The position numbers and the translations under genes were made by a program. A stretch of DNA of 64,000 bases, taken from NCBI GenBank assembly GCA_001029735.1, contig CP011213.1, positions 332,288 through 396,287 on the forward strand. Direction: 5' to 3'. The notes below the pieces were generated by a model that had not been told where the DNA came from, made no database searches, and saw only the letters and a program-made list of their open reading frames with translations. Source of the stretch: Berkelbacteria bacterium GW2011_GWE1_39_12 (GTDB lineage Bacteria > Patescibacteriota > UBA1384 > UBA12157). Below are positions 1 through 64,000 of this stretch, piece after piece; within the stretch, counting starts at the first letter, position 1; the number at the start of each line of letters is the position of its first letter.

Positions 1-108
1 AAAACCGGATTGTCGGTTCTACCGCTTTCATGCAGGATTTTAACCTGAGCACATATTTTTCCCGTCTTGTTCTCGGTTACGACAGCCTTTGCAGGCCGGT
101 TACCAGGT

Positions 109-1149
109 TCAAACCGCTTGTCCATTAGGACCTCCCTCCAAAGCAGCTAATTCAACAGCAAATTTACTGGCTGTAAAATCAGGCGGCAAAAAAAGCTTCC
201 CGGTATTAGGATCCTGATCGTACATAACTTCAGAAGTTGAGACCAACATCCAGTAGGCTCTTACCTGAAGATCAGGATTTTTAAGCCTCCATAATTTATC
301 ATATTCCCTGGCGCTTGTCAAGAGTAGATTACGTTGTCTAATCTCCTTTGCCTCGTCTCTGCTATAGCCATTAGGGTTTTCATATCGATCAACTTTTGTA
401 CCTGATAGATACATCATAGAGGCACGGGATTTTATCTGGACCGCTAACATATTGTTACCTTTCTTCACCCAAAGATCGATTTTTTGAATAGCATCTTGTT
501 CAGGAAAAGCCATATATGCTTCCCATCCTTGACTTTCAAAAATTTCCATACTCGCCTTTAAACCCAGAGCTCCGTTTTTAATTGCCTTAAATTCCTCTGG
601 ATCATTGCCTAATATCTCTTGGCCTAATTCGTCAAACTTTTCCCAATAAAACTGAAGAAAACTTTTTCCCTCTTCAGTTTGTTCAAGTATAAACATCATT
701 TTGACCAGTTGATTTTGCCATTCCGCTGAATAAATATTCAAATGATCTACTTCAAGAGATATCTTATCCATTTCGACTGAGTCATGATTGTCTTTTGCCT
801 TTGCAAAAGCTTTATCGAGCTCCCTTCTCTTAAAGACTTTGTTAAAGATTTCTCCCATTTTCCAGCAAGCCTCAGGGATATCTTTTTCTAATTGGGTCAG
901 TTCTGTCGGTGATCCCTCTTGTAAATAAACTACTTCATCTACCGCAGCCTCATTCATCTTAGCGGCTATCTTATTTCTGTCACCACGGTAATCTTCAATT
1001 TGAGTGCCAAAAAAATTATCTAACTCTTCTTGCGCCAGGTCGGTCTCTAATACGAGTTGGTCGTGATCAACTGCGCAATGCTCTGGTTTTCTTTCGACAT
1101 TGATTACTTGTTCATAACTAAATTGAGGCATTGGATATAGCTCACTCAC
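109..1149 (-). CDS. hypothetical protein (no recognisable domain)
   Basis: 346-aa ORF, co-directional with and abutting the downstream GT operon; no motif recognised. Confidence 0.5.
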   Translation of the reverse strand: MSELYPMPQFSYEQVINVERKPEHCAVDHDQLVLETDLAQEELDNFFGTQIEDYRGDRNKIAAKMNEAAVDEVVYLQEGSPTELTQLEKDIPEACWKMGEIFNKVFKRRELDKAFAKAKDNHDSVEMDKISLEVDHLNIYSAEWQNQLVKMMFILEQTEEGKSFLQFYWEKFDELGQEILGNDPEEFKAIKNGALGLKASMEIFESQGWEAYMAFPEQDAIQKIDLWVKKGNNMLAVQIKSRASMMYLSGTKVDRYENPNGYSRDEAKEIRQRNLLLTSAREYDKLWRLKNPDLQVRAYWMLVSTSEVMYDQDPNTGKLFLPPDFTASKFAVELAALEGGPNGQAV

Positions 1150-1150
1150 A

Positions 1151-2233
1151 TTACTCCTTAATCAGAATTAATAGTTCTTTCTCTATTTTTATCACATTTT
1201 TCTCTGCATCAAAATTTTCTAAGATATAAGGTCTGGCTTTTTTCGCCAGTTCTTCTCTTTTTTCGTCATTTTCAATCAGTTCTGACATGCCATCAGCCAA
1301 TTCTTCCGCGTCGCGTTCCGGAACCAAAATCCCTACTTCATCAGTAATATACTCTGGAATTGCCCCAGAAGTGGTCGTGAGTACCGGTCGGCCACAGGCT
1401 AAACTCTGCAAATTAACTGTTCCAACCTGTTCTTCCCATTTTGGCATGGTAATTGAAGGATAAACCGTAAATAAAGCATTGGCAAAAAAAGGTGGAAGTT
1501 CCGCATTCTTCATTTGGCCCATTTTTTGCATCTGAGAGCCTTCGATATCAATATCCATCTCACCACTGCCAATAAAAACCAATTCTACATCAGAAAACTG
1601 ATGTTTCACACTATTCCAAGCGGCTAAAAGATAAGTAATACCCTTATCCTCGATAAACCTGCCGACGTACAAGATATAGCGTTTGCCCGTAATAGCTGCT
1701 GGTTTAGAATATGCCGGTCTAAAAAGAGAAGTATCCACTCCCCAGACACCATATGGCTCTTGTTTAAGTTTTTTAGGATCTACTCCCGCTTCTTCGAGAT
1801 TTCGCTTAGCTCCTTCATTTAAATAATAAATTGCTGCCGCTCCGCCAGCGTAATCTTTAAGCACAAATTTCAGAATTGGCGCCCAAAAGGGACCGAATCT
1901 GGCGCTAACCGGTCTATTTTCAAACATTGGAAAAATATAAGGTTTTTTTAGCTTTCTGGCGACTTTTTTGGTCACTCGGCAAATTCTAATAGCAATTTTG
2001 GAAGCATATGGTTCGGCGCCTTGAATTAAATCAGGGTTTAAAGCAATTAATTTCTTCTCTAAATCGCTAAAACTATCCCATTTAATCGCATTACCTAAAT
2101 CTACCGTCTTTAAATCACCATAAGGCGCATCAAAATAAAAATGTTTGACCTCGAATTCCTGGAAATACTTTAAAGGAAGATGGTTATCCATCCTAATCGA
2201 ATGCGTAATAATCGCTAAAATCGGCTTAGCCAT
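1151..2233 (-). CDS. glycosyltransferase, GT4-like (GT-B fold)
   Basis: C-terminal GT4-type region ...VGRFIEDKGITYLLAAW...; overlaps upstream gene by 8 nt. Confidence 0.75.
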   Translation of the reverse strand: MAKPILAIITHSIRMDNHLPLKYFQEFEVKHFYFDAPYGDLKTVDLGNAIKWDSFSDLEKKLIALNPDLIQGAEPYASKIAIRICRVTKKVARKLKKPYIFPMFENRPVSARFGPFWAPILKFVLKDYAGGAAAIYYLNEGAKRNLEEAGVDPKKLKQEPYGVWGVDTSLFRPAYSKPAAITGKRYILYVGRFIEDKGITYLLAAWNSVKHQFSDVELVFIGSGEMDIDIEGSQMQKMGQMKNAELPPFFANALFTVYPSITMPKWEEQVGTVNLQSLACGRPVLTTTSGAIPEYITDEVGILVPERDAEELADGMSELIENDEKREELAKKARPYILENFDAEKNVIKIEKELLILIKE

Positions 2234-3350
2234 TTATCGCCTCTTCCAGTAGCTTTATGGTTTCTTTTGCCGTCTTTTCCCAAGAGAACTTCTTAACTTG
2301 TTCTTTACCTGCTTTTGCCATCTGAGCGCGACTAATTTTACCCTCTAGAACTGCCTGTAAGCCTCCACAAATTGACTTAGGATCGTCAGGGTTAACTAAT
2401 ACACCCGCTGAACCTGCTACCTCTGGCATTGAGGAGAGCTTCGATGTCACGACTGGCGTGCCGAATTGCATCGCTTCAAGAATTGGGAAGCCAAAGCCTT
2501 CATATAACGACGGGTAAGCCACCACGGCCGCGTCTTGATATAACCTGGACAAATCTTTATCGCCGACATGTCCCAAAAAGCCGATTCTGTTTTTCACTCC
2601 TGTAGCCATAAGCGAATTGTAGATTCTGTCGGTATTCCAACCTTCAGCGCCCACTACCATTAAAGGATATTTTTCGATTAGTTTCGGCGGTAGCATTCCG
2701 TAAGCGGCAAAAAGAGTAGTTAAATTCTTTCTTGGCTCAATCGTACCGACAAATAAAATATAGCTTTTTTTCTTTAAATCTTTAGGTAAGTCTTTAGCAG
2801 GTTCCGCCAATTGGTTCAAACCAGGATAGATTGCCTTAACCTTATTTTCTGAAGTACCGGCAATTTTTTCGATATCTTTTTTGGTCGATTTTGAAACGGC
2901 AATGATTTTTTTACTGCCTTTGAGCGCCAACAAGGTTTGCCTGCTCAACCTTTCGGAAACATCTTCCCCGCGTTGCTCTGGGAATATGAAGGTGGTCATA
3001 TCGTGAATAATAGTCACTTGAGGTATTTTTAACCCGTTTTTATACTCCAAAAACGATGGCGCTAAGAGCACGTCTGCATCTTTGTATAAAGCGTTGTATA
3101 AACCGGAATTACCCCGCCACAGGGTTTCTTTAAGTGCACCAGGAATTTTAGCGGTTCTTATTTCGACGTTTTCTCTCCTGAAAGCTTTGATCGCCTTTTC
3201 TTTATTCTCATCATTTCTAAAGTAAGTGAAAATCAAAATATATTTGTTTTCCTTATCTTGCTCTAACAAATTTTCCACCAATCTCTTGGTGAAACGTCCT
3301 ATTCCAGCCGATTCAATAATTGCTCTCGAAGCGTCAATTGCAATTGTCAT
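2226..3350 (-). CDS. glycosyltransferase family 4
   Basis: motifs FVGTIEPRKN ... PSLYEGFGFPILEAMQFGTPVVTS (EX7E signature). Confidence 0.85.
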   Translation of the reverse strand: MTIAIDASRAIIESAGIGRFTKRLVENLLEQDKENKYILIFTYFRNDENKEKAIKAFRRENVEIRTAKIPGALKETLWRGNSGLYNALYKDADVLLAPSFLEYKNGLKIPQVTIIHDMTTFIFPEQRGEDVSERLSRQTLLALKGSKKIIAVSKSTKKDIEKIAGTSENKVKAIYPGLNQLAEPAKDLPKDLKKKSYILFVGTIEPRKNLTTLFAAYGMLPPKLIEKYPLMVVGAEGWNTDRIYNSLMATGVKNRIGFLGHVGDKDLSRLYQDAAVVAYPSLYEGFGFPILEAMQFGTPVVTSKLSSMPEVAGSAGVLVNPDDPKSICGGLQAVLEGKISRAQMAKAGKEQVKKFSWEKTAKETIKLLEEAING

Positions 3351-4231
3351 TTAACCTCAAAATAATGATTTCTACCGTTTATAATGGCCGAATACATTGT
3401 TTTAAACATTTTCTTGTCTCGTCTTTTTAGGGAAGAAGTACAGGCCCAGAAAAATTTATCGATAAAAAACAACGGGAAGGAAACTTTCGGGTAATTTTTT
3501 AGATAGAAGACTGCACCATTATGGATTAGCCAATACCTAAATTCATAAATATCATTGATCCGATTGCCGCCCGAACTGGTTCGGACATGACGCAAAATCG
3601 CCTTAGGATCAAAAACTAATTTGTAACCGGCACGCTTTACTCTTAAGGAGAAATCAGTTTCTTCCATATGGGCGTTACCCTTATAAATCTCTCCAAAACC
3701 ACCCACTTCCAGATAAACCTTTCTCAAACAACTGAAATTGCAACCGTAAGCATGATCGATTTCCTGTCTTTCGTCGGAATTAAAGTTGGTTATCTCCTTC
3801 AAACCGAAAAACTTCAATTTACCCGCTTCTTTCTTGATTGGCGGTTTTTCTTTAAAATCATATAGGACCCGCCCTCCAACCAAACCTACTTCTGGATCAG
3901 CATAATTTTCTAAATGATATTTAATAAAGTTCTTTTCTCTTATTTCCACATCGTCATCGACAAAGATGAGCAATTCTCCGTTTGCCTTTTTCACTGCTAA
4001 GTTTCTCGCGGCCGGCGAACTTTTAAGGTTGGTGCGAAAGTATTTAATAAGATTCTTATGCTCGTTGACGAAATTTAATACCTTAAGGCTCGGCTTCTCG
4101 GTTTGATCAGTTATTATTATCTCCATTGGGCTATATTCAAGGCTAACTAGGTCAGATAGCGTGTTTAAAAGAGCCTCTTCTCGTTGATAGGTTGGAATAA
4201 TAACGGAAACTTTTGGTGACTTATTTAGCAT
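3347..4231 (-). CDS. glycosyltransferase family 2
   Basis: VSVIIPTYQREEALLNTL... DDD region typical of GT2; 4-nt overlap with downstream gene. Confidence 0.8.
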   Translation of the reverse strand: MLNKSPKVSVIIPTYQREEALLNTLSDLVSLEYSPMEIIITDQTEKPSLKVLNFVNEHKNLIKYFRTNLKSSPAARNLAVKKANGELLIFVDDDVEIREKNFIKYHLENYADPEVGLVGGRVLYDFKEKPPIKKEAGKLKFFGLKEITNFNSDERQEIDHAYGCNFSCLRKVYLEVGGFGEIYKGNAHMEETDFSLRVKRAGYKLVFDPKAILRHVRTSSGGNRINDIYEFRYWLIHNGAVFYLKNYPKVSFPLFFIDKFFWACTSSLKRRDKKMFKTMYSAIINGRNHYFEVK

Positions 4232-5297
4232 TAAAAACTTCTTTGTAGACCTCTACGGTTTTTTTGGCCGTTTCTTCCCAAGAAAATTTACTGGCTTGCT
4301 CTAAGCCTTTTTCGCTCAATTCCTTGCAAAGATTAACGTCTGAGGAAAGTTTAACCATGGCATCGGTCCAGCCTTTCGAACCATGTGGGGGCAGCAGCAT
4401 TCCTGCTTCGCCCACAACTTCCGGAAGCGATGAGGTATTAGAAGAAATAACTGGTGTACCACAGGCCATCGCTTCGAGGGGCGGAAAACCAAACCCTTCA
4501 TATAATGACGGAAAAGTCAGAGCTGTCGCACCAGAATACAACGCCGGAATATCTTTATCTTCAGCATAGCCTGTAAAAATAACTTTACTAGACAGCTCAA
4601 GTTTACCAACTAAGCTGAATAAATCATCGTAATACCAGCCTTTTTTACCGACAATGACCAAATTTTCCTTGATCCCTTCTTTTACCGCTGATGCATAGAC
4701 TCGAACCAAAAAAGGTAAATTTTTTCTTGGTTCCAAGGTACCCACGTGAATAAAGTATTTTTCGCCGGTATTATACTTCTTTTTTACATCTTCCACCTGT
4801 TGAAGATCAAAAATCGGTCGAAAATCATGAGACACCGCCCAATACATAACTCTAATTTTTTCAGGGGCAATATTTAAGTATTCAACAATATCTTTTTTGG
4901 TATGCTCCGAGTCGACAATAATCATATCGGCTTTTCGGTATGAAAACGGCATCCATTTACTGTAAAAAAGACGACTGGCTAAAGGCAGGTTTTCCGGGAA
5001 TTTTATCGAAATAATGTCATGAATAGTGACGATAATTTTACCGCGATAAAGAATTGGTGCCGAAAAACAGGGTTGGTGTAGTATATCAACCTTTGCTTTT
5101 CTGGCCCTTTTGGGAAAACGAAACTGATCCCATATGAAACGCTGGGGAGTAGAAAAATCTTTATCTGTATCAGGGGCAATCAGAATATATTCGTTTTCGG
5201 GGTCGATTTTATTGAGATTTTCCACTAAATTTTTTACGTAGAAACCGAACCCACTCTTTTGGCCAAGGATAGTTTGAGTGTCTATTGCAATCCTCAT
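4221..5297 (-). CDS. glycosyltransferase family 4
   Basis: HVGTLEPRKN ... PSLYEGFGFPPLEAMACGTPVISS. ATG at 5295-5297 is preceded by GGAGAG SD; the ORF track extends to a TTG at 5315. Confidence 0.85.
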   Translation of the reverse strand: MRIAIDTQTILGQKSGFGFYVKNLVENLNKIDPENEYILIAPDTDKDFSTPQRFIWDQFRFPKRARKAKVDILHQPCFSAPILYRGKIIVTIHDIISIKFPENLPLASRLFYSKWMPFSYRKADMIIVDSEHTKKDIVEYLNIAPEKIRVMYWAVSHDFRPIFDLQQVEDVKKKYNTGEKYFIHVGTLEPRKNLPFLVRVYASAVKEGIKENLVIVGKKGWYYDDLFSLVGKLELSSKVIFTGYAEDKDIPALYSGATALTFPSLYEGFGFPPLEAMACGTPVISSNTSSLPEVVGEAGMLLPPHGSKGWTDAMVKLSSDVNLCKELSEKGLEQASKFSWEETAKKTVEVYKEVFNAK

Positions 5298-5515
5298 ATC
5301 TCTCCTCTTCCACAAGCGGTTTCGCGGAAATTTCTGCTGAAATTATAGAAACCGAACCCACTCTTTTGGCCAAGGATAGTTTGAGTGTCTATTGCAATCC
5401 TCATCTTTCTCCTTGTCTATTTGGGTTTCGCGGAATTTTTACTTGAGTAAAAATATAAAATCCGAAGCCAGATTTCTGACCTAATATGGTTTGTGTGTCG
5501 ATAGCAATTCTCATT
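5241..5515 (-). repeat. 3 tandem copies (~107-114 bp) of [spacer+RBS+first 60 nt of the GT4 gene]; copies 2 and 3 form short ORFs (5294..5404 and 5401..5514, minus strand)
   Basis: copy 1 (5241-5297) and copy 2 (5348-5404) are identical over 57 bp; copy 3 (5456-5515) is diverged; see findings. Confidence 0.9.
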
Positions 5516-6983
5516 CTGTCTCCGTTTTTTTACCTGGAAGTAAACTGGTAAACATTTCTTGGTTAATACCGCCGACAGCATAGAGAGCAACACCGTAAAC
5601 CAAGGCGGCTAAAACCATTAATAGGATAATATTGAGTGAATCCGCGGTAAAATACAAGAAAACGCCTAAAAATACACTGGCAAAGAGAACTTTCCATAAG
5701 ATTACCAGGCTAAGCTTGATCTCTAAATATTTATGCGCCACCCGCCATGAAAATACTAGCACCAAGATCTCTGTCATAACTGTTACAGCGGCGGCACCGA
5801 TATAAGAATAGTGAGGAATTAAAATAAAATTAGCAATAACATTAAAGAAAACCAAGATAACATAGGGCCAGATCATTTTTGATTGTTTACCCAGGGCAAT
5901 AACCAAATAGCCAAACATATAAGAGATAAAAGATAAACCAACAGCACAGACTAAAATTTGCAAAGCCGTTGGCGATGTCGCCGGCAGCCCTAAAACAGGA
6001 GGAATAGTGTGTGCTGTGACAAATTCTTGACCAGCCACAATTCTGATAATTCTCGTAGCAGTAAAAATGGTGCCAACAACTAGCGGCCAACCGAGAATAG
6101 TTAAAAAGTCAAAAGCTTTTTGTAAGACATTTTGTAATCTTTCATCCTTAGTTAAGATATATCGAGTCATTATTGGAAAAACGTTTCCCATGAAAATCGC
6201 TGGCAAAAACTGGAAGATTTCTAAAACCTTATAAGGAGGGCCGTAAATACCGATGTCGGTCGAAGTTTTCATTAAAGAGAGCATAACACTGTCGATTTTA
6301 AAATAAATTAACCCTAAAACTAGGACAATTCCCATTGGGACCGCTTGGCGAAAAAGTTCCCACCAATATTTAAAATCGAAAGTCGGACGGAAATGAACAT
6401 AAATTTTGCCAAGATAGGCGCTAGCAAAGAAGTTAATCATGTTGCCAATAGCATATGCCCAAAGAATTAGGTTCAAACCATAATTTTGCTTGATAAGGTA
6501 TAAGGTTAAAATCAAAATAACGGCACGGCCAATTACGTCGGTCATCGCCGCTTTATCCATTCTTAATTTATTCTGAAAAACACCCACATATGTCGAGTTC
6601 AAAGCTTGGAAAAGAGAGGCCAAGGCAGTAATACCAATGCCGAGCCTAAAGCCGTCATACTGCGGCACAAAAATCGCAATCAGAGTAGCGAGTCCAAAAA
6701 CCGCGATTCCGACGACAGTTCTCAAGGTTAAAATATTAGAGGTAGCCTTATCAATATCTGCGTCAGGTTTGGCTATCTCTCGGACAAAAATCCAAAAAAA
6801 GCCAAAGTCGGCAAAAACGCCAAAAAAAGCAAGGTAAGCGAAAATGGTTGTGTATTGACCAAACCCCGAAACACCAAGATGGCGCGTCAAAGAAGCAACC
6901 AATACCAAAGAAATCAAAGTCGTAATTACTTTGCCAACAATCTGAACAATCGTATTGTATGCCACTTTCCTCGTTAAGCTCAT
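5511..6983 (-). CDS. polysaccharide flippase (Wzx/MOP superfamily)
   Basis: 490 aa, ~12-14 predicted TM helices, N-terminus typical of Wzx-family; operon position upstream of the GT genes. Confidence 0.7.
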   Translation of the reverse strand: MSLTRKVAYNTIVQIVGKVITTLISLVLVASLTRHLGVSGFGQYTTIFAYLAFFGVFADFGFFWIFVREIAKPDADIDKATSNILTLRTVVGIAVFGLATLIAIFVPQYDGFRLGIGITALASLFQALNSTYVGVFQNKLRMDKAAMTDVIGRAVILILTLYLIKQNYGLNLILWAYAIGNMINFFASAYLGKIYVHFRPTFDFKYWWELFRQAVPMGIVLVLGLIYFKIDSVMLSLMKTSTDIGIYGPPYKVLEIFQFLPAIFMGNVFPIMTRYILTKDERLQNVLQKAFDFLTILGWPLVVGTIFTATRIIRIVAGQEFVTAHTIPPVLGLPATSPTALQILVCAVGLSFISYMFGYLVIALGKQSKMIWPYVILVFFNVIANFILIPHYSYIGAAAVTVMTEILVLVFSWRVAHKYLEIKLSLVILWKVLFASVFLGVFLYFTADSLNIILLMVLAALVYGVALYAVGGINQEMFTSLLPGKKTETE

Positions 6984-7035
6984 TGCCTTAATATTACGCC
7001 GATTTTACCTTGAAGGCAAATGAAAAAGCCGACAA

Positions 7036-7401
7036 TTAACTCGCCGGCTGTAGGTCTTTTATTATTTTCACGAGATTTGCGAAGCCGGAAGTCTTGTCGT
7101 AACCGGCATCCGCTTGGAAAATTCTGGCCCTTGCTTGGGCATCGTCTTTGTTACTAAAATCACCACTCATCAGAATGATGGGGATAGAAACTTGTGCCTG
7201 CCTCAGGGCAGAAATCATCTCAGGTCCAGTCATTACTGGCATTTGGAAATCGGTCAGGATTAGATCGATATGATTTTCCTTCATACAATCCAATCCTTTT
7301 TGGCCGTTTTCTGCGGTCAGGACCTCATAACCTTCTAACTGCAGGCGCGTTTCAAGCATTTGCCGGATTTCTGGCAAATCGTCGACGAGCAGTATCTTCA
7401 T
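7036..7401 (-). CDS. single-domain response regulator (CheY-like receiver)
   Basis: MKILLVDD...LILTDFQMPVMTG...; SD GGAGGA upstream. Confidence 0.8.
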   Translation of the reverse strand: MKILLVDDLPEIRQMLETRLQLEGYEVLTAENGQKGLDCMKENHIDLILTDFQMPVMTGPEMISALRQAQVSIPIILMSGDFSNKDDAQARARIFQADAGYDKTSGFANLVKIIKDLQPAS

Positions 7402-7471
7402 TTCTCTCCTCCATACGCCCAGTGTATTTATCTAGTAAATTTTATCTGAAAATAGTCATTTTGTCAATCAA

Positions 7472-7496
7472 AAAAACAGCTTAAAGCTGTTTTTTA
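7472..7496 (-). terminator. rho-independent terminator hairpin (aaaaacagctttaagctgtttttt)
   Basis: perfect GC-containing stem plus T-run, immediately 3' of the tRNA on the minus strand. Confidence 0.6.
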
Positions 7497-7497
7497 A

Positions 7498-7573
7498 TGG
7501 TGCGCCCAGCAGGATTTGAACCTGCGACCTTCAGATCCGCAATCTGACGCTCTATCCGCTGAGCTATGGGCGC
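7498..7573 (-). tRNA. tRNA-Arg (anticodon GCG as read), CCA encoded
   Basis: revcomp gives gcgcccatagctcagcggatagagcgtcagattgcggatctgaaggtcgcaggttcaaatcctgctgggcgca-cca; the cloverleaf folds cleanly; anticodon loop is ttGCGga. Confidence 0.8.
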
Positions 7574-7618
7574 GTTTTGTATCAATCGCTCTTTAATTGC
7601 GTAGCAATTATTCTTATC

Positions 7619-7697
7619 ACTGAGCTACAGGCGCATATATGTTGATGTGCGCCTTGTTATTCCAATTCCGAAGGAATTGAGCTTTGCTACAGGCGCA
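7619..7697 (-). repeat. two copies of the tRNA 5' end (tgcgcctgtagctcag / tgcgcctgtagcaaag) at ~62-bp spacing upstream of the tRNA-Arg
   Basis: 15-17-nt matches to tRNA positions 1-15 at 7619-7635 and 7677-7697 (plus-strand coordinates). Confidence 0.7.
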
Positions 7698-7734
7698 TTA
7701 ATACACTTAATCTTAACCTATTTTATCTTATTTT

Positions 7735-8676
7735 TCAAGACTTGATTAATTCTTCCTTCAATAAAGGGACCATTTCCTTGCGCATCATAAATCCTGACCT
7801 TGTAGCTACATGATTAGTAAAATGAATATCCAAAACTTTAGAAAGAATTTTTTCTACTTCTTCAGTTGGAGCTACTATTATATTTTGATCCGCTTCGAGA
7901 TCAATAATGGTTAAGAAAACAACATCAAGACCTTGTTCTGACATAATCTTTCCGAGTTCTGACACAATCTCATCTTTTCTAGCTAAAGCCATTTCCTCTC
8001 CGCCAATCATTTCTATTTGGGCTGTTCCTAACTTATGAGAGCCAAAATTATGCCCTGCAAACCCAGCGAAGTCACTTCTTAACATCTTAATTAGTCTATC
8101 ACCTGAAAGATCTGACTTGGATAAAAACATCTTACGAGCAAAATCAGCTGGGAAATTATTTTCTTCATTTAGCCAAGCAGCAATTTCCCTATCTCTTTCA
8201 GTTGTAACTTTTGCTTGAAAATTAAGAGTATTTGAAATAATCGCACCATAAACCAAGGTAGCAATCTCTTTTGGCATTGAAAGACCTTTTTCTTTAAATT
8301 TTTCTGCAACCAAGGTGGCAGCAGCCCCAACTAACTCAATTTGAACCTTGGCATTAGGAAATTTCTCTGACATATTAATCTTGCGATGATCGACAATTTC
8401 GGTAACTTTTTCAGGATTAATTCTCTTGTCAATCCCATCCAAATCGCTTGAATCAACCAAAATAATCTCATCAAAATATTCAGGATTTTCTTCCTTAATA
8501 TTAAAATTAAGACCATATTCCATTAGCACATGGTCAGCTTCATCATGATGTCTACCTGAAACCGAAGGAACCGCTTTCATTCCCAATTGATTAAAATAAT
8601 AAGAATACGCAAAAATACAGGCAAAGCCATCTAAATCAGGATTAATATATCCAGTAACTAAAATTTTGTTTTCCAT
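7735..8676 (-). CDS. DHH/DHHA2-family phosphoesterase, family-II inorganic pyrophosphatase-like (divergent metal-binding motifs)
   Basis: 313 aa; N-terminus ...ILVTGYINPDLDG..., ...VDSSD..., ...VDHRK... align to the PpaC HQNPDTD / VDHNE / DHH motifs but with substitutions. Confidence 0.55.
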   Translation of the reverse strand: MENKILVTGYINPDLDGFACIFAYSYYFNQLGMKAVPSVSGRHHDEADHVLMEYGLNFNIKEENPEYFDEIILVDSSDLDGIDKRINPEKVTEIVDHRKINMSEKFPNAKVQIELVGAAATLVAEKFKEKGLSMPKEIATLVYGAIISNTLNFQAKVTTERDREIAAWLNEENNFPADFARKMFLSKSDLSGDRLIKMLRSDFAGFAGHNFGSHKLGTAQIEMIGGEEMALARKDEIVSELGKIMSEQGLDVVFLTIIDLEADQNIIVAPTEEVEKILSKVLDIHFTNHVATRSGFMMRKEMVPLLKEELIKS

Positions 8677-8745
8677 AAACTCATATTAGCACATCTTTAA
8701 TTATAGATGTAAGTTTGCTAAAATGGGCAAGTAAAGATCAAAAAT

Positions 8746-9906
8746 ATGAAGATAACATTACCAAAATTAAAATTTAAGATTTCTGAAACTGTGAAAGACG
8801 CTCTATCGATCACTTTACTGTTCCTCGCGTGGCGAGGCGCTCTTTTTTTAGTCGCCTACTTTGGCTATTTTGATATTGCTCCGGCAAATGGAAACTATTT
8901 AATCAAAGAGATCCATCCGGCAATTTCGATGTGGTTGGTTTATGATTATGGCTGGTTTAAAGATATTGTAGCCAAAAGTTATGACTTCAGCCGCCATTCT
9001 ATGGCTTTCTTTCCCTTATGGCCGGCCACGATTTGGTTATTCAGCAAAATATTTTATTTTGTTAATACCCATATAATAGCATTTGTTCTAGCTAACTTAA
9101 TTACTTTGGCAGACTGCTGGATTTTCTACAAATTAGTCCAATTAGACTACGACAAAGATACGGCTTACCGCTCGGTTAAATATTTTCTTTTCTTCCCAAT
9201 GAGCTTGTTTTTAGCCAGTGCTTACTCTGAACCATTATTTTTACTCGGCGTGCTTTCATCTTTTTACTTTATTCGAAAACAGCAATATCTCTTAAGCGGG
9301 TTCGGCGGAATAATTGCATCGGCTTCCAGATTAGTTGGCAGCATCATGCTTTTACCTTTAGTTATTGAAGTCATCAAGCAGAAAATTACAAAAGAAAATT
9401 GGTGGAAAACCCTCGGGATTTTAATCGCCCCGCTTGGTTTGTTAGGGTATATGTATTTTCTAAAAACAAATTATGGCGATTGCCTTGGCTTTCTGCACGC
9501 CTATCAAAACTCTGACTGGAACAGAGGGTACGGATACAACGCTTTCAATCTCTTTTGGAATGATATTAAAATTATATTTTCCTTTCACGGATTTGGGCCA
9601 TCCAAGGATTATGTCGACGCCATGATGACTACAGGTTCAGTTTTAGTGATGCTAACCGTTTTACTCTCTAATATTAAAAAAATCAGACTTTCCTATTTTG
9701 TCTATGCGATCTTGATAATGCTAGTTCCCCTCTTTTCCAACTCTTTAGACAGCTTAAACAGATATGTTTTGCCAATTTTTCCGTTTTTCATGGTTCTAGG
9801 TATTCTTGGTAGAAGAAAATGGGTCGACAGTTTAATCACCGTTACCTTCTTGGTTCTTTTAGGACTCTTTACTGTTATGTTTATCAATCGCTGGTGGGTT
9901 GGCTAA
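8746..9906 (+). CDS. polytopic membrane protein, putative GT-C-fold glycosyltransferase (DUF2029/PMT-like)
   Basis: 386 aa, ~10 TM, aromatic-rich loops; function inferred only from architecture and locus context. Confidence 0.35.
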   Translation: MKITLPKLKFKISETVKDALSITLLFLAWRGALFLVAYFGYFDIAPANGNYLIKEIHPAISMWLVYDYGWFKDIVAKSYDFSRHSMAFFPLWPATIWLFSKIFYFVNTHIIAFVLANLITLADCWIFYKLVQLDYDKDTAYRSVKYFLFFPMSLFLASAYSEPLFLLGVLSSFYFIRKQQYLLSGFGGIIASASRLVGSIMLLPLVIEVIKQKITKENWWKTLGILIAPLGLLGYMYFLKTNYGDCLGFLHAYQNSDWNRGYGYNAFNLFWNDIKIIFSFHGFGPSKDYVDAMMTTGSVLVMLTVLLSNIKKIRLSYFVYAILIMLVPLFSNSLDSLNRYVLPIFPFFMVLGILGRRKWVDSLITVTFLVLLGLFTVMFINRWWVG

Positions 9907-9956
9907 AAACCTTTATTTAATACGCAAAATTTGATAGAATAAGGTTAGAAAAATTT

Positions 9957-10083
9957 GGAGAGGGTCGCATAATAACATTGCTGATGCAAGAACGTTGTGT
10001 AACCTTCCTCGTTACATTCGGAAGGGTCGCATAAGCGAGCTTGTCCGACCATGGTATCGTAAAGTTTTGACAAACAATTTGTG
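9957..10083 (+). repeat. two ~63-bp units, each beginning with a copy of the tRNA-Ser 5' end (ggagagggtcgcata / ggaagggtcgcata)
   Basis: units start at 9957 and 10020; the tRNA starts at 10084 with ggaagggtcgcata. Confidence 0.75.
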
Positions 10084-10172
10084 GAAGGGTCGCATAGTGG
10101 CTTAGTGCGCTGGTCTTGAAAACCGGTAGGCCTGCAAGGGTCTCGTGAGTTCGAATCTCACCCCTTCCGCCA
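10084..10172 (+). tRNA. tRNA-Ser (anticodon TGA), long variable arm, CCA encoded
   Basis: GGAAGGG...ctggt-ctTGAaa-accgg...long variable arm...GTGAGTTCGAATCTCAC-CCCTTCC-G-CCA. Confidence 0.85.
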
Positions 10173-10211
10173 ATCCAAAGGAGAGAAATTAATAACTGGT
10201 GTACTTATATC

Positions 10212-10445
10212 TTGCAATGTTCAGACGGCACCTATTATACTGGGATAACAAACGATATAGAAAAGCGATTACTAGCTCATAATTCCGGTAAAGGTGCAAA
10301 GTATACATCCGGTAGAATTCCAGTAAAATTAGTTTATCGCAAAGAAAATCTGACCGAAAATCAAGCAAGAAAAAAAGAATTTACTCTGAAGACTCTTAGC
10401 CGAAAAGAGAAAGAGAAAATTATACACGGAGAGGTCGCACATTAA
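10212..10445 (+). CDS. GIY-YIG nuclease family protein (small URI-domain protein)
   Basis: [40 protein letters not shown]; no ATG, TTG start at 10212 or an unannotated upstream start; the 3' end HGEVAH* is encoded by a copy of the tRNA-Ser 5' sequence. Confidence 0.65.
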
Positions 10446-10542
10446 CCATATTTGACCCATGACTATACAAACAATTCACGGAGAGGTCGCATAACAACCT
10501 GCTGACGCAGAACGTTGTGCAACATCTCCTTCGTTTCACTAC
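10428..10542 (+). repeat. two units beginning ggagaggtcgca(c/t) upstream of tRNA-Ser(GCT); the first lies within the 3' end of the GIY-YIG ORF
   Basis: starts at 10428 and 10480; the tRNA begins at 10543 with the same 13-mer. Confidence 0.75.
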
Positions 10543-10630
10543 GGAGAGGTCGCATAGTGGCCTAGTGCGCCTCACTGCTAACGAGGTTACCCGCAAGGGT
10601 TCGAGGGTTCGAATCCCTCCCTCTCCGCCA
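10543..10630 (+). tRNA. tRNA-Ser (anticodon GCT), long variable arm, CCA encoded
   Basis: GGAGAGG...anticodon loop ctGCTaa...GGTTCGAATCCC...CCTCTCC-G-CCA; followed by a terminator hairpin at 10636-10660. Confidence 0.85.
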
Positions 10631-10729
10631 AACAAAAACATCCAATTCATTGGATTTTTTTGTTTGTTATTGACTCACCCCAAAAAATAGTCTAAAATAC
10701 AACCATCTTGGAAGACGGGAGAATCAACA

Positions 10730-11329
10730 ATGGTCTATTTTATTAGCGTATTAATTCTCCGCGTGATGGCATTCATGTTTTGGAAAATCGATTGGCTTAA
10801 TACTTCATCTATCCCGAAAACTGGGGCCGTGTTCTTCGTGAGCAAGCACAGCAGCTGGAAGGACATAATTATCATCGGCTTGGTCAGCAAGAGACCTGTA
10901 CACTTCGTCGCTAAGGTAGAGCTATGGCAGATCAACCGTTTTATATCCTGGTGGCTAAATGCAGTCGGAGCCATTCCGATAGACCGAGAACACCCTGACC
11001 CGTCGACCTTTAAGCGGGTCCGAAAACTGCTGAAAGACGGTGAAGTTGTCGCCATCTTCCCAGAAGGAACCCGAAATGATGAGAGGAAGATCACTCATTT
11101 CTTCGAGGGAGTCGGAGTCATGTCGGCCAAGATCGACATGGTTAAGTTGGTGCCTATAGTTCCTGATCATAAAGAATCCATCAAACGTTTTGGATTTGTT
11201 CCAGCTTTTCATTCCGTTGTGACGGTCGGCTGTGCCACAATCGCTGACAACCTCAAATCGAAAGATATAAACGACGCGATCGAAAGGAATCTAAAGGAAC
11301 TCGCGGCTATCGCTTTCAATCTCGCATAA
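10730..11329 (+). CDS. 1-acyl-sn-glycerol-3-phosphate acyltransferase family (PlsC-like)
   Basis: H(X4)D-type motif KHSSWKD and FPEGTRN motif; higher GC than flanking DNA. Confidence 0.65.
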   Translation: MVYFISVLILRVMAFMFWKIDWLNTSSIPKTGAVFFVSKHSSWKDIIIIGLVSKRPVHFVAKVELWQINRFISWWLNAVGAIPIDREHPDPSTFKRVRKLLKDGEVVAIFPEGTRNDERKITHFFEGVGVMSAKIDMVKLVPIVPDHKESIKRFGFVPAFHSVVTVGCATIADNLKSKDINDAIERNLKELAAIAFNLA

Positions 11330-11472
11330 CCCATCATCCGATGGGTTTTTTATTTGGGCAAAAGCATTGAACTCATGTAATTTTTATGGTACAGTTTACG
11401 CATAAAAAAAGAGACCACTATAAGACCTCTTTTCATCGCATTTTTTACAATTCAGGCAGAAAGGAACCGGTT

Positions 11473-12732
11473 ATGAAAACACTACCATTCAGCGAGGCGG
11501 AGATTCGAAGAGCCGTAAGTCAATTCCCGACACCGTTTCACCTGTACAACGCAGAGGCAATCCGACAAAACGCTCGACGCCTTATGAAGGCATTTGAGTG
11601 GGCCGGAGGATTTACGAACTTCTTCGCCGTCAAGGCCTGCCCTAATCCTTATGTCTTAGAGATACTAATGGAAGAGGGCTTCGGCGCCGACTGTAGTTCC
11701 GCATCAGAACTTGTTTTGGCTGAAATGGTCGGAATCACCGGCGAGATGATTATGTACACGAGCAACGATACATCAGCCAGAGAACTTGTAACGGCAGTCC
11801 GCGAAGGTGTAATCGTCAACCTTGACGACATCACTTTCATACCTTTTCTCGAAAAACATGCGGGTATTCCAGAATTACTTTGTCTTCGTTATAATCCGGG
11901 ACCACTCCGCGAAGGCAACGCTCTCATCGGCAAGCCTGAAGAGGCCAAATACGGCTTCACAGGGAAACAACTCCTCGAAGGCTATAAGATTTTACGTGAT
12001 AAAGGCGTAAAGAGATTTGGCCTTCACACCATGGTTGCAAGTAATGGGTTAGATCCACAATACTTTATTGCAACCGCCGAGATGCTTTTCAGTCTCGTGG
12101 CCGAAATCAGCGAAGAACTAGGCATTTGTTTCGAATTCGTCAACCTCGGCGGCGGCATTGGCATTCCTTATATGCCCGACCAAAACCCAGTTGATTTGGA
12201 AATCGTTTCAGCCGGCATCAAAGACCTTTACAAAGATATCATCATAGGTAATGGTCTTGATCCACTTAAGATCTATATGGAGAACGGACGTATGATTGTC
12301 GGCCCGTTTGGCTGTCTGGTCACAACTGCGATTCACCCGATGACGAAATACAGGGATTACGTTGGGGTGGATGCTTGTATAAACGCACTGATGAGGTATG
12401 CACTTTACGGTTCTTATCACCATATCACGGTCGTCGGCAAAGAGAACGACCCGCTCACCAAGACATACTGTGTAACCGGCTCGCTATGCGAGAACAATGA
12501 TTATTTCGCAACCGACCGGCTACTTCCAGAAATCGTCGAGGGAGACATCTTGGTGATTCACGATACTGGTGCACATGGTCATGCCATGGGTTCAAACTAC
12601 AATGGTAAACCTCGCCCGGCCGAAATCCTAATGGATCCAGACGGATCATTTAGACAAATCAGACGAGAGGAAACGACCGCAGATCTGTTCAAAACGCTTG
12701 ATTTTTCAAAACTCAGAACGAAGAGCAGATAA
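11473..12732 (+). CDS. lysA: PLP-dependent Orn/DAP/Arg decarboxylase family, probable diaminopimelate decarboxylase
   Basis: FAVKACPNPYVLEIL (PLP-Lys motif), GGGIGIPY, C-terminal beta-barrel region; ATG at 11473 chosen (track ORF begins 11386). Confidence 0.7.
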   Translation: MKTLPFSEAEIRRAVSQFPTPFHLYNAEAIRQNARRLMKAFEWAGGFTNFFAVKACPNPYVLEILMEEGFGADCSSASELVLAEMVGITGEMIMYTSNDTSARELVTAVREGVIVNLDDITFIPFLEKHAGIPELLCLRYNPGPLREGNALIGKPEEAKYGFTGKQLLEGYKILRDKGVKRFGLHTMVASNGLDPQYFIATAEMLFSLVAEISEELGICFEFVNLGGGIGIPYMPDQNPVDLEIVSAGIKDLYKDIIIGNGLDPLKIYMENGRMIVGPFGCLVTTAIHPMTKYRDYVGVDACINALMRYALYGSYHHITVVGKENDPLTKTYCVTGSLCENNDYFATDRLLPEIVEGDILVIHDTGAHGHAMGSNYNGKPRPAEILMDPDGSFRQIRREETTADLFKTLDFSKLRTKSR

Positions 12733-12746
12733 GGGAGGATACGTAA

Positions 12747-13979
12747 GTGGCACTGAAAAACAGCTATTACGAAAGGCTAGCAGGTGGATATCTTTTTCCA
12801 GAAATTGCCCGGCGGACCAAAGAGTTTCAGGTCTTCCATCCTGAAGTGAAGATTATGCGTCTGGGGATCGGCAATACGACAGAACCGCTGCCTCAGATTG
12901 TCGCAAGCGCCATGGCTCTTGAAGCAGTCAGGTTAATGAATGTCGAGACCTACTCTGGCTATGGCGACGAACAGGGTAACAGTAAGTTGCGTCAGGCTCT
13001 TTCTGAGCGCTATAAAAAGTGTTTCGGCGTGAGACTTGACGCTGACGAGTTCTTCATTAGCGACGGTTCCAAATGCGATTGCGCCAACATCAGCTCGATC
13101 TTTTCACACGAAAGCATCATCGCTGTTGAAAGCCCGGCCTATCCGGTCTACGTCGATAGTAATGTCACCTCGGGCAAAACCGGTCAATTCAACAAAGGGA
13201 AAATGCAGTACGAGGGTGTGTATTATATGCCCTGCACCGAGATGAATGACTTCTTCCCAGAAGTCCCAAGTGGCCATGTCGATCTGATTTACCTCTGTCG
13301 GCCTAACAACCCGACAGGGGCAGTAGCAATGGCCTCTGACCTTCAGCCATTCGTCGATTATGCTCTCGAGCACAAAGCTGTCATCATCTATGATGTCGCC
13401 TACGTCGACTACCAGAAGGAAAGAGGCCTAGTCGAAAGTATTTACCAAATCCCGGGCGCCGAAAAATGCGCCATCGAGATTGGATCTTTCAGCAAATGGG
13501 CTGGCTTCACCGGCGTGCGATTGGGCTGGAGCATTGTGCCGAAGGAACTGGTCGTCGAAGATACGGTGCCAGGCGAACTCCACAGGATGTGGAGCAGACG
13601 CTACACTACCGTGTTCAACGGCGCGAGCAACATCGCCCAAGCTGGCGGACTGGCTGTTCTTTCGGAACTTGGCCAGCAATCCTGCCAGGAAGTAATCAAT
13701 TACTACATGTCAAACGCACGTCTAATCAAGAATGGGCTCTATGACATGGGATTGACTGTGTACGGTGGCACAAATGCACCATACATCTGGCTCAAAGTGC
13801 CGGACGGTATGTCCTCATGGAATTTCTTTGACAAGCTACTGAACGAAACCAACGTGGTTTGCACACCGGGCGTCGGCTTTGGCCCTGATGGCGAAGGTTT
13901 CTGTCGACTCTCGGCCTTCGGCCACCAAGAAAACATCACTGAGGCAATCGAGAGCATCAGGATGAACCTACGAATCTAG
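12747..13979 (+). CDS. dapL: LL-diaminopimelate aminotransferase
   Basis: N-terminal ...LAGGYLFPEIARR... hallmark of DapL, aminotransferase class I length/fold; terminator hairpin at 13986-14010. Confidence 0.75.
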   Translation: MALKNSYYERLAGGYLFPEIARRTKEFQVFHPEVKIMRLGIGNTTEPLPQIVASAMALEAVRLMNVETYSGYGDEQGNSKLRQALSERYKKCFGVRLDADEFFISDGSKCDCANISSIFSHESIIAVESPAYPVYVDSNVTSGKTGQFNKGKMQYEGVYYMPCTEMNDFFPEVPSGHVDLIYLCRPNNPTGAVAMASDLQPFVDYALEHKAVIIYDVAYVDYQKERGLVESIYQIPGAEKCAIEIGSFSKWAGFTGVRLGWSIVPKELVVEDTVPGELHRMWSRRYTTVFNGASNIAQAGGLAVLSELGQQSCQEVINYYMSNARLIKNGLYDMGLTVYGGTNAPYIWLKVPDGMSSWNFFDKLLNETNVVCTPGVGFGPDGEGFCRLSAFGHQENITEAIESIRMNLRI

Positions 13980-14079
13980 TCTGACAAGCCCCTTTCGAGG
14001 GGCTTTTTAAATACAAAACATTAAATAAGGGTTGACTTATTTGCCATTCTCCGAATTTTACCCGTATAGTTAAACCATC

Positions 14080-14763
14080 ATGAAATTGGCAATTCTAATC
14101 CCCGCTTTTAACGAGGAACCCACAATTACAAAAGTCATCAAGGCGATACCCAAGAAAATCGTCGGTATTTCTGAAAAAGAAATTTTTATCATCGATGATG
14201 GCTCTGAGGACCGGACAGGAATTATAGCAAGAAACGCCGGGGCTATGGTTTTGACTCATTTGGTAAATCAAGGTGTTGGCGCTGCCACCATCACCGGACT
14301 AGAAGCGGCTAAACTTTATGACGCTGATATCGCCATCACTATCGATGCTGACGGACAGCATGATCCTAAAGAAATTGAAAAAATCGTTAATTTGATTGTA
14401 AAAAAGAAGTACGACGTAGTAATCGGTTCCCGACTTTTACAACGCAAAGAGATGCCCAAGTTTAAAGCTTTTGGTAATTTCTTGATGAACTGGGTTACTT
14501 ATGCCATATATGGCCTATGGGTCAAAGATTCGCAATCAGGATTTAAGGGCTTTTCCAAGAAAGCTGTTCGAGAATTAAACCTAACATGCCGGGGATATGA
14601 AATTTGCTCCGAAATTATCGGCGAAATCAACCGAAACAATCTAAAATTTGTTGAAATGCCAATCAAGACAATTTATACCGAATACTCTAAAAAACGTGGT
14701 CAATATCCTTTAAACGCAGTTAATATCGTATTAAAACTAATCATTAAACTAATCCTTAAATAA
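14080..14763 (+). CDS. GT2 polyprenyl-phosphate sugar transferase (Dpm1/GtrB-like)
   Basis: MKLAILIPAFNEE...IDDGSEDRT...DADGQHDP motifs. Confidence 0.75.
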   Translation: MKLAILIPAFNEEPTITKVIKAIPKKIVGISEKEIFIIDDGSEDRTGIIARNAGAMVLTHLVNQGVGAATITGLEAAKLYDADIAITIDADGQHDPKEIEKIVNLIVKKKYDVVIGSRLLQRKEMPKFKAFGNFLMNWVTYAIYGLWVKDSQSGFKGFSKKAVRELNLTCRGYEICSEIIGEINRNNLKFVEMPIKTIYTEYSKKRGQYPLNAVNIVLKLIIKLILK

Positions 14764-14764
14764 T

Positions 14765-15118
14765 ATGCTATTAGTAAAAATTTTATCCTTATTTTTCGGT
14801 GTAATCGTCATTGCCAAAACAATGACAGATTTTAAAAAGAAAGAAGAAAACTGGCAGGTCTTTCTATTTTGGATAATTGTTTGGCTCGGTGTAATTTTTG
14901 TCGCTTTTAATCCGGCTATCATCAATGAGATGGTTTTAAAACTAAGCAATAGAAGTATTACCGTCGGTCAAATCGTTGGGATCGGTTTTGTTTTTATGCT
15001 TTATATATTGTATCGTGTTTATGTGAAAGCTCACCGACAAGAGAAGCAATTTAGTCGATTGATTCGAAAAATTGCTTTGATGGATTTAAAAAGCAGTAAA
15101 ATTGTCAATAAAAAATAA
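14765..15118 (+). CDS. small membrane protein (DUF2304-like partner of GtrB-type GT2)
   Basis: 117 aa, 3-4 TM, immediately follows the GT2 with a 1-nt gap. Confidence 0.4.
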   Translation: MLLVKILSLFFGVIVIAKTMTDFKKKEENWQVFLFWIIVWLGVIFVAFNPAIINEMVLKLSNRSITVGQIVGIGFVFMLYILYRVYVKAHRQEKQFSRLIRKIALMDLKSSKIVNKK

Positions 15119-15161
15119 TTATGTTACTTTGGGTCTACTAGTCTAAAACAGGTTAAAACAC

Positions 15162-16160
15162 ATGCTAAACAACAAAACAATTTTGATCACTGGGGGAACC
15201 GGATCGTTTGGAAAAAAATTTACCGAAAGAATTTTGAAGAGCTATAGGCCAAAAAAAATCATTATCTATTCAAGAGACGAGTTCAAGCAATATATGATGC
15301 GAAAAGAATTCGCCAAGCATGATTCAAAATTGCGCTTTTTTATTGGTGACGTTCGTGACAGGGAAAGATTGCATCGCGCTTTCGATGGTGTCGACGTAGT
15401 TATTCACGCAGCCGCCTTAAAGCACGTACCGATTTGCGAATATGACCCAATGGAAGCGATTAAAACCAATGTTGATGGCGCTAAAAATGTTATTGATGCA
15501 GCCATCGATAAAGGCGTCAAAAAAATTGTCGCTCTTTCAACAGACAAGGCTGTACACCCGATCAATCTGTATGGCGCCACAAAATTTGTTTCCGATAAAC
15601 TTTTTATTTCCGCTAATGCTTATGCCGGCAGTAAAAATACCAGATTTTCCGTTGTCCGCTATGGTAATGTCTCCGGCTCCAGAGGTTCAGTTATCCCCTT
15701 CTTTAAAACCTTGCTTGATAAAGGCGAAAAAATTCTACCTGTCACCGATGTAAGAATGACTCGCTTTTGGATTACTTTAGATCAAGGAGTTGATTTAGTT
15801 TTTAGAGCCATCAAGGAAGCGAAAGGTGGCGAAACTTATATTTCCAAAATCCCTTCTTATAAGATTGTAGATCTAGCTAAAGCCATGAACCCAACCGGTA
15901 AATTTAAAGAGGTCGGCATCCGTGAAGGTGAAAAACTCCATGAGGTAATGATCACACCGGAAGATTCAATGTTTACTTTTGATTATGGCGATCACTTCAT
16001 TATTTATCCGAACCTTGAGTGGTGGGATAGCAAAAAGAACGCCAAGAAAGGCGGCAAGAAAGTTAAAGAGGGTTTTAATTATTCTTCTGACGATAATGAT
16101 AAATGGCTCGATGAAAAGAAAATCGTTTCAGGACTCAAAAAAATCGATATTGTGCACTAA
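15162..16160 (+). CDS. pseB: UDP-GlcNAc 4,6-dehydratase (inverting), PseB/FlaA1/CapE family
   Basis: TILITGGTGSFGKKF...FFIGDVRDRERL...; 332 aa. Confidence 0.8.
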   Translation: MLNNKTILITGGTGSFGKKFTERILKSYRPKKIIIYSRDEFKQYMMRKEFAKHDSKLRFFIGDVRDRERLHRAFDGVDVVIHAAALKHVPICEYDPMEAIKTNVDGAKNVIDAAIDKGVKKIVALSTDKAVHPINLYGATKFVSDKLFISANAYAGSKNTRFSVVRYGNVSGSRGSVIPFFKTLLDKGEKILPVTDVRMTRFWITLDQGVDLVFRAIKEAKGGETYISKIPSYKIVDLAKAMNPTGKFKEVGIREGEKLHEVMITPEDSMFTFDYGDHFIIYPNLEWWDSKKNAKKGGKKVKEGFNYSSDDNDKWLDEKKIVSGLKKIDIVH

Positions 16161-16225
16161 TTCGACAATTAGTTGTGCACTAATTAAAAAGCAGCCACTT
16201 TCATGGCTGCATTAAGCTTCCCCTG

Positions 16226-16957
16226 CTATTGATTGAGATTCTTTCTCAAAAAGGATATTTCTGCTGACAGATCATCGACTGTTTTGTATTCACCTTCCAA
16301 GATTAATGAAACGCTCTTTCTTGCAAGAACTGTTTCCAAAAAACCAAGGATGGCATCTGAGTTAGACGATCTATGAAGGAGACAGTGGTTACTCTCTTGA
16401 GACTCGCCACTTACATGCAGATGCGATAAACGGTCTTCCAGGCCTTCGTACAAATCATTGGCATATTTCATCGACGGATCTTGCTCATATGCGTGCTGGA
16501 CATCGAGCACGAACTTAAGATCAACCGAATGAGCCACCTGGACAATGTCTTCGACGCGGATGCCACTATCTCTGCTTTTGTCCATATTCTCGATAGCTAA
16601 ATCTACCTGCAAAGGCCTTAACCCGTGCTGAAGCATTTCGTAAACCGCAATTGGGTAATCAGCGCCAACTTTTTCTAGATGCGCGACTGCTACATTTGGC
16701 TTCTGATGATCAATTACGTGCTGGATATGGCTAATATCAGGAACTCTATCTGTAATTGGCGGAAGGTGGATTGAACGAAAACCAACTGTTTCTGAACCAA
16801 ACTTACTCCTTGTCAAAGCAGTTGTTCTCTTGTCAGCCCAACCATCCAAACATATCTCAAAGATATTAGCACCTGATGCTTTTATAAATCGTTCTTGTTG
16901 TCCAGTATCGAAGACACCAACAGCAAAAAGCCAGCCGGTCGATGGCCCAATTTTCAT
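16226..16957 (-). CDS. sugar phosphate isomerase/epimerase-like TIM-barrel protein (xylose isomerase-like fold)
   Basis: ATG at 16955-16957 (MKIGPSTGW) with AGGAGGG SD; weak family resemblance only; higher GC. Confidence 0.4.
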   Translation of the reverse strand: MKIGPSTGWLFAVGVFDTGQQERFIKASGANIFEICLDGWADKRTTALTRSKFGSETVGFRSIHLPPITDRVPDISHIQHVIDHQKPNVAVAHLEKVGADYPIAVYEMLQHGLRPLQVDLAIENMDKSRDSGIRVEDIVQVAHSVDLKFVLDVQHAYEQDPSMKYANDLYEGLEDRLSHLHVSGESQESNHCLLHRSSNSDAILGFLETVLARKSVSLILEGEYKTVDDLSAEISFLRKNLNQ

Positions 16958-17038
16958 TTGTATTCCCTCCTGACAATATGATAACACAGATCTTTCAATT
17001 AAAAAAGGCGAAGAAATAACTTCTCCGCCTAACAAGAT

Positions 17039-17935
17039 CTACAATTTACTAATTGCAATGATGATGCCACCGATGATGGCGATAGAGAAAACCAACTTTT
17101 CAGATTTATCCAGACCTTTCACCTCTTTGAAGAAGTATAGCCCGATCAGTGTGGGCAAAATCATCTCGCCAATAAGGAAATAAGGCTGGACGACATTTTG
17201 CGGTGCCATAGAATAAGCTTTGTAGGTCAAGGCTAAGGAAACAAATACGCATGAACTTAAAGCTAACATCCACGCAATATCTTTTGTCTTTAGCGCGACT
17301 GTGATTGCTTTTTTGTCTACCCGTAGCAGGATGATAAAGGCAGCCACAAGCGCCCCAAGATACCAAGGAGCCAAAAATGCTCCAATAGACACATTCTTGA
17401 CGCCCAAATATCTCATAGCGAAAGTTGCCAAGCCCCAAATTATACTGTAAAAACCGACATACAGATAGAACTTGAATGGCACCGCCTTCGCATCAGGATT
17501 GCTATGAATTCTCTGTTGATAGGAATGGATGGCAAAGAAGACCACGGCTCCGAGACTTAAAATGATTCCCGTGTAGACTCCCGCATTAAGCTCTCTCCCT
17601 TCATGGAGAATCAGAAGGCTCAGAGCCATGGCAATGATATCGTCCCAAAAAGTGAAAAGCGATGTGCGGCTCAAGGAGATATCTATTGCTTTCCATTGGG
17701 CAAAGGCAGCGAAACCATTAAAAAGCCCGATAACAAAAATAATGATTGCTGTATGACTTATTGACACATGATGAGTTGCTATAGCGACAATTAAAGCAAA
17801 AATAGTGCAAAAGAAAAACTGTAGTAAAAAGCGTCGGGTCCTTGATGGTAATCCGACGTTTTGTTTCAGAATAACTGGAAATAGCCCATTGCCAACCAAA
17901 ACTCTACCTAATACAGGTAATAACCAAAGCGGCAT
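17039..17935 (-). CDS. DMT/EamA-like 10-TM membrane transporter
   Basis: 298 aa, ~10 TM helices, two-repeat architecture. Confidence 0.4.
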   Translation of the reverse strand: MPLWLLPVLGRVLVGNGLFPVILKQNVGLPSRTRRFLLQFFFCTIFALIVAIATHHVSISHTAIIIFVIGLFNGFAAFAQWKAIDISLSRTSLFTFWDDIIAMALSLLILHEGRELNAGVYTGIILSLGAVVFFAIHSYQQRIHSNPDAKAVPFKFYLYVGFYSIIWGLATFAMRYLGVKNVSIGAFLAPWYLGALVAAFIILLRVDKKAITVALKTKDIAWMLALSSCVFVSLALTYKAYSMAPQNVVQPYFLIGEMILPTLIGLYFFKEVKGLDKSEKLVFSIAIIGGIIIAISKL

Positions 17936-18065
17936 TTTCCTCCTCCTTTTACCTTATTAATGTACCATAGCTAAAAACCCTCGACAAATTACTATACAGG
18001 TTTAATCTTTAAAGATCAATTATTTTCTTGCATATCTGATCTATATCAGTTATATTTTTAGCATA

Positions 18066-19232
18066 ATGAACATTCCTTACGGCAAACAATGGATCGACGA
18101 AAAAGACAAAAAAGCAGTGCTTGATGTGATTGGCAGTGAGTTAATTGCGCAAGGACCGAAAGTTGAAGAGTTCGAAAAGGAACTTTGCAAAACAACAGGC
18201 GCTAAGTATTGCGTCGTTGTTTCAAATGGCACAGCCGCCTTACATTTGGCGACTTTGGCTTTAGATATTAAGAAAGGCAGCGAAGGCATAACCACGCCCA
18301 ATACCTTTGTCGCCTCAGCAAACTGCTTAATCTACAACAACATAAAACCAGTTCTCGCTGACATTTGTCCTGATACATATAATATTGATCCGGTTGAAAT
18401 TAAAAAGAGAATTACCAGAAAAACCAAAGTCATTATCCCCGTTCATTTTGCTGGTCAAGTCGCTGACATGGAAGAGATTCAACAAATTGCAAAAAAACAT
18501 AATCTCTTTGTAATTGAAGATGCTGCCCATGCGATTGGCTCAGAATACCCTGATGGCGGAAAAGTCGGCAACTGCAAATATTCCGACATGACTACTTTTT
18601 CTTTTCACCCTGTTAAAACCATCACGACAGGAGAAGGCGGAGCTATCACGACTAACGATAATATGCTTTATAAAAAGCTCTTACTTCTTCGTTCTCATGG
18701 CATTACAAAAAATCCTAAGGAATTTAGTCAAAATCCCGGATCTTGGTTTTATGAAATGCAAAATTTAGGTTTCAACTATCGATTAACCGATATTCAAGCA
18801 GCCTTGGGTATAAGTCAGCTCAAAAAATTAGAAAAATTCATTAAATTCAGAAAAAAAATCGTTAAAAAATATAACCAAGCATTTCAAGATTTATCTTCTT
18901 TGGGAAATGTCGTCTTACCGTTTGAAAAAACGCCAAATTCCTCGGCTTTTCATCTCTATGTTTTGCAAATTGATTTTAGAAAAATAGGACAATACGGTAA
19001 ATCAAGAAAAACTGTTATGAACCAATTAGCTAAAATCGGCATCGGCACTCAAGTGCATTATATTCCGGTTCACTTCCAACCTTATTACAAAAAACATTTT
19101 CACTTTAAAGACGGGAACTTCCCGAAAGCTGAAAATTACTACGATCAATGCTTAAGTTTGCCTTTGTACCCTAAAATGACGGATAATGAAGTTAACTACG
19201 TTATAGATTCTGTTAAAAAAGTCCTGAGTTGA
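18066..19232 (+). CDS. pseC: DegT/DnrJ/EryC1-family PLP aminotransferase (PseC-like)
   Basis: N-terminal ...VLDVIGSELIAQGPKVEEFEKELCK...AKYCVVVSNGTAALHLA..., SFHPVKTIT (PLP-Lys). Confidence 0.8.
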   Translation: MNIPYGKQWIDEKDKKAVLDVIGSELIAQGPKVEEFEKELCKTTGAKYCVVVSNGTAALHLATLALDIKKGSEGITTPNTFVASANCLIYNNIKPVLADICPDTYNIDPVEIKKRITRKTKVIIPVHFAGQVADMEEIQQIAKKHNLFVIEDAAHAIGSEYPDGGKVGNCKYSDMTTFSFHPVKTITTGEGGAITTNDNMLYKKLLLLRSHGITKNPKEFSQNPGSWFYEMQNLGFNYRLTDIQAALGISQLKKLEKFIKFRKKIVKKYNQAFQDLSSLGNVVLPFEKTPNSSAFHLYVLQIDFRKIGQYGKSRKTVMNQLAKIGIGTQVHYIPVHFQPYYKKHFHFKDGNFPKAENYYDQCLSLPLYPKMTDNEVNYVIDSVKKVLS

Positions 19233-19240
19233 GGTGAATT

Positions 19241-20344
19241 ATGGCTCTTTGGAAAAAAAATGTCGCGCTCTTAATCGTCGTTATTTTGATTGTCTTGGGT
19301 GCTCTCGAAAGAAAAAATATTTATAAAATATTTCGCAAGGAAAAGGTGAAAAGCTCAATTCCTATGGATCATTCTTCTGTTACTGAAATAAAAAATATCG
19401 GTCGGCCGATCTCTATAACTAAAGATAAAGACGGCAATTTTTATACCTGTGATTTTAGCGGTCATAATGTAAAAATTCTGGATTCTAACTTTTCACTTAT
19501 CAAGCAAATCGGCAAAGATGTCAAAGGAAGTAATCCTGGCGAATTTAATGTGCCTCACGCCGTCGATTTCGACGCTGCCGGCAATTTTTATGTTACAGAT
19601 TATGCTAACAAAAGAATCCAAAAATTTTCACCAAGTGGTGAGTTTTTATCGATAATTAATTTCGAAAGAGCCCTTGCGGGCCCAGCGACAGCTTATTTTG
19701 ATAAAAATTATAATCTTTATATTTCCGATTTTGATTCCAATAGCTTAATTAAATCAACGAAAGATGGAAAACTTCTTGGTTGGATTGGAGCTAAAATTGA
19801 CGGAACACTGACAGATGGATGGGAACTAAGTGGATCGCCAGCACAGTCAGCGGAACCGGGAGGATTTTATAAATTGCACTCAGCAAAATTTAGTGATGAT
19901 GGGATAATGTACGTAATCGATTCACATAACAACCGAGTCCAAAGATTTTCTGAGGATGGGAAATTTATGGGTTGGATTGGAGCCAAAGAAGATGGCTTGC
20001 TGACAAACGGTTGGGAGATGACAGGAAAAGCAATCTCTACTGACGTACCTGGCGGATTTAATATCCCTGTTGCCATGGATTTTATTAATGGCGAAGAAAT
20101 TGCTATCTTAGAATATGGCAATCCCAGAATCCAAAAATTCTCTAAAGACGGTAAATTCCTTGGCTGGTACGGCGGCACGCAAGATAGTAAAGTAACAGAC
20201 GGTTGGCAAATCACCGGCTTACCAAGAGAAGGCACGGATGTTGGTGCATTTAAAAACGCTTATGATCTTAAAGTCTATGGCAATAAAGTATATGTCGCTG
20301 ACACCGGAAACTACAGACTACAAATTATCGATTTTCACCCATAA
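19241..20344 (+). CDS. NHL-repeat beta-propeller protein with N-terminal membrane anchor
   Basis: six repeats of the NHL type (...FNVPHAVDFDAAGNFYVTDYANKRIQKF...). Confidence 0.6.
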   Translation: MALWKKNVALLIVVILIVLGALERKNIYKIFRKEKVKSSIPMDHSSVTEIKNIGRPISITKDKDGNFYTCDFSGHNVKILDSNFSLIKQIGKDVKGSNPGEFNVPHAVDFDAAGNFYVTDYANKRIQKFSPSGEFLSIINFERALAGPATAYFDKNYNLYISDFDSNSLIKSTKDGKLLGWIGAKIDGTLTDGWELSGSPAQSAEPGGFYKLHSAKFSDDGIMYVIDSHNNRVQRFSEDGKFMGWIGAKEDGLLTNGWEMTGKAISTDVPGGFNIPVAMDFINGEEIAILEYGNPRIQKFSKDGKFLGWYGGTQDSKVTDGWQITGLPREGTDVGAFKNAYDLKVYGNKVYVADTGNYRLQIIDFHP

Positions 20345-20350
20345 ATATTT

Positions 20351-21079
20351 ATGAACCAATCTTTTGAAAAAATAATATTCGATCGAGCTTTAAACAGACA
20401 CCCTGAATTTTGGTCGGAGAAAAAAGAAGACCTAACCAAGACTATCACTGAGATAATCGATGAAATATCTGGCTTTGAAGCTGTTGATTTTGATTCGATT
20501 TCTAAGGATGAAGCAGAAAACATTCTGGCGATTTGGTGTATTTCTGGTTCAGGGTCTTTGACGTCCGATTTTATTGATTCGCCATCGGATGATAAATACA
20601 AAGATAAGAAATGGTACGGCGGAACCGATCGCATCAGACTACGGTTTTCTGAAAAAATATTTTTAGCTATCGATAAGAAAAAAAGCAGAAACCTTTTTCT
20701 GATTTACAATGGCATACCAGAGCAGGTCGTAACATTACTCCAAGAAGCTGGGAAAAGCTTTACAGTGTTAAAACAACAGATATACGTTCCAGACGGAGAA
20801 ATTGTAAAAACTCTGGACCAGGTAGAAAAATTTAGTCTTCCGCCGGCGTTAAAGAAAAAAAGTGGCGATCTTGTAATTGTTTCTCATGCCGCTCACTTAA
20901 GCCGTATTTTGCGGTTTATGAAAAAACATGAAAAGCTGTTCGAAGGCTTAACCATAAGACCTTTGGCCGCAAGGGTTGACAATTCATCTGATTTTGTTGA
21001 AGCAGAACTTTCTGGTATATTGGATTACGTAGCAACTGGACAAGCGTCAGATAAACCAATCGATTTTGAGAGCTTTTAA
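20351..21079 (+). CDS. hypothetical protein (possibly DUF218/YdcF-like)
   Basis: LVIVSHAAHLSRILRF resembles the DUF218 motif; weak. Confidence 0.3.
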   Translation: MNQSFEKIIFDRALNRHPEFWSEKKEDLTKTITEIIDEISGFEAVDFDSISKDEAENILAIWCISGSGSLTSDFIDSPSDDKYKDKKWYGGTDRIRLRFSEKIFLAIDKKKSRNLFLIYNGIPEQVVTLLQEAGKSFTVLKQQIYVPDGEIVKTLDQVEKFSLPPALKKKSGDLVIVSHAAHLSRILRFMKKHEKLFEGLTIRPLAARVDNSSDFVEAELSGILDYVATGQASDKPIDFESF

Positions 21080-21081
21080 AT

Positions 21082-21783
21082 ATGAAACAAAAAAACTTGG
21101 CTATAATTCCGGCAAGAGGTGGAAGTAAGAGGATTCCAAAGAAAAATATCAAGAAATTCTTTGGTAAACCAATTATTGAATATTCAATTGAAGCTGCTTT
21201 GAAATCTGGGAAATTCAGTGAAGTAATGGTTTCAACCGATGATCCAAAAATAGCCAGAATTGCCAAGAAAGCCGGTGCTTCTGTCCCTTTTTTAAGAAGC
21301 ACATCGACAGCCCAAGACAAAACCCCAATTTCTCATGCCGTGGTTGAAGTCTTAAATGAATATGCTAAGCAGGGTAAAGAATTCGACAACTTTTGCTGCC
21401 TTTTTGCCACAGCACCCTTAGTTTCAGTTGAAGACATTAAAAAAGCGATGCAAATTTTATCGAAAGAAAAGAAAACAAGTTCAGTATTCACCGTGGTTAA
21501 ATACGATTATCCAATTCAAAGGTCTTTCAAAATTAAAAACGGCTGGCTAAAAATGCTTTGGCGAAGACATATAAGCACCCGTTCCCAAGATTTAGAACCG
21601 ATTTACCACGACGCCGGCCAATTCTACTGTCTGAAAACCAAAAGATTCTTGAAAGAAAAGCAATTTTTCTCTAAGAAAAGCCAAGCTCTGGTTCTGCCAG
21701 AAACAAGAGTCCAAGATATCGATACTCTGGAAGATTGGGAAATCGCCGAAATTAAATTCAAAATGTTAAAGAAAAAGAAATAA
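21082..21783 (+). CDS. pseF: CMP-nonulosonic acid synthetase (NeuA/PseF cytidylyltransferase family)
   Basis: LAIIPARGGSKRIPKKNIK... Confidence 0.75.
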   Translation: MKQKNLAIIPARGGSKRIPKKNIKKFFGKPIIEYSIEAALKSGKFSEVMVSTDDPKIARIAKKAGASVPFLRSTSTAQDKTPISHAVVEVLNEYAKQGKEFDNFCCLFATAPLVSVEDIKKAMQILSKEKKTSSVFTVVKYDYPIQRSFKIKNGWLKMLWRRHISTRSQDLEPIYHDAGQFYCLKTKRFLKEKQFFSKKSQALVLPETRVQDIDTLEDWEIAEIKFKMLKKKK

Positions 21784-21794
21784 TAAGGAGTTAC

Positions 21795-22940
21795 ATGAAG
21801 TATTGCAAAAGATGCGTCATGCCTGACACAAAACCCGATTTGTTTATTGATAAAACTGGCGTTTGCAATGCTTGCCGCAGCTTTGAAAAAAGAAAAAAAA
21901 CAAACTGGGACAAAAGAAAAAAAGAACTCCTCAAAGTAGTAGAAAAATATCGCTCTAAAAACAGCAGTAATTGGGATTGTATTGTTCCAGTTAGCGGTGG
22001 CAAAGACAGTACCTTTCAGGTTTACAAAATGCTTCAACTTGGTCTAAATCCTCTCTGTGTTACTGCCACCACCTGCCATTTAACCGAAATCGGCCGAAAA
22101 AACATCGAAAACCTAAAGAATTTAGGTGTGGATTATATCGAGTTTTCGCCAAACCCTGTTATTCGCCGAAAATTAAACCGTATTGGATTGACTCAGGTTG
22201 GCGATATCTCCTGGCCTGAACATGTTGGTATTTTCACTATTCCGGTTAGAGCCGCCGTTCAATACAATATTCCTTTGATCGTCTGGGGCGAAAATTCTCA
22301 AAATGAATATGGCGGGCCGGCAACCGACAGTGAAAATAATGTCTTAACCAGAAGTTGGCTGGAAGAATTCGGGGGACTTCTAGGTCTCCGGGTTTCAGAT
22401 TTAGTGGGCCTTGAAGAAATCGAAAAAAAGCATTTGATCCCTTATACCTATCCAACTGATGCAGAGCTAAAAAAAATCGGGGTAACGGGTATATTTTTAG
22501 GCTACTACGTTCCTTGGGACGGATATTCAAATGTCTTGATTTCTCAAGCAGTCGGCTTTAATTCGTTTCCAAAACGTATCGAAGGATCATTTGTTAATTA
22601 TGAAAATATCGACAATTATCAAGTTGGCATTCATGATTATTTTAAATTTTTGAAGTTTGGCTTTGGCCGAGCGTCAGACCTTGCTTCATTGCATGTCCGC
22701 CGAGGACGCATTAGTCGAGAAGATGCTGTTTCTATTGTTAGAGAAGTTGACGGAAAATTCCCTTGGACATACATGGATAAACCTATCGAAGATGTTTTAA
22801 AGCCTTTAGATATTTCGGTAGAAGAATTCATCAAGATTTGCGATAAATTCACCAATAGAAAAATATTTAAAACAGACTCCAGGGGTGATTTGATCAAAGA
22901 CAAAAACGGTAATTTAACTAAAATCTTTCCTTTAGAATAG
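21795..22940 (+). CDS. N-acetyl sugar amidotransferase (WbuX/PseA-like PP-loop ATPase)
   Basis: CKRCVMPDT...CNAC zinc ribbon; SGGKDS PP-loop. Confidence 0.7.
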   Translation: MKYCKRCVMPDTKPDLFIDKTGVCNACRSFEKRKKTNWDKRKKELLKVVEKYRSKNSSNWDCIVPVSGGKDSTFQVYKMLQLGLNPLCVTATTCHLTEIGRKNIENLKNLGVDYIEFSPNPVIRRKLNRIGLTQVGDISWPEHVGIFTIPVRAAVQYNIPLIVWGENSQNEYGGPATDSENNVLTRSWLEEFGGLLGLRVSDLVGLEEIEKKHLIPYTYPTDAELKKIGVTGIFLGYYVPWDGYSNVLISQAVGFNSFPKRIEGSFVNYENIDNYQVGIHDYFKFLKFGFGRASDLASLHVRRGRISREDAVSIVREVDGKFPWTYMDKPIEDVLKPLDISVEEFIKICDKFTNRKIFKTDSRGDLIKDKNGNLTKIFPLE

Positions 22941-22946
22941 GATAAA

Positions 22947-23564
22947 ATGAACGTCGCGATTATTGATTATGGCATGAGTAATTTAGGATCCATAAACAAC
23001 GCCTTGATTGAATGTGGCGGCGAGAACGTTTCCATCATTTCTAATCCGGAAGATTTTAAAAATGCCACTCATATTATTTTACCAGGTGTCGGTTCGTTCA
23101 AAGACGGCATGACTAATCTAAAAGACCTATGTTGGATAAAACCGCTCAGAAAAACCGTAATTGAAGATAAAGTCCCACTGTTAGGCATTTGTCTTGGAAT
23201 GCAGCTCCTTGCCGATAAAGGATTTGAGGGTGGTGAAATTGATGGATTGGGTTTAATCCATGGTACTGTCGAAAAATTAAAACCAGTCGATAACAAGGAA
23301 AAGATTCCTCATGTTGGCTGGAATGAAATTTATAGTAAAACAAAAAGTCCAATACTTGAGAACATCCCTGATGGGACCGATTATTATTTTGTTCACAGTT
23401 ACCATTTTATTCCAAGAAGTGTAAAGAACATTTTAACCACCACCCCATATTGCGGCAATTTCGTTTCAAGCGTTATCTCGGATAATATTTTTGGCACTCA
23501 ATTCCATCCGGAAAAAAGTCAGAGACCAGGCTTTCAATTATTAAAAAATTTCTTAAACCTGTAA
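22947..23564 (+). CDS. glutamine amidotransferase, HisH-like (WbuY)
   Basis: MNVAIIDYGMSNLGS... class-I GATase; catalytic Cys in GICLGMQ. Confidence 0.75.
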   Translation: MNVAIIDYGMSNLGSINNALIECGGENVSIISNPEDFKNATHIILPGVGSFKDGMTNLKDLCWIKPLRKTVIEDKVPLLGICLGMQLLADKGFEGGEIDGLGLIHGTVEKLKPVDNKEKIPHVGWNEIYSKTKSPILENIPDGTDYYFVHSYHFIPRSVKNILTTTPYCGNFVSSVISDNIFGTQFHPEKSQRPGFQLLKNFLNL

Positions 23565-23594
23565 TTCCGAAAATTCTACTGAATTTATAAAAAC

Positions 23595-24365
23595 ATGTTA
23601 AAAGTAAGAGTAATACCAACTTTATTATGGAAAGACGTCGGCCTGGTCAAAGGCATTGGTTTTGATAGTTGGCGAAGAGTCGGTAGTTTACTTCCGGCCA
23701 TCAGAGTTTACAATACTCGCCAAGTGGACGAGCTAATTTTAGTTGATATTACGGCAACCGCCGATAATCATAAATTGGATCTTGAGACGATTAGCGAAAT
23801 GTCTTGCGAATGCTTCGTCCCTTTCACCGTCGGCGGCGGAATTAAAAAAGTTGATGATATCAAACAGCTTCTCCGAGCTGGCGCAGATAAAGTTGCAATT
23901 AACAGCGCCGCCTATGATGATCCGACGATTATTACTGAAGGCGCTAAATTATTCGGCTCGCAATGTATTGTAGCCAGCATCGATGCTAAAAAGAATAAAG
24001 ACGGAAAATATATCTGTTATAGTCATGCCGGTAAAAAGAAAAGAAATATCGAAGTAAGTGTTTGGGCTAAGAAACTGGAAGAATTAGGTGCCGGCGAAAT
24101 ATTGATCACTTCAATTGAAAAAGACGGCACTATGGACGGCTATGATATCAACCTGATTAAAGCTGTTACAAACGTCGTTTCAATTCCAGTAATTGCTTCT
24201 GGTGGAGCCGGATCTTATGAAGATCTATACCAAGCTATTTCTAAAGGCAAAGCATCTGCCGTCGCTGCCGCCAGTATCTTTCATTACACTGAACAAACGC
24301 CAATGGAAGCTAAGGGATACTTGCATAGCAAAAAAATTCCAGTACGCATTAACAGGATTTCATAG
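23595..24365 (+). CDS. HisF-like cyclase subunit (WbuZ)
   Basis: (beta/alpha)8 HisA/HisF-family sequence ...VIPTLLWKDVGLVKG...VIASGGAG... Confidence 0.75.
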   Translation: MLKVRVIPTLLWKDVGLVKGIGFDSWRRVGSLLPAIRVYNTRQVDELILVDITATADNHKLDLETISEMSCECFVPFTVGGGIKKVDDIKQLLRAGADKVAINSAAYDDPTIITEGAKLFGSQCIVASIDAKKNKDGKYICYSHAGKKKRNIEVSVWAKKLEELGAGEILITSIEKDGTMDGYDINLIKAVTNVVSIPVIASGGAGSYEDLYQAISKGKASAVAAASIFHYTEQTPMEAKGYLHSKKIPVRINRIS

Positions 24366-24393
24366 TTATTTTCTTAATGTTAAAGAAGGCAAA

Positions 24394-24855
24394 ATGCCAT
24401 TAAAAGTTTTTAAAGCTAATAAAGACGATCTTGTCGATCTTTTTAATTTAGCCAATGATCCATTAGTTCGAAAAAATTCTTTCAATAAGAAAGAAATAAC
24501 AATGGCCGAACACAAGCACTGGTTTGGCAATCAAATAGATAGTAACAATTCTTTAATTTTGATTGCTAAAAAAGACGGTAAGTTTGTCGGTGTCGTTAAA
24601 TTCAAGCTCGAAGACGAAAATATAATTGGTATCAGCATCGCCAAATATTTCAGGGGTAAAGGGTTAAGTAATTCAGTCCTTACCGAAGCCATAGAATATC
24701 TCAAAAAAGATAGGCCTGAGATAAAAATAATTACCGCATTGATTAAAGAAGAAAATATCGCGTCAGTTAAAACCTTTGAGAAGTCAGGGTTTAAGTTTGA
24801 TCAAAAGATAAAAGTAAACGAATCCCCGTCTTTAAAATATATTTACGAGATTTAA
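24394..24855 (+). CDS. GNAT N-acetyltransferase (PseH-like)
   Basis: ATG at 24394 with AAGAAGG SD; acetyl-CoA-binding motif ...FRGKGLSNSVLTEAIEY... Confidence 0.55.
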   Translation: MPLKVFKANKDDLVDLFNLANDPLVRKNSFNKKEITMAEHKHWFGNQIDSNNSLILIAKKDGKFVGVVKFKLEDENIIGISIAKYFRGKGLSNSVLTEAIEYLKKDRPEIKIITALIKEENIASVKTFEKSGFKFDQKIKVNESPSLKYIYEI

Positions 24856-24858
24856 TAA

Positions 24859-25917
24859 ATGTCATCAAAAGAAATAAAATTTAAAATTGGTAAACATAAT
24901 ATTGGTAAAAATGAACCTGTTTTTGTTATTGCCGAACTATCTGCTAACCATGGCCACAAGTTTAGCATTGCGGCTAAAACCATCAAGGCCATGAAAAAAG
25001 CTGGCGCCGACGCGGTCAAGCTTCAGACCTATACTCCAGACACCATCACAATCGACTCAGACAACGCTTGCTTTAAGATCAAGCAAGGAACCATCTGGGA
25101 CGGCAAAAATCTCCACAAGCTTTACCAGGAGGCCTACATGCCTTGGGATTGGCAGCCTAAGCTGAAAAAGATCGCCGAAGATTTAGGTATGATCTGTTTT
25201 TCATCGCCTTTCGACAATACTGCCGTGAACTTCTTGGAAAAAATGAAGGTTCCAGCCTATAAAATTGCTTCTTTTGAAATTACTGATATTCCATTGATTG
25301 AATATGTCGCCAAAAAAAATAAACCGATCATCATTTCAACCGGCGTGGCTGAACTTGCGGACATCAAAGAAGCAGTTGCCGCTTGTAAAAGAATGGGTAA
25401 CCATAAAATTGCTTTACTAAAGTGCACTTCTTCTTATCCGGCTTCTTACGAAGAGATGAATTTAAATACAATTCCTGATATGCAGAAGAAATTCAAGACA
25501 ATCGCTGGTCTTTCAGATCATAGTTTAAACATCGAGATTCCTGTAGCAGCCGTGGCTTGTGGCGCCAAAATAATTGAAAAACATTTTATACTAGACAAAA
25601 AAATCGGCGGGCCGGATGTCGCCTTTTCCCTTGAGCCAAATGAATTTAAAGCCATGGTTCAAAATATCAGAAACACAGAGAAAGCCTTGGGTCAACCAAC
25701 CTATGTTTTATCTGGAGCTTCAAAAAAGAACCGTGAATTTTCGAGGTCTCTCTTTGCTGTCGAAGACATTGGCAAAAATGAAAAATTTACCGAGAAAAAC
25801 ATTCGCTCAATTAGGCCCGGATTCGGTTTGCCCCCAAAATATTTAAAAGTAATTTTGAACAAATTAGCCAAAAAAAACATTAAAAGAGGGACACCGTTAG
25901 ACAAGGAAATGTTCTAA
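24859..25917 (+). CDS. pseI: nonulosonic acid synthase (NeuB/PseI family)
   Basis: VFVIAELSANHGHKFSIAAKTIKAMKKAGADAVKLQTY; SAF domain at C-terminus. Confidence 0.85.
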   Translation: MSSKEIKFKIGKHNIGKNEPVFVIAELSANHGHKFSIAAKTIKAMKKAGADAVKLQTYTPDTITIDSDNACFKIKQGTIWDGKNLHKLYQEAYMPWDWQPKLKKIAEDLGMICFSSPFDNTAVNFLEKMKVPAYKIASFEITDIPLIEYVAKKNKPIIISTGVAELADIKEAVAACKRMGNHKIALLKCTSSYPASYEEMNLNTIPDMQKKFKTIAGLSDHSLNIEIPVAAVACGAKIIEKHFILDKKIGGPDVAFSLEPNEFKAMVQNIRNTEKALGQPTYVLSGASKKNREFSRSLFAVEDIGKNEKFTEKNIRSIRPGFGLPPKYLKVILNKLAKKNIKRGTPLDKEMF

Positions 25918-25918
25918 A

Positions 25919-27388
25919 ATGAATATTATAATTAACGGATTTCTAGATAGAAGAACCAATCATATAGCCCAAAAGGTACTTTCATCGATCAATGTTGAAA
26001 CTTTCATTTTCACATATAATTACTTCAAACCCAATTTTGGTCGCCTTAACTCAAAGGCAATACTGATTAATTGGCGAAAAATAAACTTCATGGGCAACTA
26101 TGACATTGACTTCAATAAGCTCGAACCGTTGGATGAAGATCTAGTTGACGCCATGAGAAAATATGAATCCATATTCATGAGAATGGCAGATAGATTGGAA
26201 ACCTTCAAAAATTATTCTTACCGTGAAAGAAAAAGTCTCTATTTAAAACATCTTCGATATTGGAATGACACCATTGAGAAGAAAAAAATCGATCTCTTTC
26301 TTTCACAAAACGTTCCCCATGAAACTTCGGATTTCGTTTGTTACTGCCTGTGTAAGCTAAAAAACATCCCGACAATTATTCTTTGTCAAACGCACATTCC
26401 GGACACTTGTTTGATTTTTGATGACTGGGAAAACACTGATTATGGACTAGTTGATGAATTTAAAAAACTAAAAACAAAACTATCGCGGATCAAAATTGAC
26501 AGAATCAATCTTTCCCCGCGATTTGAAAAGTATTATTTATTACAGACTGACAAAAGCAAAAATATTACTCCCTTTTATATGAAAAAGAACTCCTTAATTA
26601 AGGTTGGTACAAAGAAAATTCAAGCAATTTGTAGAAAATTAAAAGAAAACCCGACTGTCTATTTCCATGAGGGCGGGTTGATTTGCAGATCTTTGGCCCG
26701 TCGATCTATCGATAAGATAATGACCAAGATTTTAATGAATTTTTATGAAAAAAACTGCACGGAATTCAAACCTAAAAGCAAATATATTTTCGTCGCTCTG
26801 CACGTGCAACCTGAAATGTCCACTTCTCCCCGAGCGGATGTCTATGTTAATCAGATTATGATCGTTCAGTTGCTGGCCGCCTGTGCGCCAAAAGATGTAA
26901 AAATCTTCGTAAAGGAACACCCGAATCAAAGAGCTTTGGGTCGAACAAAAGAGTTTTATCAAGACATTTTAAGCCTCAAAAATGTCAGCTTGATTAGCCG
27001 AAAAGTTGATTCTAAGGATTTAGTAAAGAATAGCTTAGCGGTCGCCACCTGTGTCGGTTTAGTCGGGTTTGAAAGCTTATTCCAAAACAAACCGGTCTTA
27101 ATGTTTGGCCACGACTTTTACCAATATGCCCCCGGCGTTTTCTCAATTAGAACCAAGTCAGATCTAGAAAATGCGGTTAAACAAATAAACAAGGGGTCAA
27201 CTTTCAAACCCAAGGATTTCAAAATTTTTCTTAAGGCCATGGACAATATTAGCATCAATGGAACAACCGATTCCGACTATCTGCCGACCTCCAGCCTCAC
27301 AATAAAAGAAAACACTCTCAATATCGCTCAAGCAATTATCAAAAAAAATAGAAAAATTTCAGAAAAAAAATGCTTAAACATTATCTAA
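25919..27388 (+). CDS. Capsule_synth-family (KpsC/KpsS/LpsZ-like) putative ulosonic-acid glycosyltransferase
   Basis: motifs IFVALHVQPEMSTSP, IFVKEHPNQ, VATCVGLVGFESLFQNKPVLMFG match the KpsS-family LQvxxDS / KxHP / G...PV..G pattern. Confidence 0.5.
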   Translation: MNIIINGFLDRRTNHIAQKVLSSINVETFIFTYNYFKPNFGRLNSKAILINWRKINFMGNYDIDFNKLEPLDEDLVDAMRKYESIFMRMADRLETFKNYSYRERKSLYLKHLRYWNDTIEKKKIDLFLSQNVPHETSDFVCYCLCKLKNIPTIILCQTHIPDTCLIFDDWENTDYGLVDEFKKLKTKLSRIKIDRINLSPRFEKYYLLQTDKSKNITPFYMKKNSLIKVGTKKIQAICRKLKENPTVYFHEGGLICRSLARRSIDKIMTKILMNFYEKNCTEFKPKSKYIFVALHVQPEMSTSPRADVYVNQIMIVQLLAACAPKDVKIFVKEHPNQRALGRTKEFYQDILSLKNVSLISRKVDSKDLVKNSLAVATCVGLVGFESLFQNKPVLMFGHDFYQYAPGVFSIRTKSDLENAVKQINKGSTFKPKDFKIFLKAMDNISINGTTDSDYLPTSSLTIKENTLNIAQAIIKKNRKISEKKCLNII

Positions 27389-28680
27389 ATATCTTAAAAC
27401 AAAAAAGCGTCAAGAGACTGGCCGTCAATTCAATATGGCTAACCGCCGATAACGCCTTAAGAATTTTCGCCGGCTTTTTTGTCGGAGTCTGGGTTGCACG
27501 GTTTTTGGGACCGGATAACTTTGGCCAGTGGAGCTATGCTTTGTCGTATGTTTCAATTTTTGCCGTCTTAATCGGTTCATCGCTCAATAATGTGGTTGTG
27601 CGAGAATTGGTTAAATTTCCTAAAAAAAGAAATAAAATCCTTGGCAGCTCTTTTGTGTTGAAATTTTCCGGGGCTATAATTGCATTTTTACTAAGTGTCT
27701 TTTCGATTTACTTATTCTCCCATCAGGCAAATTCAATTAAGCTGATGGTTTTAATTGTGGCTTCTGGTACAATATTCCAATCTTTCGAAGTCATAAATTA
27801 TTGGTTTGAATCTAGAGTCGAATCAAATTATGCCGTAATCGCACGCTCTATAGCTTTTATTGTCTCCAACTTATTGAAAATATTTTTCGTGCTCAGTCAT
27901 TACAGTATTGTCTGGTTTGCTGTCGCCAGTGCCGCGGAGATATTTATTTGCGCCATCGCCTATCTCAGCGTATATAAAGCCAGCAAAAGAAAAATACTGG
28001 GTTGGAGATTTGATAAAAAAGTTACCAAAAAGATTTTTTTAGCTGGTTTGCCTCTAATTATCGCTGGAATATTAGCCACGGTGTACTCAACTGCAGATAA
28101 AATTTTAGTCGGTTCTTTTATCAATGATGCAGCTTTGGGCAATTATTCAGTCGGAACAATGCTAACTAATTCTTGGAGTTTTATCGCTACAGCCATCACA
28201 ATTTCAGTTTATCCATCGATCATCTACACTAAATTAAATTCTGTTCATCTATATGAGCGCAGAATGAAAAAACTTTACAGCTTAATGGTAATTATGGCAA
28301 TATTTATGAGTCTGCCAATTTCTGTTTTTTCACACCAAATCATTTATTTTCTCTATGGGCCAAAATATGACTCGGCGGCAATCGTTCTCTCAATTTATGT
28401 TTGGACGGCCGTCCCAGCTTTTTTAGATATTGCCGGCCAAAAATGGCTATTTGCTGAAAACCTGCAAAAATATTTACCGATCAAAACCTTGATCGGATCT
28501 ACTGTAAGTATTGTTCTAAACCTGATTTTTATTCCGAAATATGGAGTTGTCGGAGCGGCGTTTGTAGCTCTCCTTTCAATTTCGATCGCGACATATTTCT
28601 CAAACGCGTTTTTTAAGGAAACCCGCCCCTTGTTTCGCGCCCAAACCTTGGCTATTATTAAACCGAGGATACTAGGTTAA
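27370..28680 (+). CDS. polysaccharide flippase (Wzx/MOP superfamily)
   Basis: 436 aa, 12 TM, Wzx-like N-terminus. Confidence 0.7.
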   Translation: MLKHYLNILKQKSVKRLAVNSIWLTADNALRIFAGFFVGVWVARFLGPDNFGQWSYALSYVSIFAVLIGSSLNNVVVRELVKFPKKRNKILGSSFVLKFSGAIIAFLLSVFSIYLFSHQANSIKLMVLIVASGTIFQSFEVINYWFESRVESNYAVIARSIAFIVSNLLKIFFVLSHYSIVWFAVASAAEIFICAIAYLSVYKASKRKILGWRFDKKVTKKIFLAGLPLIIAGILATVYSTADKILVGSFINDAALGNYSVGTMLTNSWSFIATAITISVYPSIIYTKLNSVHLYERRMKKLYSLMVIMAIFMSLPISVFSHQIIYFLYGPKYDSAAIVLSIYVWTAVPAFLDIAGQKWLFAENLQKYLPIKTLIGSTVSIVLNLIFIPKYGVVGAAFVALLSISIATYFSNAFFKETRPLFRAQTLAIIKPRILG

Positions 28681-28734
28681 AAAATAGATCCGCTTTCGAG
28701 CGGATCGCGGAAATTTTCTAAAACAGGGAAAATT

Positions 28735-30135
28735 ATGAATATACTCTGGATCACCAATAAATATGTTGAAGGTAAAAGCTTAAGCCGATACTATCCCGAT
28801 TTTCTTAAGTTTGTCGAGGAAAATGTCGATAAATCTGGTAACAAAATTAGCTTTATATTTTTTTCTAACGCAATGGTTCCAAGAATCAAGTCAAAAAATA
28901 ACTTTTTCTTTGACCCAAAAAAAATAGTCTTAAAAAATGATAAACTGATAAAAAAGACAGCGGCAAAGTTAGAGGACGAATACCAGTTTACTTTCAAACA
29001 GGCTTATTTCCCTGATCTTATCCAGGTTTCCAAAAACCAAGATTTTAGGAAAATTCACTTAACCGAAAAAGAGTTTTCCAGTCTCGGCCATTTGGTCCAC
29101 AAATTTTTATTTTTAGAAAATATTATTGATCAAAAAAAATTGGATGTCGTCTTCTGTGATCAAAGCCCTGAAGTGGAAATGGAACTTGCTAGGGTCATTT
29201 GTTTAAAAAAGAAAAAAATATTTCTACGTCAAACCGAGTCATTTTTAGGCAGATGCGTGTTCCATCAACAATTCGCATTTGGAAAAGAGAAAATTGTCCT
29301 GGCAACTCTTGATAAGAAAATCACCAGATCTTTTGCAAAAAATTTTGTTAACGACTTCGCTAGACATAACAGACCCGCGTATCCACCAGTAGAGCATCTT
29401 AAAGCTGATTTTAAAGAGTTTTACTTACAACGGCTAATCCATTTCTACAAATATCCGCAATTTATAAAATTGTTTTTTTTAAAACCTTATTTTCTTTTCG
29501 AAGAAAAGATACTTAAGACTCTGATTAGAAAAAAATTTTACAAAAATAGGCCATATTTTTTCTTCGGTTTTCATTTACCGACTGAATCAACGGTCTCACT
29601 GCGTGCCTTGCCTTACATGAACCAATTCTCACTAATTGAAAGTATCAGCCGTGTTTTACCTTTTGGGTATTACCTATATGTTAGAGAACATCCTGGGTGG
29701 AGAAAACGTTTCTCCTTCTCTTTCCTTAAAAAAGTTGGAGCCTTGCCATGCGTTAGACTTATTTCCCCTGATATCCCAATCTCCGATATTCTTAAATCCA
29801 GCCGAGGAATTTTAACTTATAATGCGACAACCGGGATAGAAGCGCTAATGTATGGCAAACCGATTTTGTCTTTTGCGCCAAATCTTTATCATAATCTTCA
29901 CCCGGCCGCTGATTATTGTTCCGATCTTTATAACCTTGGCATGCAATTATCGAAATTGGCGAACGCTTCAGTAAACAAAAAGGATACGTATGAATATATT
30001 TACAAAATGCTTCGATCATCGAGCAGAGTTTCAATTAGAGCCGGAACATTTCTATCAAAAAAAGACAGCGTTGAGAAAGCGTCAGTTTTTGCTAAAGAAC
30101 TATTAGCGGCGATAGAGTACTGCGAAAAAAACTAA
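28735..30135 (+). CDS. Capsule_synth-family (KpsC/KpsS-like) putative glycosyltransferase, paralog of 25919..27388
   Basis: YFFFGFHLPTESTVS, YVREHPGW, ILTYNATTGIEALMYGKPILSF. Confidence 0.5.
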   Translation: MNILWITNKYVEGKSLSRYYPDFLKFVEENVDKSGNKISFIFFSNAMVPRIKSKNNFFFDPKKIVLKNDKLIKKTAAKLEDEYQFTFKQAYFPDLIQVSKNQDFRKIHLTEKEFSSLGHLVHKFLFLENIIDQKKLDVVFCDQSPEVEMELARVICLKKKKIFLRQTESFLGRCVFHQQFAFGKEKIVLATLDKKITRSFAKNFVNDFARHNRPAYPPVEHLKADFKEFYLQRLIHFYKYPQFIKLFFLKPYFLFEEKILKTLIRKKFYKNRPYFFFGFHLPTESTVSLRALPYMNQFSLIESISRVLPFGYYLYVREHPGWRKRFSFSFLKKVGALPCVRLISPDIPISDILKSSRGILTYNATTGIEALMYGKPILSFAPNLYHNLHPAADYCSDLYNLGMQLSKLANASVNKKDTYEYIYKMLRSSSRVSIRAGTFLSKKDSVEKASVFAKELLAAIEYCEKN

Positions 30136-31967
30136 TCCTTGATATTCGTTAAAATAAAAAAGTTCTCGTTTTCAAAAAATTTTGTATAGTCTGTAAAATG
30201 TTCGTCTTGTTTTATACTCTCGATACTAGATTTGATGGACTTTTCACGCGCTTCAAACTTTTCACTGTAGTTTTTAAAGCCCTTATCAGTTGAGGCTGCA
30301 CCTTGGGACAAAACTGGATCAGGACGTAGTATCTTTTTTTCAAGAATTAATACCGAATTATTGTTTTGTAAATAGTCGGGTTTTAATTCTTGCAAGGTAA
30401 TGTTTTGAGCTACCATGCCGAGCTGATAACTACTGGTGATTAATGTCAAATTTTTATCCGTATATTGCTTTGCTAACCGACTAATCACTCTAAATTCTTC
30501 ATCATAATATGATCTGTAAAACTTTGGCGGTAAAAATAAACCAGATGCAGAGATCAAAACAGAGCCAACTAGCAAATAGTGATACATTTTTTTTGAATAG
30601 ATTTGATCAACAAAAGTTGTTAGGCCAAAAATTGAAAGCATTAATAAATACCATCCGCTTCTACCTCTGTAATTGCTCATTTCAAAAATTCCTGTCTGCG
30701 TGCTTAAGCCGTATACCAAGCTTGCAATAGACAAAGTCAAGAGTAATGCGTTTTTTTTACGTAAAGCATAAATAAAAAGAAAAGTTGAAAACCCAATCCA
30801 TAAATATGAACCTAGACCGAGTATGGAATTAATTGATCTAACATTTTTTACCCTTATTGCGTCATAGCCAGTACCAAGCATGGGCTTCAAATATGGATTT
30901 TTTTGTACATATCCCGGCATTTTGAGATCTTCAGTAATAGCATCATTTGTGGTTGATTCCTCTCCGACGGTCACTTGAATACCTGGAAATCCATAATATC
31001 TTTTCAAGACATTTGATTGAATATAAACATGTCCAAATGAAGTTAGAAAACCGATAAACAAAAATAGATTTATACACAAAAGATAGCGAGAGTACCCTTT
31101 AGTAAATTTTTTATTGAATACAAAAACCGCAAGAAAAAGAACTGCGGCTGTGGGAAGTAATGAAATAAAAAAATATGGCACAGACAGAGCTAGAGCGACG
31201 GAGAAAATCAGGAACAAAACCAGATTTAGTTTTCTTCTTTTAATTTCTTGATCAGAAATTAAAACAATAAAGGCAGCAAAATAGATAAAAGTTAAAGAAG
31301 AGGAGAAAAAACCAATCGTCTGTAATGTAAATTGATTATAAATTGGCAAAACCAGTAATGCCAAAAGAAATACAGTTAATACCTTATTTTTTAGGAAATT
31401 GTGAATTAAAAGTATGAAAGCGATAACAGTTACCATTCCAATAGCAGGCCCAGTGAACCGATAGAGATCTGCAAAAGATATAATTTTCGCTAGAGGCATT
31501 AGTATTATGTGAAAACCAGGAGCATAAAAGCCATTGCTCAAATAGCCAGGGCTCAATAAATTTTTTACAAAAAATAGATGATTATAAGTGTCATTGCTCC
31601 CAGGACCAATGAATTTAAAACTGTCAAAATAACGGGTATATATTATAACTATTGATAATATTATTACTGAAAAGATTGCTAACCAATTAAACCTAACTTT
31701 TCTTAATTCGGGTAGTTTTATTTTATAACAAACCCATAAGTTAGCTAAGACAACAAAAGATAAATAAGACTCAGGAAAGTATCTCATCGTGCTAGTGCAA
31801 TAGAATATATAGCCAATAATAATTTCCAATGACAGAGAAAAAGGAATGGCATATCTTAAGGCTATTTTTTCATCTTTCATTAAGTGCTTTAAAGGTAAAA
31901 ACATAGCAAAAGAACTTATTAAAAAGAGAAAAAAAATGGCTACAGAGATTATAATATTATGTATCAT
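30132..31967 (-). CDS. large polytopic membrane protein with C-terminal soluble domain (putative GT-C glycosyltransferase/polymerase)
   Basis: 611 aa, >12 TM; locus context. Confidence 0.35.
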   Translation of the reverse strand: MIHNIIISVAIFFLFLISSFAMFLPLKHLMKDEKIALRYAIPFSLSLEIIIGYIFYCTSTMRYFPESYLSFVVLANLWVCYKIKLPELRKVRFNWLAIFSVIILSIVIIYTRYFDSFKFIGPGSNDTYNHLFFVKNLLSPGYLSNGFYAPGFHIILMPLAKIISFADLYRFTGPAIGMVTVIAFILLIHNFLKNKVLTVFLLALLVLPIYNQFTLQTIGFFSSSLTFIYFAAFIVLISDQEIKRRKLNLVLFLIFSVALALSVPYFFISLLPTAAVLFLAVFVFNKKFTKGYSRYLLCINLFLFIGFLTSFGHVYIQSNVLKRYYGFPGIQVTVGEESTTNDAITEDLKMPGYVQKNPYLKPMLGTGYDAIRVKNVRSINSILGLGSYLWIGFSTFLFIYALRKKNALLLTLSIASLVYGLSTQTGIFEMSNYRGRSGWYLLMLSIFGLTTFVDQIYSKKMYHYLLVGSVLISASGLFLPPKFYRSYYDEEFRVISRLAKQYTDKNLTLITSSYQLGMVAQNITLQELKPDYLQNNNSVLILEKKILRPDPVLSQGAASTDKGFKNYSEKFEAREKSIKSSIESIKQDEHFTDYTKFFENENFFILTNIKD

Positions 31968-33175
31968 TATTTTGTATTATAGATGTCTTTAAGAATTATT
32001 GCTAAGTCTTTAATATTATAACTCTCTGCTAATTTTAAAGCATTTTTCGATAATTTAGAATGCAAATTGCCATCTTTCAAGATAATCTTTATTGATTCGG
32101 CCGCTTTCGATTCACCTTTTACAACAAAACCTGCCTTAAATTTTTCAACTGTTGGCAAATTTGACTCAAGAGAGCAAACTATAGGTAAGCCAAGAGCAGC
32201 GGATTCAAGTAGCGAGGTCGGTAAACCTTCTGACCGCGAATTTAAAAGAGAAAGATCGGCGCTTTTAAGTATCTCAAGCTTTTTAATGCCCGATAATAAA
32301 CCAGTAAAAATAATGCGGTCTTGTAATCCAAGTCTTCTTGCTAATCGTTCAATGTTGGCTCTTTCCCCCTCGTCTGGACCAATAATCAAAAAAGTAAAAG
32401 ATAATCTATCTTTAATTTTGGAAAGTACCTTAAGTGAAATATCCAGCCCTTTTTGCCTGTGGATTCTACCAATAAATACAATGATTTTATCCTTATGCGG
32501 AATACCATAGCTTTTACGAACATCGGCCGGCTTAATATTCCAATATTCACTCAAATCGAGACCATTTGGAACAATTTCAATCTTCGATTTAATTTGCGGC
32601 AAGATTTCCAACACACCTTTTTTCTCCTTCTCATTAAGAACAATAACAGCACTACTATTAAGAGCCAAAGATGCAAATCTTTTTATGATAAAATTTTTGA
32701 TTGTATAGAACTTAGACTTTCTGGCTGCTGAAAATAATGACCCATGAGGTTGAAAAACATATTTCTTGTTAAGTTTGTGGCAAATCCTACCAGTGATAAT
32801 TGATTGATAAGTAAAAAATTCATGGATATGGATTACATCATAATTCTTAATATTTAAATCCAGCCACTTTTTCATTCCCACAGGGATATAAAGATTAAAA
32901 TTCTTTGCCAACTTATTATTAAAGTTTTTAAATCGGATAACCTGTATGCCTTCAATCTTTTCTCTTAACTTTTTATTCCTTTGTTTTGAATCCAAAACAT
33001 CAGTTGTTACCACAGTGACAGAATTCCCCATTCTTGTCAGTTCCTTTGCAAAATCAAAAGTTACCCTAACAGGGCCGCCGTAACTCCATGCCGGCGCAAA
33101 ATAAGGGATTACAAACAATATTTTTTTATTTTCTGAAGCTTTATTCATTTTATTTCCAGCAAAACTAATTTTCAT
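31967..33175 (-). CDS. glycosyltransferase family 4
   Basis: FIGRIHRQKGLDISLKVL...; the start is ambiguous (ATGs at 33175 or 33148). Confidence 0.75.
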   Translation of the reverse strand: MKISFAGNKMNKASENKKILFVIPYFAPAWSYGGPVRVTFDFAKELTRMGNSVTVVTTDVLDSKQRNKKLREKIEGIQVIRFKNFNNKLAKNFNLYIPVGMKKWLDLNIKNYDVIHIHEFFTYQSIITGRICHKLNKKYVFQPHGSLFSAARKSKFYTIKNFIIKRFASLALNSSAVIVLNEKEKKGVLEILPQIKSKIEIVPNGLDLSEYWNIKPADVRKSYGIPHKDKIIVFIGRIHRQKGLDISLKVLSKIKDRLSFTFLIIGPDEGERANIERLARRLGLQDRIIFTGLLSGIKKLEILKSADLSLLNSRSEGLPTSLLESAALGLPIVCSLESNLPTVEKFKAGFVVKGESKAAESIKIILKDGNLHSKLSKNALKLAESYNIKDLAIILKDIYNTK

Positions 33176-33407
33176 CGTAACATCGCATGAGTAATTCCGC
33201 AAACAACAGATATACTCGGTAATATTATGTTATCGGATGTCTATATTCATACCTTTAAAAAAATCGTTTAGATAACTTTATTAAATGTAGTGACAATACT
33301 TTTTGTAATTAACTTTATTCCGTAGCTAGTACGACACAAAGAAGAAAATAAAAGGGAATATATTTTTGTTTACATCCTTGCTTTAATATGATTAATTTAA
33401 TTATGCA

Positions 33408-34307
33408 ATGGCTAAAACAAAAATCTTAATTTTAGGTGCTTCTGGTATGATCGGCAATACCCTCTTTCGAAAGCTATCGCAAAGTAGAAAATACGAAGTA
33501 TTTGGGACCGTGCCAAATGAGACTCAAGAAAAATTAATTGCCGAAAAATACAAAAAACAGATTTTCAATCATATAGAAATCGAGAACTTCGATTCTGTTA
33601 TTCGTGTTGTTGAAGTGGCCAGGCCAAGCATTGTCATTAATTGTGTAGGTTTGATCAAACAAATGTCTAATGCCAATGATTTACCTGTCGCCATTTATAT
33701 GAATGCCCTGTTTCCACATCGGCTGGCACACCTGTTAAGCGCGGCCAATGTAAGATTAATTCATCTTAGCACCGATTGCGTTTTTTCCGGAATAACAGGT
33801 TATTATTACGAAAAAGATCTAACAGATGCAACTGATACCTATGGTAAAACCAAATTTTTAGGCGAAGTAACTAACTATAAGAATTGCTTGACACTACGAA
33901 CCTCTTGTATCGGTCATGAGTTGCAAGGCTATAAAGGAATCGTGGAATGGTTTCTATCGCAGTCTGGGAGCACCTGGGGCTATAGAAAGGCTATCTATTC
34001 CGGCGTTCCCACAGTAGAACTGGCAGAAATTTTAACAAAGTTTATTATTCCAAATCACCAGCTATCCGGCCTTTACCATGTTTCCGCCGAGCCAATCAAT
34101 AAAAATGATTTATTAAACCTGATCGCCAAAGAATATAAGAAAAAAATTAAAATCAAACCTGATGATAAAGAAGTGGTAGACCGATCCATTAACTCTGATA
34201 GATTTCGCAAAAAAACAGGCTACAAGCCACCAACTTGGAATGCTTTAATCAAGAAAATGCACAAAGACTACGCTTCTAGTCATATTTATCGAAAGTATGA
34301 ATCATGA
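33408..34307 (+). CDS. SDR-family NAD(P)-dependent sugar reductase (RmlD/dTDP-4-dehydrorhamnose reductase-like)
   Basis: KILILGASGMIGNTL Rossmann motif; ~300 aa RmlD-like length. Confidence 0.6.
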   Translation: MAKTKILILGASGMIGNTLFRKLSQSRKYEVFGTVPNETQEKLIAEKYKKQIFNHIEIENFDSVIRVVEVARPSIVINCVGLIKQMSNANDLPVAIYMNALFPHRLAHLLSAANVRLIHLSTDCVFSGITGYYYEKDLTDATDTYGKTKFLGEVTNYKNCLTLRTSCIGHELQGYKGIVEWFLSQSGSTWGYRKAIYSGVPTVELAEILTKFIIPNHQLSGLYHVSAEPINKNDLLNLIAKEYKKKIKIKPDDKEVVDRSINSDRFRKKTGYKPPTWNALIKKMHKDYASSHIYRKYES

Positions 34308-36280
34308 ATAAACTAATCAAGATTGGTATTACTGGCCAAAGTGGCTTTATCGGTTCGTCACTGAAGAATTATATTCAAAGAAACTCAGACGATGAATTTG
34401 ATGTTATTGAGTTTAAGGATGTTTTTTTCCAAAGTGATAAAAAATTGGAAGATTTTGTCTCTAAATCAGATGTAATCATCCATTTGGCTGGTATGTCTCG
34501 GGGTGACGATTCTGAACTCTATCAAACAAATATTGATTTAACCAATAAATTGATTAGCGCACTAGAGAAAACCGGCAACAAAGCGGGCGTTATTTTTGCT
34601 TCGTCAATTCACGAAAAAACCGATAACGCTTTTGGTAAGTCAAAGAGAGATTCGAGAATGCTCTTAAACAACTGGGCAAAAAAAAATAAAACGAAATTTT
34701 CGGGTTTATTAATCCCCCATGTTTTTGGACCAAATGCCAGGCCTTTCCATAATTCAGCTCTGTCAACTTTTTGCTATCAACTGACTCATGATCAAAAACC
34801 AAAACTGACGAATGATAGTGAATTAAAACTAATTTTCGTTGACGATTTGGCCGTTAAAATTCTTGATATCGCCAAAAGCAACCAATGGGTAAACAAAATC
34901 GATATCAAACCTTATAAGCGAATTTTGGTTTCAGAGTTACTCAAGAAATTAATGCAATATAAGCGTTCATATCTCGATAAAGATATAAAACCTGATCTTA
35001 ATACCCCCTTTGACATAAACCTGTTTAAAACCTTATACTCATATCTTGATAAAAAAGATAGCCAAACAGAAGGAAAGCAAGTGCCTCAAAAAGCTTCAAA
35101 AATAAAAGTCATAGATTTGCTCCCCGAGAAATCGCGGAAATTTTCAAAATTGAAAATTATGACCATTGTCGGTACAAGACCCGAAATTATTCGTCTCAGC
35201 CGAGTAATGCATGAACTAGATAAACATTTTAACCATGTCATTGTCCATACCGGACAAAATTACGATTATGAGTTAAATGAGATATTTTTTAAAGAATTAG
35301 GCATCAAAAAGCCAGACTTCTTCTTAAATGCCGCCACAGAAAATGTCGCCGGCACAATCGGCAATATTATTAACCTATCCGATGAATTATTTGAAAAAGA
35401 GAAACCTGACGCCGTTCTCCTGTATGGTGATACAAATAGCTGTTTATCGATAATTTCCGCTAAAAGAAAAAAAATCCCCGTCTTTCATATGGAAGCCGGA
35501 AACCGTGCCTTCGATCAACGGGTACCAGAGGACATCAACCGAAAGATTGTTGATCACTTAAGTGATATTAATATGCCATTGACCGAGCATGCGCGAAGAC
35601 ATCTTTTGGCCGAAGGAATCAAACCTGAAACGATTATCAAGACTGGTTCACCGATGATGGAAATTTTGAATTTCTATATGCCTAAGATTAAAACCAGTAA
35701 AGTTCTTACAAAATTAAAATTAACCAAGAAAAAATATTTTGTAGTCAGCGCTCACCGAGAAGAGAATATCGATTATCCAGAGAACTTTGATAATCTTCTT
35801 GATTCACTCAATGCAGTTGCCCGAGAGTATAAAATGCCTGTAATTGTTTCCACTCATCCAAGAACTCGTAAAAAAATTGAAAATCTTAAAGATAAAGACT
35901 TCGATAAAAGGATCCAGTTTCTAAAACCTCTCGGTATGTTTGATTACGTCAAACTTCAACAGAACGCTTACTGTGTTCTTTCAGATAGCGGTACTCTTAC
36001 AGAAGAATCTTCTATCCTAAACTTTCCAGCTATTATGATCAGACAAGCCCATGAAAGACCGGAGGGTATGGATGAAGGAACTTTAATAATGTCTGGACTT
36101 AAACCTGCAAATGTGCTTCAATCAATTCAAATTATCACCAGTGACTTTTCTTCCAAAGAACGGGTGACTAAAACTGTACCAGATTACGATGTTAAAAACG
36201 TCTCCAAGAAGGTGGCCCGAACCATTATGAGCTATACCGACTATATTAATCGAACTGTCTGGCACAAGAACGAGATCTAA
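34304..36280 (+). CDS. fusion: N-terminal SDR domain + C-terminal UDP-GlcNAc 2-epimerase (WecB/Cap5G/WbjD-like)
   Basis: N-terminus IGITGQSGFIGSSL; from ~aa 278 MTIVGTRPEIIRLSRV...HTGQNYDYELNEIFF (2-epimerase); single uninterrupted frame. Confidence 0.75.
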   Translation: MNKLIKIGITGQSGFIGSSLKNYIQRNSDDEFDVIEFKDVFFQSDKKLEDFVSKSDVIIHLAGMSRGDDSELYQTNIDLTNKLISALEKTGNKAGVIFASSIHEKTDNAFGKSKRDSRMLLNNWAKKNKTKFSGLLIPHVFGPNARPFHNSALSTFCYQLTHDQKPKLTNDSELKLIFVDDLAVKILDIAKSNQWVNKIDIKPYKRILVSELLKKLMQYKRSYLDKDIKPDLNTPFDINLFKTLYSYLDKKDSQTEGKQVPQKASKIKVIDLLPEKSRKFSKLKIMTIVGTRPEIIRLSRVMHELDKHFNHVIVHTGQNYDYELNEIFFKELGIKKPDFFLNAATENVAGTIGNIINLSDELFEKEKPDAVLLYGDTNSCLSIISAKRKKIPVFHMEAGNRAFDQRVPEDINRKIVDHLSDINMPLTEHARRHLLAEGIKPETIIKTGSPMMEILNFYMPKIKTSKVLTKLKLTKKKYFVVSAHREENIDYPENFDNLLDSLNAVAREYKMPVIVSTHPRTRKKIENLKDKDFDKRIQFLKPLGMFDYVKLQQNAYCVLSDSGTLTEESSILNFPAIMIRQAHERPEGMDEGTLIMSGLKPANVLQSIQIITSDFSSKERVTKTVPDYDVKNVSKKVARTIMSYTDYINRTVWHKNEI

Positions 36281-38308
36281 TTATTTAGCAATTAAATTCA
36301 CACCGTTATCTTTTTTTTCTACCTTAAAGAGCTTATGGTTTTTTGACGTGGCTTGATCAGAGAACAAATCACCATAATGCGTCCAGAAATTATCATCCGC
36401 CTGGGCCAAATAAACGTAATCAAACTTCTCGTTAGTCAGTCTATAACTCCAATTTTCTTTCGAGGCGTTATTTGTCCAGACGTCGCCAGAACCATATTTC
36501 TCCCCCAGAGACCAACTGCCATCGCCTCCGTTCATGATTCTTGGAGCGATTTCATATCTCACCATCATACATTCCCATCCGTTTGTGTTCTGATATATCA
36601 GCCAAACCTTGCTTGATTCCTCGGTTCTAGCATTTATATCATCTGAAAACGGTTTAGTTTTTTCCCGTACCACTTCAGTTGATTTAGCCATAATCTGCGG
36701 CGGAACTATTAATTGATAAAAAGGAGGTGTATGAAAAATAAGAAGAAACAGCAAAATTATATCTGATATCCAGCCTAATACCTTCTCGTATTTAGGGTTT
36801 TCTTTCATAAAAACTGCGAGCGAGCCTATAGTGATTAGTGCCATGCCTAAAAGATAAGAGTTGATATAGCGGCTCATTGAAGCCAAATTTACACCCTCAA
36901 ATTCAGAAAAATAAAAAGTGTAAGCCAAGAGATGCAGAAATAAAAAGACAGAAAGCCCAACTACAAGAGATATATACAAGCTCAAGATGCGAGAACGATC
37001 ATCTTTCTTGCCAAAATAAATAATAAACCCTAAAGGAATTGTAAAAATTAATAGCCAGATCGGTATAGTTAAGCCAGGTTTGTTAATTTTCTCGGTGAAG
37101 GTTAAATAAAATTTGATGATTCTTTGTTCAGACTTATAACCCCCATCCTGTTGATTCATCGGCATTTTAACAACAGCCTGTTTAAAATTACCGATGATTG
37201 TCTTTTCGCGTGTCGTTGCGTTTTCTGAAAACGCTTCATTAATTCTTGATGGACTCGGTATTGAGCTGGAATCGACGATCCCTTGACCCTTGACATAAAA
37301 ATCCCAACTCTTCATTGGAACGACTGCCGCCAGCCCCATTAATATGATTATCCCAAGCATGTTCTTCCAGTTATTCAACTTTAAACGATTTTTAATTTTA
37401 CTCAAATTCTTAATTAACAGATCCAGACAAATAATTAAAACAACAGTAAGTGATAAAGCTATACCTGTTATTTTAATGATAGGTAAACAAAAAATAGCCG
37501 GGATAAGCATTAATTTTGACTTTCCGGTTCTTAAAATATAAACCGAGGATAAAACAGCACTGGCGAAGATTACACCAATAATATGATCATTTGTAATCGA
37601 TAAAAGACCTGGCCCAAAGTAAAGCAAGGCGGAAAAAGTAGCTACAGTAAAGACTATAAGTTTTTTCCAGTGCTTGCCAACTAGATCGAAAATAAAAGAA
37701 ATCGAAGAAAGAACTAAAATACCTTGAGCAAAATACAAGACCGCTTCGTTGTATCTTGAGAACCTCAGGAAAAAATACTGAAATAAGGCAATCCCAGGTG
37801 GATAATTGATTTTGCCGACTAAGATAGCACTTTCAGTTGTATAAAAATTATCGGTATGTAGAATTGCTTTGGTGAATTGCCCCCAGAAAAACTCATCCCA
37901 GCCAAAAATACTTGCTTTAAGAGTAAAAACAAACCAAGCCAGTCCTGAAAATAAGAGAAAATAGAAGCCGAAGGGTAAACTTTTAATCTCTTGCCAAGTT
38001 ACCTTTAATTTAAAAATCGAATACATCGGGAGCAGAAAGCCAAGCAAAAATATCACAAAACTAACAATCAGCAAAATTTTAAAAAACCCGGCCACATACA
38101 AGATAGAAATTAATCCAGTTGCCACCAAAAAAGGAAAATATGGTGCGTATTTTTTATACCTTAAAGATAGAAAAAATGACCAACCTAATAGAGAAACAAA
38201 GCTTAAAATATATAAATAATTCATATTAAAGTTTGCAATACCTGTTATTCCTTGATACTTTATTTTTGTCCATATTAATATTCTATCGTATTTAATTGGA
38301 AAGAACAA
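36281..38308 (-). CDS. large polytopic membrane protein (putative GT-C-like glycosyltransferase)
   Basis: 675 aa, many TM, C-terminal soluble domain. Confidence 0.35.
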   Translation of the reverse strand: MFFPIKYDRILIWTKIKYQGITGIANFNMNYLYILSFVSLLGWSFFLSLRYKKYAPYFPFLVATGLISILYVAGFFKILLIVSFVIFLLGFLLPMYSIFKLKVTWQEIKSLPFGFYFLLFSGLAWFVFTLKASIFGWDEFFWGQFTKAILHTDNFYTTESAILVGKINYPPGIALFQYFFLRFSRYNEAVLYFAQGILVLSSISFIFDLVGKHWKKLIVFTVATFSALLYFGPGLLSITNDHIIGVIFASAVLSSVYILRTGKSKLMLIPAIFCLPIIKITGIALSLTVVLIICLDLLIKNLSKIKNRLKLNNWKNMLGIIILMGLAAVVPMKSWDFYVKGQGIVDSSSIPSPSRINEAFSENATTREKTIIGNFKQAVVKMPMNQQDGGYKSEQRIIKFYLTFTEKINKPGLTIPIWLLIFTIPLGFIIYFGKKDDRSRILSLYISLVVGLSVFLFLHLLAYTFYFSEFEGVNLASMSRYINSYLLGMALITIGSLAVFMKENPKYEKVLGWISDIILLFLLIFHTPPFYQLIVPPQIMAKSTEVVREKTKPFSDDINARTEESSKVWLIYQNTNGWECMMVRYEIAPRIMNGGDGSWSLGEKYGSGDVWTNNASKENWSYRLTNEKFDYVYLAQADDNFWTHYGDLFSDQATSKNHKLFKVEKKDNGVNLIAK

Positions 38309-38309
38309 A

Positions 38310-39497
38310 ATGAATATTTTGGTTATTCACGAGACCGAATATGTTAAAAAAGTAGTCTATGAATTTCAAATAATTCCTGAACTCCTGGCTTCAAATGGCC
38401 ATCGGGTTTTTGTAATCGATTATCCGATGGCTTGGAAAAAAAGTAATTTATTTGATTTAGGCAGCTTCAAAACAGAATATTACTTGAATGTTAAAAAAGC
38501 CAATAAGAAAAAGGGGGTAACTCTAATTCGCCCTGGCATTATTAAAATTCCGGGAATCAGCCGCTTATTTGCCTTTTTTTCTTATTTTTCGTTAATTAAA
38601 AAAACAATAAAAAAATATAAAATAAATCAAATAATTCTTTATTCTGTTCCAACCAACGGCTTACAAACACTTTATTATGCCAAAAAATATAAAATCCCAG
38701 TGCATTTTCGTATGCTCGACGTCTTGCATCAACTGGTGCCATCTAAATTACTTTCTTGGCCAACTTATTTGATGGAGAAATATATCTATAAGCGGGTAAC
38801 TGAAATTACTGCCATTACGCCTCGACTGGTAAAATATGCCATTAAGATGGGGGGCGACCCTAAAACCACCTCTTATCTACCGACTGGATCAGATGCTGAT
38901 CTTTTCTTTCCCCAGAAAAAAAATATAGATCTTATTGAGAAATTTTGGATCAAAAAACAGGATAATGTTGTCCTGTTTGCGGGTACTCTATATAATTTTT
39001 CAGGTTTAGATATCTTAATAAAATACCTTGGAGAGAATCCGAAATTGAAGCGAAACCTTAAGATGATTATTGTTGGACACGGTGAACAAGAAGGTTTGCT
39101 AAAGAAAATGATTAAAGAATATAACCTCGATAAAAATGTTTTCTTGACAGGTTTTATCGATTATTTGGAACTCAATACATATATCAACTTAGCAGATATA
39201 TGTATTAACTCATTTCAAAAAAACAACATCACCAATATTATTTTTCCTAGCAAAATTTACCAATATTTAGCCTGCGGTAAACCTGTTGTCGCCACCAAAC
39301 TAAAAGGGCTTTTAGAGCTGTTTCCTGTTGGGAACAAGAATGTTTATTATTTCAACCTTAAAAAACCTGGAGAGTTTTTCTATTTAATCCATAAAATAAA
39401 GCACCAAAAAATAAATATTAAAAATCAATCACTTCAAAAAATTATGACAGTTATTGAAGAAAAACTAGAACAAGTTAACCGGCGAGTCGGCAATTAA
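38310..39497 (+). CDS. glycosyltransferase family 4
   Basis: C-terminal ...IFPSKIYQYLACGKPVVAT... Confidence 0.7.
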   Translation: MNILVIHETEYVKKVVYEFQIIPELLASNGHRVFVIDYPMAWKKSNLFDLGSFKTEYYLNVKKANKKKGVTLIRPGIIKIPGISRLFAFFSYFSLIKKTIKKYKINQIILYSVPTNGLQTLYYAKKYKIPVHFRMLDVLHQLVPSKLLSWPTYLMEKYIYKRVTEITAITPRLVKYAIKMGGDPKTTSYLPTGSDADLFFPQKKNIDLIEKFWIKKQDNVVLFAGTLYNFSGLDILIKYLGENPKLKRNLKMIIVGHGEQEGLLKKMIKEYNLDKNVFLTGFIDYLELNTYINLADICINSFQKNNITNIIFPSKIYQYLACGKPVVATKLKGLLELFPVGNKNVYYFNLKKPGEFFYLIHKIKHQKINIKNQSLQKIMTVIEEKLEQVNRRVGN

Positions 39498-40088
39498 CAT
39501 AAAAACGTAGATCAAAATTGCCAACATCATACCATATATCAGCACTCTGAGGGACGAATATAGAAATCTCTTTCTTGGGATGTTTGAGTAACAGGTTATA
39601 TTATAGACTTCGGTAATGTAGGCATCATAAATCTGCCGTTCGTCGTCTAGCGCTTTGTGAATTTCTTTACGATACTCATCTAAATCCATTGCGTTGATAT
39701 GATGATGGTAAAATAAACTTTCCTTCTGGCCTTTTTTTGTAGTGGTGTGAGGCGGTTTTAAGGCAACAATAGCCAGAAAAAGTGAGAGGATTAATGCACT
39801 AAGCAAGACCCAAAAAACCGGATTGCCGTCGATATTATCGCGGAAATAAGTAACCAACAAAACAATCAAGGCTGAATTAAACCCGATGACAATATTCGAC
39901 CGGACATCAAGCATGTTGCGGATTTCCGTTTGTTTATCTAAAAGTGAGTCCATAAATGTGACTTTACTTAAAGTATCGATTTCGTTTTCAACCCGCTCAA
40001 CTTCACTTTCAATTTTTTTGTCGATGGCTAGATCTTTTTGATCTAATTCAATAGTATCTTCATTCATTCCACTCCTTTTATTTGTCAT
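39465..40088 (-). CDS. hypothetical membrane protein (N-terminal coiled/soluble region, 2 central TM + C-terminal TM)
   Basis: 207 aa; architecture only. Confidence 0.4.
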   Translation of the reverse strand: MTNKRSGMNEDTIELDQKDLAIDKKIESEVERVENEIDTLSKVTFMDSLLDKQTEIRNMLDVRSNIVIGFNSALIVLLVTYFRDNIDGNPVFWVLLSALILSLFLAIVALKPPHTTTKKGQKESLFYHHHINAMDLDEYRKEIHKALDDERQIYDAYITEVYNITCYSNIPRKRFLYSSLRVLIYGMMLAILIYVFMLIADSPVNLF

Positions 40089-40187
40089 TCCGGACCGGCC
40101 GTCGGCAAGTTCCAGAATCCATTTTTAGTAATATTAGTATATCAATTTGCTTTTGTCATTGCGAGCAGAGCGAAGCAATCCTTACTT

Positions 40188-40952
40188 TCAACTTTTTACT
40201 ATTCCTGCCCCCAACCAAGCGAGTTCAAAAATAGCTCGTTGCGTTTTAGCAATCGATTCCGATTCGATGATTACCGCCAAGAGTTCACCTTGTAAAGACA
40301 TGATCGCCACCTTGTTACCATAAATATCGATCTCGTTAGTAAAAGGAAATTTGTCGGCCGGAACAAGACGAGTCTTGCGTAAATGTTCTCTGTTGTGAGA
40401 AGCATATTCTCTGTTAATCGGCGCATCAGGTGCGATATTTCTAGCAGTGATTCCTTTAGCTACTCTTTTACTGAGATATTCTATTACAAATTCCGGTTCT
40501 TCGGAATACAAACCTTCAGCCGTTGCATAAGCGACGATTTCACTTCCTGATTCCTGGTTTAAAGTGTCTTCCAAAGCGAGTTTAATTCCTTCAACACCTT
40601 TGAAAAACTGAACCTTTGGACTTTGGCCGGAACTTTCTAAAGCTCGTAGCTCTGGCATAATTTCTTCAAATTCACGTAGTTTTTCTGTTTGGATTCTTTT
40701 AAATTGCTCAATTGAAACGCCGCTGTATTTTTTAACGCTAATGTCTTCTACCAATGAGAAAAACCCCATCTTCACCAAGTCCTCAACCACGTCATAAACA
40801 AAGGTTCTTTGAATCCCTGATTCTTTGGCGATCTGACCCACAGTGGCTTCGCCTAATTTTAAACAAGCCAAATAAATTACGGCTTCTTGCGGTTTCAATC
40901 CGAATTTCTCCAATTGTTTGATAAATTTTTGGTTGTTATTTAAATCATTCAT
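40188..40952 (-). CDS. TrmB-family transcriptional regulator
   Basis: N-terminal wHTH ...LKPQEAVIYLACLKLGEATVGQIAKESGIQRTFVYDVVEDL... Confidence 0.7.
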   Translation of the reverse strand: MNDLNNNQKFIKQLEKFGLKPQEAVIYLACLKLGEATVGQIAKESGIQRTFVYDVVEDLVKMGFFSLVEDISVKKYSGVSIEQFKRIQTEKLREFEEIMPELRALESSGQSPKVQFFKGVEGIKLALEDTLNQESGSEIVAYATAEGLYSEEPEFVIEYLSKRVAKGITARNIAPDAPINREYASHNREHLRKTRLVPADKFPFTNEIDIYGNKVAIMSLQGELLAVIIESESIAKTQRAIFELAWLGAGIVKS

Positions 40953-41042
40953 TAACTAAATTGTATCTTTTTTTACGACAATTGTCAAGAAACTTCGCTA
41001 TATTAGACCTCTAAATTAGAGTCAAATATCTGTATTAATATA

Positions 41043-41071
41043 TTGACAAATTAATCTGCTTATGCTACAAT
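41043..41071 (+). promoter_or_regulatory. sigma70-like promoter TTGACA-17-TACAAT
   Basis: perfect -35, 17-nt spacer, -10 TACAAT ~58 nt upstream of the ATG at 41130. Confidence 0.55.
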
Positions 41072-41129
41072 GGCTTGTTACCTAATAGGGGTAACAGATT
41101 AGACCTTTAACAATAAGGAGAGAAAAAAA

Positions 41130-41459
41130 ATGAGTAAAGTGCAAGATTATCTACCTACAGTTTCAATATTACTGTTAGCCCTGATTATGGGTCTTTGCTT
41201 ATACAACGGCAGCGAAAGTGGTAAAAAATGGATACTGCCGGCTATCGCTCAAGTCCAACTTGATAAAGATGAGGAAGCTACCTATAAGGAGGCTCTTGTT
41301 AAATTTGCTCAAGGAGATAGCAAACTGCTTGACCAGTGGATTGATCACCTTCGAGCCAAAAAGAAAAAAGGCGTTTTGCCCAAACTTCCAAATGGCTATG
41401 ACAAAGACGGTTTGATTATCGTCGACGGTAAGGCAGTTTTAATTCCTAAAGATCAGTAA
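41130..41459 (+). CDS. small membrane-anchored/secreted hypothetical protein
   Basis: N-terminal hydrophobic segment; SD AAGGAGAG. Confidence 0.45.
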   Translation: MSKVQDYLPTVSILLLALIMGLCLYNGSESGKKWILPAIAQVQLDKDEEATYKEALVKFAQGDSKLLDQWIDHLRAKKKKGVLPKLPNGYDKDGLIIVDGKAVLIPKDQ

Positions 41460-41501
41460 CAAATTATGTGGCGGCACCGGCCCTGACAGGTGAGGAGAAA
41501 T

Positions 41502-41999
41502 ATGTTTTGGCAAATAATGGCTTATGGTTTAGGTCCAATACTTGGGATAGTTTTATTCCATAAAACTTGTCCCAGCGTTTCATATGCCCTTTCGGATGTT
41601 GTTATTGTAGCTGTTTGCTCTACACTAAACTGCTATCTGATTGCAAGATCGTATATCAAGCCCTTTGAACGAAAGAATCTTCTCCTGGAAAAGGGCTGGA
41701 TTTCCTTATCAAGGAAGCCGAGATGGGCTGCATGGGCACAGCCGGCAGATATGATCGAACATGAAAAGGTTATAATTGGTTTGCCCAATGAGCCTTCCAT
41801 AAAGGATGGTATATGGTCAATTCCAGCCATCGAAGGCTCTTTTGATCAAGTAAACTTCTTTGAGATTAAGTTCGAAAACAGTACCTTGATTGTAGATAAG
41901 AAGATTTACGAACGGTTTACCTCGGAAGGACAATGGGAACTGCGCACCCAGCTAGAAAAGTGGGCAAACGGAACCTCAAGGCTTCTCGTCGAAAAGTAA
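41502..41999 (+). CDS. hypothetical membrane protein
   Basis: 2 N-terminal TM; terminator hairpin at 42011-42045. Confidence 0.45.
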   Translation: MFWQIMAYGLGPILGIVLFHKTCPSVSYALSDVVIVAVCSTLNCYLIARSYIKPFERKNLLLEKGWISLSRKPRWAAWAQPADMIEHEKVIIGLPNEPSIKDGIWSIPAIEGSFDQVNFFEIKFENSTLIVDKKIYERFTSEGQWELRTQLEKWANGTSRLLVEK

Positions 42000-42039
42000 T
42001 ATATGACACTTCCCCGTCGGATTTTATCCGGCGGGGATT

Positions 42040-42146
42040 TTTTATTAGAGATCGTAAGGGAACAAAAGGGAAGAGAATATAAGGGAGAAAACGAAAGGGG
42101 AAAAACAGATGGGATACATAAGAGGAAACAAAAGAGAATCAAAAGC
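42040..42146. repeat. purine-rich (GA) flank; with the CT-rich flank at 42690-42800 forms an imperfect inverted repeat around the four-helix-bundle gene
   Basis: shared 14-nt perfect IR aagagaatcaaaag (42124-42140 vs revcomp of 42709-42723) plus repeated aaaggg/gaagag words. Confidence 0.6.
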
Positions 42147-42668
42147 TTATTTATTCTTATTATCACTTTTATCTAAAATATCTTTTAGATACTCATCAAA
42201 ATCTTTCTCAATTTTAGCTCTATTTTTGAGTTCTTTTCGAGCCATATCATTGCCACTAACCGTCTTTTCTCTATAACCCTTTTCTTCCAAACTTTTAATC
42301 TGTTTTTGCAGCATTTTAGCTTCGCCAACTCCCATTTGTATCCCTTTTGCACACCCTTTTGGATCCCCAATCTCTCCCTTTTGGCAATACTTGAAATCCC
42401 CTATGAGTTCTTCCAGAGATCCGGCCGAAAATCCTAGGAACGATATATATTCTTTGGTCGAAGTCCTCAAATACCCTTCTTCGATATTCCTGACTACACT
42501 TCTGGCCGAACGAATCATCTGGTCTTTTAAATCGGTTAAATATTGACCGGTTTTTGGATGCTTTGACGGAAAAGATACAACGAATTTTTCAGTTAATTCA
42601 AATATATCGTTGGCTTGCTGCCAGGTTAACAAATTGCGATATCCCAAGGGGTTCGAATGGGATAACAT
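42147..42668 (-). CDS. four-helix-bundle protein ('23S rRNA intervening sequence protein' family)
   Basis: LGYRNLLTWQQANDIFELTEKF...RSARSVVRNIEEGY...GSLEELIGDFKYC matches the conserved IVS-protein pattern (L.VWQKA..L...IY...P..E...L..Q.RRAA.SI..NIAEG...EEL). Confidence 0.7.
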   Translation of the reverse strand: MLSHSNPLGYRNLLTWQQANDIFELTEKFVVSFPSKHPKTGQYLTDLKDQMIRSARSVVRNIEEGYLRTSTKEYISFLGFSAGSLEELIGDFKYCQKGEIGDPKGCAKGIQMGVGEAKMLQKQIKSLEEKGYREKTVSGNDMARKELKNRAKIEKDFDEYLKDILDKSDNKNK

Positions 42669-42770
42669 AAGGGTCTCCTATGCGAATTAAAAATTAAATA
42701 TTCCCCTTTTGATTCTCTTCTGATTTTCCTTTTGATCTTCTTCCCCTTTGTCACCCTTTTGATTTCCCTT

Positions 42771-43547
42771 TTATTCCACCTTCTTAGTTCTCCCGTGTAA
42801 AACGGTATCCCATAAGATCCGCAAACCACGTGGAATAAAAAAGAAGGCATATTTAATAATCGCTAAAATCGTCCATTTATCAGACATCGCCCGGGTTTGA
42901 TGTGTTTCGATGGCTTTACGAAACTCGGCGGCTGTTTCCCCTTCAAATAAGGTATAACCCTTCCCAATTGCTTCAAGAATATGAGCGTCGGAATTACCTA
43001 ATTCCGCCTGCAAAATAGTTTCGTTAATCAAGGCGGCCCTGATATTTTCGTCGCCAAGAGTCGGAGTGGCGTTAATTACTTCAATGCCATCTAAATCTTT
43101 CCCAACCCTCATCAATGTTTTTAAACCAATGCCGTTCATCATTGGGCGGTCTCTGTTATTCCATCTGGACTGTTCGAACGGATGACAAGAAACAACCAAG
43201 CCACCTTGGGCATGCACTCTTTTAATTACCTCGGCGGCATCCAAGTTGGCCTCAATCGGCTCTTTTAAGAATAAACCCAAGAGATGGCCTTGAATCGAAG
43301 TTATTTCTTCACCTAAAACGAGATCAAAGCTGTATTTTTTCTCTTTCACCAATTTTTCAGCTTCAAAAGCCCCGGCCATGGTATCGTGATCGCAAATAGC
43401 AATAACATCAAGATTGGTCTGATTTTCAACGTAATCTAAAACTTCCGGCACTGTTGGACGACCGTCAGAATTCACGGTGTGGATGTGAACATCCGCCGTC
43501 CCCAACTGAGTAAATTTTTCAATCGCCCTAATACCTTTTTTATTCAC
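42771..43547 (-). CDS. PHP-domain metal-dependent phosphoesterase
   Basis: ADVHIHTVNSDG...AICDHD... PHP motifs. Confidence 0.7.
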   Translation of the reverse strand: MNKKGIRAIEKFTQLGTADVHIHTVNSDGRPTVPEVLDYVENQTNLDVIAICDHDTMAGAFEAEKLVKEKKYSFDLVLGEEITSIQGHLLGLFLKEPIEANLDAAEVIKRVHAQGGLVVSCHPFEQSRWNNRDRPMMNGIGLKTLMRVGKDLDGIEVINATPTLGDENIRAALINETILQAELGNSDAHILEAIGKGYTLFEGETAAEFRKAIETHQTRAMSDKWTILAIIKYAFFFIPRGLRILWDTVLHGRTKKVE

Positions 43548-43581
43548 AATTAAATTATAGCAAATAATTACTGCTAAGAGA

Positions 43582-43610
43582 TTGACATTACCTCAATTTT
43601 CTGGTATTAT
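43582..43610 (+). promoter_or_regulatory. sigma70-like promoter TTGACA-17-TATTAT
   Basis: consensus -35/-10 upstream of 43668. Confidence 0.5.
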
Positions 43611-43667
43611 TTCTCTCGTCCGCTATAAGTGAATTTATTTACTTTTGTGGGACGAAATCAGTGAAAG

Positions 43668-44441
43668 ATGAGGGACCAGAAATTGGCTAAGTCAGAAATT
43701 GAAGGAATGGGACAACCGGAAAACAAAGACAGAACAGAAAACCAGGTAGCAGAAGAAGATACACCGGTAGTGGTCACGGTAGAGACTCGTGCAGACGATC
43801 AACAGGGCGCGGCTGAAACAGAGGCAGTTACTGAACCGGAAGCTGTTGAACCAGAAACAGCACCTCATGTTCCACCATCGACACCGGCACATGAGACCCT
43901 AGCCAGGGCGATTGAAGATGTGAAAACAGCTTCGTGCCCTAGGGACGCAGACGAGGCATTGACGGCGCTCGCTTTGCAGTGCGGAGCGCGTAAAGACGAC
44001 TTCTTCCCGGACGACGTCCGCGGCAAGCTAGCCGCAGAAGCCCTATTTGTGGGGATCATGAACAACAAGCATGGAATCGTCTACGACCCGATCACGGAGT
44101 TTGCCGTGAACCAGATCGGGCTCGAAGAGACAAAGAAGTTCGCCGATAAAATGGGTATGGCTTTTGTCGATTGCTTCCCCGGGTGCCCTACCTGTAAAGG
44201 GCACATTGCGACCAAAGAACTGGCGGATCAAATACGGACATCAATTGAATCATCGAACATCCGTATTCCCGAAGAACTGGCCGCAATGTTTGGACCAGAG
44301 CTTACAGCACAGATCGAAGATCTGATAAGGCAAACGCCAGCTACCAGCGGCACTATCGAGATCTTCAGCGTCGAAGATCTCGACCGCATTCCTGGAAGAA
44401 CTTCCTTCGAACGGATATTCGGTCGTCGACGGCGCTTCTAG
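43668..44441 (+). CDS. acidic hypothetical protein with Cys cluster (CFPGCPTCKGH)
   Basis: 257 aa, high-GC codon usage, strong terminator at 44471-44508. Confidence 0.5.
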   Translation: MRDQKLAKSEIEGMGQPENKDRTENQVAEEDTPVVVTVETRADDQQGAAETEAVTEPEAVEPETAPHVPPSTPAHETLARAIEDVKTASCPRDADEALTALALQCGARKDDFFPDDVRGKLAAEALFVGIMNNKHGIVYDPITEFAVNQIGLEETKKFADKMGMAFVDCFPGCPTCKGHIATKELADQIRTSIESSNIRIPEELAAMFGPELTAQIEDLIRQTPATSGTIEIFSVEDLDRIPGRTSFERIFGRRRRF

Positions 44442-44579
44442 TAGATCCATTATCGAACTAACATACAAGAAACAGCCTTGGGTTTTCACCCAAGGCTGTT
44501 TTTCTTTTTGGGTAGACAAAAAACAACTCATGAGCTAGTCTAAGATGGAAGAACGTACATCACAATTGAAGGAGGTCAT

Positions 44580-44957
44580 ATGGCTGCCACTGCTACTATG
44601 ATACCAACTAATCTTCGTCGACGACGAGCTGCAAAACAAGTAAGAAAGTTGAATGCTAAAGATGATGCCGTATCTAAACATGTCGGCAAAACCATAACTG
44701 ACCTCTACGAACTGAGTCAATCCGGCACTGTTCCGGTAAACATAACCTTCGCCTTAAGATTAAAGCCAGACACCAGAAGTCCAGAAGAGATTAAAGAGAG
44801 CTTTGAAACCTTTACCCAGGCCATCCTGAAACTCTTACAAGATCTCTTTTGCACTTGTGGCGGAACATGCACAGTTGATTCATACGTCGTTAATCTAGCG
44901 GATCACATTGAATCTTGCGTTTTTCGCTATGATCCCACTTTACCTAGCCCGAATTAA
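44580..44957 (+). CDS. hypothetical protein
   Basis: SD GAAGGAGG 7 nt before ATG; terminator hairpin gcccgaa..ttcgggc at 44948-44975. Confidence 0.5.
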   Translation: MAATATMIPTNLRRRRAAKQVRKLNAKDDAVSKHVGKTITDLYELSQSGTVPVNITFALRLKPDTRSPEEIKESFETFTQAILKLLQDLFCTCGGTCTVDSYVVNLADHIESCVFRYDPTLPSPN

Positions 44958-45120
44958 ACTTTCGGGCTTTTTAACTAGTTATATTTAGAGGACGGGATCC
45001 CCGCGGAGTAGTTTATCCACATTTTGTAATTTTATAATCTTTGTTTTACTATTAAGTAGATCTAAGTTGTTTTTACCGCGAAGTCCCCTTGCCCAGAAGG
45101 AGGCGCGGCTACTCGAATCC

Positions 45121-45267
45121 CCATTCTCACAAAATGGTTATTATTTCAAAACAATTTGAGGAAGGATTGTTTTGATTAAAACTATTTGAGAATTGTCGTG
45201 TTTATGGCAATTCTGCATGTGGAAGGATAGTTTTAAAGAATTGTACTGTGAGAGATGGTCGTTTTTT
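45121..45267 (+). ncRNA. candidate structured RNA, copy 1 (unknown family)
   Basis: closing helix ccattctcaca/tgtgagagatgg, hairpin caaaacaat-ttgaggaagg-attgttttg, hairpin gagaattgtcg/tggcaattct, terminal T-run. Confidence 0.45.
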
Positions 45268-45381
45268 AGTATTTTTTATTTTTTAAGGTAAAAATAGACG
45301 ATCTTTCGATTATTGTTTATTGTTTTTTAATTTTGTTACAATATAAATGTTCTAGCGAAATAGAAACAAACACTCGTATTT

Positions 45382-45528
45382 CCATTCTCACAAATGGTTG
45401 TTAGTTCAAAACAATTTGAGGAAGGATTGTTTTGAAAAAGACTATTCGAGAATTGCCTTGTTTAAGGTAATTCTGCAAGGGAAAGGATAGTTTTAGAGAG
45501 AATTAATGTGAGAAGTGGAGGGTTTTTT
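45382..45528 (+). ncRNA. candidate structured RNA, copy 2 (diverged paralog of copy 1)
   Basis: same architecture; helix 2 arms changed to gaattgcc/ggtaattc, keeping pairing via a different wobble. Confidence 0.45.
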
Positions 45529-45735
45529 ATTTTTAAATATATGATAATTTGCAGTAAATTTAGAGTGTTTTATAATTAAATGGTTCTATCTAATATATAA
45601 GCTCAATAATTCGTGGACTGGTGGCGCCTTCAGAGCTTAGTCAAATACTCTCGGTTTCAACGCTCAAATACCTTGGCTGTTGTATTGTTGAGGTAAAAGG
45701 AGGGGTGTCGAATACGATTTTTTAGTACTCTTATC

Positions 45736-45764
45736 TTGACAAAATACTATTTATGAGATACAAT
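45736..45764 (+). promoter_or_regulatory. sigma70-like promoter TTGACA-17-TACAAT
   Basis: perfect consensus upstream of 45806. Confidence 0.55.
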
Positions 45765-45805
45765 GCTCGATGTACCTTAACATGGGTGAGCAGGAGGAGA
45801 AAACC

Positions 45806-46606
45806 ATGGCGAATTTGGAACGAGTTTTTTATGTATTGGATGGTGTCAGGAAAACACTTTTTCAGGTTCCTGACGATAGATTGGCAATGTGGCAGGGTTT
45901 CAACGACCCGGACAACTTTGACGACATGGGGTATCCGGGCGATATTATTGCTAAAATACTCAGCCGTGATCCGGAAGTTATCAGAAAAATCATGGCAGAA
46001 AACCCGCCGACGACACTCGAGATGCTTCAATATAAGCTCTCGGTGTTAAACAAAGCAACTGATTGGTCAAAGGTGGACATCTGTGCCGATATCATTACCG
46101 GCTGGATGTTCAAAAAAATCACAATCAAGGACTACGTTCAGGCTTTGAAAAGCCTGGGTATTACAATACAGTCTAGCTTACTACTCGTTGCGTTTGAAAG
46201 TAATGAGTCGGGCCCAACCTTCTTTACGGCCCAAAAGGTTCAGGAAGACCTTGCCATGACGTTTGGCATGAATTCAAGAAAACAACAGTCCTTCCTGATG
46301 AAAGAAGAAGCGAGAATGGGCTCGCTGGAGGATTTCTTAAACTACACACTTGAATTAGTGTGTATAGCGATCCTTAAAAATCATGATGTTTGGGGAGTCC
46401 TCTCGAACGCATTTCAGTCGAATACCACCGTGAAGCTTTCGAATTGCATCTATAAAAGCGAAGAACAAGCGGAGCTTAGCGGAAGACGGCTGCTTCTCGA
46501 GATTGATCCCGCGGCGTTCTATGACCGAACCAAGCCGCTTATCATCTTGAAATCCGTGCCTGAACCAAAATGGCATGGAAGCATTTTCACAGTAAGAAGC
46601 ATTTAG
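45806..46606 (+). CDS. hypothetical protein
   Basis: ATG at 45806 with AGGAGG SD; terminator 46605-46630. Confidence 0.55.
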   Translation: MANLERVFYVLDGVRKTLFQVPDDRLAMWQGFNDPDNFDDMGYPGDIIAKILSRDPEVIRKIMAENPPTTLEMLQYKLSVLNKATDWSKVDICADIITGWMFKKITIKDYVQALKSLGITIQSSLLLVAFESNESGPTFFTAQKVQEDLAMTFGMNSRKQQSFLMKEEARMGSLEDFLNYTLELVCIAILKNHDVWGVLSNAFQSNTTVKLSNCIYKSEEQAELSGRRLLLEIDPAAFYDRTKPLIILKSVPEPKWHGSIFTVRSI

Positions 46607-46641
46607 CCCTTCGTAAGAGGGGCTTTTTTAATCCCTTACTC

Positions 46642-46670
46642 TTGACAACAGCTCAACTATATGCTATAGT
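46642..46670 (+). promoter_or_regulatory. sigma70-like promoter TTGACA-17-TATAGT
   Basis: consensus hexamers upstream of 46782. Confidence 0.5.
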
Positions 46671-46781
46671 GGCAAGTTGTGTTCTTTTACAACTAGTCTT
46701 AAATCCAAGCAATCACCCGGTTTCCGGGTTTTATATAGTCACTGCAATTTCTCTAAAAAATCAACTATGGAGGCAGTTCTT

Positions 46782-47807
46782 ATGAAGCGAAATACAATAG
46801 CAGTACTTGGAATGGCACTTCTTCTGGCGTTTTGTACCGTACCAGCACAGGCAGGCGGACCTGGCGACAGCGGCACCTATGTGACCGCTGACGTCTTCAA
46901 CCCCTCGAGTATGAACTTGGACGGCGTAGATAACACATCGACTTTCTTCCCAACCGACATCCTCGGCAACGAGAATTTCAGAGAGAAGACATGTGCCGTC
47001 ATCGGCGTGAATCACGCCAACATCGGTGATGCTGAGTTCGACGGCAACAAAGAAATCGTCGTTTATCAGCCAAATCGCAAGTTTGCCGTTGGCATAGCCC
47101 GTTCATCTGTCGACTCAAGTCGCTGGTCAGTTAACCCTGACAGCACTGGTACGATGGAAACATCGGGCCATTGGATGACTTTTACTAGCGCATATCAAGC
47201 CAGTAAGAAAGTGGCAATCGGTCTGAGCATAACCAGCGGCAAGGCTTATACAGCCACCACTTGGCCAGGCTTTAGCTACATAGATAACGAAACAGATAAC
47301 GTGCATAGTTTCCCTGGCGGAACAGACCGAATGACCATCAAAGATGGCACGAACTTCGTCCTTGGTGCTGACCTAGCCGTCAACTCTGAATTCAACGTCT
47401 TAGCCGCGTGGAACAGCCGTTCCGGCGAACTAAGCATGTCAACCGTCATGGACGACGGTAGTGATCCGGGTTATCCAGGAATGGGCCCGCTATCCTTTAG
47501 CAAAGATTCTATGACGATTGCTGGCAGATACCATAAGGGTAAACTGCAAGCGACCGTCGGTTTCCAAGGGATTCAGAATGACGGGGCCTACATGGAAACC
47601 GACAAGACGATGCGCAGCTTCGCAGGAGTGCATTACCAGTTCAGCAAGAACCTTTCGGTTCGAGCTGGAAGCTGCTCTGGAAGCCGCGACATTGGTGCCC
47701 TCTACAGCGACAATTGCTGGGTCGTCAATGCTGGGTACCTCAATAAGGGCCTCAATACGAGTAACAACAACTCGATGTGGCTCCTGAGCGGAGGTAAGCT
47801 GTTCTAG
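46782..47807 (+). CDS. putative outer-membrane beta-barrel protein (signal peptide, C-terminal Phe)
   Basis: MKRNTIAVLGMALLLAFCTVPAQA signal peptide; alternating amphipathic strands; ends ...LLSGGKLF; terminator 47834-47867. Confidence 0.5.
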   Translation: MKRNTIAVLGMALLLAFCTVPAQAGGPGDSGTYVTADVFNPSSMNLDGVDNTSTFFPTDILGNENFREKTCAVIGVNHANIGDAEFDGNKEIVVYQPNRKFAVGIARSSVDSSRWSVNPDSTGTMETSGHWMTFTSAYQASKKVAIGLSITSGKAYTATTWPGFSYIDNETDNVHSFPGGTDRMTIKDGTNFVLGADLAVNSEFNVLAAWNSRSGELSMSTVMDDGSDPGYPGMGPLSFSKDSMTIAGRYHKGKLQATVGFQGIQNDGAYMETDKTMRSFAGVHYQFSKNLSVRAGSCSGSRDIGALYSDNCWVVNAGYLNKGLNTSNNNSMWLLSGGKLF

Positions 47808-47870
47808 GAACAGCAAACTAACGAACTTATCGAAAAGGCGGTGGAGATTTCTCCCCCGCCTTTTTTAATA

Positions 47871-47900
47871 CTAAATTTATTTGACTTGTCCAAAAAACCA
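47871..47900 (+). promoter_or_regulatory. sigma70-like promoter TTGACT-18-TATACT
   Basis: upstream of 47937. Confidence 0.45.
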
Positions 47901-47936
47901 GTTCTATACTTTATCTAAGAGCAGACGGAGGTGAAT

Positions 47937-48317
47937 ATGGAAGCTGTCATAGTTCTAACCCCTCTTTCTTTCGATCAGAGATATGGCATTTTCTACTATA
48001 AGGACAATAATTCCCTGACAATTGTCTTCTCTGGCGATGTAGTACTGAATAGACTCTTTACTCTAGAGCTAAGACCAACAACTATCTTCGTGGACATGCT
48101 TGGAATTAATTTGAGCGATCTAAGAAGAATTACTATTAACACCCAAGCTCTTCCGACGCAAGGCTATGACAAGGTTCTGCCTTTCCTTGGCCTTTTTGCA
48201 GCCTATACCAACAACGCCCTTAACATCGATCTCTTGATCTTGGCTCAGAAATCCCTTTACAATACCGACCGGGGTTTCTCCAAGTTCGATCTTCAGGTTT
48301 TTCCTGAAGGCAGCTAG
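47937..48317 (+). CDS. hypothetical protein
   Basis: GGAGG SD 7 nt before ATG 47937; terminator cccgcc..ggcggg at 48320-48342. Confidence 0.5.
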   Translation: MEAVIVLTPLSFDQRYGIFYYKDNNSLTIVFSGDVVLNRLFTLELRPTTIFVDMLGINLSDLRRITINTQALPTQGYDKVLPFLGLFAAYTNNALNIDLLILAQKSLYNTDRGFSKFDLQVFPEGS

Positions 48318-48352
48318 CTACCCGCCCCCTGGCGGGTTTTATAAATTTAGTA

Positions 48353-48381
48353 TTGACCATTCGGTTATTTTCTGATATAGT
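48353..48381 (+). promoter_or_regulatory. sigma70-like promoter TTGACC-17-TATAGT
   Basis: upstream of 48414. Confidence 0.45.
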
Positions 48382-48413
48382 TTCGATGCATCAAAAGCAT
48401 AAGGAGGATCAAT

Positions 48414-48743
48414 ATGTATGTGCCCGCAGATGTTATTGGAGTAAGAAGAGAAACCGAAAATGCTCTGAGTAGAGCAAACATTAACCATAAAATCACGATC
48501 GCAAGAAGAGTAACCGTGTATTTTAAGGGCAGCGGCTCAGGATATCTATATGCAAAAAGTGGTTTGGTTGAAAATGTAATGACAGTTGTTCCCAAGCCAG
48601 GATTTGGGGCAGCCTATGTCGTCATCGGCTTTAAGGTAGACGACAAGAAGGCCGAGATGGTTGCCTACTCAACAGGCGAGACCAAATGGTCCTATGCAGA
48701 CAAATCCCTAACCCCCTTCTGGGCCGAACCTGAGAATGAATAA
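48414..48743 (+). CDS. hypothetical protein
   Basis: AAGGAGG SD; terminator 48758-48782. Confidence 0.5.
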   Translation: MYVPADVIGVRRETENALSRANINHKITIARRVTVYFKGSGSGYLYAKSGLVENVMTVVPKPGFGAAYVVIGFKVDDKKAEMVAYSTGETKWSYADKSLTPFWAEPENE

Positions 48744-48819
48744 CGATCGATCTCACAACCCACTGATTTTGGTGGGTTTTTTAGTACTAAAAAACCCAGG
48801 ATTTCTCCTGGGTTAACTG

Positions 48820-49446
48820 TTACTTGATAGAATATCCAATCCCGAAACCGACAAAGCCGTTATCACCGAACTTTGTACGAAGTTCCGGAGTAAAGTCCCT
48901 GTAGGACTTAGATGCTCTCAGGTAGGCAGCTTTGTTGTTCGCTGCCAGATCGATGTTTGTGCCCTTCTTGGTTTTGAAACCAATACCTACAAAAGGTTTT
49001 GACCTCTCTTCAAGAGTTAGGAACAAATTGACCTTTCCTTTATACCTGAATCCGAATTGGATTGGTTCTCCTTCAAGAGACGCGATCATACCAATCCCGA
49101 AGTGATTAGCTTCGTAATCGAACATCAAGCTTTCGCCCAATGTCGTATCTGAGCATTCTCGCTTGTAGTTGGCGATGTAACCAGTTTGGAACCGAGAACC
49201 AATTCTTTGAGCAATCGAGAGCTCGTTGGTCACACTCGCCTCATCATCGCAGCCATACCATCCAATAGATGTATTTTTAGCGACTTGCCGGGAAGCGTAA
49301 AACCAAGGATCATTTTCAACTGCCACCTTCAGAAATGTTCCTGAACCAAAAAGGTAGCATGCCGTCAGATCCGCCGGGTTAGCAGCTTGAACTGGAACTG
49401 AGTAAAGCAGCACGATTGCTGCCAAGATCGCAATTATATACCTCAT
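48820..49446 (-). CDS. putative small outer-membrane beta-barrel/porin-family protein with signal peptide
   Basis: MRYIIAILAAIVLLYSVPVQA signal peptide; beta-rich; own terminator at 48789-48814 (minus). Confidence 0.45.
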   Translation of the reverse strand: MRYIIAILAAIVLLYSVPVQAANPADLTACYLFGSGTFLKVAVENDPWFYASRQVAKNTSIGWYGCDDEASVTNELSIAQRIGSRFQTGYIANYKRECSDTTLGESLMFDYEANHFGIGMIASLEGEPIQFGFRYKGKVNLFLTLEERSKPFVGIGFKTKKGTNIDLAANNKAAYLRASKSYRDFTPELRTKFGDNGFVGFGIGYSIK

Positions 49447-49500
49447 TTAGTTTCCTCCTTTTGAATGTGTCGGAGGAAATTCCCCCGACTACCTAAATTG

Positions 49501-50721
49501 CTATGCAACCAAGTAATCGGGAAGAGGCACATGAGCGATCTTATTCACTATATCTGGCAGTAAAGCCGACTGATCAGCGTTCGCAAGCCTTCCAACAAGA
49601 GAACAAGATTCAAGTTTAAGCGGTGGGGTTATCCAACCGTGTTGGCTTGTTTCAAATTGCTTTTGCTGACCGCTGCTTAACCAGATCGCTTCTATTGGAC
49701 CCGCCCGACTGGAAATCAAGACTTTCGTCTTTTCCTTCTCTGTCGATGCCTGCGCAGATGAACTAAACCAAGGCAGAATAAACAAACACAGAATTGTCGC
49801 GGCCAAGGCCAAGGCAAAACTATGTTTGAAATTCCCTGTATTTTGGTGACAATACTCTTTGCGCCAAACTTTGTAACCTGTAGAGCCAGCGATCTCATCG
49901 ATCACTTTTTTCTCATGTCTTGAAAGCGGCGCTAGAAGTTTATCTTTTATCCGTCGCAGCTCTGTCTGAACTACTATTTCTCGGATGATATTTCCCGGAT
50001 AGCAGAACAAGCCATAAGGCCAGAAAAGTATCGAGAAAACAAATTTCTTCTTGTCAGCCAGAACTGTCGCCAGAAGTCGTTTCTTCCGTTTCCAGATTCG
50101 AAGCGCATACATCAGCAAACAAACAGGCCAAGTCCGCAAGAAAAGGAACCAGGACCATGTCCACCAGTTGACGCTTTTAAGATGTGCGCCGAGTGTTTCT
50201 GCCCCGGTTTTTGGACCAATGTTGTATTTACTTTTCCATGAGTTGTAGCTCATTTCCTCGGGCCATCGTTGCATTTCCATTTCACGATTGTCTTGGGTGT
50301 TACGAAAACATTGTTCCATCAACGCACCTCTGGTACTAGATGAAACAATGCCACCACCATTCGGACAAATCGGAGTTGGAAACCCTAGTTTCTGATCCAG
50401 ACGGTCAATCTCGCGCAGATCGCTATAAAGCGTTTTGGGCGTGTAATTTCTGCCCAACTTATGCGCTCTTCCTCCGATCTTACTACAGAGCGCGGCCACC
50501 CGGATTCCGGCTTTCTTCTGATACTCATAGTCTTGGCTAGCCTGAGAAAATGTTTTAGGATGCTGCTGCATCTGACAAAACGCCCAAAGCAGCCAAACGA
50601 CAAAGAGCACAAAGCCGATACAATCAAAAACTGTAATGCGGTCGTCCTGTCCGTCATTGTAATAACGCTGATTCGGACGATTTCTCATTCTGCTTAGCGC
50701 CGTGTAATACTCGTGATCCAT
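49501..50721 (-). CDS. hypothetical polytopic membrane protein
   Basis: 406 aa, several TM, Trp-rich; no family recognised. Confidence 0.45.
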   Translation of the reverse strand: MDHEYYTALSRMRNRPNQRYYNDGQDDRITVFDCIGFVLFVVWLLWAFCQMQQHPKTFSQASQDYEYQKKAGIRVAALCSKIGGRAHKLGRNYTPKTLYSDLREIDRLDQKLGFPTPICPNGGGIVSSSTRGALMEQCFRNTQDNREMEMQRWPEEMSYNSWKSKYNIGPKTGAETLGAHLKSVNWWTWSWFLFLRTWPVCLLMYALRIWKRKKRLLATVLADKKKFVFSILFWPYGLFCYPGNIIREIVVQTELRRIKDKLLAPLSRHEKKVIDEIAGSTGYKVWRKEYCHQNTGNFKHSFALALAATILCLFILPWFSSSAQASTEKEKTKVLISSRAGPIEAIWLSSGQQKQFETSQHGWITPPLKLESCSLVGRLANADQSALLPDIVNKIAHVPLPDYLVA

Positions 50722-50861
50722 TCATTTCACCCCCTCTTTTGGCTAGTTGCCAGATTCAATTGTTAAATTTCATCGCATAGTACGAACAGGTGAGAATACT
50801 ACCAATAAAGCAAAAAGTCAAGATACTAAAAACCCCGAGATTTCTCTCGGGGCAAATAGAT

Positions 50862-51047
50862 CTACCAGTTGGCCCTCTCATCCCAGAACCCAACGTGTTT
50901 CGGCCATCGGTACGGATCACGAGGATCATCTTCCCAATTCGCCTCAGTAGCCCAATGCCCACGATGAGGTTGATGACCATCGGGGTAATCCTGTTCTTTA
51001 TACTCTATATAATCATCTTCTTTAATTACATCCTCGTTCTCAGCCAT
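50862..51047 (-). CDS. small acidic Trp-rich hypothetical protein
   Basis: ATG at 51045-51047 preceded by AGGAGG; the longer track ORF begins further upstream. Confidence 0.4.
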   Translation of the reverse strand: MAENEDVIKEDDYIEYKEQDYPDGHQPHRGHWATEANWEDDPRDPYRWPKHVGFWDERANW

Positions 51048-51066
51048 ATCAACTACCTTTTCCTCC

Positions 51067-51507
51067 TTATTTTTTTGAAACCTTAAACTTTTCTGTTTCC
51101 CAGTCTTTGAGAATTCCAGCATGCTCTATTCGCTTATAGGCAGGTCTAAACTTTATATTGTCCCCCTTGTCGATGACTTTGAAATATGCGGTACACTTTA
51201 AAACGCATTTTTCCTCTTCAGTGAAACCAGGAACAAGAATATCCCAGTGATATTCAGCGGCGGTTGGAATGCTTTCTTTTTCATTTTCAACACAATACAC
51301 CCGGACGGATTGTTTTGAACTAACTCCACAAACCGCTTGGTGATCGGGATCATAGTCTGCAACCACAAGGCAATACTGGTCCGCAGAATAACCAAACCGA
51401 GTCCCAATAAAACCGATTTCCATTTCTTGGCCCATGATTGCAAACAATTCAATTACCACCTTCAAAGCGAGTCTCTCGTTTTTATTGAAATAATGGTTGT
51501 CAAACAT
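51067..51507 (-). CDS. hypothetical protein
   Basis: ATG 51505-51507 with AGGAGGG SD. Confidence 0.5.
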   Translation of the reverse strand: MFDNHYFNKNERLALKVVIELFAIMGQEMEIGFIGTRFGYSADQYCLVVADYDPDHQAVCGVSSKQSVRVYCVENEKESIPTAAEYHWDILVPGFTEEEKCVLKCTAYFKVIDKGDNIKFRPAYKRIEHAGILKDWETEKFKVSKK

Positions 51508-51667
51508 AATCCCTCCTTTTGATTGTTAATATCCGCCCTCTCGCGAACAGATGATGGTATCATAAGACTGTTATTTAGTCCTATTTTTTGACATATTGAT
51601 ATATACAATAGAGTTTGTTATCTTATATTTAAATAATGTTGTCCATTTTTTGGACAAAAGGAGTTAG

Positions 51668-52369
51668 ATGGATATTAAAATCGAGGGTTTAGACGAAGAG
51701 GAATTCCATGTCTATAAAGCCTTACTTTCCCTAAAAAGAGGGACTGTTTTGCAATTAGCAGCCATTTCCGGCGAAAAGCGAAGCAATCTTTACCGAATCT
51801 TGGACAATTTGATGGCCAAACGTCTGGTCAGCGAAATTTATGAGGGCAAAAAACACTTTTATATCGCCGAATCGCCAAAAGTTTTGATGGATTTTATTAA
51901 TCAGCAAAAAGAGCGAATATCAGAGATAATTCCCGAGCTTGAGACAATCGAAAAAGAAGCGCTCGAGCGGCCAAAAATTAAGTTTTATGAGGGAAAAAAC
52001 GGCATCAAAAATCTTTATGACGAACTAATTATGCCAAACCAGGAAATTCTCGCCTTTGCCTGGCCGGATAAACTACTGGATAAGATTGATTTTCACAATG
52101 AATTTGTCAAAACCCGCTTAAAACATAATATGCCAGTCAGAGCAATTTACCCTGACAACAGGGCGGCCCGCTTAAGAAATACGGGCTTAAAAGAATCCAA
52201 ATATTCTAAAAAATTGCCAGCTTTTGACGCCACCATGCTAATTTCAGGCAATAAAGTAGTTTTATTTTCCATGAAAAACTGGATTACAGGAGTACTGATC
52301 GACAACAAAGAAATCGCCGACTGCCTAAAAGCTTTGTTTGACGGATATTGGGGCGAATTAAAAAAATAA
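51668..52369 (+). CDS. TrmB-family transcriptional regulator (second copy)
   Basis: wHTH ...FHVYKALLSLKRGTVLQLAAISGEKRSNLYRILDNLMAKRLV... Confidence 0.65.
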   Translation: MDIKIEGLDEEEFHVYKALLSLKRGTVLQLAAISGEKRSNLYRILDNLMAKRLVSEIYEGKKHFYIAESPKVLMDFINQQKERISEIIPELETIEKEALERPKIKFYEGKNGIKNLYDELIMPNQEILAFAWPDKLLDKIDFHNEFVKTRLKHNMPVRAIYPDNRAARLRNTGLKESKYSKKLPAFDATMLISGNKVVLFSMKNWITGVLIDNKEIADCLKALFDGYWGELKK

Positions 52370-52435
52370 CAATAATTCACAACTTGCCATTATTTTTCTA
52401 TCTACAAGGCTCTATGATCCACTAGAAAGCGCTTT

Positions 52436-53128
52436 CTAGCCTCTTGCCACAACCAGTCCCCAAACTTCTTTTACACCCGCATTTTTGAGCACTTTGGCGC
52501 ACTCGTTTAACGTCGCGCCAGTGGTTGTGACATCGTCAACTATTAAGATCCTTTTGCCTTTCAGACTTTCGGCTTTATGGACTTTAAAGACTCCCTCCAG
52601 ATTAGTCCTTCTCTTTTTGCCGGATAATCCGACCTGTCTTTTGGTATATCTAGTTTTTACCAGTAATTCCTCGGAGGGTATCTTAATATTCTTTGATACC
52701 TCTTGGGCTAGTATTTCTGCTTGATTGAATCCCCTTTCTGCCAGTCGTTGATGATGTAAGGGGGCAAAAGTTATGACGTCGATTTTCAGATCAGCAGGCA
52801 AAGCATTCACCATAATTTTAGCCAGGTTTTTCTTTAGTTCCAATGCATGATTATATTTGAAATTATGAATCATTTCCTTGATTGGCCCTTCTTCAAAATA
52901 GGCGCCAACCAAAACGCCATTTATTTCGAAATTTTTCGCACATTTTTGACAAATTTTTCCATTTTTATTTAATCTTAAACAACTGGGGCAAACTTGCTCA
53001 CCAATTTTTATAATATTTTTTTCGCATTTTTTACATAATAAAAAACCCTCAGTATTACAGCCAACACAAAACTGAGGGAAAAATAGATCTAAAAACAATT
53101 TTTTTATTTTAGCAAGCGACTTTTTCAT
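52436..53128 (-). CDS. comFC: ComF-family protein (double zinc ribbon + phosphoribosyltransferase domain)
   Basis: CxxC...CxxC pairs; RILIVDDVTTTGATL PRTase motif; start either ATG 53128 or TTG 53173. Confidence 0.7.
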   Translation of the reverse strand: MKKSLAKIKKLFLDLFFPQFCVGCNTEGFLLCKKCEKNIIKIGEQVCPSCLRLNKNGKICQKCAKNFEINGVLVGAYFEEGPIKEMIHNFKYNHALELKKNLAKIMVNALPADLKIDVITFAPLHHQRLAERGFNQAEILAQEVSKNIKIPSEELLVKTRYTKRQVGLSGKKRRTNLEGVFKVHKAESLKGKRILIVDDVTTTGATLNECAKVLKNAGVKEVWGLVVARG

Positions 53129-53138
53129 CGAATCTTTT

Positions 53139-54800
53139 TCAGCGAATCTTGTGAATCGACGCACTATCCTCAAAAGTTTTAACGTTTTGACTTTCTTCCT
53201 CTAAACTTTCAATCACTTTTTTATAGTTTAGATAGTTAGCGTAAGCCGGATATGCCGATGGATCAGTATTACCAGGCGGATTAACGTCATCTAGAACATA
53301 AGAAATATTTTTATATTTTAGCTGAACATCTTTAATTAAATTTTGATAATTCTTTTGTATTTTCTTATCATCTTGATGCTTTCGATAGTTCTCAACCACT
53401 AAAATCTGCTCTTCTGTCAATTTCAGAGGTGTCATCCTTATATTGGTAGTTTTAACAGGTAAAAACAAGTTTGCGGCCGGATTATAAAGAATTGGAGCAT
53501 CTTTGGCGATATTTGAATCTATATAATCAACCTTAGCTTGATCTACCGGCCAGAACCAAATATGGTTGGTAAAAGTATTAGGAATTTCATTAAAACCATT
53601 GAAAATGACCGAGTTAATGATAACCAAATAACCAATCAAGCCAAAAACGAATATTTGTCCAAGGCGAATTCTATTAAGGTTTAATTCGAAGACATAGCGC
53701 CAAAGAAATGCAAGGGAAACAGTCAGCGGTAAGGCTAACTCTCTGGCAAATCGTCCAGGTACACTTGATTCGTTCAGCCTAGACATGACATAAAAAAATA
53801 TCAGCCAAATAATTACCAATTGTTTGGCTTTTTTATCTGTTTTTGTCGAAAAATTCGTCATTAAAAGATATATAAATCCAGCCAAACCAAAACACCAAAC
53901 CAAATTTCCTGCAAACGACGGATAATCATTATAGTCCGGAAGAATATTTAAGTAGTTATTCTTTAGAAACGGCGCATTTGTGAAAAACCCAATAATAAAA
54001 TTGGAAACCATGCCGCCGTATAGCAACTCAGACAAAAAGTATCCGGCGATTAAGAGAACCAAAAATATTCCGGTGCTCAAAACGACTTTGAGCGAAAGCT
54101 TTATTTTGCATGTAAAAATCTTTTGATAGAGCTGTATCAAGCCAAACACAAGTAAAATACTTAGAACATTAAAAAAAGTGAAATGGTGAGTCAAGGCAAT
54201 AAGCAATAGAAATAATCCCGACCAGACAAGGTTCAATTTTTTATTGGTTTTAAAATAACGGATTAAGAAGGCGAAAAGCATGACGGCAAAAAAACCGTAA
54301 GCCAGCATATCCGGGTAATTGCCGTCGATAAAACCATACAGGGGATATCCTGAGCTTAGGAGTAAAACAAAAGAGGTTAAAACGGAAACTTTCAAACTGA
54401 AAATTTGGCGCAACAAGAAAAACATGGCAAGCGTCGGTAGAATAATTAAGATTGGAGTTAAATTGGTTAAAACCCACCATATATCTCGATGAAAAAGCTT
54501 GCTAATGCCTATTACAATCAAATGAAAACCGGCAGGATAGGCGGAAAGATTAACTTTTCCGGCCACCATAACTGTTTTAATTAAATTATAATGACCGACA
54601 ACATCGTTTCCCGGAGGTACCAAAAAATGACGATGCCAATAAACATAGTAAATAATAAATATTTGAAGACTTAAGGCTAATAGCCCAATCCCAATCCAAA
54701 AATAGCGATAGAGTTTTGATCCTTGCATTAATAACCCCTTAGATAACAAATTTCCCAATAACTTAGAGGACCGTAATATCCCAATAAATTCCAATGTCAT
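53139..54800 (-). CDS. large polytopic membrane protein (putative GT-C/ArnT-like glycosyltransferase)
   Basis: 553 aa, ~12 TM. Confidence 0.35.
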   Translation of the reverse strand: MTLEFIGILRSSKLLGNLLSKGLLMQGSKLYRYFWIGIGLLALSLQIFIIYYVYWHRHFLVPPGNDVVGHYNLIKTVMVAGKVNLSAYPAGFHLIVIGISKLFHRDIWWVLTNLTPILIILPTLAMFFLLRQIFSLKVSVLTSFVLLLSSGYPLYGFIDGNYPDMLAYGFFAVMLFAFLIRYFKTNKKLNLVWSGLFLLLIALTHHFTFFNVLSILLVFGLIQLYQKIFTCKIKLSLKVVLSTGIFLVLLIAGYFLSELLYGGMVSNFIIGFFTNAPFLKNNYLNILPDYNDYPSFAGNLVWCFGLAGFIYLLMTNFSTKTDKKAKQLVIIWLIFFYVMSRLNESSVPGRFARELALPLTVSLAFLWRYVFELNLNRIRLGQIFVFGLIGYLVIINSVIFNGFNEIPNTFTNHIWFWPVDQAKVDYIDSNIAKDAPILYNPAANLFLPVKTTNIRMTPLKLTEEQILVVENYRKHQDDKKIQKNYQNLIKDVQLKYKNISYVLDDVNPPGNTDPSAYPAYANYLNYKKVIESLEEESQNVKTFEDSASIHKIR

Positions 54801-56259
54801 TTAACCAGGCAATACCATCGACAACCGGACGGAAATATTCTTTATAAGTACCTGGTACCATGTTGCTTGGAGCGGCCATCGTGAATCGAAATGTTGCAGT
54901 TTCACCTGGAGCAACGGAACTTTCCAACATGGTAATACGATTTGGCGATGACCAATTTTCTCTTCTGACAAAGCCGGTAATGCGATCTCTGCCTCTGTCG
55001 GTGCCTAAATGCATACTGGAATCCCAAGTGGCCGTGCCAGTATTTTTGATTTTTAAATTAAGATAAGCTGTTTCATTACGATTGACTGCAGGATAAGCAC
55101 TCTGAGAAACAAAGCTATATTGATATCGATTTGGGACTTGAACAACCGGAGCATTTGCAATATTAATATCCCAATAAATTCCAAGGTCATTCATCCAAGC
55201 AATCCCATCAACCACGGGTCGGAAGTATTCTCGGTAGGTTCCTGGAGCCATATTACTTGGAGCGGCCATCGTGAATCGAAATGTTGCAGTTTCACCTGGA
55301 GCAACGGAACTTTCCAACATCGTGATTCTATTAGCTGATGACCAAGTGTTTCCCCTAATGAAACCTGGGACACGATCTCTGCCTCTGTCGGTGCCTAAAT
55401 GCATACTGGAAGTCCAAGTGGCCGAACCGGTGTTTCTGACCGTTAAGTTAAAATAAGCCGTTTCATTTTGACGGATCGTCGGATAAGCGCTTTGTGAGAC
55501 AAAACTATACTGATAGATTGTGCTCCAAAGATTAAAATAAGTAGTAAAGTTTTGTCCTAAGTGAGGAGTATATCTATAAAGAGAAGCTGTAGCTCGGTTA
55601 GAGTATGTCACGCTTTGACCATCGATCGTAGCTGTCTGTCCAACCTGATAATCGGAAAAACCATGTCCTTGAGCTCTTTCGTAGTTGTACCTTAACTGCC
55701 AAGCAGCGTTTTCTATTTGCTTAGTAAAACCAACATAAGCGTCATTACAACCGCCGCCATCTGGACAACCGTAACCCATGGCCGCGTTCAAAGCTGATTG
55801 ATTTAAAGTTACAGAAGCTCCACCTGTAACCAAACCTTGCTCTTTTTGTAATGTAGCTAAAATAGCAACCGGATTAATAGTTCCGGTTGAAGAATTGATA
55901 TCAATTCCATTTAGCGCGCCAGAGGCATCGCCATAACCATGAGCGGCGTCATAAACTATTCGAGCGGCCGAGCGGCCATTTTCCGAATAAGTTTTTAGAA
56001 AAGTTCCGGTCGTGTTAAAAAGATCCTGTATACCAGCGGCGCTAATCCCTTCAACATTAATAAAAGCTGCATCTGCCACAAGATTATTGGGATCGAAACT
56101 AGCTTTGGCTGTTTGATTTTGCGAAAGAGGAGCACCAAAATAAAAGGTGGTAAAAATCAGTGTGACCAATAGAACAATATGGACAATTTTTTTCAAAAAC
56201 CCCTCCATTATTAAAACCGCTAAGTTATTTAATTTTATCAATTTATGTCTTATTGTCAA
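54763..56259 (-). CDS. secreted protein with two tandem ~130-aa Ig-like repeats
   Basis: N-terminal signal/TM; C-terminal half is two near-identical repeats (DNA units ~390 bp at ~54780-55170 and ~55170-55560). Confidence 0.55.
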   Translation of the reverse strand: MTIRHKLIKLNNLAVLIMEGFLKKIVHIVLLVTLIFTTFYFGAPLSQNQTAKASFDPNNLVADAAFINVEGISAAGIQDLFNTTGTFLKTYSENGRSAARIVYDAAHGYGDASGALNGIDINSSTGTINPVAILATLQKEQGLVTGGASVTLNQSALNAAMGYGCPDGGGCNDAYVGFTKQIENAAWQLRYNYERAQGHGFSDYQVGQTATIDGQSVTYSNRATASLYRYTPHLGQNFTTYFNLWSTIYQYSFVSQSAYPTIRQNETAYFNLTVRNTGSATWTSSMHLGTDRGRDRVPGFIRGNTWSSANRITMLESSVAPGETATFRFTMAAPSNMAPGTYREYFRPVVDGIAWMNDLGIYWDINIANAPVVQVPNRYQYSFVSQSAYPAVNRNETAYLNLKIKNTGTATWDSSMHLGTDRGRDRITGFVRRENWSSPNRITMLESSVAPGETATFRFTMAAPSNMVPGTYKEYFRPVVDGIAWLNDIGIYWDITVL

Positions 56260-56321
56260 ATCAAATCATTGTTGCCAACGTTGTCTAATTGTAATATTAT
56301 AAATTCAAGGAGGCAAATAAA

Positions 56322-56717
56322 ATGGATAATTCAATTCTCAATAACTCCAATCAAGATTGGATGGAAGACTATGAGGGTCAATTGGCCATCGATGTTTTTC
56401 AAACCGCGGAAGATATCGTTCTAAAGGCACCGATCGCCGGTGTGAAACCCGAGGATTTAGAAATTTCGATTACAGATGAAATTATTAATATCAAAGGTGA
56501 GCGCAAAGAAACTGCAGACGGAACAGCGGAAATAACTCGTGATAATTTTTTTGCTCAAGAATGCTATTGGGGTAGTTTCAGTCGCTCGTATGTTTTGCCC
56601 ATTGCCGTTAATTCAGAAAAGGCAACTGCTTCACTGAAAAATGGGATTCTAACTATTCGTATTCCAAAACTGGAAAAAACAAAAACTAAAACCATCGAGA
56701 TCAAAACGGAAGATTAA
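56322..56717 (+). CDS. Hsp20/alpha-crystallin small heat-shock protein
   Basis: ...KPEDLEISITDEIINIKGER...GILTIRIPK; AAGGAGG SD. Confidence 0.8.
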   Translation: MDNSILNNSNQDWMEDYEGQLAIDVFQTAEDIVLKAPIAGVKPEDLEISITDEIINIKGERKETADGTAEITRDNFFAQECYWGSFSRSYVLPIAVNSEKATASLKNGILTIRIPKLEKTKTKTIEIKTED

Positions 56718-56719
56718 TT

Positions 56720-57640
56720 ATGTGGCCGTTTGGCAAAGTTCAAAAAGGAACACAAATGTCAACAAATAGACCAAAAATTCGAAAAGCCGTAATTCCGGCT
56801 GCAGGTTATGGTACCAGATTTTTACCTATGACCAAAGCCAGCCCAAAAGAAATGTTGCCAATCATTGACAAACCGGTTATTCAATATGTCGTTGAAGAAG
56901 CAGTGGCTTCTGGAATTGAAGATATTATTATTGTCACTGGATACAATAAAAGAGCCATTGAGGATCATTTTGATCACGGCTTGGAGTTGGAAAACTACTT
57001 AAAAGAACGCGGCAAGACTGAACAACTTGAAGAGTGTCAGAAAATTGCAGAGATGGCTAACTTTATTTATATTCGCCAGAAAGGCCCCTATGGCAACGGC
57101 ACGCCAATCTTAAACGCCGAAGCAATTATCGGCGATGAGCCGTTTGCTGTTTTATGGGGTGACGAATTTATCTATTCCGAACCGCCTCGATTAAAACAAA
57201 TGATCGAAGTTTATGAAAAATATGGTGATCCAGTTATTTCTGGTGTTAGGATTCCAAATAAAAAAGATTTAAGCAAATACGGCATTGCCAAAATTCATCC
57301 GGTTGAAGATAAGGTCTTTGAAATTGAAGAGATTGTTGAAAAACCTGAACCGGACCAAGCACCGTCGGATTTAGCCACTCATGGCGCATATATCCTTACG
57401 CCGGACATATTTGACGCTCTGAGAAGTATCGAACCAGGTAAAGGAGGTGAAATTTGGCTAACAGACGGGATTAACGCACTAAAGAAAAATCATAAAATAT
57501 ATGCTCGAGAAATTGAAAACAGTAAATACTATGACACTGGTAACAAACTGGAATACCTGAAGGCAAACGTGGACTTCGGTTTAAAACGCGCTGATATCAA
57601 CGGGGATTTTAAAGAATATTTAAAAAATTTAGATATTTAG
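56720..57640 (+). CDS. galU: UTP--glucose-1-phosphate uridylyltransferase
   Basis: KAVIPAAGYGTRFLPMTKASPKEMLPIIDKPVIQYVVEEA. Confidence 0.8.
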   Translation: MWPFGKVQKGTQMSTNRPKIRKAVIPAAGYGTRFLPMTKASPKEMLPIIDKPVIQYVVEEAVASGIEDIIIVTGYNKRAIEDHFDHGLELENYLKERGKTEQLEECQKIAEMANFIYIRQKGPYGNGTPILNAEAIIGDEPFAVLWGDEFIYSEPPRLKQMIEVYEKYGDPVISGVRIPNKKDLSKYGIAKIHPVEDKVFEIEEIVEKPEPDQAPSDLATHGAYILTPDIFDALRSIEPGKGGEIWLTDGINALKKNHKIYAREIENSKYYDTGNKLEYLKANVDFGLKRADINGDFKEYLKNLDI

Positions 57641-57649
57641 ACTAAAAAG

Positions 57650-59095
57650 TTGGAGGGTATTTTGAATAACATGACTAACGCACCCATGAATACAGATGGG
57701 TCAAACCCAGGACTTGGCGGCCTTCTAAAAGGCCGGGGATTGGTACTTACTGGCGCTGGCTTACTCATTGTTATACTAATTATTGTTGTTATTGTAATCG
57801 GGAGTAGCGGTGGAAAGAAAACGGCAACCACTGTAAAGAGCAGTAATTCTTTGGTTATTTGGGGAACCGAACCCTCAGCGAACTTTGATGGTCTTATCAC
57901 CAACTTCCAGAGTAAAAATACGGGATATAAAATAACGTATGTTCAAAAGGACTCCTCAACATATCTTACCGACTCCCTCAATGCCATATCGAGTGGCACC
58001 GGGCCTGACGTTTGGGCAGTCCCAAATACCTGGATGGCAAAATATCATACTAGCATGATTCCAATGACAACTGACTTAATTGCCGATAAAAAAGCCAAAA
58101 AAACCGATGCTGATGTCTATAAAACCCTTTTTCCTAAAGTTATCGTTCAAGATAATATAATTGCTGACAAAATCTACGGCATTCCGATGTCTATAGATAA
58201 CCTAGTACTCTTCTATAATAAAACAATCTTAACAAAGACACTCAACGAATATTTTGCCGCCGGTAATAAAGATTTGGATGGCTCTATTGCTCAGATGTTC
58301 ACAACCGGACCTAAATCTTGGGACGATTTTGTAAAGCTTTCGAAAATGGTAACCAAAAAGGAAGGCTCAAATATCACACAATCAGCCATCGCTCTAGGCA
58401 CACCCGATAACGTTAGAGCAAGTGCTGATATTTTAACTCTTTTAATGCTGCAAGACGGTGCAAAAATGGTTTCTAGTAATTTAGATAGTGCCAATTTTGC
58501 TAATGCTGAAAATGTTTTCAATGGACAACAATTTCCTGGTGCTCAAGCGCTTAATTTTTATACCGCTTTTGCAAATCCAGGCAATAGTCTTTACACGTGG
58601 AACAGCTCCATAACCGATAGTCTGCATGCCTTTGCGAACGGGCAAACAGCCATGATGATAGATTATTTAGCTGCAACCACCGATGTTAGCCGAATTAATC
58701 CAAATGCGAATATTGGAACATTTTCAGTTCCCCAAGTAAAGGAAACCTCTAATCCTGTGGACTATTCTTCTTACATAACATATACAGTCCCAAAATCATC
58801 CCCTAATTCTGTTTTAGCCTGGCAATTTATCAACTTTATCGCTAATTCGGCTTCAACAACCGCCTATACCAGTAAAACCCAGTCGCAACCAGTACTTTTG
58901 AGCTCTATAACGTCTAATTCTGCGAGAGGAAAACGCATTATCAACTCACAAACTTGGTATATGCCTGATCCGGTTTTAACGCCGCCGATTTTAAAGAATG
59001 CTATCAAGCAGGTTAACGACGGTAAAAATGCTCAAACAGCGATTGAATATGCAGCTTCGCAAGTTACTGATTTACTTAAGAAGTTAAAGAATTAA
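57650..59095 (+). CDS. membrane-anchored extracellular solute-binding protein (ABC-type SBP family 1-like)
   Basis: N-terminal TM, then SBP-like fold sequence (...LVIWGTEPSANFDGLITNFQSKNTGYKITYVQKD...). Confidence 0.5.
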   Translation: MEGILNNMTNAPMNTDGSNPGLGGLLKGRGLVLTGAGLLIVILIIVVIVIGSSGGKKTATTVKSSNSLVIWGTEPSANFDGLITNFQSKNTGYKITYVQKDSSTYLTDSLNAISSGTGPDVWAVPNTWMAKYHTSMIPMTTDLIADKKAKKTDADVYKTLFPKVIVQDNIIADKIYGIPMSIDNLVLFYNKTILTKTLNEYFAAGNKDLDGSIAQMFTTGPKSWDDFVKLSKMVTKKEGSNITQSAIALGTPDNVRASADILTLLMLQDGAKMVSSNLDSANFANAENVFNGQQFPGAQALNFYTAFANPGNSLYTWNSSITDSLHAFANGQTAMMIDYLAATTDVSRINPNANIGTFSVPQVKETSNPVDYSSYITYTVPKSSPNSVLAWQFINFIANSASTTAYTSKTQSQPVLLSSITSNSARGKRIINSQTWYMPDPVLTPPILKNAIKQVNDGKNAQTAIEYAASQVTDLLKKLKN

Positions 59096-59096
59096 T

Positions 59097-59399
59097 ATGA
59101 TTAATTTATTAAAAGATTTACCAATAATTTCCAGAGCATATGCTCAACCCACGGCCGTTGTTACAGATATTGGACACGCAGTTAATTTTGGTGATTATAT
59201 TAATAACGTCATAAATGTGATTACTCCAATATTAGGCAGTATTGCTTTGTTGGTTTTCATTATTGCCGGCTATCTCTATATCACCAGTCAGGGAGATCAG
59301 AGTAAAATTGGGCTTGCCAAAGAGTTGATTATTGGAGTAATCACTGGTATTTTACTTTTATTTCTAATTAATGTTCTTAAAACTCAAATAGGATTTTAA
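59097..59399 (+). CDS. TrbC/VirB2-like pilin-family small membrane protein (paralog 1)
   Basis: leader ...AYAQP, TM, conserved GDQSK...LIIGVITGILL second TM. Confidence 0.55.
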   Translation: MINLLKDLPIISRAYAQPTAVVTDIGHAVNFGDYINNVINVITPILGSIALLVFIIAGYLYITSQGDQSKIGLAKELIIGVITGILLLFLINVLKTQIGF

Positions 59400-59729
59400 A
59401 TGCAAGATTTGTTCATTTTTCTTAACCAAGCTAAGGCACAAAGCGATACATTAGTTGGTGTCACAGAGGTAAGATCGTCGGCATCAAACTTTTCTAACGT
59501 TCATGAGGTTGTAGCAGGTGCTATTACCTGGATAACCGTCATTGCATCGGCGCTTTTACTTATTGCAATTATTTATTCAGGTATAATGTATATAACAAGC
59601 GGCGGTGATCAGACAAAGGCAGAAAACGCCAAAAAGAATTTACTCTGGGCAATTATCGGTATGTTCGTGATTTTGTTTTCGTACACTGTCATTGAATATC
59701 TACCTAATTTTATAGAAAGTGCACCATGA
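59400..59729 (+). CDS. TrbC/VirB2-like pilin-family protein (paralog 2)
   Basis: ...AKAQS leader; YITSGGDQTKAENAKKNLLWAIIGMFVIL. Confidence 0.55.
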   Translation: MQDLFIFLNQAKAQSDTLVGVTEVRSSASNFSNVHEVVAGAITWITVIASALLLIAIIYSGIMYITSGGDQTKAENAKKNLLWAIIGMFVILFSYTVIEYLPNFIESAP

Positions 59730-60055
59730 AGATAATTGCGTTAAAAGAAATCGCGCAAGCGACTCAAGTTATTCCCAGCGTACCCGGTGGATCAGAAAAC
59801 TTTGACTGGGGTAATTCGGTGAGCCCGCTTATTCAGAATATTACAACTATTGCCTTGGATATCGTCGGCGGGATAGCAATGCTATATATGATAATTGGTG
59901 CTATTCAATATTTCACTGCCTATGGTGACGAATCAAAGGCCACTGCAGGCAAAACCACCTTACTTTGGGCAATCGTTGGTTTAGTTGTTATAGTTGTTTC
60001 CAGAATAATCATCGGGTGGGTTTTCAGCTTTGTTACAACAACCTCAGCCTTCTAA
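59726..60055 (+). CDS. TrbC/VirB2-like pilin-family protein (paralog 3)
   Basis: YFTAYGDESKATAGKTTLLWAIVGLVVIVV. Confidence 0.55.
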   Translation: MKIIALKEIAQATQVIPSVPGGSENFDWGNSVSPLIQNITTIALDIVGGIAMLYMIIGAIQYFTAYGDESKATAGKTTLLWAIVGLVVIVVSRIIIGWVFSFVTTTSAF

Positions 60056-60114
60056 TTTGACAAAATAGTCAGCGCAATTTAAGATGTAGTTAAAGTATAT
60101 AACAAGGAGGTCGA

Positions 60115-60435
60115 ATGTTTAGTTTTATCGAACGAGCTCATGCTCAGGTATCAACAATACCGAGTCTAGCACCAACAACTACCCCGTTAAACCCCTCGCA
60201 ATTGGCTTTAAACATAGTTAACTGGATTCTTTGGGCAGCCGGTTTCATTGCTGTTGCTTATCTTGTCTATGGTGGTATTCTTTACATTACGGCCGGCGGG
60301 GACGCAGAAAAAGCAACCAAGGGCCGCACAGCCGTTATCAATGCCATTATCGGTGTCATCATCATCGTTTTGGCAGTAGCTCTTGTAAACTGGGCACAAG
60401 ATGCCGCAGGTTCTAATTTAACACCTGGTCAGTAA
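60115..60435 (+). CDS. TrbC/VirB2-like pilin-family protein (paralog 4)
   Basis: ...AHAQVS leader; YITAGGDAEKATKGRTAVINAIIGVIIIVL; AAGGAGG SD; terminator after 60435. Confidence 0.55.
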   Translation: MFSFIERAHAQVSTIPSLAPTTTPLNPSQLALNIVNWILWAAGFIAVAYLVYGGILYITAGGDAEKATKGRTAVINAIIGVIIIVLAVALVNWAQDAAGSNLTPGQ

Positions 60436-60496
60436 ACTTATCTAAGTAAGAAAAAACCGCCCCGGATTAACCATGGGCGGTTTTTTTGTGTTCGAT

Positions 60497-61267
60497 TCAA
60501 CGGATCTGGAGTGTGTCGCCCGACTGGGGCCGACATTTTTCCATGTCCGCAGTAACTATTATATGGTCGCCGTCAATATCTCTCACTCGATAGCGAGCGA
60601 TCACTTCGCAACCTTTCTTCTTGAAGACAAGCACGGTCGAACCGTTATTGTCTTTTACGAAGACATTCCTCTGTTCTCTCAGAACAAAGGAGGTTACCTC
60701 TTCGTAGGAGCCATCGGCGCACGATCGTGCGACTGTGTATTTACAGTTGGCTTCCAATGAGAAACCCTTCGCGTTCTCCGTGTTCCAAGGGTTATTACAG
60801 TAAACCGGGGCCGCTTGATGAACAACTACATTCTGCTGCGGTGCTACTACTATTTCTTGCTGAGGAGCAACGACTACGGGCTGAGAAGTATAGACGGGCT
60901 GTTCCTGAGGATAGTCATTACATCCAACAGGAACTCGCTCGTCCCAAGGCTGGGCTTTGTGACCAATATTCACATTGATAGTGTCGATATTGATCTTCAA
61001 CTTTGGACGATTGCTTCTGCTCTGTTGCCGATAACTATACCGGGGCTGAGGCTGATACCTGTTGTCATGGCCATAACCTCTGTCCCCACGGTCATGTCTA
61101 TATTGAGGCGCATAGAACGTATTGCGAGCAATCGGAGCATGAAACGTGTTACGAGCGATAGGCGCATGAAACGTGTTTTGTGCAACTGGTGCACGGTATG
61201 CGCTAACAGGGGCGACCATCAAGGCCGCCAGAAGAACTACCATTGCTACCATAACTGAGATTCTCAT
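60497..61267 (-). CDS. secreted hypothetical protein with 3x 9-aa tandem repeat (HAPIARNTF)
   Basis: ATG 61265-61267 with GAGGAG SD; signal peptide MRISVMVAMVVLLAALMVAPVSA; higher GC. Confidence 0.5.
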   Translation of the reverse strand: MRISVMVAMVVLLAALMVAPVSAYRAPVAQNTFHAPIARNTFHAPIARNTFYAPQYRHDRGDRGYGHDNRYQPQPRYSYRQQSRSNRPKLKINIDTINVNIGHKAQPWDERVPVGCNDYPQEQPVYTSQPVVVAPQQEIVVAPQQNVVVHQAAPVYCNNPWNTENAKGFSLEANCKYTVARSCADGSYEEVTSFVLREQRNVFVKDNNGSTVLVFKKKGCEVIARYRVRDIDGDHIIVTADMEKCRPQSGDTLQIR

Positions 61268-61483
61268 CTGTTTTCTCCTCATATAAGCAAGATAGGTGCC
61301 GAACCTGTTACACAGGTTCAAACACCTTATCAAACACTGAACCATATTCAGTTTTTAATGAACATGTTATCATATCACAAAAAACAGGTTTTGTCAACCT
61401 GTCGTAAGTCATAAAGTCTTCAAGTCGAAAGTCAAAAAAGTGCTTTCTTTACGGACTTTTAACTTTAAGAACTTTTGACTATT

Positions 61484-63070
61484 CTACTGCTTAGTGACGC
61501 GCTCTATTTCTTCTTTGGTCGTTAAACCCTGCGCCACTTTTTCCATTCCGTCTTCATACATTGTTTTCATGCCCAAACGATGAGCGGTTTCTTCAAAATC
61601 GCGAAGAGGCGCTTGTTTTTGAATTAGGTCATCAATCTCGCGGCTTGGGGTTAGAACTTCAACAATACCGATACGTCCTTTAAATCCTGTTTTATGGCAA
61701 ACCTCACAGCCTTGCCCTTTACACTTTTGACAGATTTTTCGTACCAATCGTTGAGCAATAATTAAGTTAATAGAACCAGCCAAAAGATAAGGCGGGATCC
61801 CCATTTCCATAAGACGCGCTAAAGCCGCCGGCGCATTGTTTGTGTGAAGCGTGCTGAGCACTAAATGTCCCGTCAGCGCAGCTTGCAAGGCTGTGTTTGC
61901 GGTTTCTGCATCGCGAATTTCCCCTACCATCAGAATGTCAGGATCTTGTCTTAGACAAGCTCTTAGCGCGTTAGCGAAAGTTGTGCTTTCGCGATTTGTT
62001 CTTTGCTCGCTATCTTCAGTACCTTCACTGTTTTTCATCTGCGCGCTTGTGTCGCCTGTTTCAATTTGAATTTGTTCAATCCCGTCAATTCTATATTCAA
62101 TCGGATTTTCTAAAGTAATAATTTTTTTACCCGGTTCGTTCAATTTTTGCAAAATTGCATACAGAGTAGTGGTTTTACCTGAACCAGTTGGACCGGTATT
62201 TAAGACTAAACCTTGTGGTTTGGAGATTGCTTCTTTGATCACTTCCATCGCACCCTTGTTAAATCCAAGCGTTTCCAAGTCCACAAATTTTTTCTTTTTC
62301 GGTAGTAATCTCATGACAATCGCTTCGCCATAGGATGTTGGCAAAGTTGACACACGAATATCCATCGTTTCTTCTATAACCGTTACTTCGAAACGACCAT
62401 CTTGAGGATTGTTAACATCTAGTTTTAGCTTGGCCAAATACTTAATTCTGGCGGCGATTGCATGGAAACCTGATGGCGGCAGCTTGGCCACATCCTGCAA
62501 AACTCCGTCAATACGATAACGGATTCTGAAATCATTTTCTTGTGGTTCAATATGAATATCTGTTGCATCATTTTTGACAGCACCGGCAAAAACAACATCT
62601 AATAATTCAGTAGTCGAAACTTTCGTAATTTTTTCCTTCAGGTCAGAAAAAGATTGAATTTGATCTTCAAAACTTTTTTGATTGTCGGCGGTGACGGAAA
62701 CCTTATCATTTTTTTCAATTTCAGGGAGCAAAGTTTGATATAAAGTCAGCCCGTAACGCATCGAGGTATTGGAGCAGAGGGATAGCACAATTTCGTTTTG
62801 AGTCGCTAATTTTAGCTTGGCGATGTATTCCTTTAAACCAGGGTCTGCCGGCCGATCTGAAACGACTCTAATAGTTTTGCCCATTCTTAAATAAGCAATT
62901 ACTTCATGAACAAAAGCCTCTTCTTTTGGGATAATATGCAAAACATCAGGAGCAACGGGATAACCTATAAGATTAACGTAGTCCATCTTCATGTGTTCAG
63001 CATTTTCTTTGGCGTGTTTTTCCTCGTCTTCTCGAGCAAATTGTTGGAGTGTCAGGTCAATATCTGCCAT
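61484..63070 (-). CDS. GspE/PilB-family secretion/pilus-assembly ATPase
   Basis: Walker A GPTGSGKTT; Asp/His boxes; C-terminal tetracysteine CQKCKGQGCEVCHKTG. Confidence 0.85.
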   Translation of the reverse strand: MADIDLTLQQFAREDEEKHAKENAEHMKMDYVNLIGYPVAPDVLHIIPKEEAFVHEVIAYLRMGKTIRVVSDRPADPGLKEYIAKLKLATQNEIVLSLCSNTSMRYGLTLYQTLLPEIEKNDKVSVTADNQKSFEDQIQSFSDLKEKITKVSTTELLDVVFAGAVKNDATDIHIEPQENDFRIRYRIDGVLQDVAKLPPSGFHAIAARIKYLAKLKLDVNNPQDGRFEVTVIEETMDIRVSTLPTSYGEAIVMRLLPKKKKFVDLETLGFNKGAMEVIKEAISKPQGLVLNTGPTGSGKTTTLYAILQKLNEPGKKIITLENPIEYRIDGIEQIQIETGDTSAQMKNSEGTEDSEQRTNRESTTFANALRACLRQDPDILMVGEIRDAETANTALQAALTGHLVLSTLHTNNAPAALARLMEMGIPPYLLAGSINLIIAQRLVRKICQKCKGQGCEVCHKTGFKGRIGIVEVLTPSREIDDLIQKQAPLRDFEETAHRLGMKTMYEDGMEKVAQGLTTKEEIERVTKQ

Positions 63071-63160
63071 TTATAGTCTCCTTCGAAATTTAAATCTAAT
63101 TTAATGATAGCACTAGCGCTAAAAAACTCCAAAACCTTTTGCACGCCAATCCTACTTATC

Positions 63161-63189
63161 TTGACAGATTCAATTAAATATGATAGTAT
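63161..63189 (+). promoter_or_regulatory. sigma70-like promoter TTGACA-17-TAGTAT
   Basis: consensus hexamers ~135 nt upstream of the GTG at 63324. Confidence 0.5.
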
Positions 63190-63323
63190 GTTAGTTGTGC
63201 TCGAGTTGAGATTGGCAAATTAGCTACAAGATTTAGGTTTTTTTAGCTAATTTGGCTCTCTTGACTGATTTCCTGCGGAGAGAGTAAGAACGGACCCAAG
63301 TGGTCTATTCAAGGGGAAAGTAC

Positions 63324-64000
63324 GTGAAAAAACTAGTTGTTTTATCGCTCGAGGTTCTTCTCGTTGTCTTGGCGCTTTTATGCGCCATCGTCCCGACAAT
63401 GGCCGGTGGACCAGATTCCCAGTTTAACGGCGTTCAGTTGGGCTTTGCCCAGCAGGTCTGGGGCGGTTGGTACGCAGCCGAAGTGTCGCCGCAAGGAATC
63501 GTCGTCCATCAGGGACAAACAATACTTCTCGAAGCTTGGGATACAGACTCAAGCAAACTCGAGACCGAATGGAAACCGGTCTTCATAGATCAGGGAATTT
63601 TCGGCAGTCTCTGGGGGTTTGTAACTTGGACCCCCACTGTTGTAGGCAAAGGGCAAATGTATCTTTTTGCCAAGAAACATCCTTCTCCCGCCGACACCAT
63701 CTCTGCGGTTTTTGAGCACGATATAGTGGTGGCGCCGGCTTTCGACCCGAGCTTGAAGATGTTCGCCCAGGCGTTTTACAATCCTGGGGATTACAGATAT
63801 GCCAGGATTGAGGTTCAGATCTGGAATGAGACCATTAATCCAACCGGAATAATGTTCAAACTCCAGGATGACGGCAATGGATTCTTCACGATCTTTGCCA
63901 GGAACACTCTTGGCACAGTCGTGAGCCAGTACCACGTATATGTCCAGCAACGCGATGATATCACGTATACAGTGAGTGGTATCGTCGTCAACGGGTACCG
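63324..64000 (+). CDS. secreted hypothetical protein, 3'-truncated by window end
   Basis: GTG start with AAGGGGA SD; signal peptide (M)KKLVVLSLEVLLVVLALLCAIVPTMA; the open frame runs to 64000 without a stop; higher GC; not in the ORF track because it has no in-window stop. Confidence 0.5.
   Translation, partial: MKKLVVLSLEVLLVVLALLCAIVPTMAGGPDSQFNGVQLGFAQQVWGGWYAAEVSPQGIVVHQGQTILLEAWDTDSSKLETEWKPVFIDQGIFGSLWGFVTWTPTVVGKGQMYLFAKKHPSPADTISAVFEHDIVVAPAFDPSLKMFAQAFYNPGDYRYARIEVQIWNETINPTGIMFKLQDDGNGFFTIFARNTLGTVVSQYHVYVQQRDDITYTVSGIVVNGY

Follow-up and report, generated by a model that had tools for sequence, protein, structure and literature searches.

A four-helix-bundle gene bracketed by inverted tandem arrays, a free-standing cassette with the architecture of an rRNA intervening sequence

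How ORF-bearing rRNA intervening sequences (IVSs) arose and spread has been a question since the early 1990s. In addition, tens of thousands of genes are annotated as "four helix bundle protein" or "S23 ribosomal protein", none of which, to our knowledge, has a known function. These two problems are linked, because the free-standing copies of the family found in CPR, on cyanobacterial plasmids and on viral contigs share the hallmark of the IVS, namely, purine-rich tandem repeats upstream of the ORF and their complement starting from the stop codon. This hallmark represents a concrete and testable cis element. In the DNA of the CPR organism Berkelbacteria bacterium GW2011_GWE1_39_12 analysed here, a stretch of 64 kb referred to below as the window, a 173-aa minus-strand gene was predicted to belong to this family and to be enclosed by inverted purine-rich and pyrimidine-rich flanks. 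The question is then whether this locus carries an IVS-type cassette outside any rRNA gene and, if so, what the role of its flanks might be.

The gene and the elements within or close to its reading frame are as follows.

42147 to 42668, minus strand: coding sequence of a four-helix-bundle (4HB) protein, Avd-like, with an extra C-terminal helix (Pfam, TIGR02436, AF2, Foldseek and dN/dS)
42675 to 42679, minus strand: Shine-Dalgarno-like AGGAG, 6 nt upstream of the ATG (read from the sequence)
42646 to 42674, minus strand: phased CT-type cores across the start codon (gaCCCTTatgttaTCCCATtcgaaCCCCTT)
42331 to 42381, minus strand: phased GA-type array inside the 4HB gene, on the sense strand, encoding the turn between helix 3 and helix 4 (CQKGEIGDPKGCAKGIQMG)

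The 173-aa protein passed the curated profile thresholds of the PF05635 / TIGR02436 family, with 53.4 bits for the Pfam profile PF05635 (cutoff 33.8) and 55.2 bits for TIGR02436 (cutoff 24), confirming its assignment to the four-helix-bundle family of 23S rRNA IVSs. A profile match to 2GSC was also detected (E = 1.4e-7). The AF2 model of the monomer (pLDDT 88.5) is a four-helix bundle of the up-and-down type and can be superposed on 2GSC, 2RLD and Avd. The top Foldseek matches of this model were 2GSC, 2RLD and Avd (4DWL/8UB7), with target-normalised TM values of 0.88-0.90 against 2GSC and 0.84 against Avd 4DWL. The best matches in both sequence and structure are free-standing TIGR02436 genes (2GSC, 2RLD) of the same family. 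By analogy with the pentamers of 2GSC, 2RLD and 4DWL, the protein, for which the monomer alone was modelled, probably assembles into a homopentameric barrel. Membership in a defence system was rejected, the 4HB protein giving no match in PADLOC.

On both sides of the gene, the following features were identified.

42706 to 42793, minus strand: 5' arm, a tandem array that is purine-rich in the mRNA sense, about 6-7 units of about 12 nt (consensus CAAAAGGGnAAT)
42047 to 42145, minus strand: 3' arm, a tandem array that is pyrimidine-rich in the mRNA sense, about 8 units (TRF period 12 at 42085-42145)
42132 to 42145, unstranded: gene-proximal arm of a perfect 14-nt inverted repeat (aagagaatcaaaag on the plus strand)
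42706 to 42719, unstranded: partner arm of the same repeat (cttttgattctctt on the plus strand)
42771 to 43547, minus strand: upstream gene for a PHP-domain protein (PF13263/PF02811)
42011 to 42037, plus strand: intrinsic terminator hairpin of the convergent 169-aa gene, forming the boundary of the 3' arm

The purine-rich 5' flank and the pyrimidine-rich 3' flank of the mRNA, as originally predicted, are the only strongly skewed stretches of the 64 kb: 80-nt windows of at least 80% purine on the plus strand occur solely at 42042-42152, and those of at most 20% purine solely at 42692-42804. The skew therefore stands, but the flanks are not amorphous GA/CT tracts; TRF resolved them into tandem arrays of period 11-12, both having a unit of about 12 nt with an AAGGG/CCCTT core. 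The 5' arm, which corresponds to the paired region in the cofold described below, is located between the PHP stop codon and the 4HB ribosome-binding site and gave a TRF period of 12 with 5.9-6.8 copies (42700-42782). The 3' arm extends from 1 nt past the 4HB stop codon to the terminator hairpin. The perfect 14-nt inverted repeat between the two flanks was found as claimed. No second copy of the flanks or of the gene was detected elsewhere in the 64-kb window, and such arrays were essentially absent from the rest of the window and from about 300 kb of locus background.

A strong terminator and the PHP gene had been described as abutting the flanks. A terminator indeed bounds the 3' arm, but its T-run lies on the plus strand, indicating that it serves the convergent 169-aa gene, while the PHP stop codon (42771-42773) and the last 8 or so codons of PHP sit within the 5' arm. 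Neither a promoter-like nor a terminator-like site was found between the PHP and 4HB genes, and these two genes are probably co-transcribed.

When the two flanks were cofolded, a stable long-range pairing of -74.8 kcal/mol was obtained, with 72 intermolecular pairs (26 GC, 41 AU and 5 GU). Composition-preserving shuffles gave -47.2 +/- 4.6 (z = -5.9), none of the 300 being as good as the real flanks. The long stem was present in both the MFE and the centroid folds of the whole 781-nt transcript, in agreement with the idea of a stable, long and imperfect stem enclosing the ORF. The AGGAG Shine-Dalgarno is located within the loop of this stem, 26 nt from its inner end. Among 53 genes of the window, the 4HB gene was the only one with a flank-to-flank complementarity of z <= -3. 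The antisense strand folded about equally (-73.1 kcal/mol), and the mismatches between the arms, in which G-U types of the sense strand are not in excess (52 vs 45), are uninformative on the strand. In an array-aware control, foreign GA or CT arrays combined with the window arms gave -60 +/- 11 and -63 +/- 6 kcal/mol, and the excess of the own arm pair over unrelated arrays was thus only about 12 kcal/mol. Most of the stem stability is therefore a by-product of having two inverted arrays of one unit family.

The claim that no rRNA gene is nearby was correct for the whole 64 kb, in which Rfam found three tRNAs only, and rRNA adjacency was observed in none of 98 related loci examined with 12 conserved rRNA probes. 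An RNase III gene was likewise not found in the 64-kb window. In the Coxiella IVS, a PF05635 ORF is preceded by purine-rich tandem heptamers (GACAGAT, two to three copies in variable number), which are placed between the 5' arm of the stem and the start codon, and the terminal stem of 28 bp carries mapped RNase III cuts (PMC4990558). The rRNA insertions of CPR include 23S_rRNA_IVP ORFs (PMC11270868). As in the helix-45 IVS of Coxiella burnetii and Leptospira, the PF05635 ORF of the window lies in the loop of a stem with complementary termini and, as in Coxiella, short purine-rich tandem repeats of variable copy number precede it. Leaving the RNase III step aside, the reading as an IVS-like cassette thus holds as architecture. 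Unlike rRNA IVSs, which are inserted in a 23S (or 16S) rRNA gene in place of the tip of helix 9, 25 or 45, this cassette is located outside any rRNA gene. Its arms consist of about 90-100 nt of a 12-nt unit, in contrast to the near-perfect 28-bp stem of Coxiella, and its ORF is under strong purifying selection with a good Shine-Dalgarno in the loop, whereas the Coxiella ORF is decaying and cleavage removes its Shine-Dalgarno.

The other close system is Avd (4DWL, 8UB7), which shares the four-helix-bundle fold of the pentameric barrel family. The Avd pentamer binds an 11-bp RNA stem-loop via flipped-out bases (bioRxiv 10.1101/2023.10.23.563531), providing a precedent for recognition of an imperfect RNA duplex by this fold. 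The identity to Avd in structural alignments is, however, about 11-13%, the protein of the window carries an extra C-terminal helix of about 55 residues, and neither a reverse transcriptase nor a template repeat or variable repeat accompanies its gene.

How long the gene has been at this site can be judged from related loci (designated by L numbers). The 4HB gene is present at the same PHP-adjacent site in L097, L119 and L120, in which the PHP-4HB adjacency is kept, and the order of the two is reversed in L031. Between the window and L097, dS is about 1.1 (synonymous sites saturated) and dN/dS is 0.10, and the 4HB protein is 83% identical, the neighbours being 61-69% identical. The gene is under purifying selection and is maintained at this site. 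Its Shine-Dalgarno is also kept, in the form of GGAGG, in L097, L119, L120 and L030. With the orthologous site occupied at such dS and dN/dS, the proposed intergenic capture of a mobile cassette finds no support as a recent event.

The arms have a different distribution from the gene. The 5' GA arm is restricted to the window lineage, being missing from L097, L119 and L120, and L120 is also without the 3' array, indicating that the enclosing stem is not needed for gene persistence. In L097 and L119 the 3' arm has homologous arrays, from which it differs by whole units gained or lost (unit indels of 22 nt and 16 nt relative to L097). Together with the terminator, the 3' array can still be aligned with L097 despite a dS of 1.1; the terminator hairpin is kept in L097, L119 and L121. 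Even between the near-identical L106 and L107 the unit count differs (3 vs 4). Both arms of the perfect 14-nt repeat fall in blocks missing from L097, 42132-42145 inside one of 22 nt and 42706-42719 inside one of about 75 nt.

Phased arrays surround most of the CPR homologues, with the core enriched 7.6-fold. A flank-to-flank duplex of z <= -3 was detected for 13 of 76 CPR-clade loci and for 10 of 19 loci on plasmids or viral contigs; enclosure is the less common arrangement among the CPR-clade loci, many of which have all their arrays in the same orientation. Fifteen of 20 distant PF05635 genes are flanked on either side by complementary tandem repeats, mostly heptamers (4 of the 7 on cyanobacterial or other plasmids and 11 of the 13 on viral contigs), and the purine- or G-rich arm is upstream in 14 of these 15 two-armed loci. 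This bias in polarity favours a function linked to the strand that is transcribed. For those distant loci whose arms can be aligned, the start of the 3' arm is usually 0-2 nt past the stop codon. Members on cyanobacterial plasmids share the inverted tandem-repeat flanks, purine-rich 5' and pyrimidine-rich 3', of the window. The units of other free-standing members are mostly 7 nt, often G3N4, in contrast to those of 10-12 nt in the CPR clade, in which the arrangements are much more varied. The (G3N4)n arms of the cyanobacterial loci fit the canonical G-quadruplex motif, while the 5' arm of the window does not fit it because of its loops of 7-38 nt. The unit differs among loci (GGGAACA, GGCAGAA, GTAGGGA, GGGTGTA, GGAAGAA and GTGGTAC) and the arms remain complementary, which is cross-locus covariation. 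The close pairs L064/L065 and L112/L114, compared for compensatory changes, contained too few substitutions. The bracketed layout thus recurs around distant relatives in other phyla. It may be undescribed, since a full-text search of partial coverage found no description of the flank architecture of non-rRNA copies, an earlier description being possible.

Based on these observations, the locus is best interpreted, tentatively and with somewhat less than an even chance of being right, as a free-standing PF05635 cassette with inverted-array arms that most likely plays a role at the RNA level, after transcription. In this model, the ORF would be bracketed on the PHP-4HB co-transcript by inverted arrays of about 12-nt units, purine-rich upstream and pyrimidine-rich downstream from the stop codon, and the two arrays would pair in vivo into an imperfect duplex of about 72 bp, of which the loop would hold the ribosome-binding site and the ORF, as in the layout of an rRNA IVS. 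The duplex may serve as an RNase III-type double-strand processing site, cleavage of which would uncouple the cassette mRNA from the host transcript; alternatively, it may be a platform bound by the pentameric gene product, by analogy with Avd. The function could be that of an RNA stem of the RNase III or Avd-like type, or that of a set of DNA operator sites. In a wider proposal, which we consider possible but doubtful, PF05635 genes across phyla would form one "ORF-in-a-stem" class with co-evolving arms, mostly of about 7 nt and of 10-12 nt in CPR; the ORF-bearing rRNA IVSs would be the subset that landed in rRNA helices, and the arms would be both the processing signal making insertion harmless to host transcripts and the cognate nucleic-acid ligand of the pentamer. 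If true, this would provide the first testable function for the orphan "four helix bundle protein" family and would trace IVS elements and the binding of an RNA stem by Avd to a common origin.

The best-surviving alternative, which we regard as unlikely, is that the arrays are iteron-like DNA operator sites, with phased units of 10-12 bp bound on one helix face by the 4HB oligomer or another factor regulating the gene's own promoter, the inverted layout and the RNA stem being incidental. Arrays of the iteron or centromere type are exemplified by parC-ParR of plasmid R1, in which helix-phased repeats of about 11 bp lie over an autoregulated promoter. The arrays described here are similarly helix-phased at about 11 bp and lie near a small gene whose product might bind to them; unlike parC-ParR, there is no partition motor and the arrays are inverted around the ORF. 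The core-to-core spacing among homologues peaks sharply at 10-11 nt, corresponding to one helical turn, over a flat background, and homologues that are 33-100% identical retain the CCCTT/AAGGG core but differ in its orientation and copy number, as expected for operators; in the wider family, however, the unit sequence is not conserved at all and the complementarity of the arms is. In 15 CPR loci, a TAYAAT box starting 12 nt before the ATG directly adjoins the last CT unit, suggesting leaderless mRNA, and TATAAT was found between the array and the gene in several cyanobacterial loci. The upstream array in such cases is suggested to be promoter DNA outside the gene's own transcript. Such overlap with a promoter is seen in those 15 relatives but not in the window, where no promoter adjoins either array. 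Arrays of a single orientation on both sides of the gene (e.g., L080), the lack of strand asymmetry in the mismatches and the array-aware control, which accounts for most of the stem energy, also agree with operators. The 14/15 polarity and a 3' arm starting from the stop codon, on the other hand, are unexpected for symmetric operator sites, and Avd, the sole structurally characterised relative, binds RNA.

It is quite improbable that the arrays are terminal inverted repeats of a mobile or invertible DNA cassette, the gene being moved or flipped by recombination. In the window, L097 and L119, the terminator-plus-array block is located on the downstream side of the gene in the antisense orientation, and in L121 it is upstream in the sense orientation, indicating that the gene has been flipped relative to this conserved flank. 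The L121 and L119 genes, however, share only 73% nucleotide identity, and thus either the flip happened long ago or these genes are paralogues. The L121 arrangement, worked through by hand, cannot be turned into that of the window by one inversion between the arrays. The 4HB gene lies downstream of PHP in the window, upstream of it in L031 and directly before PycTM in L024, L030 and L120, and other lineages carry the gene between recA and recX or beside tRNA genes; plasmid relatives adjoin IS transposase and integrase genes. IVSs were proposed to be remnants of transposition by Burgin et al. (1990), as cited in PMC4990558. Unlike a transposable element or MITE, and apart from the orientation difference in L121, the cassette shows no transposase or recombinase in or beside it, no target-site duplication in a search for flanking direct repeats, and a single copy in the window; no empty site was found, and orthologues at synonymous saturation carry the gene at this position as well.

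Still less probable is the view that the arrays are non-functional by-products, i.e., slippage-prone repeats and inverted duplications, perhaps seeded from the KG-rich segment of the gene and drifting. The rapid turnover of units noted above for L097 and L106/L107, and the location of the perfect 14-nt repeat wholly within window-specific insertions, are consistent with this view, as are the 77% identity over 31 nt between the intragenic GA array and part of the 5' arm and the GA arrays that some homologues translate into KG-rich C-terminal tails. Drift would not be expected, however, to yield a layout recurring around one gene family across phyla at 31-70% GC, with arm complementarity, polarity and position relative to the stop codon all held, nor arrays so rare elsewhere in the window and locus background, nor a 3' array and terminator alignable with L097 at a dS of 1.1.

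Finally, a role as the Avd accessory gene of a diversity-generating retroelement (DGR) can practically be dismissed in spite of the fold match and of DGRs being common in CPR (PMC10053308), since none of the ORFs of 150 aa or more in the 64 kb has a YxDD reverse-transcriptase motif, about 118 related loci have no such YxDD ORF within 1.5-3 kb of the gene, and the repeat search around the gene found short-unit arrays only and no template/variable repeat pair.

As for the cores inside the gene, many homologues carry CCCTT or CCCAT directly before the ATG. Nucleotide-level selection on the intragenic AAGGG cluster was considered, but a codon test gave no support for it: the Gly codon of the invariant NIEEG motif is GGG in 18 of 79 cases, without bias, and K-G codon pairs are unremarkable. 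The intragenic arrays are accounted for by the conserved KG/GxxxG peptide motifs.

The minus-strand gene at the centre of the analysis was originally predicted to belong to the four-helix-bundle (4HB) family found inside rRNA intervening sequences (IVSs), and its product indeed scored above threshold against both PF05635 (23S_rRNA_IVP; 53.4 bits, threshold 33.8) and TIGR02436 ("four helix bundle protein"; 55.2 bits, threshold 24). The AlphaFold model, based on an input alignment of 52 homologues, is a four-helix bundle with a single long C-terminal helix (pLDDT 88.5), and the closest structures are XCC0516 (2GSC), BT_0352 (2RLD) and Avd (4DWL, 8UB7), the accessory protein of diversity-generating retroelements (DGR). 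As predicted, rRNA genes were not detected by Rfam in the 64-kb window, which gave three tRNAs only. Public data assign the identical protein to a groundwater genome of Candidatus Berkelbacteria (CPR). The flanks carry the expected skew and a perfect inverted repeat: 42042-42152 is the sole stretch of the window with 80-nt windows of at least 80% purine, and 42692-42804 the sole stretch with 80-nt windows of at most 20%. Tandem Repeats Finder resolved these flanks into tandem arrays, not amorphous tracts.

42147-42668, minus strand: 4HB ORF, 173 aa, PF05635 and TIGR02436
42132-42145 and 42706-42719: perfect 14-nt inverted repeat
42085-42145: period-12 array (Tandem Repeats Finder)
42700-42782: period-12 array (Tandem Repeats Finder)
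42330-42367: period-11 array within the 4HB gene (Tandem Repeats Finder)

When arrays were defined as at least three AAGGG/CCCTT-type cores 8-15 nt apart, four were found in 64 kb, every one at the 4HB gene (block shuffles, 0.29 per window), and the flanks are not low-complexity DNA of a genome-wide kind. Their order in mRNA sense is a GA array (AAGGG cores) in the 5' flank, a short CT array (CCCTT cores) spanning the start codon, a GA array within the gene that codes for the helix 3/4 turn, and a CT array in the 3' flank. The stop codon of the upstream PHP-domain gene falls within the 5' arm, and neither a promoter-like nor a terminator-like site was found between PHP and 4HB, so that co-transcription of the two genes would be the simplest reading. 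The 3' arm starts 1 nt past the 4HB stop codon and extends to a hairpin, the terminator of a convergent 169-aa gene.

The long-range pairing anticipated for these flanks was borne out by cofolding, which gave -74.8 kcal/mol with 72 intermolecular pairs (26 GC, 41 AU and 5 GU), against -47.2 +/- 4.6 kcal/mol for composition-preserving shuffles, none of 300 matching the real pair. The MFE structure and the centroid structure of the full 781-nt RNA both contained the stem, its loop holding the AGGAG ribosome-binding site and ATG, 26 nt past the inner end of the stem, and 4HB alone stood out when flank-to-flank complementarity was tested for 53 genes of the window. Since unrelated GA or CT arrays taken from other loci also paired with the window arms, at -60 +/- 11 and -63 +/- 6 kcal/mol, most of the stem follows from two opposite-orientation arrays of one unit family.

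The orthologous locus L097 has the same gene order as the window (PHP, 4HB, small genes, the TrmB-family regulator and the Pycsar effector-like gene PycTM), and its 3' CT array and terminator can be aligned with those of the window, where two additional blocks of units (22 and 16 nt) are present. The GA arm is missing from L097, where the PHP stop codon is directly followed by two CT units and GGAGG, and both halves of the perfect 14-mer fall in window-specific insertions. The GA arm is absent also from the orthologous loci L119 and L120, the latter additionally being without the 3' array. Between the window and L097, the 4HB protein is 83% identical and its neighbours 61-69%, and the gene shows a dN/dS of 0.10 with a dS of about 1.1. 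From these values the 4HB gene appears to be functional and long resident at its present site, while the absence of the GA arm from all three orthologous loci marks the enclosing stem as a recent, lineage-specific configuration. The description as an IVS-like cassette holds for the architecture, an ORF within inverted tandem repeats common to rRNA IVSs; the history it implies, the capture of a mobile element, is unsupported as a recent event.

A terminator-plus-array block lies downstream of 4HB and antisense to it in the window, L097 and L119, whereas in the homologous locus L121 the same block lies upstream on the sense strand, with a CT array and then a TATAAT box after it. Relative to this conserved flank, the L121 gene thus has the opposite orientation. 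At other loci, 4HB is placed before PHP (L031) or immediately before PycTM (L024, L030 and L120). As the L119 and L121 genes share only 73% nucleotide identity, these flips and moves are old or between paralogues. They show the arrays to be boundaries prone to rearrangement; active mobility is not demonstrated by them.

The wider CPR-clade sample covered about 100 loci with homologues 33-83% identical, and contained neither an rRNA gene in or adjoining the homologues nor a DGR-type reverse transcriptase near them. The core pentamer is enriched 7.6-fold within 200 nt of the gene, at least three cores occur in the flanks at 53 of 80 non-redundant loci, and core-to-core spacing shows a sharp peak at 10-11 nt over a flat background. 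Phased arrays are nearly lacking elsewhere in these loci; the array motif is characteristic of the clade. Arrangements vary among loci: some have CT arrays upstream only, some CT arrays upstream with GA arrays downstream, others GA-CT hairpins at a single flank or CT arrays in direct orientation at both flanks, and others, as in the window, GA upstream with CT downstream. Flank-to-flank complementarity reached z <= -3 in 13 of 76 loci. At 15 non-redundant homologues with the upstream-only CT arrangement (TAYAAT-box loci L004, L005, L006, L017, L019, L022-L025, L031, L039, L042, L098 and L121), the array terminates at a TAYAAT box whose start lies exactly 12 nt upstream of the ATG, and a Shine-Dalgarno sequence is lacking, a pattern that suggests leaderless mRNAs. 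A TG, contributed by the last CT unit, usually stands just ahead of this box.

Very long arrays occur in L077, L075, L058, L061 and L041. Downstream of the gene in L077 (3091-3400), four GA units are followed by 28 phased CT units, and in L075 repeated GA-array/CT-array hairpins flank the gene on both sides. Sense GA arrays are translated as KG-rich C-terminal tails (e.g. NKGQNKGNNKG) in L058, L073, L077 and L087, the end of the ORF thus drifting into the array. In one CPR lineage (L039, L040, L043 and relatives), the 4HB gene and a GA-CT hairpin lie inside the conserved recA-recX pair.

Distant relatives were represented by 20 PF05635 genes, 7 on plasmids (six cyanobacterial, one Gemmatirosa) and 13 on viral contigs, a small sample judged partly by eye. 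Across these loci, of 31-73% GC and with no reverse transcriptase near any of the 20 genes, 15 carry short tandem repeats upstream of the ORF, typically of 7 nt, and the complement downstream; where the arms can be aligned, the 3' arm usually begins 0-2 nt after the stop codon. The unit differs by locus (GGGAACA, GGCAGAA, GGGAAAA, GGGTGTA, GTAGGGA, GGAAGAA and GTGGTAC), and yet the arms remain complementary, which amounts to covariation across loci. Polarity matches that of the window in 14 of the 15 loci with two arms, the purine/G-rich arm preceding the ORF, and 10 of 19 loci passed z <= -3, a conservative criterion for short arms. In L099, L104 and L106-L108, the coding strand carries upstream arms of the form (G3N4)n (e.g. 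GGGAACA, GGGTGTA, GTAGGGA) that match the canonical G-quadruplex motif, and their C-rich complement lies downstream. A repeated 'acttcaaactt', separate from the heptamer arms, is shared by the cyanobacterial-type loci L100, L102, L105 and L109-L111 between TATAAT box and ATG.

The two-armed layout of the distant relatives matches that of the Coxiella IVS, which holds a PF05635 ORF with two to three strain-variable, purine-rich tandem heptamers (GACAGAT) just upstream of its start codon, and a 28-bp terminal stem in which RNase III cuts were mapped (PMC4990558). 23S_rRNA_IVP ORFs have also been found in CPR rRNA insertions (PMC11270868). The window cassette is a free-standing representative of this ORF-in-inverted-tandem-repeat architecture, which appears to characterise much of the PF05635 family and to be common to rRNA IVSs. 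PF05635 genes that stand free of rRNA, the stems of IVSs and Avd itself are already known; in a literature search of incomplete coverage we found no account of non-rRNA PF05635 copies with IVS-type inverted tandem-repeat arms, nor of phased arrays with 10-12-nt units such as those in the CPR clade.

As the leading mechanism we tentatively propose that the arm duplex around the ORF acts post-transcriptionally. In the PHP-4HB transcript, the arms would pair into an imperfect duplex enclosing the ORF. By analogy with the rRNA elements, this duplex could be an RNase III-type processing site, freeing a cassette mRNA with the Shine-Dalgarno sequence and ORF intact in the loop, or, alternatively or together with processing, a ligand of the pentameric 4HB product; the Avd pentamer holds an 11-bp RNA stem-loop via flipped-out bases (bioRxiv 10.1101/2023.10.23.563531). 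This proposal is preferred because of the experimental precedent of the IVSs, the grip of Avd on a stem, the covariation of the arms and their fixed polarity. The main rival, in which the arrays serve as DNA operator sites in phase with the helix, seems rather unlikely as the principal explanation, and the two are not mutually exclusive. It would account for the 10-11 nt periodicity, the core conserved within the CPR clade, the arrays within promoter DNA of leaderless relatives and the single-orientation arrays at some loci, and it agrees with the equal stability of both strands and the symmetric mismatch spectrum (52 vs 45). A mobile or invertible cassette is less likely, as is neutral slippage.

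The PHP gene (window 42771-43547, minus strand) is kept beside 4HB in five lineages, namely the window, L097, L119, L120 and, in reversed order, L031. Its protein shows weak N-terminal similarity, far under cutoffs, to two NCBIfam models, those of RNase RNM and 3',5'-bisphosphate phosphatase; an rRNA-maturation-type nuclease beside an IVS-family gene would be a suggestive link. In the window, the PycTM gene (39465-40088, minus strand; Pycsar effector-like, 2TM) lies directly downstream of the TrmB-family regulator gene (40188-40952, minus strand), with no cyclase gene near it, and the TrmB-PycTM pair accompanies 4HB in several of the related genomes.

Follow-up and report, generated by a model that had tools for sequence, protein, structure and literature searches.

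The proteins of the FadL/TodX/PorV family (Pfam Toluene_X, PF03349) are 14-stranded outer-membrane transporters of hydrophobic compounds. In FadL, an N-terminal hatch of about 40 residues plugs the barrel, and an NPA motif is conserved. Smaller porins are also described, such as the monomeric 14-stranded OmpG, Omp33 and CymA and the 12-stranded KdgM and NanC. A sizeable part of bacterial diversity belongs to the CPR (Patescibacteria), bacteria that are unable to synthesise their lipids or many other metabolites and that are pictured as single-membrane cells attached to other cells. A conspicuous surface layer has reportedly been seen by cryo-EM on groundwater CPR cells. A passage of PMC10160955 that cites Witwinowski et al. 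describes the outer membrane as lost in CPR bacteria, and Thermotogae possess a sheath built from β-barrel proteins (PMC10160955).

The locus considered here lies in a 64-kb stretch of a Candidatus Berkelbacteria (CPR) chromosome, hereafter the window. The part between 43.6 and 51.5 kb is a GC-shifted block of stand-alone genes with strong expression signals, preceded by a short left extension (Table 1). Its only recognisable functional unit is the gene pair H-G, which encodes a three-pass membrane protein and a predicted β-barrel.

Table 1. Genes, expression signals and RNA-like elements of the block and its left extension (consensus matches of the scored promoters are given out of 12 positions)
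Feature	Position	Strand	Description
Left extension	41043..42037	+	promoter 41043-41071 (11/12), K, Lp, hairpin terminator 42011-42037
Gene K	41130-41459	+	109 aa
Gene Lp	41502-41999	+	165 aa
Gene A unit	43582..44503	+	promoter TTGACA-17-TATTAT 43582-43610 (11/12), terminator 44468-44503 (scan)
Gene A	43668-44441	+	257 aa, N-terminal region acidic, CFPGCPTC cluster
Gene B	44580-44957	+	125 aa, SD GAAGGAGG, terminator 44946-44968 (scan), no strong promoter of its own
RNA-like element, copy 1	45118..45268	+	four helices; U-run beyond closing helix
RNA-like element, copy 2	45379..45528	+	~81-90% identity to copy 1
Gene C unit	45736..46624	+	promoter TTGACA-17-TACAAT 45736-45764 (11/12), terminator 46605-46624 (scan)
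Gene C	45806-46606	+	266 aa
Gene D unit	46642..47866	+	promoter TTGACA-17-TATAGT 46642-46670 (11/12), terminator ~47834-47866 (by eye)
Gene D	46782-47807	+	341 aa, signal peptide, β-rich, C-terminus ...GGKLF
Gene E unit	47881..48345	+	promoter TTGACT-18-TATACT 47881-47910 (10/12), terminator ~48320-48345 (by eye)
Gene E	47937-48317	+	126 aa
Gene F unit	48353..48778	+	promoter TTGACC-17-TATAGT 48353-48381 (10/12), terminator 48757-48778 (scan)
Gene F	48414-48743	+	109 aa
Gene G	48820-49446	-	208 aa, Sec signal peptide, terminator 48814-48793 (scan)
Stem-loop between H and G	49465-49490	-	without U-run
Gene H	49501-50721	-	406 aa, promoter 50821-50793 (9/12); follows the 50853 terminator of J-I
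J-I bicistron	50832..51507	-	J then I, terminator 50853-50832 (scan)
Gene I	50862-51047	-	61 aa, acidic, Trp-rich
Gene J	51067-51507	-	146 aa

A three-pass membrane protein and its barrel partner

Topology prediction gives H three transmembrane segments, with two regions outside the cytoplasm (approximately residues 55-185 and 320-406, the latter with I.H[IV]P at its end) and, on the cytoplasmic side, a conserved loop of positive charge, ILxTILADKKKF...YPxNVVREIxVEAELRR. Protein-database searches retrieved more than 100 homologues of H, at 23-40% identity, and about 35 of G; neither protein has a match in Pfam, NCBIfam, PADLOC or, by sequence, the PDB. The signal peptide of G has an A-x-A cleavage site, between MRYIIAILAAIVLLYSVPVQA and ANPADLT, which is conserved across 34 family members, and the residues N-P-A-D-x-T at the mature N-terminus are invariant or nearly so. 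At the other end, G-type proteins carry the pattern F.GFGLGF.P., and the copy in the window terminates in ...GIGYSIK, with a non-aromatic last residue.

The AlphaFold2 model of G (pLDDT 91.9) is a closed antiparallel barrel with an even count of 14 strands, and its best structural matches are solved outer-membrane barrels. When Kyte-Doolittle values are averaged over the family, one face of the strands is hydrophobic (+1.19) and the opposite face polar (-0.89), presumably the lipid-facing and the lumen-facing side, respectively; in strands 1-3 the alternation is weak.

By its model, G belongs to the structural class of FadL, PorV and OmpG. It departs from the FadL family in having about 187 mature residues rather than more than 400, in being almost devoid of external loops, in occurring in bacteria presumed to be without an outer membrane, and in always being encoded beside a novel three-pass membrane protein. 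In the model only about 15 residues of mature G precede strand 1, so that, unlike FadL, it would have no full hatch domain. Not one of the 34 members of the G family gave a PF03349 match, even with E values up to 10. The small porins OmpG, Omp33, CymA, KdgM and NanC lack sequence similarity to G, at 5-12% identity, and differ from it in N-terminal motif, genomic partner and taxonomic setting. The structural scores of G against the Thermotoga toga barrels and the OmpM-type attachment porins of atypical two-membrane Terrabacteria are much lower; unlike these proteins, G carries neither an S-layer-homology domain nor a coiled-coil tether, and no sequence link to them was found.

The retrieved H loci comprise 13/13 genome loci, from nine CPR-named MAGs, three genomes named only 'bacterium' and one binned as Bdellovibrionales, together with 28 metagenome loci. 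On the 3' side of H, and on the same strand, lies a β protein with a signal peptide, approximately 209-254 aa long and of one of three types. A barrel-type gene follows H in all but one of the loci with enough downstream DNA; H stands without a partner in locus L058, and L037 and L061 hold tandem H-barrel pairs. The clade of H agrees with the type of barrel in 27 of 32 nearest neighbours. Proteins of the second type end in ...WSF, WTF or FNF, and no profile similarity to G was found for either the second or the third type. The H-G linkage spans dozens of genomes, mostly CPR among those with a named lineage. We regard it as highly probable that G is a barrel of the outer-membrane type and that H and G form a functional pair.

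The original prediction had named two putative outer-membrane barrels, and while G is confidently modelled as one with 14 strands, D stays putative; its single-sequence AlphaFold2 model, all-β, is unreliable (pLDDT 36). D matches only itself among 5.8 billion proteins, bears the UniRef name 'Porin domain...', and has a signal-peptide cleavage site between ...CTVPAQA and GG; it is probably a second, larger barrel. The proposal of an envelope or surface system is supported for the genetically linked H (three-pass) and G (barrel).

Composition and expression signals of the block

The GC content per kb is 0.44-0.49 in the block (43-51 kb) and 0.29-0.40 (14-43 kb) or 0.33-0.39 (51-54 kb) in its flanks, the lone dip, 0.35 at 45-46 kb, coinciding with an 848-nt intergenic gap. 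The ten block genes (A-J) have GC3 values of 0.37-0.58 vs 0.28-0.44 for most background genes; NNY codons end in C at a frequency of 0.50 compared with 0.32, and NNR codons in G at 0.45 compared with 0.29, the host reference for composition and codon use being the 64-kb window only. The median intergenic gap is 129 nt in the block and 22 nt elsewhere. The GC-rich island of stand-alone genes described at first inspection is thus borne out by this check of composition and codon usage, in that GC, synonymous sites and gaps all differ from the rest of the window.

Nearly every gene had been assigned its own consensus promoter, and near-consensus promoters do precede most of them, but B has no strong one and J-I and H-G are bicistronic; the promoter formerly placed at 47871 exists, at 47881. 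The claims of strong AGGAGG-type SDs and of hairpin terminators were upheld: SDs with at least 5 nt matching AGGAGG precede 8 of 10 block genes vs 12 of 52 genes elsewhere, and terminators found by scan or inspection bracket most block genes. The same signals occur beyond the block, with TTGACA-17-TAnnnT-type promoters at 7467, 31364, 35010, 40988, 56259 and 61397 and GGAGG SDs at 7036, 17039, 41130, 51668 and 56322, and the grammar is therefore the genome's own. In fact, the uniform expression grammar that had been remarked upon is real but genome-typical, while the GC is not typical of the window; what is unusual is the density of the signals, because the block genes stand alone. As for the cassette, 29 of the 38 H homologues have, no further than 160 nt 5' of the gene, a promoter that agrees with the consensus at 10 or more of its 12 positions, the agreement being perfect in nine; for random windows the figure is 5.7%. 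Strong expression signals are a trait of the H-G cassette across the homologues examined.

Origin of the block

The high GC and strong signals could belong to highly expressed, fast-evolving native surface genes with no transfer at all, a reading that we consider possible, if somewhat unlikely. Of 12 other genomes, 10 have H-barrel pairs with a higher GC content than the surrounding sequence, near-consensus promoters are found across the cassette homologues, and a secreted protein at 60497-61345, without a Pfam match, follows the same pattern as the block genes. However, NNY-to-C and NNR-to-G are both shifted, which makes a general compositional bias likelier than translational selection, and the type IV secretion pilin genes, possibly well expressed themselves, show no codon GC shift.

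A recent arrival of the ~8-kb block, as one unit, from a GC-richer donor appears unlikely. In common with classical genomic islands, the block is atypical in GC content and codon use and rich in genes lacking clear relatives: it lies 6-12 GC points above its flanks, C- and G-ending synonymous codons are both enriched, the density of genes with no or almost no relatives is high, and assemblies fragment within it. Classical islands are, however, integrase- and tRNA-associated, whereas the block has no mobility genes, and neither an integrase domain nor a flanking tRNA or direct repeat was found in the window, whose tRNAs are confined to 7.5 and 10 kb; identity between the flanking TrmB genes is only 28%. 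Both junctions are present in every assembly of the species, all the assemblies found in the presence/absence check representing the same population and carrying the block. The promoter/SD grammar is the host's own, the GC enrichment of the H-barrel pairs recurs in the other genomes just mentioned, and the retrieved H/G relatives are mostly in CPR-named genomes rather than in a plausible two-membrane donor.

Furthermore, unlike classical islands, the block has content partly in common with a relative. A relative from sample SRR22388067, more distant than the assemblies of the same population, encodes counterparts of K, A and H-G that share 34-64% identity with them, which argues for long residence in the lineage. 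Its K-A adjacency and its H-G pair lie on short contigs; in L063, a K homologue (64% identity) precedes an identical 37-nt terminator and, beyond it, an A homologue. The horizontal acquisition originally suggested is plausible in view of the synonymous GC shift, but unproven, with no integrase, tRNA, repeat, phage or plasmid signature.

Proposed role of the cassette

Taken as a whole, the interpretation that we favour, and consider rather probable, is that the block is GC-shifted and that H-G is a self-contained, strongly expressed cassette, the external barrel of which would act as a passive channel. A part for G in transport or uptake, suggested by the resemblance of its fold, is taken by itself less likely than not. 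By prediction, H resides in the cytoplasmic membrane, and G is exported by Sec and folds as a compact 14-stranded transmembrane barrel, which would sit either in a lipid or proteinaceous layer beyond that membrane or in the membrane of the host cell. The external regions of H may hold or assemble the barrel, through which small or hydrophobic molecules might pass passively; biosynthetically poor cells would have to import such molecules.

It is doubtful that G-type barrels are instead the units of a mostly proteinaceous outer sheath, toga- or S-layer-like, with H as the membrane anchor. Very strong promoters and SDs would suit an abundant structural protein, the modelled barrels are compact with minimal loops, and a surface layer on groundwater CPR cells has reportedly been imaged by cryo-EM. 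The Thermotogae offer a precedent for a β-barrel protein sheath (PMC10160955), but no sequence or profile link connects G with Thermotoga Omp-β or S-layer-homology proteins, and the presumed outer face of the G strands is hydrophobic, which points to a lipid or detergent-like environment.

To return to the cassette as an envelope channel, a bolder version of it would hold that single-membrane, BAM-less CPR bacteria widely encode genuine single-chain barrels, with H replacing BAM as assembly factor or anchor and the barrel acting as a conduit through a layer or host membrane; we judge this improbable. If true, the barrel would be inserted in an unrecognised CPR outer layer or in the outer membrane of the host, and would be a conduit for the parasite's uptake of lipids or other metabolites. 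The H-G cassette is in any case a testable envelope-channel candidate, with no curated family for either protein, and it bears on a possible second lipid layer in CPR cells or in the host contact zone, as well as on barrel assembly without BAM. The rest of the block, a typical fast-evolving patch, is of modest significance alone.

Structured RNA elements and the remaining genes

The 45.1-45.5 kb region holds two similar RNA-like elements. The loops of copy 1 carry GAGGAAGGA and GGAAGGAUAG, and an extended -10 element, TGnTACAAT (45334-45342), lies 5' of copy 2, which has a fold z-score of -4.45. All eight substitutions in paired columns (8/8) preserve pairing, one of the pairs being changed on both sides, and a covariance model scores the copies at 177 and 172 bits, respectively. 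Against Rfam 15, none of the matches reached the gathering threshold, and those at E values up to 10 were at chance level. The presence of G-U pairs, together with the compensatory changes, points to an RNA made from the plus strand rather than to a site in the DNA, and the elements are best described, on covariation and predicted folding, as two unclassified structured RNAs in tandem. That the block is a remnant of a prophage, a plasmid or a defence island, in which the AT-rich repeat region at 45.0-45.7 kb would be an origin or packaging site, is very improbable in spite of the small stand-alone genes without clear relatives, the AT-rich 848-nt gap with its tandem hairpin elements and a PycTM-like gene nearby, since none of ten proteins (0/10) has a significant PHROGs or PADLOC match, H was not found among 2.9 million viral contigs, a viral structure library contained nothing closely analogous to G, neither an integrase nor a replication protein was found, and the pairing evidence speaks for a plus-strand RNA.

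For most block genes, searches of protein databases or family libraries turned up hardly any relatives or none. The sole homologue of A, P0142, is a weak one (34% identity, E 1.3e-7), and A has no match in Pfam, PHROGs, NCBIfam, PADLOC or the PDB; C and I match only themselves among 1.84 billion representative proteins. No significant match was found in family libraries for B, and none for E and F, nor for J in family libraries or the PDB; K and Lp, in the left extension, have no Pfam match. The products of A-C, E, F, I and J presumably evolve fast or are specific to the lineage. None of A-F, I and J lies near any H homologue in the retrieved H loci, and the view of the block as one module is not supported, only H and G recurring elsewhere. 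Several independent assemblies end inside C, at 46377/46383.

The H-G cassette

The GC-rich block at about 43.6-51.5 kb comprises ten genes, A-F on the plus strand and G-J on the minus strand, and its valuable core is the pair formed by H, a three-pass membrane protein, and G, a beta-barrel with a signal peptide encoded downstream. As a cassette joining a three-pass membrane protein with an outer-membrane-type beta-barrel, H-G had not been described before; it is present mostly in genomes named as members of the Candidate Phyla Radiation (CPR, also known as Patescibacteria), to which Berkelbacteria belong; no description of it was found in the literature searched on FadL, porins or barrels in Patescibacteria. 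The proteins of the window are matched exactly in contig DODL01000009.1 of GCA_003509005.1 and in several ENA/Logan assemblies, from Rifle groundwater metagenomes and assigned to Candidatus Berkelbacteria. The neighbourhood of the block (glycosyltransferase operons, TrmB regulators, ComF, type IV secretion pilins and a T2SSE ATPase) fits a CPR genome.

The AlphaFold2 model of G, built on a family alignment of 34 sequences (pLDDT 91.9, pTM 0.81), consists of 14 consecutive antiparallel strands after the signal peptide, in which family-averaged hydropathy alternates so that one face is hydrophobic and the other polar. In fold comparison the model scored 19.3 with the Pseudomonas FadL homologue (3dwo), 18.9 with E. 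coli FadL (1t16), 18.8 with Bacteroidota BamG, 17.8 with PorV, 17.1 with Omp33 and 16.5 with both TodX and OmpG, and Foldseek concurred, with PorV, OmpG and KdgM on top. The fold, as modelled, is thus of the FadL/PorV/OmpG type. G is nevertheless kept out of the FadL family, since the FadL Pfam model leaves the G family unmatched even at E up to 10, only about 15 residues precede strand 1, and FadL is twice as large. At the start of the mature protein the family alignment shows N-P-A-D-x-T, with each named residue invariant or almost so; this resembles the NPA motif of the FadL hatch and is taken as a lead only.

Gene D (341 aa) probably encodes a second barrel, to judge from its signal peptide, the beta-rich character of its sequence and its final Phe residue; its single-sequence AlphaFold2 model (pLDDT 36) is unreliable. 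Automated pipelines have flagged the fold of both proteins, the UniRef names being 'Outer membra...' for G and 'Porin domain...' for D.

For H, family-averaged hydropathy and charge define three robust transmembrane segments at about 31-53, 188-210 and 298-318. The positively charged region 210-297, which includes the most conserved motif (ILxTILADKKKF...YPxNVVREIxVEAELRR), should on these grounds face the cytoplasm; residues 55-185 (about 130 residues) and the C-terminal tail (about 90 residues), with its conserved final motif I.H[IV]P, would therefore lie outside the cell. Both external regions could be in contact with the barrel.

Positions of the features discussed
Feature	Position	Strand	Remarks
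Gene K	41130-41459	+	left extension of the block
Gene Lp	41502-41999	+	left extension of the block
Gene G	48820-49446	-	208 aa
Gene H	49501-50721	-	406 aa
Promoters, 11/12 consensus positions	41043, 43582, 45736, 46642	+	consensus scan
Promoters, 10/12 consensus positions	47881, 48353	+	consensus scan
Terminators	44468, 44946, 46605, 48757	+	consensus scan
Terminators	48814, 50853	-	consensus scan
Terminators, hairpin and T-run	about 47834, about 48320	+	read from the sequence
Structured RNA-like element, copies 1 and 2	45118-45268, 45379-45528	+	about 150 nt, tandem, B-C gap
23S_rRNA_IVP-type gene	42147-42668	-	four-helix bundle
Imperfect inverted repeats	42070-42145, 42701-42777		around the 23S_rRNA_IVP-type gene
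Second GC-rich patch	10730-13979		GC 0.47-0.51, GC3 0.49-0.60
tRNA-Ser genes	10083, 10543
Gene for protein with NTFHAPIAR repeats	60497-61397	-	11/12 promoter at 61397
PycTM-like gene	39465-40088	-	Pycsar effector type

Distribution and linkage of the cassette

Scanning one genome per species with the H alignment gave 13 loci, nine of them in metagenome-assembled genomes named as CPR (Patescibacteria and Parcubacteria groups, Paceibacterota, Saccharibacteria, Moraniibacteriota and a second Berkelbacteria chromosome of 929 kb), three in genomes named only 'bacterium' and one in a genome binned as Bdellovibrionales. A metagenome scan yielded 28 further H loci, and three more were reached through the two closest H relatives. 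Wherever the sequence extends far enough beyond H, the next gene on that strand encodes a beta-rich protein of about 209-254 aa with a signal peptide, the single exception being L058; the two genes lie a few tens of nucleotides apart or overlap slightly.

Three types of partner can be told apart: the G type, whose mature N-terminus bears NPADLT, a second whose sequences end in ...WSF, WTF or FNF, and a third ending in ...YRF. Profile-profile comparison found no significant similarity between the G type and the second type, nor between D and either of them. In 27 of 32 nearest-neighbour comparisons the partner type goes with the H clade, the pattern that interacting proteins inherited together would give. 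Two loci have tandem H-barrel pairs (L037, 5369-9274; L061, 502-4510), and in L037 the two barrels differ in type, each cassette coming with its own near-consensus promoter. The neighbourhoods vary between genomes and consist of housekeeping genes; at the H loci examined, none of the other block genes was found near an H homologue.

Strong expression signals accompany the family. A promoter with at least 10 of 12 consensus positions lies within 160 nt upstream of 29 of 38 H homologues, as against 5.7% of random windows from the same loci; nine of these promoters are perfect (TTGACA-N16/17-TATAAT), and most homologues have a GGAGG Shine-Dalgarno sequence (SD) as well. The 'textbook' signals described in the original prediction are therefore, for this pair, a family trait of the cassette. 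Of 12 other genomes, 10 likewise have a pair richer in GC than its flanks, the excess reaching 10.5 points in the other Berkelbacteria.

A possible role for H and G

In the passage of PMC10160955 that cites Witwinowski et al., CPR bacteria are treated as having lost the outer membrane. Where the outer membrane is considered lost, a Sec-exported, single-chain, 14-stranded barrel of outer-membrane type with a dedicated membrane partner is unexpected. We infer that G would be exported and located in a layer outside the cytoplasmic membrane, be it lipid, lipid-protein or host-derived, that H would hold or assemble it, and that G may act as a passive channel. CPR bacteria depend on imported lipids, which together with the closest structural relatives of G makes a hydrophobic cargo possible. 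Alternatively, the barrels might form a protein sheath akin to the Thermotoga toga, or the barrel might insert in the outer membrane of the host cell.

Relatives of the block proteins

The ten proteins have no significant match in Pfam, PHROGs, NCBIfam or PADLOC, in agreement with the earlier impression that none belongs to a recognisable family. When 1.84 billion representative proteins were searched exhaustively with HMMER, a query joining H, G, A, C and I returned well over 100 homologues of H (23-40% identity, 370-440 aa), about 35 of G (26-37% identity, about 200-220 aa), one weak relative of A, and for C and I self-matches only. A word-indexed search of 5.8 billion proteins returned D itself and nothing else; the same kind of search with the G alignment gave few matches, one with a named source among the matches listed. 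For B, E, F and J, relatives are absent from the four family libraries, to which this statement is confined. No member of the H alignment has a significant Pfam match. PDB sequence searches found no significant match for A, C and J or for the H, G and second-partner profiles, the second partner type giving a weak match to a porin fragment (E 0.08). By sequence comparison, the genes of the block other than H and G have hardly any detectable relatives or none.

Composition and expression signals

The higher GC content ascribed to the block holds: values per kb are 0.44-0.49 at 43-51 kb compared with 0.29-0.40 for the glycan locus and 0.33-0.39 immediately downstream, the sole low-GC kilobase (45-46 kb, 0.35) containing an 848-nt non-coding gap. 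GC3 is 0.37-0.58 in the ten genes and about 0.28-0.44 elsewhere; C-ending NNY codons (0.50 versus 0.32) and G-ending NNR codons (0.45 versus 0.29) are both raised, which indicates a general compositional shift at synonymous sites.

Most of the promoters, terminators and SDs proposed for stand-alone genes were confirmed, but no good promoter was found for gene B in the consensus scan, and on the minus strand the genes are paired in two bicistrons (J-I and H-G). The contrast with tightly packed, SD-poor surroundings was borne out, at least 5 nt of AGGAGG preceding 8 of 10 block genes and 12 of 52 elsewhere, with median intergenic gaps of 129 and 22 nt, respectively. The density of signals is exceptional, but the grammar is the genome's own, since promoters and SDs of this type also stand before single genes or the leading genes of operons in the rest of the window.

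The same few positions (46377/46383, 48826-48839, 44248-44262, 45412 and 46155) mark contig ends or N-gaps in independent public assemblies; they fall within gene C, at the 3' end of G next to the convergent terminators, within gene A and within the RNA repeat. Such recurrence points to problems of local coverage or of the assembly graph, or to a heterogeneous population.

Origin of the block

The block was originally proposed to be one horizontally acquired module, a reading that is only partly supported. The composition is atypical, but several findings argue against a recent single acquisition from a two-membrane bacterium: neither mobility genes, a tRNA nor flanking repeats were found at the block, and both junctions are present in every assembly of this species, these public assemblies being essentially identical to one another. 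The two TrmB genes flanking the block are distant paralogues, and an identity of only 28% rules them out as a duplication made by insertion.

Parts of the block are moreover shared with a relative in a separate sample (SRR22388067). It carries the closest H-G pair (L060; H 37-40%, G 35% identity) and, at a second locus (L063), a homologue of K (64% identity), after which come a terminator hairpin, a promoter and the sole A homologue (34% identity). Given the absent mobility signs, the shared junctions and these K-A and H-G homologues, the block with its leftward extension to K appears to be a rapidly evolving region that has been in the lineage for some time; it may also have been transferred between CPR members.

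The terminator hairpin and T-run at about 905-941 of L063 (CACTTCCCCGTCGGATTTTATCCGGCGGGGATTTTTT) is identical over 37 nt to 42006-42042 of the window, in contrast with the neighbouring proteins, which are 34-64% identical. K and A are adjacent in L063, whereas Lp, the 23S_rRNA_IVP-type gene and a PHP gene lie between them in the window; the latter two genes are absent from the K-to-A interval of the relative. Of the inverted repeats that enclose the 23S_rRNA_IVP-type gene, one is rich in purines and the other in pyrimidines, and the region 42070-42777 looks like an inserted cassette.

A pair of structured RNA-like elements

The two copies of the element between B and C are 81-90% identical, depending on the stretch compared. 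They share four helices with 44 pairs and a U-run after the closing helix; all eight substitutions in paired columns keep pairing, the presence of several G-U pairs favours the plus strand, and copy 2 has a fold z-score of -4.45. The loops carry GAGGAAGGA-like sequences and GGAAGGAUAG, and their GGA-rich character may recall protein-sponge RNAs of the CsrB/RsmZ kind. The element has no Rfam match, a search of the window and of 438 kb of related loci with its covariance model gave no further copy, and a degenerate pattern gave one chance-level match in viral contigs.

Other features of the window

A PycTM-like membrane protein gene without an adjacent cyclase gene overlaps the end of a glycosyltransferase gene. 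The second GC-rich patch, with genes for an acyltransferase, an Orn/DAP-type decarboxylase and an aminotransferase, lies directly after two tRNA-Ser genes and is a better-looking candidate than the block for acquired metabolic genes. Finally, a stand-alone gene (GC 0.48) with its own promoter encodes a secreted 282-aa protein with NTFHAPIAR repeats and no Pfam match; the GC-rich, strongly signalled, family-less pattern recurs here outside the block.

Follow-up and report, generated by a model that had tools for sequence, protein, structure and literature searches.

Why does a bacterial genome of only 0.9 Mb carry a conspicuous 812-nt gap without genes, and what are the two similar, strongly folding segments inside it? 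The gap belongs to Candidatus Berkelbacteria GW2011_GWE1_39_12, a groundwater CPR bacterium represented by a 915,059-bp contig. We analysed it within a 64-kb stretch of that contig (the window) and compared readings at the level of RNA, DNA and protein. We consider it likely, with a probability of roughly two in three, that the two units form a structured plus-strand RNA element that is under selection and has some function. The narrower reading, that they are a pair of paralogous, independent and presumably transcribed genes for trans-acting small RNAs (sRNAs), we place a little short of even odds.

The locus and its two units

The units lie inside an island between the PHP and ComFC genes, and the features of the locus are as follows.

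40188–40952: TrmB-family gene
42771–43547, minus strand: PHP gene, bordering the island
43548–52435: island, 8.9 kb, between PHP and ComFC
44946–44968, plus strand: intrinsic-terminator-like hairpin with T-run, ending the upstream 125-aa gene
44957–45770: gene-free gap, from the stop of the 125-aa gene to the called start of the next gene, holding both units
45111–45267, plus strand: unit 1, candidate sRNA 1, comprising the conserved 5′ flank ACTCGAAT, the closing helix P1 and what follows up to the first T6 run
45262–45267, plus strand: T6 run of unit 1, 3 nt after P1, putative transcript end
45313–45342, plus strand: weak promoter-like TTGTTT-18-TGtTACAAT (extended −10) upstream of unit 2
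45372–45528, plus strand: unit 2, candidate sRNA 2, with the architecture of unit 1
45523–45528, plus strand: T6 run of unit 2, 4 nt after P1, putative transcript end
45736–45764, plus strand: promoter-like TTGACA-17-TACAAT, 11/12 matches, predicted to serve the downstream gene
45770 or 45806 (start), same strand as the units: downstream gene of 266/278 aa
51668–52369: second TrmB-family gene, inside the island
52436–53173, minus strand: ComFC gene, bordering the island

An earlier note, written from the sequence, had described two tandem, diverged copies of about 80% identity, and the alignments agreed with it at 81–83%. A repeat search matched 45132–45274 to 45392–45534 at 81% identity without gaps and 45111–45133 to 45372–45394 at 87%, in direct orientation with a unit spacing of 260–261 nt, and blastn between the copies gave 82.7% identity over 168 nt (E = 1e-36). 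An AT-rich spacer of ~100 nt separates the two units, and additional T-runs extend behind unit 1 to ~45285. A covariance model of the units, R1, scored unit 1 at 169.8 bits and unit 2 at 165.9 bits. While the copies differ by 19% overall, a 31-nt stretch covering the hairpin P2 is identical in both. Their similarity passes P1 both upstream (ACTCG(A/T)AT) and downstream (T-runs), and the locus appears to stem from a tandem duplication in which sequence on either side of the closing helix was already part of the copied segment.

The same note had placed the units between genes with their own promoters and terminators and had proposed either paralogous small RNA genes or tandem cis-regulatory RNAs. 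The upstream terminator at 44946–44968 and the downstream promoter-like site at 45736–45764 bear out this placement. Tandem, structured, non-coding plus-strand units were found as proposed, and separate small-RNA genes are favored over cis-regulatory leaders because the flanking genes have a terminator and a promoter of their own. The signals of the units themselves were less clear than the note had suggested. The spacer does contain the promoter-like site upstream of unit 2, but this site is weak: it came from a dedicated scan, lies below the threshold of the general scan and is of a kind that AT-rich DNA yields in numbers. For unit 1, no promoter candidate exceeded 8/12 matches. Likewise, a T6 run follows P1 in both copies, against a T6 background of ~2 per kb, and is kept despite differing adjacent sequence, but a scan for terminators with local hairpins called none at 45240–45290 or 45500–45545. 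A canonical intrinsic terminator at the unit ends was rejected, since the U-tract follows the long-range helix P1 and not a local GC-rich hairpin.

The locus of the pair is 100% identical across five groundwater assemblies, all of which continue through it. In the corresponding locus of a relative (L085; PHP 69% and ComFC 54% identical), the PHP and ComFC genes lie 324 nt apart rather than 8.9 kb, indicating that 43548–52435 is an insertion. The GC content of this segment is 41–47%, compared with 32–37% over the 10 kb upstream, and no att-like direct or inverted repeats were found at its ends. Besides the RNA pair, the island contains proteins with no Pfam, PADLOC or PHROG match and no NCBIfam match above cut-offs, the exception being one TrmB-family regulator. 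Outside the island, an Avd-like 23S IVP protein is encoded at 42147–42668. For the proteins adjoining the units, sequence searches of Pfam, PADLOC, NCBIfam, PHROGs and the PDB were all empty, and both flanking proteins matched only themselves among 5.8e9 proteins. An exhaustive HMMER search of 1.84e9 representatives returned just two weak matches, both to the 266-aa downstream protein, and the AlphaFold models of the neighbor proteins were unusably poor (pLDDT 57 and 35). The locus of the better weak relative of the 266-aa protein (P0123, E = 3e-5) has no such RNA, a search with R1 included, and the relatives reached via the conserved PHP protein have neither the island nor the RNA (R1 on syntenic loci). 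As far as accessible data show, the pair is confined to one CPR population and one island.

Fold of the units and pattern of substitutions

The plus strands of the two units have fold energies of −43.5 and −46.8 kcal/mol (z = −5.2 and −5.5), and none of 200 shuffled sequences folded as well. Three neighboring non-coding stretches (44975–45118, 45267–45379 and 45583–45728) fold ordinarily, with z values of −0.15, −0.38 and −0.84, so that the folding signal belongs to the units and not to the AT-rich gap. The consensus structure of the two units has four helices, P1, P2, P3 and P3a, as listed here.

45121–45130 with 45248–45258, plus strand: P1 closing helix, unit 1
45382–45391 with 45508–45518, plus strand: P1 closing helix, unit 2
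45146–45157 with 45164–45175, plus strand: P2 hairpin, unit 1, loop UUGAGGAAGG
45406–45435, plus strand: P2 hairpin, unit 2
45178–45187 with 45225–45234, plus strand: P3, unit 1, enclosing P3a
45188–45199 with 45204–45216, plus strand: P3a, the second hairpin (GAGAATTG...), unit 1
45438–45494, plus strand: P3/P3a arm, unit 2

All structural features named in the earlier note (closing helix, both hairpins, direct repeat and T-runs) were recovered where it had placed them. In both copies, the sequence of P1 is CCATTCTCAC(A)/(T)GTGAGA(G/A)(A/G)TGG, the second hairpin is present, and P2 is a perfect hairpin of 10–11 bp, TCAAAACAAT-[TTGAGGAAGG]-ATTGTTTTGA, whose loop becomes a GAGGAA hexaloop if two U.G pairs form. 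The P3 helix, TTAAAACTAT/ATAGTTTTAA, surrounds the second hairpin and is additional to the features noted before. A short helix, P1b, can form in both copies (AUGGUU with AAUUGU, or UGGUU with AAUUA), its register slipping by 2 nt. On inspection of the sequence, the P3 arm has the form of P2 with an insertion of 31 nt in the loop: P2 has the layout UCAAAACAAU-UUGAG|GAAGG-AUUGUUUUGA and P3 the layout UUAAAACUAU-UUGAG[31 nt]GAAGG-AUAGUUUUAA. This layout makes each unit look like one hairpin module duplicated internally, and the locus as a whole like a further duplication of the resulting module pair.

The differences between the copies are distributed unevenly over this structure. In an alignment of 144 columns (88 paired and 56 unpaired), paired columns hold 8 of the differences and unpaired columns 19 (Fisher p = 3.4e-4), a comparison that is partly circular as the consensus structure was derived from the same two sequences. 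Unpaired columns are thus ~3.7 times more divergent than paired ones, and all eight paired-column differences retain a standard pair. Six are single transitions via G.U (UA/UG, UG/UA, AU/GU, UG/CG twice and GC/GU), and one pair is changed on both sides (GU -> UA). By helix, two of the 10 pairs of P1 vary by a U-A/U-G swap with none broken, P3 shows AU>GU and UG>CG, and P3a shows GC>GU, UG>CG and GU>UA. The variation that had been called compensatory in type accordingly comprises one true double change, the six others being single changes mediated by wobble pairs. We also simulated eight substitutions placed at random in the paired columns of copy 1. The fraction of trials that left every pair intact was 1e-5 under uniform substitution, 8e-5 when the transition fraction was set to the observed one and 0.019 when only transitions were allowed. 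With two rows, the standard shuffle control has no discriminating power (244/500), and the sole informative control was one with slid partners, in which 37–50% of cells were paired compared with 100% for the structure.

The pattern is also specific to one strand. Read on the minus strand, 7/8 and 6/7 of the changed pairs break, and the plus-strand folds are 12–15 kcal/mol better than the minus-strand folds. Since most changes would break pairs on the minus strand, we read the units as plus-strand RNA, and the substitutions combined with the strand asymmetry suggest selection on a fold rather than on a palindrome in double-stranded DNA. Selection on a single-stranded DNA fold is a less likely alternative; the pattern of divergence, as far as two copies can reveal it, argues for selection on the plus-strand RNA fold.

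Known families and rival explanations

The earlier note could not name a family for these elements, and Rfam 15 assigns none either: at gathering thresholds, it detected only three tRNAs in the window. At E ≤ 10, the region 44900–45800 gave five chance-level matches (best E = 2.8), of which one alone touched a unit (Afu_182, minus strand, 45347–45467 across unit 2; 13.7 bits against a gathering threshold of 65, E = 8.4), and the Csr/Rsm covariance models gave no match at this threshold. In the window, R1 recovered the two units and otherwise nothing above their own reverse strand (19.6 bits), and it recovered no extra copy in 20 kb of adjoining genome. Two-loop DNA patterns run against viral, metagenome and species-representative genome collections returned 78 loci, all of them chance matches according to nhmmer and R1, and two further viral scans, for the P2 hairpin and for a junction motif, returned chance matches only. 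All pattern scans together (three viral, metagenome and genome) thus gave 98 loci, all chance by nhmmer or R1, and absence from the metagenome and genome collections is weak evidence because neither returned the source organism. A blastn search of phages and plasmids in distant mode yielded nothing, and we found nothing relevant in the literature on small or structured RNAs of CPR/Patescibacteria. It is credible that the pair belongs to no described family and forms a new candidate family among bacterial small RNA genes.

Several specific identities were considered and rejected. Type III antitoxin RNAs of the ToxI kind are short head-to-tail repeats (~36–50 nt) that share a transcript with the ToxN/AbiQ-type toxin gene immediately behind them; here the units are ~150 nt long, start 260 nt apart with the AT-rich spacer between them and are separated from the next gene by a promoter, and the neighbors have no PADLOC or Pfam match. 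A retron msr-msd RNA was dismissed because no neighbor has a reverse transcriptase domain and the downstream protein lacks a YxDD motif. Repeats of a diversity-generating retroelement, whose mismatches would be confined to the adenines of one copy and whose variable repeat would lie inside a gene, were dismissed because the substitutions affect all four bases, both copies are non-coding and a reverse transcriptase is lacking. Rfam gave no match to self-cleaving ribozymes or phage packaging RNA, an integron attC site would have an R′/R″ core, which is absent, and a riboswitch was rejected on the lack of homologues in the collections searched and the 11/12 promoter-like site between unit 2 and the gene.

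A broader cis-regulatory reading, in which each unit is a sensor that stops transcription through P1 and the U-run while read-through sets the expression of the downstream 266/278-aa gene, deserves weighing apart from any known riboswitch. In its favor, each unit is a multi-helix junction in which unpaired bases are conserved and P1 runs straight into a U-run, and all parts share the strand of the downstream gene. Complete riboswitches are also known to occur in tandem, and the 5′ strand of P1 would be covered by a ribosome or other factor that sat on the AUG at 45134/45394. However, the near-consensus promoter lies ~200 nt past unit 2, whose end is 278 nt from the start codon, and since it stands between unit 2 and the gene, the units are probably not leaders of that gene. 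No riboswitch family matches, the downstream gene lacks close relatives, and upstream of the only weak relative it has there is no RNA of this kind. An aptamer limited to one population would also be unusual, and we regard this reading as quite improbable. Somewhat less improbable, and still unlikely, is a non-functional relic that has been drifting since a tandem duplication: either a segment rich in palindromes or a MITE-like mobile element in decay, its terminal inverted repeats 11 bp long. P1 resembles a terminal inverted repeat, no homologues are known, and the pair occurs in a single population within a horizontally acquired island of proteins without a family match. Yet the similarity beyond the inverted repeat on both sides points to segmental duplication and not to two insertions, neither unit is flanked by a target-site duplication, no further copy exists in the window or the adjoining 20 kb, and five assemblies read straight across the locus. 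Neutral drift at 19% divergence should, moreover, have broken several pairs, whereas none is broken and the tolerated changes are strand-specific G.U changes.

The remaining two explanations move the function to DNA or to protein. Four GGAAGGATWGTTTTR repeats and the palindrome AAACAAT-N10-ATTGTTT might be operators or iterons bound by a protein such as a nearby TrmB-family regulator, and the four direct repeats, the perfect 10-bp inverted repeats and the two TrmB-family genes count in its favor. We nonetheless hold this very unlikely: the palindrome is absent elsewhere in the window, including other promoters, the spacing of the repeats (61 nt) corresponds to a non-integer number of helical turns, and P1, P3, P3a and the G.U-neutral substitutions on one strand would be left unexplained. 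That the units are small-protein genes or mRNAs like those of type I toxins, which typically show long-range 5′–3′ pairing and often occur in tandem, is scarcely credible, even though both units have such pairing and both keep a 13-codon ATG...TGA frame encoding MV(I/V)(I/S)SKQFEEGLF*. This frame has no Shine–Dalgarno sequence before its ATG, in a genome that uses AAGGAGG-type sites; its two differences are both amino acid replacements, with no silent change; and the peptide is short, charged and not membrane-like. The other micro-ORFs differ between the copies in frame and length. The units contain no ORF longer than 32 aa and none shared in position and frame between the copies, in line with the absence of ORFs reported earlier, and we treated the 13-codon frame as a by-product of the conserved P2 hairpin.

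A candidate mode of action and comparison with known systems

Both units carry a repeated purine-rich motif, located as follows.

45160–45167, plus strand: GGAAGGAT motif
45221–45228, plus strand: further copy
45420–45427, plus strand: further copy
45481–45488, plus strand: further copy, as GAAAGGAT

The internal direct repeat that the earlier note had seen in each copy, GGAAGGATNGTTTT(A/G), occurs four times, in the units only, where 0.2 occurrences are expected by chance. GGA is found 4–5 times per unit (8–9 for the pair), compared with 1.7 expected. The (G)GGAAGGAU element is present twice per unit: the first is centred in the P2 hexaloop (GAGGAA), and the internal loop on the 3′ side of the P3 arm holds the other, together with the second GGAAGG. 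Judged by their sequence, the GGAAGGAU motifs are similar to a site bound by either the ribosome or CsrA. Within 22 nt before the start codons of this window, no 5-mers are more frequent than AAGGA, AGGAG and GGAGG, and the exposed element matches the AAGGA core of the host genome's ribosome-binding sites. Because it matches this core, the element could not pair with ribosome-binding sites as typical repressor sRNAs do. Among sequences complementary to the unit loops, none stands out in the window and there is no pyrimidine-rich target; pairing with translation starts was likewise not unusual (best |z| 3.3 among 62 genes and 8 segments). A tblastn search with E. coli and B. subtilis CsrA gave no match in ~84 kb of the 915-kb genome, and csrA has been listed among the highly expressed genes of groundwater ultra-small prokaryotes (PMC9938205).

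These observations are consistent with a decoy mechanism. Two plus-strand small RNAs of roughly 150–190 nt each would be transcribed separately, and in each, P1, together with the short register-shifting P1b, would hold two arms, P2 and P3/P3a, with the U-run directly after P1 presumably marking the transcript end. Each RNA would display its two (G)GGAAGGAU elements, in the P2 hexaloop and the P3 internal loop, as mimics of AAGGAGG-type ribosome-binding sites resembling high-affinity CsrA/Rsm sites, and would titrate in trans a CsrA-like translational repressor or another RNA-binding protein. Action as a decoy for a binder of such sequences is, in our judgment, the most likely mode of action, on account of the purine motif that resembles a ribosome-binding site, its likeness to CsrA/Rsm sites, the lack of a pyrimidine-rich target and the duplication of the hairpin module; taken by itself, it is still a doubtful proposal. 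The boldest version would make the pair the first lineage-specific regulatory RNAs described in CPR/Patescibacteria, either as island-borne mimics of ribosome-binding sites that titrate a CsrA-like regulator or the 30S subunit, or as the RNA part of an uncharacterised system with the neighbor proteins, and this we consider a long shot.

Regulatory RNAs of CPR/Patescibacteria are essentially uncharted. If transcribed, the units would define a new sRNA family and would indicate that strain-specific islands acquired by reduced genomes of this kind come with RNA regulators of their own. In practical terms their value is limited, as the pair comes from one uncultivated population and the comparison rests on two paralogues.

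Set beside known systems, the units share features with each and coincide with none. They are like MITE-like repeats (Correia, RUP and BOX) in being ~150 nt long, strongly folding and intergenic with terminal inverted repeats (P1, 10–11 bp), but there are only two, adjacent copies with no target-site duplication, their similarity continues past the inverted repeats, and ~84 kb contain no dispersed copies. Like tandem riboswitches or attenuators, two complete units stand in series on the strand of the downstream gene, each with a multi-helix junction followed by a U-run; unlike them, they are not conserved across taxa, match no known aptamer and are separated from a start codon 278 nt away by a strong promoter-like site. 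In arrangement, a parallel is offered by sRNA genes that occur as tandem paralogues, among them PrrF1/PrrF2 of Pseudomonas, OmrA/OmrB of E. coli, AbcR1/2 and LhrC1-4 of Listeria: adjacent same-strand paralogues of ~100–200 nt in one intergenic region between unrelated genes, each ending in a T-run and with a conserved core less diverged than the rest. The units nevertheless match none of these in sequence or model, expose a purine-rich motif like a ribosome-binding site instead of a pyrimidine- or C-rich seed against one, and end in a long-range helix and U-run instead of a local terminator hairpin; their host is a CPR bacterium.

The decoy RNAs CsrB and RsmX/Y/Z differ from the units in other respects. 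Two to four GGA sites per RNA are few for a Csr-type sponge, and the count of the units (two motif sites, 4–5 GGA) is far below that of CsrB and comparable to that of the smallest Rsm RNAs; the GGA motifs of the units sit on long stems of 10–12 bp, not on short hairpins; and even at E ≤ 10 the units had no Csr/Rsm match in Rfam. The selected CsrA consensus is RUACARGGAUGU, with GGA at positions 3–5 of a hexaloop in high-affinity sites, and sponge RNAs are built by hierarchical duplication of one hairpin module. In likeness to CsrB and RsmX/Y/Z, the units repeat GGA motifs displayed in hairpin and internal loops, their AAGGAU(U/A)GU resembles the selected consensus, and their modules were apparently built by internal duplication.

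The island between PHP and ComFC

The interval between the PHP gene (42771-43547, minus strand) and comFC (52436-53173, minus strand) holds an 8.9-kb insertion in the window (43548-52435), versus 324 nt in a relative's locus, L085. The GC content of this island, at 41-47%, is above that of the 10 kb upstream, and neither an integrase nor att repeats were found for it. Besides the TrmB-family regulator the island has ten protein genes, none of which had a match in Pfam, PADLOC or PHROG or one above the cut-off in NCBIfam; the proteins encoded at 46677-47807 and 48820-49446 have signal-peptide-like N-termini.

Surroundings of the RNA pair

The two tandem RNA units within the island are bracketed by two similar promoter-like stretches that are 78% identical.

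Promoter-like stretches bracketing the RNA pair
45024-45064: TTGTAA-17-TACTAT, followed by TGTTTTACTATTAAGTAGATCTA
45548-45588: TTTGCA-17-TATAAT, inside TGTTTTATAATTAAATGGTTCTA

The second stretch could drive a transcript across 45583-45728, a segment that terminates in UCGAAUACGAUUUUUU and whose folding is ordinary (z = -0.15). Both units keep a 13-codon ATG...TGA frame, MV(I/V)(I/S)SKQFEEGLF (45134-45175 and 45394-45435), which overlaps the P2 hairpin and is preceded by a Shine-Dalgarno sequence in neither unit.

Between 46258 and 46385, inside the gene for the 278-aa protein, four independent assemblies (L001-L004) break off; two begin at 44264-44269. These breakpoints suggest strain heterogeneity on both sides of a common 2-kb segment bearing the RNA pair.

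Other genes in and beyond the window

The 490-aa ORF at 5511-6983 (minus strand) corresponds to two called genes of 231 and 250 aa in GCA_003509005.1 (L109 4153-5614); the split stems from a frameshift or else marks a difference between strains. Four small tandem genes (100-109 aa; window 59097-60435, equivalent to 12636-13974 of L110, which overlaps the window's right end and continues past it) adjoin a T2SSE/VirB11-like ATPase gene (61484-63070). According to precomputed Pfam matches on L110, all four encode T4SS/TrbC-type pilins, with direct confirmation for 59097-59399 only. About 2.5-10 kb beyond the right end (L110 1-7636) lie dnaA, rpmH, rnpA, yidD, yidC and a KhpB/Jag-like gene; the window therefore adjoins the replication-origin region. 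Two more TrmB-family genes are present in the same part of L110, which brings the TrmB paralogues of this small genome to at least four.

Genes near PHP

A PycTM-like two-transmembrane effector is encoded at 39465-40088 (minus strand; PADLOC E = 2.8e-15), and its placement near PHP and TrmB is kept in several Berkelbacteria relatives.

PycTM-like effector in relatives' loci
L084: 10858-11451
L085: 7155-7721
L086: 11315-11794

Since Pfam recognised no cyclase beside it, this gene has the look of an effector without a partner, or of a paralogue with a housekeeping role. PHP is also adjoined by a gene for a 23S rRNA intervening-sequence protein (PF05635; 42147-42668, minus strand) with no reverse transcriptase nearby, a pairing that is likewise kept in L085. 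PF05635 is the family of Avd, the accessory protein of diversity-generating retroelements.
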